DNA of 20,000 nt from contig JAADGS010000040.1 in the NCBI GenBank assembly GCA_013152275.1, forward strand, positions 50,487 to 70,486. Reading direction: 5' to 3'. The notes beneath the pieces were generated by a model that was not told the DNA's origin, did not search any database, and was given only the letters and a program-made list of their open reading frames with translations. Positions within the stretch are counted from its first letter, which is position 1. Each line of letters opens with the position of its first letter. A program made the position numbers and the translations under genes. Below are positions 1 to 20,000 of this stretch, piece after piece. This DNA comes from Actinomycetota bacterium. Lineage in GTDB: Bacteria; Actinomycetota; Acidimicrobiia; Spongiisociales; UBA4744.

Positions 1-487
1 CCATGATCGGGATCTGCAGCCGAAGCGCCAGGCCGGCCCCTCTGGCGGCGAGAAGGGCAACCACGAGCACCGTTGCGGCGGCAACCACCTTCTGCGGCAC
101 TGCGGGCCAGACGATCCCGAGGCTCTCGGCCAGCCCGAAAGCGTAGAGCGTCACCGAGAATGCCTGTGCGAAGAACAACGGGATGCCGATCGCCGCCCCG
201 ATCTCCACCCCCAGGCTTCGCGAGATGATGTAGTAGGCACCTCCGGCGCCCACGCGCATGTTGGTGCTGACGGCGGAGACGGACAGGGCGGTGGCCAGCG
301 TCACGAGATTGGCGATGACGATGATGACGAGCGCACCCGTCAGCCCGACACTGCCGACGACCCAACCGGTCCGCAGGTACAAGATAACGCCGAGGATCGT
401 CAGGACGGACGGTGTGAAGACACCGATGAACGTGCCCAACTTCTCATCTCTGGATCGGCCCTTCAGCGCCGTCAACATCCGCTGCAT
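1..487 (-). CDS. Amino acid permease / SLC12-type cation-chloride cotransporter homolog, N-terminal part (runs off window start)
   Basis: Not in the ORF track. Manual minus-strand translation from ATG 487 (alternative ATG 478) gives MQRMLTALKGRSRDEKLGTFIGVFTPSVLTILGVILYLRTGWVVG...LSVSAVSTNMRVGAGGAYYIISRSLGVEIGAAIG. The GVF.P..L.I.GVI..LR and TN....GG.Y..ISRSLG.E.G motifs are hallmarks of the SLC12/CCC family. GGGAGA RBS-like site at 491-496. Confidence 0.85.
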   Translation of the reverse strand, partial: MQRMLTALKGRSRDEKLGTFIGVFTPSVLTILGVILYLRTGWVVGSVGLTGALVIIVIANLVTLATALSVSAVSTNMRVGAGGAYYIISRSLGVEIGAAIGIPLFFAQAFSVTLYAFGLAESLGIVWPAVPQKVVAAATVLVVALLAARGAGLALRLQIPIM

Positions 488-654
488 TGGTCTCCCAGGG
501 ACCGGTCAAGCAAGGCTAGTGGCAAGTCGAGTGTCGGTGTCGAAGCGAACATGGCGCGTGTGAGGATCCGGGGACGAGGGCCTCCGGAGACAGGAGAATC
601 GTGAACGACCAGACGGTGGAACCTTCTCGACGCCTTCTTCCTTCTCGACCGACG

Positions 655-1995
655 TCAGAGCTGCCCCGCATCTGCGTCGATGCCGTCGAGATAGGAAGGA
701 TCGTCATAGCGTCGGCGCCTGAAGGCGTCCGCGAACTCCGGCAGATCCTGGCCGGTGATGTGCAGCGACAGCAGCTCGGCCGCAGCCTGTGACGCCATGA
801 TGCCGAACCCGGACAGTGCCCCTATGACGAACGCGCCGGGTGTTCGCAGCGGCCCGATGATCGGGTAATTCTCGGGCGTCTTGACGTAGTACCCCCCGTC
901 GACCCAGGTCTTGGGCACTCGTTCACGGTACGCCTCGAGACCGGGGATCATTCTCGACAGACCCCGCAGCACGACCTCGGCGTGCATCGGATCGACGGGG
1001 ACGGGGAATCTGGGCGTCATGATGCGTCGCCGAACCTCCCACAACCCCAGCACCCACGGCGATTCGTCTCCGCCTTCCGGACGGAGGTGGCAGCCCGAGG
1101 GAAGGAGATCGAGCAGATCCGACATGCCGTCTCGCAACCCGGAGATCTCTTCCGGATCCCAGTCGATGGACTGCGGGTCGTCCCAGATCAGCAACGGAGC
1201 GTCCCTCGGCACCACACCGAGATGATCCTTGAACGCCACCTTGAGGTGCAACTCGGCGTGAATGGGAAGCTCCTCCCCGAGCAGACCTGCCACATCGCCC
1301 ACCATCGGGCCTGCAGCGTCGACGAAGAATCGCGTTTCGATGCGGCTCCCATCGTCGAGATCGACGGCCCCGACTCCGGCCGGACCGGTCTCCACACCGA
1401 TGACCTCGCGAGGCAGGAACCTCACTCCCGCCGACTTTGCCTCCGCGAACAGCCACGCCCCGAGCTGCTGCGCGTCGAGCCACCCTGCACGACGCACATG
1501 CAGCGCCCCCACGGCGTCTTCGGTCAGGTAGGGAAAGAGCCGCCGAAGCAGGTCGGGGTCCGCGATCAGGTCCGCACCCGAGGTCATCCTGTCCCAACGC
1601 CGCGCCACTGCACACGGCGTCCGATCCTTCAACGGTTTGTGGACGCGCAAGCTTCCCCCGCCTGCCTTTGCCGTTGCGATGGCATCGGATTCGAGGGCCT
1701 CGAGACGGGTGTCGTCCCCGGTGACGTAGATGTAGCCGCGCCGGTCGAGATTGAAGATGTCGCCCGAGGTGGTGGCGAACTCTTCGAGGAGATCGATCGA
1801 GCGGTTCATGAGATGAATCATCGGTGCTTGTGGCCACCAGTTCCGATAGCACTCGGTCGACTTGTCGCTCGTCAGGGTCAACGGCGGGCGCGGGTCACAC
1901 AGAATCACGTCCCGTAGGCCGTGACGCATCGACAGGTGGTACGCGACACTCACGCCCGCGATACCCGCACCGGCGATCACAACCTCCGCCTTCAC
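655..1995 (-). CDS. FAD-dependent oxidoreductase, DAO / sarcosine oxidase beta / glycine oxidase-like family
   Basis: N-terminal Rossmann motif VVIAGAGIAG and C-terminal PIIGP...GALSGFGIMAS typical of the DAO family. Start moved from 2088 to GTG 1995 (VKAEVVIAG), which has GGAGG upstream at 2006-2010. Confidence 0.85.
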   Translation of the reverse strand: MKAEVVIAGAGIAGVSVAYHLSMRHGLRDVILCDPRPPLTLTSDKSTECYRNWWPQAPMIHLMNRSIDLLEEFATTSGDIFNLDRRGYIYVTGDDTRLEALESDAIATAKAGGGSLRVHKPLKDRTPCAVARRWDRMTSGADLIADPDLLRRLFPYLTEDAVGALHVRRAGWLDAQQLGAWLFAEAKSAGVRFLPREVIGVETGPAGVGAVDLDDGSRIETRFFVDAAGPMVGDVAGLLGEELPIHAELHLKVAFKDHLGVVPRDAPLLIWDDPQSIDWDPEEISGLRDGMSDLLDLLPSGCHLRPEGGDESPWVLGLWEVRRRIMTPRFPVPVDPMHAEVVLRGLSRMIPGLEAYRERVPKTWVDGGYYVKTPENYPIIGPLRTPGAFVIGALSGFGIMASQAAAELLSLHITGQDLPEFADAFRRRRYDDPSYLDGIDADAGQL

Positions 1996-2031
1996 GCTCC
2001 TGCTTCCTCCCCACGGGAGCCACATACCCAC

Positions 2032-2080
2032 GAACCCAGGGCTCAGGGGGGTCACTACGACCCCTACGAGCCCAGGGTTC
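2032..2080. repeat. 49-nt inverted repeat made of two quasi-palindromic boxes GA(A/G)CCCAGGG(C/T)TC in a divergent intergenic region
   Basis: GAACCC 2032-37 pairs with GGGTTC 2075-80, GGGCTC 2039-44 with GAGCCC 2068-73, GGGGTC 2048-53 with GACCCC 2059-64; loop ACTAC. Confidence 0.7.
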
Positions 2081-2100
2081 AAGGACACCGGCGCCGATCC

Positions 2101-2106
2101 TAGGCT
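2101..2106 (+). promoter_or_regulatory. Putative -10 element for a leaderless lipoprotein transcript
   Basis: TAGGCT (TANNNT) lies 6 nt before GTG 2113, with no canonical SD in between. Confidence 0.5.
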
Positions 2107-2112
2107 TGGGGG

Positions 2113-2652
2113 GTGTCACACCTCCGTTATCGTGTCCTCCTCCTCCTTCTCCTCATCACACTTGGAGCATGCGCTCCGCCGGTAACCCATGACCTCTCCG
2201 GTTCGCTGGCGGTGTTCGATTACTCCTATCACAACGATCTCATCGTCGAGGAGGCCCAGCGTCTGGCGAGAGGTGACTACTTCGGACTTCCCGAGGCGGA
2301 ACGCGATGCCGTCTGGATCGAAGCTGTCGGCCTTGTACGAGGAACGCCGTGCACAGACGGAGTCGAGACGTTCCCCGGGATTCATGCGGGAGCTCCGGTA
2401 CGGATCATGGATGCCGACGGCAGCATGCTCGCCGACAGCGCCCTCTCGGGTGGATTCGTGGACCTTCTCCCCTATCCGGACGTGCAGGCGAAGGTGATCG
2501 CCGTCTGCCGCTTCGAGTTCGAAGTGCCAGAACTCGCGGATACGACCGGCTACGCGATTCTCGTAGGAGACCAGGAGCCGAAAACCTTCACCAAGCCGGG
2601 CCTCGAAGCAGCCGGATGGACGGTATCGCTCGAATTCGGGGTGAACCGTTGA
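2113..2652 (+). CDS. Hypothetical lipoprotein
   Basis: 179 aa; basic N-terminus, hydrophobic stretch and lipobox LGAC (MSHLRYRVLLLLLLITLGA-C). No recognised domain. Confidence 0.75.
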   Translation: MSHLRYRVLLLLLLITLGACAPPVTHDLSGSLAVFDYSYHNDLIVEEAQRLARGDYFGLPEAERDAVWIEAVGLVRGTPCTDGVETFPGIHAGAPVRIMDADGSMLADSALSGGFVDLLPYPDVQAKVIAVCRFEFEVPELADTTGYAILVGDQEPKTFTKPGLEAAGWTVSLEFGVNR

Positions 2653-2776
2653 GCTTCTGCACCACCGCCGGGATGTGAACGATGCTTCGTCCGACGAGAT
2701 CTAGTCTTGGGCCGACACGACATCACATCGTCACGGTTCACGCGACACGCCCCATCCTCGGGCGGGAGGTTGATTA

Positions 2777-3907
2777 ATGATCATCGGAGTCCCCAAGGAA
2801 TCTCTACATCACGAGCATCGGGTTGGCCTGACTCCGGACGCCGCAGCCCACCTGCACAGGCTCGGACACACGGTTCTGGTCCAACACGACGCAGGACTGG
2901 GTGCCCGATTCTCCAACCACGAGTATGAGCAGGCCGGCGCGCAGATCGTCTACAGCGCGGAGGAGGCCTACCGACGTGCCGATCTCGTCACCAGGATCGG
3001 CACGATGTCTTCGGTCGAGCTGGATCTCCTCAAGCCCGGATCCGCAATCTGCAGTTTTCACCACATGGCGGTCGCCTCGAAAGCACTGGTCGACGGGTTG
3101 GTCGAGCGAGAGATCACCGCCGTCTCCTACGAACTCATCGAGGACGCAGCAGGCAACCGCCCGATCCTCGCACCGTTCAGCGAGATGGCGGGAATGCTCG
3201 CTGTGCATCTCGCCGGCTACTACCTCCAGAACGACTCCGGGGGAAGGGGAATCCTGTTGGGCAACGTGCCGGGGATCTCCCCACCGACCGTCGTCATCCT
3301 CGGTGCGGGAATCGCCGGCCGGACGGCGGCATGTCACGCGAGAGCGACCGGGGCCCGCGTCGTCGTGATCGACACCGACATGGCGAAACTGAGATCGGTG
3401 AGTTCCCGATGTGGCGGTCAGGTTGCGACTGCGAACGCCAGTCTCGAGCCGCTGGAGAACTACACGGCTTCGGCAGACGTGCTCATCGGCGCGGTGCTCA
3501 TTCCCGGTTCGCGAGCTCCGATTCTGGTCACCGAGGACATGGTCGAAGGGATGCGTCGAGGAAGTGTGATCGTCGACCTCTCGATCGACCAGGGAGGTTG
3601 CGTGGAAACCAGCCGGCCGACGGGTCTCGACCAGCCGACCTACATCGTCCACGATGTCGTGCACTACTGCGTGCCGAACATGACGGCGAACGTCGCCCGC
3701 ACGGCCTCCAAAGCGCTCACGAGAGCCGTCCTGCCCCAACTGGTGTCGCTGGCCGAACGAGGGACCGGAGGTGCTGCGGCGGCGGATCCCCATCTCGCCG
3801 CGGGAGTGGTGATGTATGAAGGAAACCTCGTGCACCGCCAGGTCGCCGCCGCCCACGGCCTGCCCTTCGTCGAGCTGAGATCGCTCCTGACGGGAGCCGG
3901 CGCATGA
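2777..3907 (+). CDS. ald: Alanine dehydrogenase-family protein (divergent active site)
   Basis: MIIGVPKE...EHRVGLTP, GGRGILLG.VPG, GAGIAG NAD motif, VDLSIDQGGCVETSRPT and HYCVPNM. GGAGG RBS at 2765-2769. Confidence 0.88.
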   Translation: MIIGVPKESLHHEHRVGLTPDAAAHLHRLGHTVLVQHDAGLGARFSNHEYEQAGAQIVYSAEEAYRRADLVTRIGTMSSVELDLLKPGSAICSFHHMAVASKALVDGLVEREITAVSYELIEDAAGNRPILAPFSEMAGMLAVHLAGYYLQNDSGGRGILLGNVPGISPPTVVILGAGIAGRTAACHARATGARVVVIDTDMAKLRSVSSRCGGQVATANASLEPLENYTASADVLIGAVLIPGSRAPILVTEDMVEGMRRGSVIVDLSIDQGGCVETSRPTGLDQPTYIVHDVVHYCVPNMTANVARTASKALTRAVLPQLVSLAERGTGGAAAADPHLAAGVVMYEGNLVHRQVAAAHGLPFVELRSLLTGAGA

Positions 3908-5202
3908 ACTGGTTCGACGACTACAGATCGAAGCTGCAGACTCCGCACCAGGCAGTCTTCCAGATCCAGAGCGGCGACCGTGTCTACTACGGAGGGAACG
4001 CGGCGATCCCGTGGGCACTGGTCAGGGCGCTCGCAGAACGAGGCGAAGAACTCTCCGACGTCCAACTCAATCACGTTCTCCTCGTTGGCGACGATCCCCT
4101 CTCCGATCCGGCGATGGCCGATCATTTCCGTCACAACTCGCTCTTTGTGGGACCGGCGGATCGGGCTGCGGTGAACGAAGGACGCGCAGACTACGTTCCC
4201 ATCTTCCTGCACCAGATTCCGCGCCTGTTCAAAGAGAACATCATTCCCCTGGATGTCGCAATGTTGATGGTGTCCCCGCCGGACGAGCACGGCTTCATGA
4301 GCCTCGGCGTCGAGACGCTCGCCTCCCAGGCCGCCTACCAGTCGGCCAAGAAGGTGATCGTCCAGGTGAACACGAAGATGCCGCGCATTCTCGGCGACTC
4401 GTTCCTCCACGTGAGCAGGGTCGACACGATCGTCGAGCACACCGAGGCGTTGCCCAACCTGATACCGAAACCGGCCACAGAGGTCGAACGCAAGATCGCG
4501 GCGCACGTACTCGAGCTCATTCCGCCGCGTTCGACGGTGCAGATGGGCATTGGCGGCATCCCAGACTCGGTGTACGAGTCGATGGAAGGCGATCTACAGC
4601 TTGGGATCCACACCGAGATGCTGTCGGACGGAGCCATGCGCGCCATCGAACGCGGCGTCGTCACCGGGGCATACAAGTCGCTCCATCCCGGGAAGGTCGT
4701 GATCACGTTCGCGATGGGAAGCGACGATCTCTACGAGTTCCTCGACAACAATCCGCTCATCGAGGCACACCCCGTCGACCACACGAACGATCCGTTTGTC
4801 GTTTCCCAGAACGACAACATGGTCGCGATCAACTCTGCGATCGAGCTGGATCTGACCGGACAAGTCTGTTCCGACTCGATCGGCCCATACATCTACTCGG
4901 GGTTCGGCGGGCAGGTCGACTTCATTCGCGGTGCGGCGAAGTCCAAAGGCGGCCGACCCATCATCGCGCTTCCCGCAACCGCCAAGGGCGGAACGCTCTC
5001 TCGCATCGTCCCGTTCCTGAAGCAGGGCGCCGGTGTGGTCACCAGCCGTGCCGATGTTCACTACGTCGTCACCGAATACGGCGTCGCCAACCTGTTCGGC
5101 ATGAATCTCCGGGAACGGGCAGAGGCGCTGATCGAGATCGCCGCCCCTCAGTTTCACGAGGAGCTGGAGGCCGCTGCGAAGGAACGCAAGCTGCTGCCGT
5201 GA
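3904..5202 (+). CDS. Acetyl-CoA hydrolase/transferase family (4-hydroxybutyrate CoA-transferase-like)
   Basis: QMGIGGIP, GIHTEM (catalytic Glu), NSAIELDLTGQV, SGFGGQVDF and VVTEYG motifs. ATGA overlap with the ald stop. Confidence 0.92.
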   Translation: MNWFDDYRSKLQTPHQAVFQIQSGDRVYYGGNAAIPWALVRALAERGEELSDVQLNHVLLVGDDPLSDPAMADHFRHNSLFVGPADRAAVNEGRADYVPIFLHQIPRLFKENIIPLDVAMLMVSPPDEHGFMSLGVETLASQAAYQSAKKVIVQVNTKMPRILGDSFLHVSRVDTIVEHTEALPNLIPKPATEVERKIAAHVLELIPPRSTVQMGIGGIPDSVYESMEGDLQLGIHTEMLSDGAMRAIERGVVTGAYKSLHPGKVVITFAMGSDDLYEFLDNNPLIEAHPVDHTNDPFVVSQNDNMVAINSAIELDLTGQVCSDSIGPYIYSGFGGQVDFIRGAAKSKGGRPIIALPATAKGGTLSRIVPFLKQGAGVVTSRADVHYVVTEYGVANLFGMNLRERAEALIEIAAPQFHEELEAAAKERKLLP

Positions 5203-5212
5203 GACTCTCTGC

Positions 5213-5256
5213 CGGTACCCGGGGATGGCGAACGGATTCATCTCGAGCAGGTGCCG
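5213..5256 (+). terminator. Imperfect stem-loop downstream of the CoA transferase (possible terminator or stability hairpin)
   Basis: CGGTACC 5213-19 pairs with GGTGCCG 5250-56 and GGGATG 5222-27 with CATCTC 5239-44. No U-tract. Confidence 0.3.
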
Positions 5257-5300
5257 ACATCGACCAGAGCGTGGTCCACCCCAGGAGAGGACCGAGCGAG

Positions 5301-5306
5301 TAGCGT
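5301..5306 (+). promoter_or_regulatory. Putative -10 element for leaderless lutA
   Basis: TAGCGT lies 7 nt before ATG 5314, with no SD in between. Confidence 0.5.
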
Positions 5307-5313
5307 CCTGTCC

Positions 5314-6039
5314 ATGGCCACCGTGCAGCTCTTCGTCACGTGCCTCGTCGATGCGTTCGCGCCGCAGGTTGGAGAAGCCGTCGTGGACCTTCTCGAGCGA
5401 CTTGGACTGACCGTCGAGTTTCCCTTCGGACAGACGTGCTGTGGTCAGCCTGCGTTCAATGCCGGTTTCCGTGACGAAGCCCGGCGTATGGCCGTGCACA
5501 CACTCGAGGTGCTCGACGCCACCGAAGGCATGATCGTGCTGCCATCGGGGTCGTGTGCGGACATGGTCATCCGCCACATCCCCGATCTCGTCGCCGACGA
5601 CCCCGACCTCTCCGAGGCGGCTCAGAGGGTCGCGGCCAGGACGCGTGAGTTCACCTCGTTCCTGGTCGACGACCTCGACGTGACCGATGTGGAGGCCACC
5701 GGCGCCGGCTCCTGCACGCTACACCACTCCTGCCATGGCCTGCGGAACCTCGGCGTGAAGTCACAGCCTGAACGGCTCCTCGACAACGTCCAGGGAATGG
5801 ATCGGGTGGAACTCGCGGACGCGACCGAGTGCTGTGGCTTCGGAGGCCTGTTCGCTCTCGAGATGCCCGACGTATCTATCGCGATGCTCGACAGGAAGCT
5901 CGACAACATCGAGGCAAGCGGTGCCGACACGATCGTCGGAGGCGACATCTCGTGTCTCCTGCACATTGCAGGAGGTCTGCACCGGCGAGGGAGCTCCATC
6001 GAGGTTCGCCACATCGCCGAGATCCTCGCCAAACGATGA
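5314..6039 (+). CDS. lutA: L-lactate utilization protein LutA/YkgE (CCG Fe-S domain)
   Basis: VQLFVTCLVD, QTCCGQPAFNAG, SGSC, HHSCH, ECCGFGG and DISCLLHI. Start taken at ATG 5314. Confidence 0.92.
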   Translation: MATVQLFVTCLVDAFAPQVGEAVVDLLERLGLTVEFPFGQTCCGQPAFNAGFRDEARRMAVHTLEVLDATEGMIVLPSGSCADMVIRHIPDLVADDPDLSEAAQRVAARTREFTSFLVDDLDVTDVEATGAGSCTLHHSCHGLRNLGVKSQPERLLDNVQGMDRVELADATECCGFGGLFALEMPDVSIAMLDRKLDNIEASGADTIVGGDISCLLHIAGGLHRRGSSIEVRHIAEILAKR

Positions 6040-7424
6040 CCTCCTTCCTCGAACGAGCGCGCTCGGACATCGGCACTCCCCCGATTGCCGCGCTGCAGAT
6101 CGGCGCGCGACGATTCTCCGACCATCGCGCGCACGCCGTCGAGGCATTCCCGCCGATGGACGACATGCGAGATCGCGCTCGAGCAATCCGCCTCCACACG
6201 CTCGCGAATCTGGATCGGTATCTGGCCCAGTTCGCAGATGCTCTCGAAGGGGTGGGAGGGCACGTGTTCTTCGCCGCGGATGCCCACGAAGCCAACGAGT
6301 ACGTCGTACAACTTGCGCACGCCCGAAACGTGGAGCGGATCGTCAAGTCCAAATCCATGCTCACCGAGGAGCTGCACCTCAACGACGCCCTCGAAGCCGA
6401 GGGGATGGAGGTCGTCGAAACCGATCTCGGAGAGTTGATCGTGCAGCTCGCGAACGACCGCCCATCACACATCATCGCCCCGGTCCTCCACAAGACCCGC
6501 TTCGAGATCGGCACGCTGTTCGAAGAGAAGCTTGGCGTCCCGTACACAGATGATCCGATCCAACTGAACACGATTGCCCGCCGCCATCTCCGTCCCCTGT
6601 TCCTCACCGCGGACATGGGGATCAGCGGCGTGAACATCGCTGTCGCGCAGACCGGTTCCATCTGCATCGTCACGAACGAAGGCAACGGTCGCCTCACCAC
6701 CACGGCGCCCAGAATCCACGTTGCGATGTTGGGTGCGGAACGCCTCGTCCCATCGATCGGGGACATGTCCGTCATCCTGGAGGTACTCGCCCGCAGCGCG
6801 ACAGGCCAGAAGCTGAGCGTCTACACGAACGTCCTCACCGGCCCTCGCCGCCCCGGTGAACCGGACGGCCCGGACGAACTCCATGTCGTGATCGTCGACA
6901 ACGGGCGCTCGAAGGTCCTGGCGGGTCCAAGCTCCGAGATCCTGGCCTGCATCCGCTGCGGAGCGTGCCTCAACGTCTGTCCCGTGTACCGGACCGTCGG
7001 CGGGCACGCCTACGGCAGCACCTATCCGGGACCCGTCGGATCGGTGCTCACCCCGGCACTGTTCGACCTCGACGAATGGTCGGATCTGCCGTACGCGTCC
7101 ACGCTCTGCGGAGCATGCCTGGAAGTATGTCCCGTTCGTATCGACATTCCCCGACTCCTGCTCGATCAGCGCAACCTGTCCGTGCAGACGCGAACCGGAC
7201 CCATGTGGATGCGACGCCCGCTGCGTGCCTACGCAGGTGCAGCGACGCACCCGGGCCGCTTTCGCGCGCTGCTGCGTGCCGGTGCCGTCATCGGTCGTCT
7301 GTTCCGCACCGGATGGATCCGCCGGCTTCCCTGGCGAGGAGCCGCATGGACCCGGGGCAGGGATCTGCAGGCACCAGTCAAGTCGTTTCATCGACGCTGG
7401 AAGGAGCGCAACCGTGGATCGTGA
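6036..7424 (+). CDS. lutB: L-lactate utilization Fe-S protein LutB/YkgF
   Basis: VKSKSMLTEE, ETDLGE, PSHIIAP, TNEGNGR, plus two ferredoxin motifs CIRCGACLNVCP and TLCGACLEVCP. ATGA overlap with lutA. Confidence 0.95.
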   Translation: MTSFLERARSDIGTPPIAALQIGARRFSDHRAHAVEAFPPMDDMRDRARAIRLHTLANLDRYLAQFADALEGVGGHVFFAADAHEANEYVVQLAHARNVERIVKSKSMLTEELHLNDALEAEGMEVVETDLGELIVQLANDRPSHIIAPVLHKTRFEIGTLFEEKLGVPYTDDPIQLNTIARRHLRPLFLTADMGISGVNIAVAQTGSICIVTNEGNGRLTTTAPRIHVAMLGAERLVPSIGDMSVILEVLARSATGQKLSVYTNVLTGPRRPGEPDGPDELHVVIVDNGRSKVLAGPSSEILACIRCGACLNVCPVYRTVGGHAYGSTYPGPVGSVLTPALFDLDEWSDLPYASTLCGACLEVCPVRIDIPRLLLDQRNLSVQTRTGPMWMRRPLRAYAGAATHPGRFRALLRAGAVIGRLFRTGWIRRLPWRGAAWTRGRDLQAPVKSFHRRWKERNRGS

Positions 7425-8067
7425 CGCGTTCTTGGCTCGGATCCGGTCGGCGTCGGCGTCCCTGTCGGCCTCTTCCGACCCGGGGATTCTCGTCCCCGAG
7501 CAGCCCCCCGGTGATCTCGTAACCCGCTTCTGCCGTGAGCTCGAAGCCGTCGACGGGGTGCCCCACCGTGCTGTGGATACGGATGATGCCCTCCGCATCG
7601 TCCTCGAGCTGATGGAAGGACACCGTTGGTTCATGGCCCGTGGGCCACTGCCGGTGCCCGGCCTTGCCGGCCGCCTGATTCATGACGGCTATCGGATCAT
7701 GAACAGCGATGTGCCACCTGACCCGGCGGCGCGTATCGAGCACCAGCTCGCCTACAAGACACTCGAGGTCGGGATCACCGCGGCGGACGCCGCTCTGGCC
7801 GAGTCGGGGTCGATCGTCGTCACGTCGGGACGCGAATCACCGCGGATGGCGTCCCTGATCCCGGAGACCCACATCGCTCTGGTCCGCACCGATCAGATCT
7901 ATCCGTCGCTCAGTCACTTCCTCGCCGAACGCTCCGAGGTGGCGACCCGGTCGAGCAACATGGTCGTGATCACCGGGCCGAGCCGCACCGGCGACATCGA
8001 GCAGACCCTGACGCTGGGTGTGCACGGTCCGCGCCAGGTCCACGTCGTCCTCATCCCGTTCTCGTGA
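7414..8067 (+). CDS. lutC: Lactate utilization protein LutC/YkgG (LUD domain)
   Basis: GTG start after AAGGAG; AESGSIV, RMASLIP.THIA and ITGPSRTGDIEQTLTLGVHGP. Confidence 0.92.
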   Translation: MDRDAFLARIRSASASLSASSDPGILVPEQPPGDLVTRFCRELEAVDGVPHRAVDTDDALRIVLELMEGHRWFMARGPLPVPGLAGRLIHDGYRIMNSDVPPDPAARIEHQLAYKTLEVGITAADAALAESGSIVVTSGRESPRMASLIPETHIALVRTDQIYPSLSHFLAERSEVATRSSNMVVITGPSRTGDIEQTLTLGVHGPRQVHVVLIPFS

Positions 8068-8108
8068 CGGTTGAGCCGGTTAGTTCCCGCGAAGCGTCAC
8101 GAGAACGG
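8056..8108. repeat. 53-bp REP-like palindromic element, copy 1 (convergent lutC/DUF885 junction; probable bidirectional terminator)
   Basis: Perfect 14-bp arms CCGTTCTCGTGACG and CGTCACGAGAACGG. A second copy lies at 14798-14850. Confidence 0.85.
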
Positions 8109-9765
8109 AGGCAGTCCAGTCTTTCACCAATCGATCCAGCGTCGTGAGTGGCATCATGCCCGAGTCCAGAACGGTGTCGTGGAATCCCTTGACGTCAAAG
8201 CTCTCACCAAGGGCCGCCTCTGCCTCGCTCCGCATCCGCTGGATCTCCAGACGTCCGATCATGTAGGCGAGCGCCTGACCCGGCAAGCCGATGTAGCGAT
8301 CGACCTCGTTCTCGATCGTGCCGATCGACATCGGGGAGTTCTCGGCGAAGAAGTCGATCGCCTGCCGGCGGCTCCACCCTTTCGCGTGCAGGCCGGTGTC
8401 GACGACCAGCCGACCGGCGCGCATCGAGTCGGCCGAGAGCATGCCGATGCGCTCGAGGGGCCCCGAGTACAAGCCCATCTCGTCGGCAAGACGTTCGGTG
8501 TACAGGCCCCAGCCTTCGGCGTAGGCCGTGACGCCTGCGTGCTTTCGAAAGTCGGGGATTCCTTCGAGTTCCTGAGCGATCGCCAACTGAAGATGGTGGC
8601 CCGGGATCCCCTCGTGATACGCCATCGCCTCGATCTCATAACGGCCCCAGTGTGTCGGATCGGACGTGTTGACGAAGAACATGCCGGGTCGAGATCCGTC
8701 GGTGGCCGGCGGGAAATAGAACGCGGTCGGCCCGCTCGGTGTTTCGGCAACGATGCAGTCGGCCTTCGGAAGACGTCCGAACCAGTCCCCGATCGCGGCA
8801 TTGGCCTTTGCGAGCGCACGCTCCGAAGCGGCGACGACTTCCGGGCCTGCCACAAAGTGCAGATCCGGATCCTCGCGTAGACGTGTGAAGATCTCGCTGA
8901 GATCGTCGGTGCCGAGAGCCTCCTTACCGAGCTTTCGATACTCGCCGGCCAACCGCTCGACCTGGTCGAGACCGATGTCATGGATCTCATCGGCCTTCAA
9001 CCGCAGCGTCGTGTGCTGATGAATCGCCTTCGCGTAGAGTTCGTCGCCGCCAGGTACCCAGGACACGCCGCTTCGCTCCTGCGGCCTGGCGAACGGCAAG
9101 ACCTCGTTCGCGATCGTGTCTCGATACCGTTGCAGCGATGGCCGGATCGCGTCACGAACGACGGTGGCGAGACGCTCCTTCCACGCTTCGGTTGCCGACG
9201 TGTCGAAGGATTCCGGGACCCGTACATGCAGAAATGGATTCTCTTCCATCGGCAACGCGAGCAGCGCGTCGAGCTGCCCGACCGTCTTCTCGCTCGTCAG
9301 CGCAGGCGGTGTCCTGCCATCGACAAGCCCTTCGCGCAGGCGCTCGCCCATCTCATCGAACACTCGAGCGAATCCTCGGTACTTCTCGACCAACGCCTCG
9401 GCATGCTCGGACTCCTCGATGGGCAACTGGGGGATCAGCACGGGGATCATCGCCTGCAAACCCATGGCGTGGTTGACCGCGAACTCTGCCGCCCTCGTCT
9501 CGAGGGCATCGGCCCCGGTGGAGGCTTCGAAGATCAGCACATCCCTGGTGATTCGTTCGTCCTTGTCGAGACCTGCCTGATCGATCGCCTCGGCCCGTCC
9601 TGCGAAGTCCCGAAGCCGGGCGATCTGGGCGTCCTCGGCCTCTCTCGACACTTCCTCGACCTTCTCGTCGAACCGGTGATCTCCGAGCATCATGGCGTGC
9701 GTCGGGTTGGTCTCCATCGTGTAGTCCCAGTACTCGTCGCCGAGCCTGCGCAGTTCCTCGTTCAC
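8080..9765 (-). CDS. DUF885 family protein (putative metallopeptidase-like)
   Basis: YHEGIPGHHLQ, AYAEGWGLYTE, RLVVDTGLH, EVDRYI..PGQALAY..G and FHD.VL motifs. No signal peptide apparent. Confidence 0.92.
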   Translation of the reverse strand: MNEELRRLGDEYWDYTMETNPTHAMMLGDHRFDEKVEEVSREAEDAQIARLRDFAGRAEAIDQAGLDKDERITRDVLIFEASTGADALETRAAEFAVNHAMGLQAMIPVLIPQLPIEESEHAEALVEKYRGFARVFDEMGERLREGLVDGRTPPALTSEKTVGQLDALLALPMEENPFLHVRVPESFDTSATEAWKERLATVVRDAIRPSLQRYRDTIANEVLPFARPQERSGVSWVPGGDELYAKAIHQHTTLRLKADEIHDIGLDQVERLAGEYRKLGKEALGTDDLSEIFTRLREDPDLHFVAGPEVVAASERALAKANAAIGDWFGRLPKADCIVAETPSGPTAFYFPPATDGSRPGMFFVNTSDPTHWGRYEIEAMAYHEGIPGHHLQLAIAQELEGIPDFRKHAGVTAYAEGWGLYTERLADEMGLYSGPLERIGMLSADSMRAGRLVVDTGLHAKGWSRRQAIDFFAENSPMSIGTIENEVDRYIGLPGQALAYMIGRLEIQRMRSEAEAALGESFDVKGFHDTVLDSGMMPLTTLDRLVKDWTASVLVTLRGN

Positions 9766-9860
9766 CGTCCAGCCTTTCGTCGCAGCAGATCACTCATCTT
9801 GACCCACCGTGGGTACAACGTCGAATCTGGAGAAACGCCTGGCACCGCTCCCCCGTGCCG

Positions 9861-9884
9861 TGATACAATATGACTGACTGGTCA
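9861..9884 (+). promoter_or_regulatory. Extended -10 promoter with an overlapping palindromic TetR-type operator
   Basis: TGaTACAAT at 9861-9869, followed by TGACTGACTGGTCA at 9871-9884 (TGAC...GTCA dyad) over the expected TSS. GGAG RBS at 9893-9896. Confidence 0.65.
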
Positions 9885-9900
9885 CCCACATTGGAGCGTC

Positions 9901-10515
9901 ATGGGTCGAATCACCGCCGAGGCGAAGCTCGAGGTCCGCAACCGACTCCTCGCCACGGCTGCAGAGCACTTTGCCCGCGACGGCCTCGAGCGAACGAGTA
10001 TCGACGCCATCGCGTCCGGAGCGGGCGTCGCCAAGGGAACCGTCTACAACTACTTCCGATCCAAGGACGAGCTTTTTGCCGAGGTCATCGCGGAGGGTGC
10101 ACGACGCGCGGTACAGCGATACGAAGCCAATCCGGCGGCGGGATCGACCAGGGACCGGCTCCGGGGACTGGCCGAAGCAGACGTGCAGGTCGTGCGGGAA
10201 CAGGAGCCTTTCCAGCAGGTCGTGATCAGGGAAGCCCTGGCGTTTCGACCTGAAACCTATCCCCTCGTCATCAGGCATCTCGCCCCGTTTGTCGGCGCCG
10301 TGGCACATGTCCTCGACGAAGGTGTGTCCGCAGACGAGGTGCGCGCAGATCGGCCCACTGCCGAACTCGCCCTGGCTTTTGTCGGCATCCTCGGCATCCT
10401 GTATGTACAACACTGGGGCTCCGGCGGCACGTGGCCGAAACTCGACGAGATCCCCGACCTCGCGGTCCTGCTGTTCTTCGAGGGTGTCGGACGACGGCCA
10501 GGGAAGCAACGATGA
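9901..10515 (+). CDS. TetR/AcrR family transcriptional regulator
   Basis: HTH: AAEHFARDGLERTSIDAIASGAGVAKGTVYNYFRSKDELF. Confidence 0.95.
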   Translation: MGRITAEAKLEVRNRLLATAAEHFARDGLERTSIDAIASGAGVAKGTVYNYFRSKDELFAEVIAEGARRAVQRYEANPAAGSTRDRLRGLAEADVQVVREQEPFQQVVIREALAFRPETYPLVIRHLAPFVGAVAHVLDEGVSADEVRADRPTAELALAFVGILGILYVQHWGSGGTWPKLDEIPDLAVLLFFEGVGRRPGKQR

Positions 10516-11165
10516 GCACGTACGCGTTCATGCGCTGGCTCGAGTCGACACCGTCTCGCTACGACCGTGGCATGCACCTCTTGAGCAGGGGACGTATGTC
10601 CCGCGTCTACGACCGTGTTGCCGAACTGGCGGCAGGACCGGGGCTGCGCGTCCTCGATGTCGGCTGCGGAACCGGAGGGGTCACCCTGGCGTGCGCTGCA
10701 CGAGGAGCAGAGGCCGTCGGCCTCGACCGGGATGCCGGCATGCTCGAGGTCGCCGCAGCGAAACCGGCGCCTGCCGACGGAAGCGTCGAATGGGTGGAGT
10801 TGGGGGCGGCCGAGATCGAGGACCGATTCGATCCCGAAACGTTCGATAGCGTCGTGTCGTGTCTCGCCTTCAGCGAGATGTCCCCGCAAGAACGCGCCTA
10901 CGTGCTCGGGATCGTCCATGACCGACTTCGTCCGGGAGGCCGGCTGGTGATCGCAGACGAGGTCGAACCGACAGGCGCCGGCGCCCGTCTGCTCTACCGA
11001 TTGCTACGAATCCCCATGACCGTGGCGACCTGGTTGCTCACTCAGAAAACAACACATCCCGTGCACGGCCTCACCGACGCCGTGCGCCAAGCGGGTTTCG
11101 CGAACATCGACGAGGAACGTCCGTGGCCGGCCTTCGTCATCTTGAGTGCGAGGAGACCATCATGA
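10512..11165 (+). CDS. cpaM: Class I SAM-dependent methyltransferase, probably the corrinoid protein-associated methyltransferase family
   Basis: Motif I VLDVGCGTGG, GLD, FDSVVS and LRPGGRLVIAD. The N-terminus (M..LES.P.RYDRG..LLS.G) and the position beside an HgcAB-like gene fit the CpaM family as recalled, not searched. ATGA overlaps on both sides. Confidence 0.8.
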   Translation: MSTYAFMRWLESTPSRYDRGMHLLSRGRMSRVYDRVAELAAGPGLRVLDVGCGTGGVTLACAARGAEAVGLDRDAGMLEVAAAKPAPADGSVEWVELGAAEIEDRFDPETFDSVVSCLAFSEMSPQERAYVLGIVHDRLRPGGRLVIADEVEPTGAGARLLYRLLRIPMTVATWLLTQKTTHPVHGLTDAVRQAGFANIDEERPWPAFVILSARRPS

Positions 11166-12259
11166 AACTACTGGACTCCATATTCGACACGGCGTTCAGG
11201 TTCTTGCCACATCGCTCGAAGACGGGGCTCTTCCCGATCGGTGATCCCGACCGCTCCTCACCCGTCATCGTCACGGGCAACTACACCCTCACCGTGCGAC
11301 GCGTGTCCAAGGCGCTGCAGGGTGAGGACGTCTGGCTGCTCGTCACCGACAGCAGAGGCATCAACGTGTGGTGCGCTGCAGGAGGAGGCCATCTCACCCA
11401 TCATGACGTGATCGCCGCGGTTCGAACATCCCAAGTCGCAGACCGGGTCGACCATCAAGAGCTGATCCTGCCCCAGTTGAGCGCCACCGGGGTCGAGCGA
11501 AATCGTGTCGAGGAGGCGACCGGATGGCACGCGACGTGGGGACCGGTCCACGCGACGGACCTGCCTGCATTCCTGAGACGCGGCCGGCACGCCGTGAGGG
11601 AAGAGCGAGCCGTGCGCTTCCCGATGAGTGATCGCCTCCAGATGGCAGTGATGTGGACCGCCCCGATGGTGCCGATCCTGTGGTTGATCCTGTGGGCGAT
11701 CAGCGGACCGCTACCGGCGGTCGTCGGCGCGGTGGCCATCACGGCCATCGTGCTGGGACTCTTCGCAGGCATGCCGTGGCTGCCGCTGAGGACACACCGA
11801 GGGCTACTCGTCTATGGCGGCCTGGCCTTGGCCGGGTTCGCGTTCGGTGCTGCCCTCTTCACGGCCGCCGGGGCCCTGACGACGAGAAACCTCATCGTGC
11901 TCGCCGCCGCGTGTGTGGTCGGGACCGGGATCGTGTCGGTGGATGTCGCCGGGTCGACACCGCTGCTGTCGAGTTCGGTCAACCCGAGCGATTTCAGGGT
12001 CGAGTTGCTGGTCGACCGTTGCACCGGGGCTGCACAGTGCGTGCTCGTATGCCCGCGTGACGTGCTCGTCATGAACGGCCACGTCCACAAGGTCGAGATC
12101 GTCCGGCCCGCGAACTGCATCCTGTGTGGCGCCTGCATCGTCCAGTGCCCCGAAGATGCCCTCCGCTTCCGGTTCGACGACGGGAGGGTCGTCGAGCCGG
12201 CGACGATACGCAGAACACGCCTCAATCTGCTGGGCAAACGCACCATCGACGTGACCTAG
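11162..12259 (+). CDS. Fused HgcAB-like protein: corrinoid-binding (CdhD/HgcA-like) domain + ~4 TM helices + dicluster ferredoxin
   Basis: GL..IG.P...SPVIVTGNYTLT, WLLV.DS.GINVWCAAGGG, LILPQL.ATGV and WGPV.A.DLP.FL, all typical of HgcA. Then four hydrophobic segments, then CTGAAQCVLVCP and CILCGACIVQCP. Start ATG 11162 after GAGGAG; 365 aa. Confidence 0.88.
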   Translation: MKLLDSIFDTAFRFLPHRSKTGLFPIGDPDRSSPVIVTGNYTLTVRRVSKALQGEDVWLLVTDSRGINVWCAAGGGHLTHHDVIAAVRTSQVADRVDHQELILPQLSATGVERNRVEEATGWHATWGPVHATDLPAFLRRGRHAVREERAVRFPMSDRLQMAVMWTAPMVPILWLILWAISGPLPAVVGAVAITAIVLGLFAGMPWLPLRTHRGLLVYGGLALAGFAFGAALFTAAGALTTRNLIVLAAACVVGTGIVSVDVAGSTPLLSSSVNPSDFRVELLVDRCTGAAQCVLVCPRDVLVMNGHVHKVEIVRPANCILCGACIVQCPEDALRFRFDDGRVVEPATIRRTRLNLLGKRTIDVT

Positions 12260-12261
12260 TG

Positions 12262-13074
12262 TCACGCGAGCAGCAGCTTCTCCAGCCTCCGCGCCGCAAC
12301 CACGATGCCAACCGCACCCATCACGACCAGGAACCCGATGTGGTAGAGCATGGTCCATTCGAAGATCCCGAGCGTAAGCGAACGAATCAGCACGACACCG
12401 TGATAGAGCGGCGACAGTTGCGCCGCCCATCGCAGCCACTCGGGATACACGCTGAGCGGGTAGAACGTCGCCGAGAACAGAAACAGGGGAAGCGTGACGA
12501 GTTGCACGAGATCGAAGTCCTGCCAGGATCGCATGAACGACGTGGCCGCCATGCCTGCTGCAGCGAATCCGAAACCGAGCAGGAGCGCCGCAGGGACGGC
12601 GAGCAGCCCCCACAGCGACGGCATCAGGCCCATGATCCACATCACGACGAGGAACCCCGTCGCATACAGCGCTCCTCGAAACAGCGACCACGTGATCTCT
12701 CCGATGGCAATGTCGCCGGGCGCCATCGGAGTCGCCAGCACAGCGTCGTAGATCTTCGCGTACTTGAGCTTGAAGAAGATGTTGAACGTCGATTCGTAGA
12801 CGGCACCGTTCATGGCCGCCGCACCGAGGAGCGCGGGCGCCACGAACGCCGCATAGGAGATCGGTTCCCCGGTGGGTCCCACGACATCACCGACGAGTTT
12901 GCCGAGTCCGATACCGATGGAGAAGAGATAGAAGAGCGGTTCGAAGAATCCGGAGAAGATGACGATCCATGCGTGCCGGTACACGAGGAAGTTCCGTTCG
13001 AGAAGATGTCGTGCCCGCCGACTGCCCATCGCCGACGGCGGCACGATCCTGGCCATGAGGGTCCCGGTGGTCAT
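12262..13074 (-). CDS. ABC-2 type exporter permease (NodJ-like)
   Basis: SGFFEPLFYLFSIGIGLG, Y.AFVAPALL, YDAVLATP, PLFLFSATFYP and SPLYHGV. Real start ATG 13074 (ATGA overlap). Confidence 0.9.
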   Translation of the reverse strand: MTTGTLMARIVPPSAMGSRRARHLLERNFLVYRHAWIVIFSGFFEPLFYLFSIGIGLGKLVGDVVGPTGEPISYAAFVAPALLGAAAMNGAVYESTFNIFFKLKYAKIYDAVLATPMAPGDIAIGEITWSLFRGALYATGFLVVMWIMGLMPSLWGLLAVPAALLLGFGFAAAGMAATSFMRSWQDFDLVQLVTLPLFLFSATFYPLSVYPEWLRWAAQLSPLYHGVVLIRSLTLGIFEWTMLYHIGFLVVMGAVGIVVAARRLEKLLLA

Positions 13075-13844
13075 TGCCCCAACTTCTTCGTGAACGTGTG
13101 GATCGCCACGAGCGTGCCTCCGACGATCCACGCGAGAAGGTATGCCACATGTACGAACGGCGAGAAGGTCGTGGCCAGACCGAGGGTCGTTGCGCGAGTC
13201 AGCTCGACGCCATGCCACAGCGGCACGGCGTAGGCGAGCGGCTGCATCCAGCCGGGAAGCTGTGTGATCGGAAAGAACGTCCCGGAGAACAGGAACATGG
13301 GGACGATCCCGAACCGGAAGAGGTTGCTCAATCCGGTGTCGCGCTTCAACCATGCCGCGTAGCCGCTGACCGGTGCGGCGAATGCCAGCCCGGTCAGCAC
13401 CGCGGGGAACACTGCCAGCAATCCCACACCGACGGCCACGGCTCCGAAAGCGGCCATGACGAGGACGAACACGGTCGACACGAAGATCATACGAATGCCG
13501 ACCCAACCGAGATGACCGATGACGAGGTCCGGGATCCTGATCGGCGTGGCCAGCGTGGCGAAGTACGTCTTGGTCCACTTGATGCCCGCCATGACCGGCC
13601 ACGACCCGTCGCCTGCGCCCGTCTGCATGGCGGCCGCCGCGAGCAGCCCGGGAGCGAGGTAGGCCAGGTAGGGAATGCCGATCGACGCGCTCCCGGCGCC
13701 ACGGTTCACGAGCGTGCCGAGACCAACCCCCATGCCCAGCAGATACAGGACCGGACTGAGGAAGGTCGAGATGACACTTCCCCGCCATGTGCGGCGGTAC
13801 ACCCGGGCGTGCGCCTCGACGACACGGATCGCAGCCGCAGCCAT
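13071..13844 (-). CDS. ABC-2 type exporter permease
   Basis: PVLYLLGMGVGLG, YLAYLAPGLLA, ATLATP, PMFLFSGTFFP and PLWHGVEL. Confidence 0.9.
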   Translation of the reverse strand: MAAAAIRVVEAHARVYRRTWRGSVISTFLSPVLYLLGMGVGLGTLVNRGAGSASIGIPYLAYLAPGLLAAAAMQTGAGDGSWPVMAGIKWTKTYFATLATPIRIPDLVIGHLGWVGIRMIFVSTVFVLVMAAFGAVAVGVGLLAVFPAVLTGLAFAAPVSGYAAWLKRDTGLSNLFRFGIVPMFLFSGTFFPITQLPGWMQPLAYAVPLWHGVELTRATTLGLATTFSPFVHVAYLLAWIVGGTLVAIHTFTKKLGQ

Positions 13845-14770
13845 CAGTCGATCAGGCTCCGGCCGGTGAGACGCAGGAATACGTCTTCGAGCGTGCTGCG
13901 GCGAACCACCACCGTTTCGGGTTTCAGCCCGCGCTCGGCCACCTCGGCGGCGGTCCGATCGCCGTCGACCGTGTACAGGAGCACGCTGTCGGGAAGGACC
14001 TCGGTCCGTTGCGAGAGTCCCTCGAGGAGCGGCAGCGCCTCCTCTTGACCGCCCACCGGGAATCGCAGTTCCACGACGTCACGTGTCGAGTGCGTTTCGA
14101 TGAGTTCGCGCGGCGAGCCCTCTGCAACGATCTTCGCCTTGTCCATCACGACGAGGCGGTCGCACAGTTGCTCCGCCTCGTCCATGTAGTGGGTCGTGAT
14201 GATGAGGGTCACCCCTCGTTGCTTGAGCCGGTAGAGCCTGTCCCAAAGCGCATGACGGGCCTGCGGATCGAGGCCGGTGGTCGGCTCGTCCAGCAGGAGC
14301 ACATCGGGCTTGTTGATGAGTGCCCGGGCGATCGTCAAGCGCCGCTTCATCCCGCCGGAGAGATTCTCGACCTGGGCGTCGCGCCGTTCTGTGAGTTGGG
14401 CGAACTCGAGCAGTTCGTCCGCCCGGTCGGTGATCACCGATCGGGGCAGGTCGAAGTACCGCCCGTAGACCAACAGGTTCTCGAAGACCGACAGCTCGTT
14501 ATCGAGATTGTCTTCTTGGGGGACCACCCCGAGACGCGCCCGAATGAGCGGCCCCTGCGTGGCAGGGTCCATATCGAGAACTCTCAGCGTTCCTTCGGTG
14601 ACCGGCGACACGGCGCCGATCATGCGCATGGTGGAGGTCTTGCCTGCGCCATTCGGTCCAAGGAACCCGAACGCCTCGCCGTACTCGACGGCGAAGTCGA
14701 CGCCGTCGACCGCGGTGAAGTCGCCGAAACGTTTGGTGAGCGCGCGTGCGAATACGAGGGGTTCGGCCAT
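13844..14770 (-). CDS. ABC exporter ATP-binding protein (NodI/DrrA-like)
   Basis: Walker A GPNGAGKT, signature LSGGM, Walker B LLLDEPTTGLDP and H-loop TTHYMDEAE. Start likely ATG 14770. Confidence 0.95.
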   Translation of the reverse strand: MAEPLVFARALTKRFGDFTAVDGVDFAVEYGEAFGFLGPNGAGKTSTMRMIGAVSPVTEGTLRVLDMDPATQGPLIRARLGVVPQEDNLDNELSVFENLLVYGRYFDLPRSVITDRADELLEFAQLTERRDAQVENLSGGMKRRLTIARALINKPDVLLLDEPTTGLDPQARHALWDRLYRLKQRGVTLIITTHYMDEAEQLCDRLVVMDKAKIVAEGSPRELIETHSTRDVVELRFPVGGQEEALPLLEGLSQRTEVLPDSVLLYTVDGDRTAAEVAERGLKPETVVVRRSTLEDVFLRLTGRSLID

Positions 14771-14797
14771 GGGATAGGCATCGTAGCTCCCCCCGAA

Positions 14798-14850
14798 CCG
14801 TTCTCGTGACGCTTCGACGGAATAGTCCGTGCGAGGTGTCACGAGAACGG
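14798..14850. repeat. 53-bp REP-like palindromic element, copy 2 (downstream of the LLM gene)
   Basis: 13-bp perfect arms CCGTTCTCGTGAC and GTCACGAGAACGG, plus an inner stem ACGGA-atag-TCCGT. Confidence 0.85.
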
Positions 14851-14871
14851 AGGACGCCGTTGGCGACTCGG

Positions 14872-15876
14872 CTACCGCAGCGCCGGAATGATCTCCCGCC
14901 CGTACGCTTCCAGGGTCTCCTCCTGGGCGTCGTGCATGAGGTAGATGGCGAACTGATCAACGCCTCTGTCGCGCAGGTCGGTCAGTTTGGCGATATGGTC
15001 GGCCACAGAACCCAACACGCAGAACCGGTCGACGATGGCATCGGGCACAAACTCGGCCGAGGGATTCCGCTTCTTGCCATGGTGCCGGTAGTCATAGCCC
15101 TGCCGGTCCTTGATGTAGTCGGTCAGAGCCGTCGGGACCGCAATCCCACCACCGCCGTAGCGGGCGACGAGGTCCTCGACGTGGTTGCCGACCATGGCCC
15201 CGAACCAGCGCAGCTCCTCCCTCTGATGGGCGAGGTCGTCACCGACATAGGCTGGAGCGGCCACGCAGACCTGGACGGAGCCCGGATCGCGCCCGGCCTG
15301 CCGAGCGGCGTCCCTCACCACTCCCATCGTCCATTCGAGGATCTTGGGATCGGCCAGCTGCAGAATGAATCCGTCGGCTTCCCGACCGATGAGATCCAGA
15401 GCTTTCGGGCCGTAGCCGGCCACCCACATCGGCAGGTCCCAGCCTTCCTCGCCGACCCACGGGATCCGCAGTTCCACCCCCCGGTACATGACCGACTCAC
15501 CGGCCACCAGACCCTTGATGACCTGCATGGACTCCGAGATCGTCGCCAGTGTCATCGGTTTACGACCGATGACTCGCAGCGCCGAGTCGCCCCGTCCCAT
15601 ACCGCAGATGGTGCGACCCCCCGACATGTCGTTGAGGGTGGCGAACAGCGAGGCGAGCACCGTCCAGTCGCGGCTACCCGGGTTGGTGACCATCGGCCCG
15701 ACGACCACGTGCTCGGTGGCCGCCAGCATCCGGCTGAAGATCACGAACGGCTCTTGCCAGAGGATGTGAGAATCGAATGTCCACACATGGGAAAACCCGT
15801 TCTGCTCGGCCAGCTTGGTCAGCTCGACGACTCGCGACGCCGGCGGATCGGTCTGCAGTACGACTCCGAAATCCAT
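14872..15876 (-). CDS. LLM-class, probably F420-dependent oxidoreductase (TIGR03842-like, pyrimidine-cluster associated)
   Basis: MDFGVVLQTDPPA, WTFDSHILWQEP, GPMVTNP, GRGDSA and ADGFILQLADP. Adjacent to hydA. Confidence 0.88.
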   Translation of the reverse strand: MDFGVVLQTDPPASRVVELTKLAEQNGFSHVWTFDSHILWQEPFVIFSRMLAATEHVVVGPMVTNPGSRDWTVLASLFATLNDMSGGRTICGMGRGDSALRVIGRKPMTLATISESMQVIKGLVAGESVMYRGVELRIPWVGEEGWDLPMWVAGYGPKALDLIGREADGFILQLADPKILEWTMGVVRDAARQAGRDPGSVQVCVAAPAYVGDDLAHQREELRWFGAMVGNHVEDLVARYGGGGIAVPTALTDYIKDRQGYDYRHHGKKRNPSAEFVPDAIVDRFCVLGSVADHIAKLTDLRDRGVDQFAIYLMHDAQEETLEAYGREIIPALR

Positions 15877-15926
15877 TTCCCTCACCCTGCCTTGCTCTCG
15901 TTGTGGAACGGTGGCCGATTCCCGCC

Positions 15927-16084
15927 CACGTGTGTTGCGGGAACCCCAGATCGGCTTCGCCGACAGCGTCGAACGGTGTCTGTGCGGACACCACTCCCGC
16001 GACCGGATCGCGCCTGTTCACCCGCCGTTCGGCTCACCCGATCACCCGCCTGTTGCTGATCCGGTGTTCGATGGGTTCCACGTG
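15927..16084 (-). other. Intergenic multi-branched secondary structure (candidate structured RNA or palindromic element)
   Basis: Nested complementary blocks 15940-46/16073-79, 15969-74/16066-71 and 16002-09/16058-65, plus side hairpins at 15951-63 and 15975-92. Confidence 0.5.
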
Positions 16085-16091
16085 CATCGCC

Positions 16092-17519
16092 TCAGATGAG
16101 CAACTGGTTCGTGCCGCGCTTGAGATACCGCCCGTCGCCCTTGGTTCCCACGTACCTGCCGCCTTTGACGATCACCTTGCCACGAGAAAGCACCTGGTCG
16201 ATCGTGGCGTTGATCTCCATGCCTTCGTAGCACGTGTAGTCGATGTTCCCGTGAATGGTGCCGGGCGCCGAGTACGTGAAGGATGTATGGGGGTCGTACA
16301 CGACGATGTCGGCGTCCGACCCGACGGCGATCGTCCCCTTGCGTGGATACATCCCGAACATCTTGGCCGGCGTGGTGGCGACGAGGTCCACCCAACGATT
16401 GATGTCGAAGCGGCCCCCAACCACGCCGCTTTGGTACATCACGTTGAATCGCTCCTCGACGCCGGGGAGGCCGTTCGGGATGAGCGTGAAGTTGCCCTCC
16501 CCCAACCGCTTCTGACGACCCAACGTCTCGTCGTCGTCGTAGAAGAAACAGGCGTGGTCGGTGGACACGACCTGGAGGTCTCCACGGGCAAGGGCGTTCC
16601 ACAGGTACTCCTGATGACCCTCCTCCTTGAAGCGGATGGGCGGCGAGCAGACGTACTTGGCGCCCTCGAAACCGGGCAGGGAGACATGATCTTCGACGGA
16701 CAGGTGGAGATACTGCGGACACGTCTCCCCAAACACGTTGAGACCGAGATCTCGAGCCTTCGTGAGCTCGGCGACCCCCTCCTTACAGGACATGTGGACG
16801 ACGTAGAGAGGCGCACCGGCCAATTCCGCCAGGGCGATGGCACGATGCACCGCCTCGGACTCGGTCGCGGGTGGGCGTGTGATGGAATGGTATTTGGGGT
16901 CGGTCTCGCCCCGTTCGAGAGCCTGCTCCCTCAGCACATCGATGGCAATGCCGTTCTCGGCATGCATCATGATCGTCGTGCCGTCCCTGGCGGCCCGTTG
17001 CATCGCGCGGAAGATCTCCCCGTCGTCGGAGTAGAGGACGCCGGGGTACGCCATGAACAGCTTGAAGCTGGTGACGCCTTCGTTGACGATCGCCCCCATC
17101 TCCTCGAGGGAGACATCGTTGATGTCGCCGACGATCATGTGGAATCCGTAGTCGATGGCGCAGTTCCCTTCGGCTTTCTGCATCCACTTCTCGAAGCCGT
17201 CTCTGACCGACTCGCCCTTGACCTGAACGGCGAAGTCCACGACGGTGGTCGTGCCTCCGAACGCGGCCGCGCGAGTACCGGTTTCGAAGTTGTCGGACAC
17301 GTAGGTCCCACCGAAGGGAAGCTCGAAATGCGTGTGGACGTCGACACCCCCCGGCACGACATACTTGCCCGAGGCGTCGATCACCGTATCAACGCCCTCC
17401 TGCCAGTGATGCCTCCCCGGCGCGGCCATCGCGACGACCTTTTCGTCCTCGATGAGCACGTCCGCCGGGATCGTCTCGGTCGAGGTGACGACCGTGCCGT
17501 TGATGATGGCGATTCTCAT
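16092..17519 (-). CDS. hydA: Dihydropyrimidinase (D-hydantoinase)
   Basis: PGGVDVHTH, GGTTT, SFKLFMAY (carbamylated Lys), HAENG, VVHMS, GETCPQYL, STDH and IPNGLPGVE. Confidence 0.96.
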   Translation of the reverse strand: MRIAIINGTVVTSTETIPADVLIEDEKVVAMAAPGRHHWQEGVDTVIDASGKYVVPGGVDVHTHFELPFGGTYVSDNFETGTRAAAFGGTTTVVDFAVQVKGESVRDGFEKWMQKAEGNCAIDYGFHMIVGDINDVSLEEMGAIVNEGVTSFKLFMAYPGVLYSDDGEIFRAMQRAARDGTTIMMHAENGIAIDVLREQALERGETDPKYHSITRPPATESEAVHRAIALAELAGAPLYVVHMSCKEGVAELTKARDLGLNVFGETCPQYLHLSVEDHVSLPGFEGAKYVCSPPIRFKEEGHQEYLWNALARGDLQVVSTDHACFFYDDDETLGRQKRLGEGNFTLIPNGLPGVEERFNVMYQSGVVGGRFDINRWVDLVATTPAKMFGMYPRKGTIAVGSDADIVVYDPHTSFTYSAPGTIHGNIDYTCYEGMEINATIDQVLSRGKVIVKGGRYVGTKGDGRYLKRGTNQLLI

Positions 17520-18832
17520 CAGTTGTCTCCTCTCTCGAAGAGGGATGCGGTCGTGGCAACCGCGTCGCTCAGTACGTCAAAGCCCTCGTCGGCCTCCTCC
17601 TCTGTCAAGGAGAGAGGCGGCGCGATACGCAGGACGTTGCCGAACAGGCCGCCCTTGCCGATCAGCAGGCCTCCTGCCCGAGCTTCCTCCATGATGTGTG
17701 ATGCTGCCCCCGGGTGTGGATCCGTCCCGCCGGGACGAACGAGTTCCACGCCGATCATGAGGCCCTTCCCCCGTACCTCGCCGATGATCTCGTAGCCGTC
17801 GGCCAGGTGATCGATACGGGACCGCAGATGTTGGCCCACCTTCAGGGCGTTGGTCTGCAAGTCATGTTCCAACAGGTAGTTCAGGTTGGCCAGCGCCCCC
17901 GTCGTGGCGAGCGGGTTCCCCCCGAACGTCGAAATCGAGTTGGCATTCAGACAGTCCATGATCTCGGCTCGCGCGATCACTCCGCCGATGGCCAGCCCGT
18001 TTCCGACGCCCTTCGCGAAGGTGATCATGTCGGGAATGATGCCGTGTGCCTGGTAGCCCCAGAAGTTCTCGCCGGTCCGCCCCCATCCTGTCTGGACCTC
18101 GTCGGAGATGAAGAGAATCCCGTGCCGGTCCAGTTCGTCCTTCATCGCTCCGAAGAACCCATCCGGTGGCGTGACAAAACCGCCCACACCCTGGATCGGC
18201 TCGGCGATCATGCATGCCACATCCCCGGAGGTGGCAACGTTCAGCAGATCGCGCAGGTCGGCCACGCAGGCGGCAGTGAACGCTTCGTCCGGAAGGTGAC
18301 CGAAGGGGCTTCGATACCGATAGCCGCTGTGCACGTACGTCACGTTGAGAGGACCGAGGCTGGTCGGCGACCAGGACCGGTTGCCGGTGAGTGAAACGGC
18401 CGCGAACGAGCGGCCGTGATAACTGTTGCGGAGCGCCAGCACCTCGTTGGAGCGTCGGTAGGTGGTGGCCAGCAGCATGGCCGTGTCGTTGGCTTCGGTC
18501 CCCGAGTTCGTGAAGAAGACCTTGGCGTCGGGAATCCCCGACAGCTCGGCCAGCTTCTCGGCCAACTCGATCTGAGGCTCGATGAGGTAGAGCGTCGACG
18601 TGTGCAGGATGCGTCCCGCCTGCTCCCGGATCGCCTCGACCACCTCCGGCACGTTGTGGCCGGTCATGGTCGTGAGGATGCCGCCGAAGAAGTCGAGGTA
18701 TTCCTTGCCTTCGGCGTCCCATACCCGCCGGCCTTGTCCCCTCACCAGAGCGATGGGCTGCTCGTAGTAGAGGGCCAGCCAGGATGGGAGCACCCGGTTG
18801 TGTCGTGCATGGAGTTCTCGTTGCGTGCCCAT
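17519..18832 (-). CDS. Class-III PLP aminotransferase (beta-alanine/AGXT2-like)
   Basis: YLDFFGGI, NSGTEAND, SYHG, AEPIQGVGG, ISDEVQTGWGRTG, TFAKG (PLP Lys) and STFGGNP. Start ATG 18832 after GAGAGGA; TGATG overlap with hydA. Confidence 0.92.
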   Translation of the reverse strand: MGTQRELHARHNRVLPSWLALYYEQPIALVRGQGRRVWDAEGKEYLDFFGGILTTMTGHNVPEVVEAIREQAGRILHTSTLYLIEPQIELAEKLAELSGIPDAKVFFTNSGTEANDTAMLLATTYRRSNEVLALRNSYHGRSFAAVSLTGNRSWSPTSLGPLNVTYVHSGYRYRSPFGHLPDEAFTAACVADLRDLLNVATSGDVACMIAEPIQGVGGFVTPPDGFFGAMKDELDRHGILFISDEVQTGWGRTGENFWGYQAHGIIPDMITFAKGVGNGLAIGGVIARAEIMDCLNANSISTFGGNPLATTGALANLNYLLEHDLQTNALKVGQHLRSRIDHLADGYEIIGEVRGKGLMIGVELVRPGGTDPHPGAASHIMEEARAGGLLIGKGGLFGNVLRIAPPLSLTEEEADEGFDVLSDAVATTASLFERGDN

Positions 18833-18848
18833 GGGTCCTCTCGATCGG

Positions 18849-19691
18849 CTAGGGAGTGACGAGATCCTGGTAGGCGTCGGGTCGTCGGTCACGGTAGAAC
18901 GCCCACTGTTTGCGAACTTCCTCGATCAGGTCGAGATCGAGGTCCCGGACCACCAGCTCCTCGTCCGTATCCGATGCGGCGCCGTCGACCACCTGACCGC
19001 GGGGATTCACGAAGTAGGAGGATCCGTAGAAATCGTTGTCTCCGAAGGGTTCCTTGCCGATCCGGTTGATGGCACCGATGAAGTACTCGTTGGCGACGGC
19101 GGCCGCCGGCTGTTCGAGGTTCCAGAGGTACATGGATAGGCCGCGACTCGTCGCCGACGGGTTGAAGATGATCTTGGCGCCCTTGAGGCCGAGAGCCCGC
19201 CACCCCTCGGGGAAATGCCGGTCGTAGCAGATGTAGACGCCGATCCGACCGACGTTGGTGTCGAAGACCGGATAGCCGAGGTTCCCGGGTCGGAAGTAGT
19301 ACTTCTCCCAGAACCCGGCGACCTGGGGAATGTGGGTCTTGCGGTACTTGCCCAGGAAGGAGCCGTCGGCGTCGAGGACTGCGGCGGTGTTGTAGTAGAA
19401 CCCGTCGTCCTCTTTCTCGAAGATGGGGACGACGAGCACCATCCCGGTCTCCTTCGCCACCTTCTGCATGCGTCGGATCGTGGGTCCGTCGGGGATCGGC
19501 TCGGCGTATTCGAAGTGTTCGTCCTCCTGTACCTGGCAGAAGTAGGGGCCGTAGAAGAGCTCCTGGAAGCACATCACCTGGGCGCCCTGCTCGGCCGCCT
19601 GGCGCGCGTAGCCCACGTTCTTCTCGATCATCGAGTCTTTGTCGCCCGTCCACTCGGTCTGGACGATGGCTGCTCGCACCACGTTGGCCAT
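18849..19691 (-). CDS. Nitrilase-family carbon-nitrogen hydrolase, probable beta-ureidopropionase
   Basis: E-K-C triad in FQELF, YRKTHIP and ICYDRHFPE. Strong RBS GAGGAGGAG before ATG 19691; in an operon with hydA. Confidence 0.92.
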   Translation of the reverse strand: MANVVRAAIVQTEWTGDKDSMIEKNVGYARQAAEQGAQVMCFQELFYGPYFCQVQEDEHFEYAEPIPDGPTIRRMQKVAKETGMVLVVPIFEKEDDGFYYNTAAVLDADGSFLGKYRKTHIPQVAGFWEKYYFRPGNLGYPVFDTNVGRIGVYICYDRHFPEGWRALGLKGAKIIFNPSATSRGLSMYLWNLEQPAAAVANEYFIGAINRIGKEPFGDNDFYGSSYFVNPRGQVVDGAASDTDEELVVRDLDLDLIEEVRKQWAFYRDRRPDAYQDLVTP

Positions 19692-19790
19692 GACTCTCCT
19701 CCTCTGGAACGGTTCCGGAAACACCAGAGCGCCCCTGATTCTCGTCGTTTGGGCGGCGTATGCTCCGTAGCGAAATCACGCCACCAACCA

Positions 19791-19804
19791 ACCCTACAAC
19801 CCTA
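19791..19804 (-). promoter_or_regulatory. Tandem putative -10 boxes (TAGGGT x2) for the pyrimidine catabolic operon
   Basis: The minus strand reads GTAGGGTT-GTAGGGTT about 100 nt upstream of the nitrilase ATG. Confidence 0.4.
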
Positions 19805-20000
19805 CTCCAGCCTCCCGACGCGGTCGGGATCGATGCCGGGACGGGCGCCGGGCATCGACGGCCGGGCTGAGCCCTCGGCGGGGTGGCCGCCCGGGACGCC
19901 GGCTGCGACGAAGACGAGCACTCGGCCGGGTCGGGTCAGTCGTCCAATGCGTCGAGGAGATCACGCATCGTCTGTCGGTATGTGGTGAGCGCGGCCCTTC

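Follow-up and report, generated by a model that had tools for sequence, protein, structure and literature searches.

We identified a three-gene operon within a 20,000-nucleotide window (the whole stretch of DNA that was analyzed) from an actinobacterial genome. It encodes a TetR-family repressor, a class I S-adenosylmethionine (SAM)-dependent methyltransferase (CpaM) and a fused HgcAB-like protein, hereafter the gene 3 product (Table 1). ATGA stop/start overlaps at 10512-15 (ORFs 1/2) and 11162-65 (ORFs 2/3) couple the genes, as an initial annotation of this DNA had described, and the arrangement is a genuine three-gene operon; chance arrangement or shadow ORFs were rejected as its source. A recent insertion is ruled out by a GC content (0.64-0.66) that matches the flanks and by the presence of the module at the same genomic site in three genera.

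Table 1. Features of the tetR-cpaM-hgcAB-like operon (window coordinates).
Feature	Position	Strand	Remarks
Extended -10 element TG-a-TACAAT (TG-n-TACAAT)	9861..9869	+	Read directly from sequence
TetR operator (predicted)	9870..9889	.	20-bp imperfect palindrome; conserved 5' of related tetR genes
Shine-Dalgarno-like GGAG ahead of tetR	9893..9896	+	From sequence
tetR, TetR-family repressor gene	9901..10515	+	204 aa, no Cys; PF00440 and TetR_C_24 matches
cpaM, class I SAM-dependent methyltransferase	10512..11165	+	217 aa from ATG; NF043040
SAM motif DVGCGTG in cpaM	10656..10676	+	
Shine-Dalgarno-like GAGGAG in cpaM 3' end	11150..11155	+	Ahead of the coupled ATG of gene 3; from sequence
HgcAB-like fusion gene (gene 3)	11162..12259	+	365 aa from ATG; NF043039; corrinoid domain, 4 membrane helices, ferredoxin, Cys-free tail
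Cap helix NVWCAAGGG, residues 68-76	11363..11389	+	Cys71 predicted cobalt ligand
Membrane domain, four helices, residues 155-261	11624..11944	+	AlphaFold model; hydrophobic; sequence poorly conserved
Ferredoxin motif 1 CTGAAQCVLVCP	12020..12055	+	Second Cys replaced by Ala; predicted [3Fe-4S]
Ferredoxin motif 2 CILCGACIVQCP	12116..12151	+	Intact [4Fe-4S] motif
C-terminal tail, 35 residues	12152..12256	+	Cys-free; no Cys past residue 329

Similar -10 elements occupy the same place at loci L001, L002 and L004. A consensus scanner, which needs a -35 element, returned no promoters between 9600 and 12500, and the same scan returned no terminators there. The initial annotation had proposed a shared extended -10 with an overlapping dyad; the -10 is present, but the dyad abuts the hexamer and covers the likely start region without overlapping it. 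An exact-repeat search of the leader missed this operator, which was recognized through comparison of relatives: the family consensus is ATGGGTGAC-YR-GTCACCCAT, matched here at 16 of 20 positions. The site is the single operator match within the window and the top matrix match in the 3.07-Mb genome at 28.1 bits, with a matrix whose 24 training sites (20.5-35.7 bits) included this site itself. The next matches in the whole-genome search for further regulon sites scored 19.2, 17.3 and 13.2 bits, under all 24 training sites. Because a conserved operator precedes tetR, the repressor presumably autoregulates and controls the operon, in line with the original proposal.

This TetR belongs to a clade (23 rows, SH-aLRT 100) that is dedicated to cpaM-hgcAB-like loci, with the module present at 20 of the 21 loci whose TetR is at least 53% identical. 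Such control is not a general feature of the module. A tetR gene lies immediately 5' of cpaM in just 20 of 73 cpaM loci (18 by Pfam, 2 by BLAST), is missing from the other 53 and has been lost in three of nine close relatives; the cpaM-linked tetR genes are associated with three distinct operator types.

Profile searches bore out the family identities suggested earlier for both enzyme genes, each exceeding its NCBIfam cut-off. CpaM scores 271.1 bits on NF043040 (cut-off 180) and adjoins an HgcA-like corrinoid gene, the two marks of membership. Its predicted structure (pLDDT 90) shows a lidded fold like that of methyltransferases acting on small molecules (Coq5, CmoA, PmtA), which suggests that CpaM might bind a substrate on its own, and a long amphipathic helix at residues 156-177. 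Fold searches gave tied class I methyltransferases and named no substrate: Coq5 ranked first (Z 22.2, rmsd 2.6, 201 aligned), tied with CmoA, SpnL and BelI. CpaM proteins are annotated as UbiE/MenG in several sources. A housekeeping MenG identity is nonetheless ruled out by a TIGR01934 score of 46.3 bits (cut-off 158.35), and a better UbiE-like gene (123.5 bits) lies elsewhere in the genome. The arsenite methyltransferase ArsM is similarly ruled out (NF008823, 25.1 bits; cut-off 263).

The gene 3 product scores 391.6 bits on NF043039 (cut-off 285), aligning to profile positions 3-350 of 350, and unites a corrinoid domain, a membrane domain and a ferredoxin in a single chain, the layout of that family. 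A CdhD/HgcA-type corrinoid domain (PF03599) at residues 16-136 agrees with the initial assignment of the N-terminal domain, and the AlphaFold model (pLDDT 91) matched the HgcA model 9a0b and the large subunit of CFeSP, the corrinoid iron-sulfur protein (rmsd ~2 Å over ~130 residues) in Foldseek. The AcsC/CdhE model NF003195 matched over profile positions 321-445 only (83 bits; cut-off 306), short of the full-length match with N-terminal Fe-S and barrel domains that marks this family, which rules out a Wood-Ljungdahl CFeSP. Cys71 in the NVWC motif is equivalent to the cap-helix Cys (Cys93) of HgcA from ND132, and fold and motif agree in predicting that the protein binds a cobamide via this helix. 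A Gly stands where HgcA has the cap-helix Lys, and the sequence NVWCAAGG thus departs from the high-stringency HgcA motif N[VI]WC[AS][AGS]GK.

The ferredoxin differs from the low-potential dicluster that had been proposed, while the HgcA-like corrinoid domain and the four helices of the same proposal stand. Replacement of the second Cys in motif 1 presumably marks a [3Fe-4S]-type cluster. Since this Cys is lost, the domain is not a standard 2x[4Fe-4S] dicluster and is probably a 7Fe rather than a low-potential 8Fe ferredoxin. Compared with HgcB (two CxxCxxCxxxCP motifs and C(M/I)ECGA), motif 1 thus lacks a Cys and motif 2 reads CILCGA. Equivalents of HgcB Cys73, Cys94 and Cys95, to which a mercury-handling role is ascribed in PMC7305189, are absent, as is any C-terminal Cys; the single Cys beyond the cofactor motifs lies in a membrane helix. 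According to the Haft selenoprotein preprint, most HgcA proteins carry a Cys-Sec or Cys-Cys N-terminal extension. The 13 in-frame codons 5' of the gene 3 ATG contain one Cys and no CC/CU pair, and that ATG is itself joined to the stop codon of cpaM by the ATGA overlap.

These features bear on whether the fusion could be a true mercury methylase with CpaM as an accessory, a reading that we consider highly improbable despite homology to both HgcA and HgcB. Scores fall below the HgcA (NF040863, 182.3 bits; cut-off 275) and HgcB (NF040864, 44.5 bits; cut-off 99) cut-offs, the HgcB cysteines are missing, and the GK-ending cap motif and C(M/I)ECGA motif defined in 10.1101/2022.03.14.484253 are lacking. 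The protein's clade is separate from canonical HgcA in a quick tree, as described for fused HgcAB in PMC10083202, and the fused-HgcAB organisms tested are reported to have produced no methylmercury (10.1101/2022.03.14.484253). The Pyrococcus furiosus negative was obtained in vivo and, in its authors' words, does not exclude catalysis (PMC4646819); moreover, NVWC is invariant, and at the Poribacteria locus L092 CpaM is joined to an HgcA-like domain beside an HgcB that keeps CMECGA and a Cys73-like residue. On balance, mercury methylation by the pair is unlikely, and the plain mercury methylase raised as an alternative in the initial annotation is probably not what the operon encodes.

We compared 80 loci, those ranking highest of at least 589 for similarity to the gene 3 product, a sample in which canonical hgcA is under-represented. 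NVWC is present in all 80, and the cap-helix Lys in six, all without cpaM. Within this sample, cpaM is adjacent or fused to the corrinoid gene in 73 of the 74 loci without the Lys and occurs at none of the six canonical (cap-Lys) hgcA loci. Sixteen of the 73 are cpaM::corrinoid fusions, which arise at three separate places in a quick tree (Chloroflexota, Desulfobacteraceae as a triple fusion, and Poribacteria), and in the Atlas such fusions form clusters with 110 and 67 members. Whole-genome searches of four canonical-hgcA genomes gave no CpaM above the cut-off. Both genes also occur in the same nine of 61 relatives, so the expected co-conservation of methyltransferase and corrinoid genes is borne out. 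Among 69 cpaM loci with a readable ferredoxin, the second Cys of motif 1 is lost in 52 and the tail is Cys-free in 64.

The module had been described as unusual, but both genes and the link between them already have names in NCBIfam, and the module also occurs in other Actinomycetota (loci L023, L032 and L033). Three further genomes exceeded the cut-off among 400 sampled, giving four of 401 in the phylum, and 1,711 protein clusters match Kosmotoga CpaM at E<=1e-60. The CpaM-linked sister family is large and spans many phyla, and the locus is a member of an already catalogued family rather than a new system.

The near-exclusive pairing with cpaM, the 16 fusions and the invariant cap-helix Cys favor a relay in which methyl groups pass from SAM to the corrinoid and on to an acceptor, and we consider this chemistry probable. 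In HgcAB, the Cys thiolate is a ligand of the methyl-Co(III) species that SAM gives rise to (PMC11588087). HgcAB is also reported to use SAM directly, with no partner methyltransferase (KD 33 µM), so a dedicated loader is not chemically required; this counts against the relay, as does the substrate binding suggested by the CpaM fold. Alternatively, a corrinoid/ferredoxin membrane reductase could make a nucleophile from a quinone, disulfide, nitro compound or similar, with CpaM trapping the product from SAM as UbiE and Coq5 do on quinols, and methyl-cobalt never forming. The Coq5-like fold, amphipathic helix and UbiE/MenG labels of CpaM are consistent with this scheme, a probable [3Fe-4S] cluster would suit a reductase, an F420 nitroreductase-family gene follows the module at L054 and L076, and CCl4 dechlorination by HgcAB is reported in a preprint (10.64898/2026.04.26.720869). 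We judge it unlikely, given the invariant Cys that in HgcA ligates methyl-Co(III), CpaM's low UbiE/MenG score and the better UbiE-like gene elsewhere. Cobamide reductases are not known to have such a ligand.

If the relay operates, a role in detoxifying an organic compound seems somewhat more probable than other uses. Sister TetRs with the same operator adjoin DrrAB-type exporters (L174 above the drrA cut-off), Rph/PigC-like phosphotransferases, Rox-like flavin monooxygenases, MmpL and a haloalkane-dehalogenase-like hydrolase, which favors an organic inducer. Chloroflexota modules lie among ABC-2 exporter genes (L040, L041, L054 and L076), two of them with the F420 nitroreductase-family gene, which favors organic detoxification. 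Several observations count against this assignment. The Rph-, Rox- and dehalogenase-like neighbors are all under family cut-offs; the sisters' ligand domains share only 29-45% identity with that of the TetR here, with substitutions at pocket-like positions (D94 to F, V95 to C, V97 to W, A112 to C), and so need not bind ligands like its own; and tetR is absent from most cpaM loci. The nearest solved structures are of DarR, FadR and KstR2 types (DarR and FadR being nucleotide or acyl-CoA sensors), and an Atlas search with the ligand domain returned generic TetR clusters only.

These structural neighbors would also fit a biosynthetic role, in which the pair tailors an unactivated position of a membrane lipid, quinone, acyl-CoA or secreted metabolite and TetR senses some metabolite of the pathway. 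Membrane location and vertical inheritance at one site in three genera are compatible with such a role. It is improbable in view of the patchy distribution (nine of 61 relatives, four of 401 phylum genomes), the lack of conserved pathway genes and the absence from the genome of a second operator site that scores as high as the training sites. A scan of 59 upstream and 53 downstream ORFs from the 80 loci, taken by a longest-ORF rule that sometimes picks shadow frames, revealed no importer, substrate-binding protein or further enzyme that is conserved; at most 8 of 88 clustered loci share any true gene family apart from the module and TetR.

Other neighbors point to thiophilic-metal stress, in which the module would methylate or handle a non-mercury soft metal or metalloid (Cu/Ag stress, As, Sb, Se, Te, organometal cations). 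ArsR lies immediately 5' at L092 and L093, with related regulators near L087 and L094; ferredoxin tails in this group have 3-6 Cys, and DsbD or glutaredoxin-like genes flank L038, L041 and L087. P. furiosus PF0728 and PF0729, the latter by its locus number presumably the fused HgcAB, are probable orthologues of the pair; PF0728 was not among the 120 matches listed of 1,711 to Kosmotoga CpaM. At 20 µM Cu, PF0727 (copZ), PF0728 (a SAM methyltransferase in Table 3 of that study) and PF0729 rose by log2 6.7, 5.0 and 3.4 (PMC7830388), and canonical hgcAB is described as ArsR-controlled (preprint 10.1101/2022.10.17.512643). We nevertheless find a metal substrate quite unlikely here. The declining fold-changes are consistent with transcription running on from copZ, the loci with ArsR and Cys-bearing tails group as a small clade of their own in the quick tree, and gene 3 has one Cys outside its cofactor motifs, while TetR, like seven of 20 close TetRs, has none.

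Halomethane dehalogenation reported for HgcAB (preprint 10.64898/2026.04.26.720869) raises a further alternative, in which a Co(I) dehalogenase or alkyl scavenger acts on halomethanes or alkylating agents and CpaM merely reactivates oxidized cobalt as in MetH. A haloalkane-dehalogenase-like hydrolase (below cut-off) follows the sister TetR of L154, alkylation-repair genes lie immediately 3' at L044 and L063, and the activator RACo was not found in the host genome. Such neighbors are sporadic, two having turned up in a scan of 53 downstream genes from cpaM and other loci, with one canonical hgcA locus in addition, and cobalt methylation would be expected to block rather than restore activity unless a methyl acceptor exists, making this quite improbable.

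Our preferred reading, offered tentatively, is a membrane-bound SAM-to-corrinoid relay that methylates, and so detoxifies at low oxygen, the membrane-partitioning small organic compound that induces it. The absence of a conserved third enzyme or importer favors it, as does the host, which has genes for taking up and salvaging corrinoids along with two riboswitches, POR_N oxidoreductases and cytochrome bd, with COX1 not found in the genome. Its six WhiB proteins fit the actinobacterial context assumed earlier, and by its gene content it can salvage corrinoids. TetR would occupy the operator over the start region until the compound binds. The three genes, as their overlaps show, are translated together. 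Electrons from pyruvate:ferredoxin oxidoreductase or a similar source would pass through the fused ferredoxin and reduce salvaged cobamide to Co(I). CpaM would present SAM for methylation of Co(I), Cys71 ligating methyl-Co(III) as in HgcA. The methyl would leave as a radical or carbanion equivalent to a membrane acceptor beyond the reach of a plain SAM methyltransferase, presumably not mercury, and cobalt would be re-reduced.

More speculatively, and with considerable doubt, CpaM and the HgcAB-like protein could be a widespread oxygen-independent resistance-type enzyme that renders the electrophilic SAM methyl nucleophilic or radical to inactivate an electrophilic, lipophilic natural product. 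If so, it would serve as an anaerobic equivalent to the exporters, Rph-like kinases and Rox-like oxygenases under sister TetRs, mercury methylation would be a derived state reached by CpaM loss and gain of thiol arms, and L092 would be a surviving intermediate.

Mercury methylation brings microbes no known benefit, which makes their retention of hgcAB puzzling, and tests on the CpaM-linked sister family have so far addressed methylmercury only. The locus lends itself to testing, being compact (three genes) and having a repressor of its own with a defined operator; its inducer could be named by a reporter screen, and TetR offers a direct handle on the substrate. Mercury-risk surveys relying on loose searches could miscount gene 3 as a methylator, since its product keeps NVWC and scores 182 bits against NCBIfam's HgcA profile, yet lacks the HgcB cysteines.

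CpaM resembles the quinol C-methyltransferases UbiE/MenG/Coq5 in fold, an N-terminal YD motif and the amphipathic helix, but is far under the family cut-off, shows 17% identity, has conserved FSE, ADE and TQxTT motifs instead and is tied to a corrinoid protein. AcsC/CdhE with MeTr likewise pairs a corrinoid-binding Rossmann domain with a methyltransferase, though AcsC is soluble, lacks a Cys ligand and works with a methyl-THF TIM-barrel enzyme in the Wood-Ljungdahl pathway, whereas the methyltransferase here is a class I SAM enzyme and the corrinoid protein is membrane-anchored. The SAM-dependent reactivation domain of MetH and TsrM-type B12-dependent SAM methylases make methylcobalamin from SAM as an intermediate. 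The likeness to these is one of chemistry; the system here has no radical-SAM domain, is membrane-bound and is predicted to be Cys-ligated. HgcA/HgcB share the CFeSP-type corrinoid domain with cap-helix Cys, the membrane domain, the two-cluster ferredoxin and plausibly the half-reaction from SAM and Co(I) to methyl-Co(III)-thiolate. Here, by contrast, one polypeptide has Gly for the cap Lys, four predicted membrane helices rather than five, an altered first cluster motif and no Cys73/94/95, with a near-obligate methyltransferase partner and TetR in place of ArsR. Closest are the fused HgcAB proteins (NF043039/NF043040) of Podar 2015 and Lin 2023 from P. furiosus, Kosmotoga pacifica (which also carries a protein named CpaM) and Methanococcoides methylutens. 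Gene order, coupling and domain layout are the same, and the present locus is set apart by its actinobacterial host, dedicated TetR clade and defined operator, within a sub-clade with a [3Fe-4S]-type motif 1 and a 35-residue Cys-free tail.

CpaM, a 'corrinoid protein-associated methyltransferase' (NF043040, 271.1 bits; cut-off 180), is encoded by the second gene of the operon, and the third gene encodes an 'HgcAB-like fusion protein' (NF043039, 391.6 bits; cut-off 285). The initial annotation's fused HgcAB-like assignment thus stood at the level of the fusion family, but the protein misses the cut-offs for HgcA (182.3 versus 275), HgcB (44.5 versus 99), and AcsC (83 versus 306). In its structural model (pLDDT 91), a corrinoid domain of Rossmann type is followed by four long helices (residues 155-261) and a ferredoxin; a fold search matched the model to a deposited HgcA model and to CFeSP. 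The CpaM model (pLDDT 90) is a class I methyltransferase that looks like a small-molecule methyltransferase, though its fold search names no substrate, with Coq5, CmoA, SpnL, and BelI tied at a Z of about 22.

The proposed three-gene arrangement was borne out at the tabulated coordinates. ATGA overlaps couple the genes, Shine-Dalgarno-like sites precede the first and third, and the operon's GC content is that of flanking DNA. The dyad described as overlapping an extended -10 promoter is indeed a palindrome common to related tetR genes (consensus ATGGGTGAC-YR-GTCACCCAT in a comparison of relatives), but it abuts the TG-a-TACAAT element, at which a consensus promoter scan reported nothing. An operator matrix built from 24 sites, the window's own included, gave 28.1 bits at this operon and 19.2 for the next site in the host genome, so by matrix score the TetR regulon looks like this single operon. 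The neighbouring ABC-2 exporter is convergent on the operon, not co-transcribed with it, and is kept beside it in close relatives.

Features of the operon and of its surroundings in the window
Feature	Coordinates	Strand	Length	Remark
Alanine dehydrogenase/PNT-like gene, acyl-CoA:acetate CoA-transferase, LutABC-type lactate oxidation set (CCG, Fe-S, LUD)	2777-8067	+		
TG-a-TACAAT element	9861-9869			Upstream of tetR
Imperfect palindrome	9870-9889		20 bp	Directly after TG-a-TACAAT
tetR	9901-10515			Gene 1 of operon
Methyltransferase gene (cpaM)	10512-11165			Gene 2 of operon
HgcAB-like gene	11162-12259		365 residues	Gene 3 of operon
ABC-2 exporter: NodI/DrrA-like ATPase and two permeases	12262-14842	-		
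TIGR03842 F420-dependent LLM oxidoreductase, dihydropyrimidinase, class III aminotransferase	14872-18892	-		Probable pyrimidine degradation cluster

Co-conservation of the methyltransferase and corrinoid genes was confirmed: the same 9 of 61 related genomes, all in the host's family, exceed both cut-offs. DUF885 and the ABC-2 exporter flank the pair in six relatives (those with long flanks), and tetR was detected in six of these nine genomes. An actinobacterial host is uncommon, as had been remarked (CpaM over cut-off in 4 of 401 genomes of a phylum sample, the host included), but not unique. A GTDB scan yielded at least 589 relatives, and the 80 best ones, which span many phyla of Bacteria and Archaea, were retained; because these were chosen by likeness to the window's protein and kin are not independent, counts among them are a pattern, not a statistic. 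All 80 carry the NVWC cap motif. HgcA's Lys (NVWCAAGK) occurs in six, none with cpaM nearby, and whole-genome searches of four such genomes returned no CpaM over cut-off. Where the cap Lys is absent, cpaM adjoins or is fused to the corrinoid gene in 73 of 74 loci (fusions in 16 of the best 80); the sole exception, L093, has no cpaM match in its genome. A quick corrinoid-domain tree separates canonical HgcA (6 rows, SH-aLRT 98) from the CpaM-linked group (83 rows, 95), with fusions at three places. The ferredoxin is readable at 69 cpaM loci: 52 have lost the second Cys of motif 1, and the tail is free of Cys in 64. A Cys-to-Ala change in motif 1 is predicted to give a [3Fe-4S] cluster.

One locus from Candidatus Poribacteria (L092) lies outside both groups on the quick tree. 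Its genes (5281-7500) encode, in order, ArsR, a fusion of CpaM with an HgcA-like protein (cap NVWCAAGEG), and a stand-alone ferredoxin in which the CMECGA motif of HgcB and a residue like Cys73 are retained. It is a possible intermediate and the family member most worth testing for Hg methylation. Natural triple fusions in Desulfobacteraceae (CpaM::corrinoid::membrane::ferredoxin in one chain; L077:1409-3298, L080:152-1927) are good single-gene constructs for biochemistry or folding. Three loci, two with cpaM and one with canonical hgcAB, are followed immediately by DNA alkylation-repair genes (L044:3262-3756, L063:7201-7905, L084:7238-8338; Ogt-like, AlkD-like, AlkA/Ogt). Five module-less relatives (L010-L014 in G011, G013, G019, G035, and G044) carry an AcsC-like corrinoid protein of about 450 aa, which suggests Wood-Ljungdahl genes in part of the host's order.

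No neighbour is conserved at module loci except TetR, whose gene directly precedes cpaM in 20 of 73 loci, with three operator types. A metagenome scan with the window's TetR (best 80 of 498 loci kept) gave 21 loci of at least 53% identity, with cpaM next in 19, a remnant in L139, and neither in one; below 50% identity the module was found in 0 of 59, several contigs stopping near tetR. This remnant (L139:2457-2503), some 15 codons of cpaM left where tetR meets the corrinoid gene, reflects an internal deletion or an assembly artefact. A single clade (23 rows, support 100) holds the TetRs of the at-least-53% loci; it conserves acidic/aromatic residues (D94, E102, E111, F104, Y120, F160, W172, W178) but no Cys. 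Leaders of one sub-branch of this clade (L007, L009, L028, L029, L035, L140, L144, L146, L153) have a shorter-spaced operator, often in two tandem copies.

The operator is common to sister TetRs outside this module-dedicated clade (13 inspected). Neighbours of the sister TetRs are ABC transporters (a cluster of 32 loci; L174 over the drrA cut-off), Rph/PigC-like phosphotransferases (11 loci), Rox-like monooxygenases, MmpL, and one hydrolase resembling dehalogenases; each of the enzymes falls short of its family cut-off. The annotation covered 55 proteins, among them some shadow frames and some proteins of GTDB loci. Many sister TetRs are followed by a conserved membrane protein (about 144 aa, without a Pfam or NCBIfam match; L182:1289-1720 and relatives, a 14-locus cluster), which often faces a divergent phosphotransferase of the Rph/PigC-like kind. 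Because the sister ligand domains differ (29-45% identical to the window's TetR), these contexts point to no particular ligand but suggest a theme in which lipophilic compounds are exported or inactivated; the nearest solved TetRs, of DarR and FadR types, count against that theme. The module is embedded among ABC-2 exporter genes in several Chloroflexota loci.

The host, an actinobacterium with six WhiB genes, encodes two cobalamin riboswitches, two BtuFCD-like transporters for corrinoid uptake, salvage genes (cbiB/cobD/cobQ/cobA/cobU/cobT/cobS/cobC-like), methylmalonyl-CoA mutase, two POR_N oxidoreductases, a glycyl-radical enzyme, and cytochrome bd; searches of its genome found neither COX1 nor a RACo activator. 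From this inventory, a host living at low oxygen could plausibly supply both a cobamide and low-potential electrons. The glycyl-radical enzyme, of unassigned subfamily, and its activase lie directly upstream of a cobalamin riboswitch and corrinoid uptake/salvage operon (L100, contig C97:5000-17600).

In purified HgcAB, SAM methylates Co(I) directly; the resulting methyl-Co(III)-thiolate is proposed to give off its methyl group as a radical or carbanion (PMC11588087). CpaM would analogously load the SAM methyl onto Co(I) of the HgcAB-like protein. Such a methyl-Co(III)-thiolate is the most economical reading given that the cap Cys is invariant, that a SAM enzyme is a near-obligate partner, and that CpaM::corrinoid fusions recur. 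The self-contained methyl-transfer module proposed initially is reasonable, if unproven. The chief counter-arguments, that HgcAB works without a loader and that CpaM resembles a small-molecule methyltransferase, lead to a rival: the corrinoid protein would reduce a substrate, which CpaM would then methylate. Reductive dechlorination of CCl4 by HgcAB is reported in a preprint (10.64898/2026.04.26.720869).

Copper provides a further lead. The fused HgcAB of P. furiosus, AAL80853, is presumably PF0729. That accession comes from McDaniel 2020 (PMC7438021). In a copper-shock transcriptome (PMC7830388), PF0727 (copZ), PF0728, and PF0729 rose by log2 6.7, 5.0, and 3.4 and PF0730 by only 0.28; PF0728 is a 'SAM-dependent methyltransferase' and PF0729 a 'Ferredoxin' (supplementary Table 3), the latter treated by the authors as an antioxidant ferredoxin. 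The gradient from PF0727 to PF0729 could be read-through, and this CopR paper was the only relevant literature found on PF0728-PF0730. Copper induction of these genes, of which PF0728 is a candidate CpaM, joins a small clade (the first copy of L087, L093, L094) that has ArsR-like regulators and tails rich in Cys (CxCPTC) in keeping metal(loid) chemistry in play for some members of the family, though less for the window's Cys-poor, TetR-controlled branch. L087 carries two different cpaM-hgcAB-like pairs (607-2495 and 3861-5581) around thioredoxin-like and DsbD genes.

The operon is real and well built, and it is of a known but uncharacterised kind: both protein families and their pairing are named in NCBIfam. 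The literature searched, covering few subscription journals, yielded neither a function for the pair nor the name 'corrinoid protein-associated methyltransferase', and 'CpaM' was not found in papers listed for related terms. New here are the operator, the TetR clade dedicated to this module together with the contexts of its sisters, the split between cap Lys and cpaM, the possible intermediate L092, and the copper lead.

Gilmour 2018 is reportedly among the studies in which fused-HgcAB organisms made no methylmercury. No such organism that was assayed made any (10.1101/2022.03.14.484253; PMC4646819), and in Lin 2023 fused genes group in a separate clade, function unconfirmed (PMC10083202). According to a preprint by Haft, most HgcA proteins carry a Cys-Sec extension at the N-terminus, and 'CpaM', 'fusion', 'fused', and 'corrinoid' are absent from its main text, to which supplements may add (10.1101/2022.07.06.499078; further literature: 10.1101/2022.10.17.512643, PMC12484752). 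Mercury methylation by the window's protein is judged unlikely on these assays, on its failure to match the recommended HgcA and HgcB motifs (10.1101/2022.03.14.484253), and on its lack of late Cys: whereas HgcB depends on an essential Cys73 and needs one terminal Cys for full activity (PMC7305189), the HgcAB-like protein has no Cys after residue 329.
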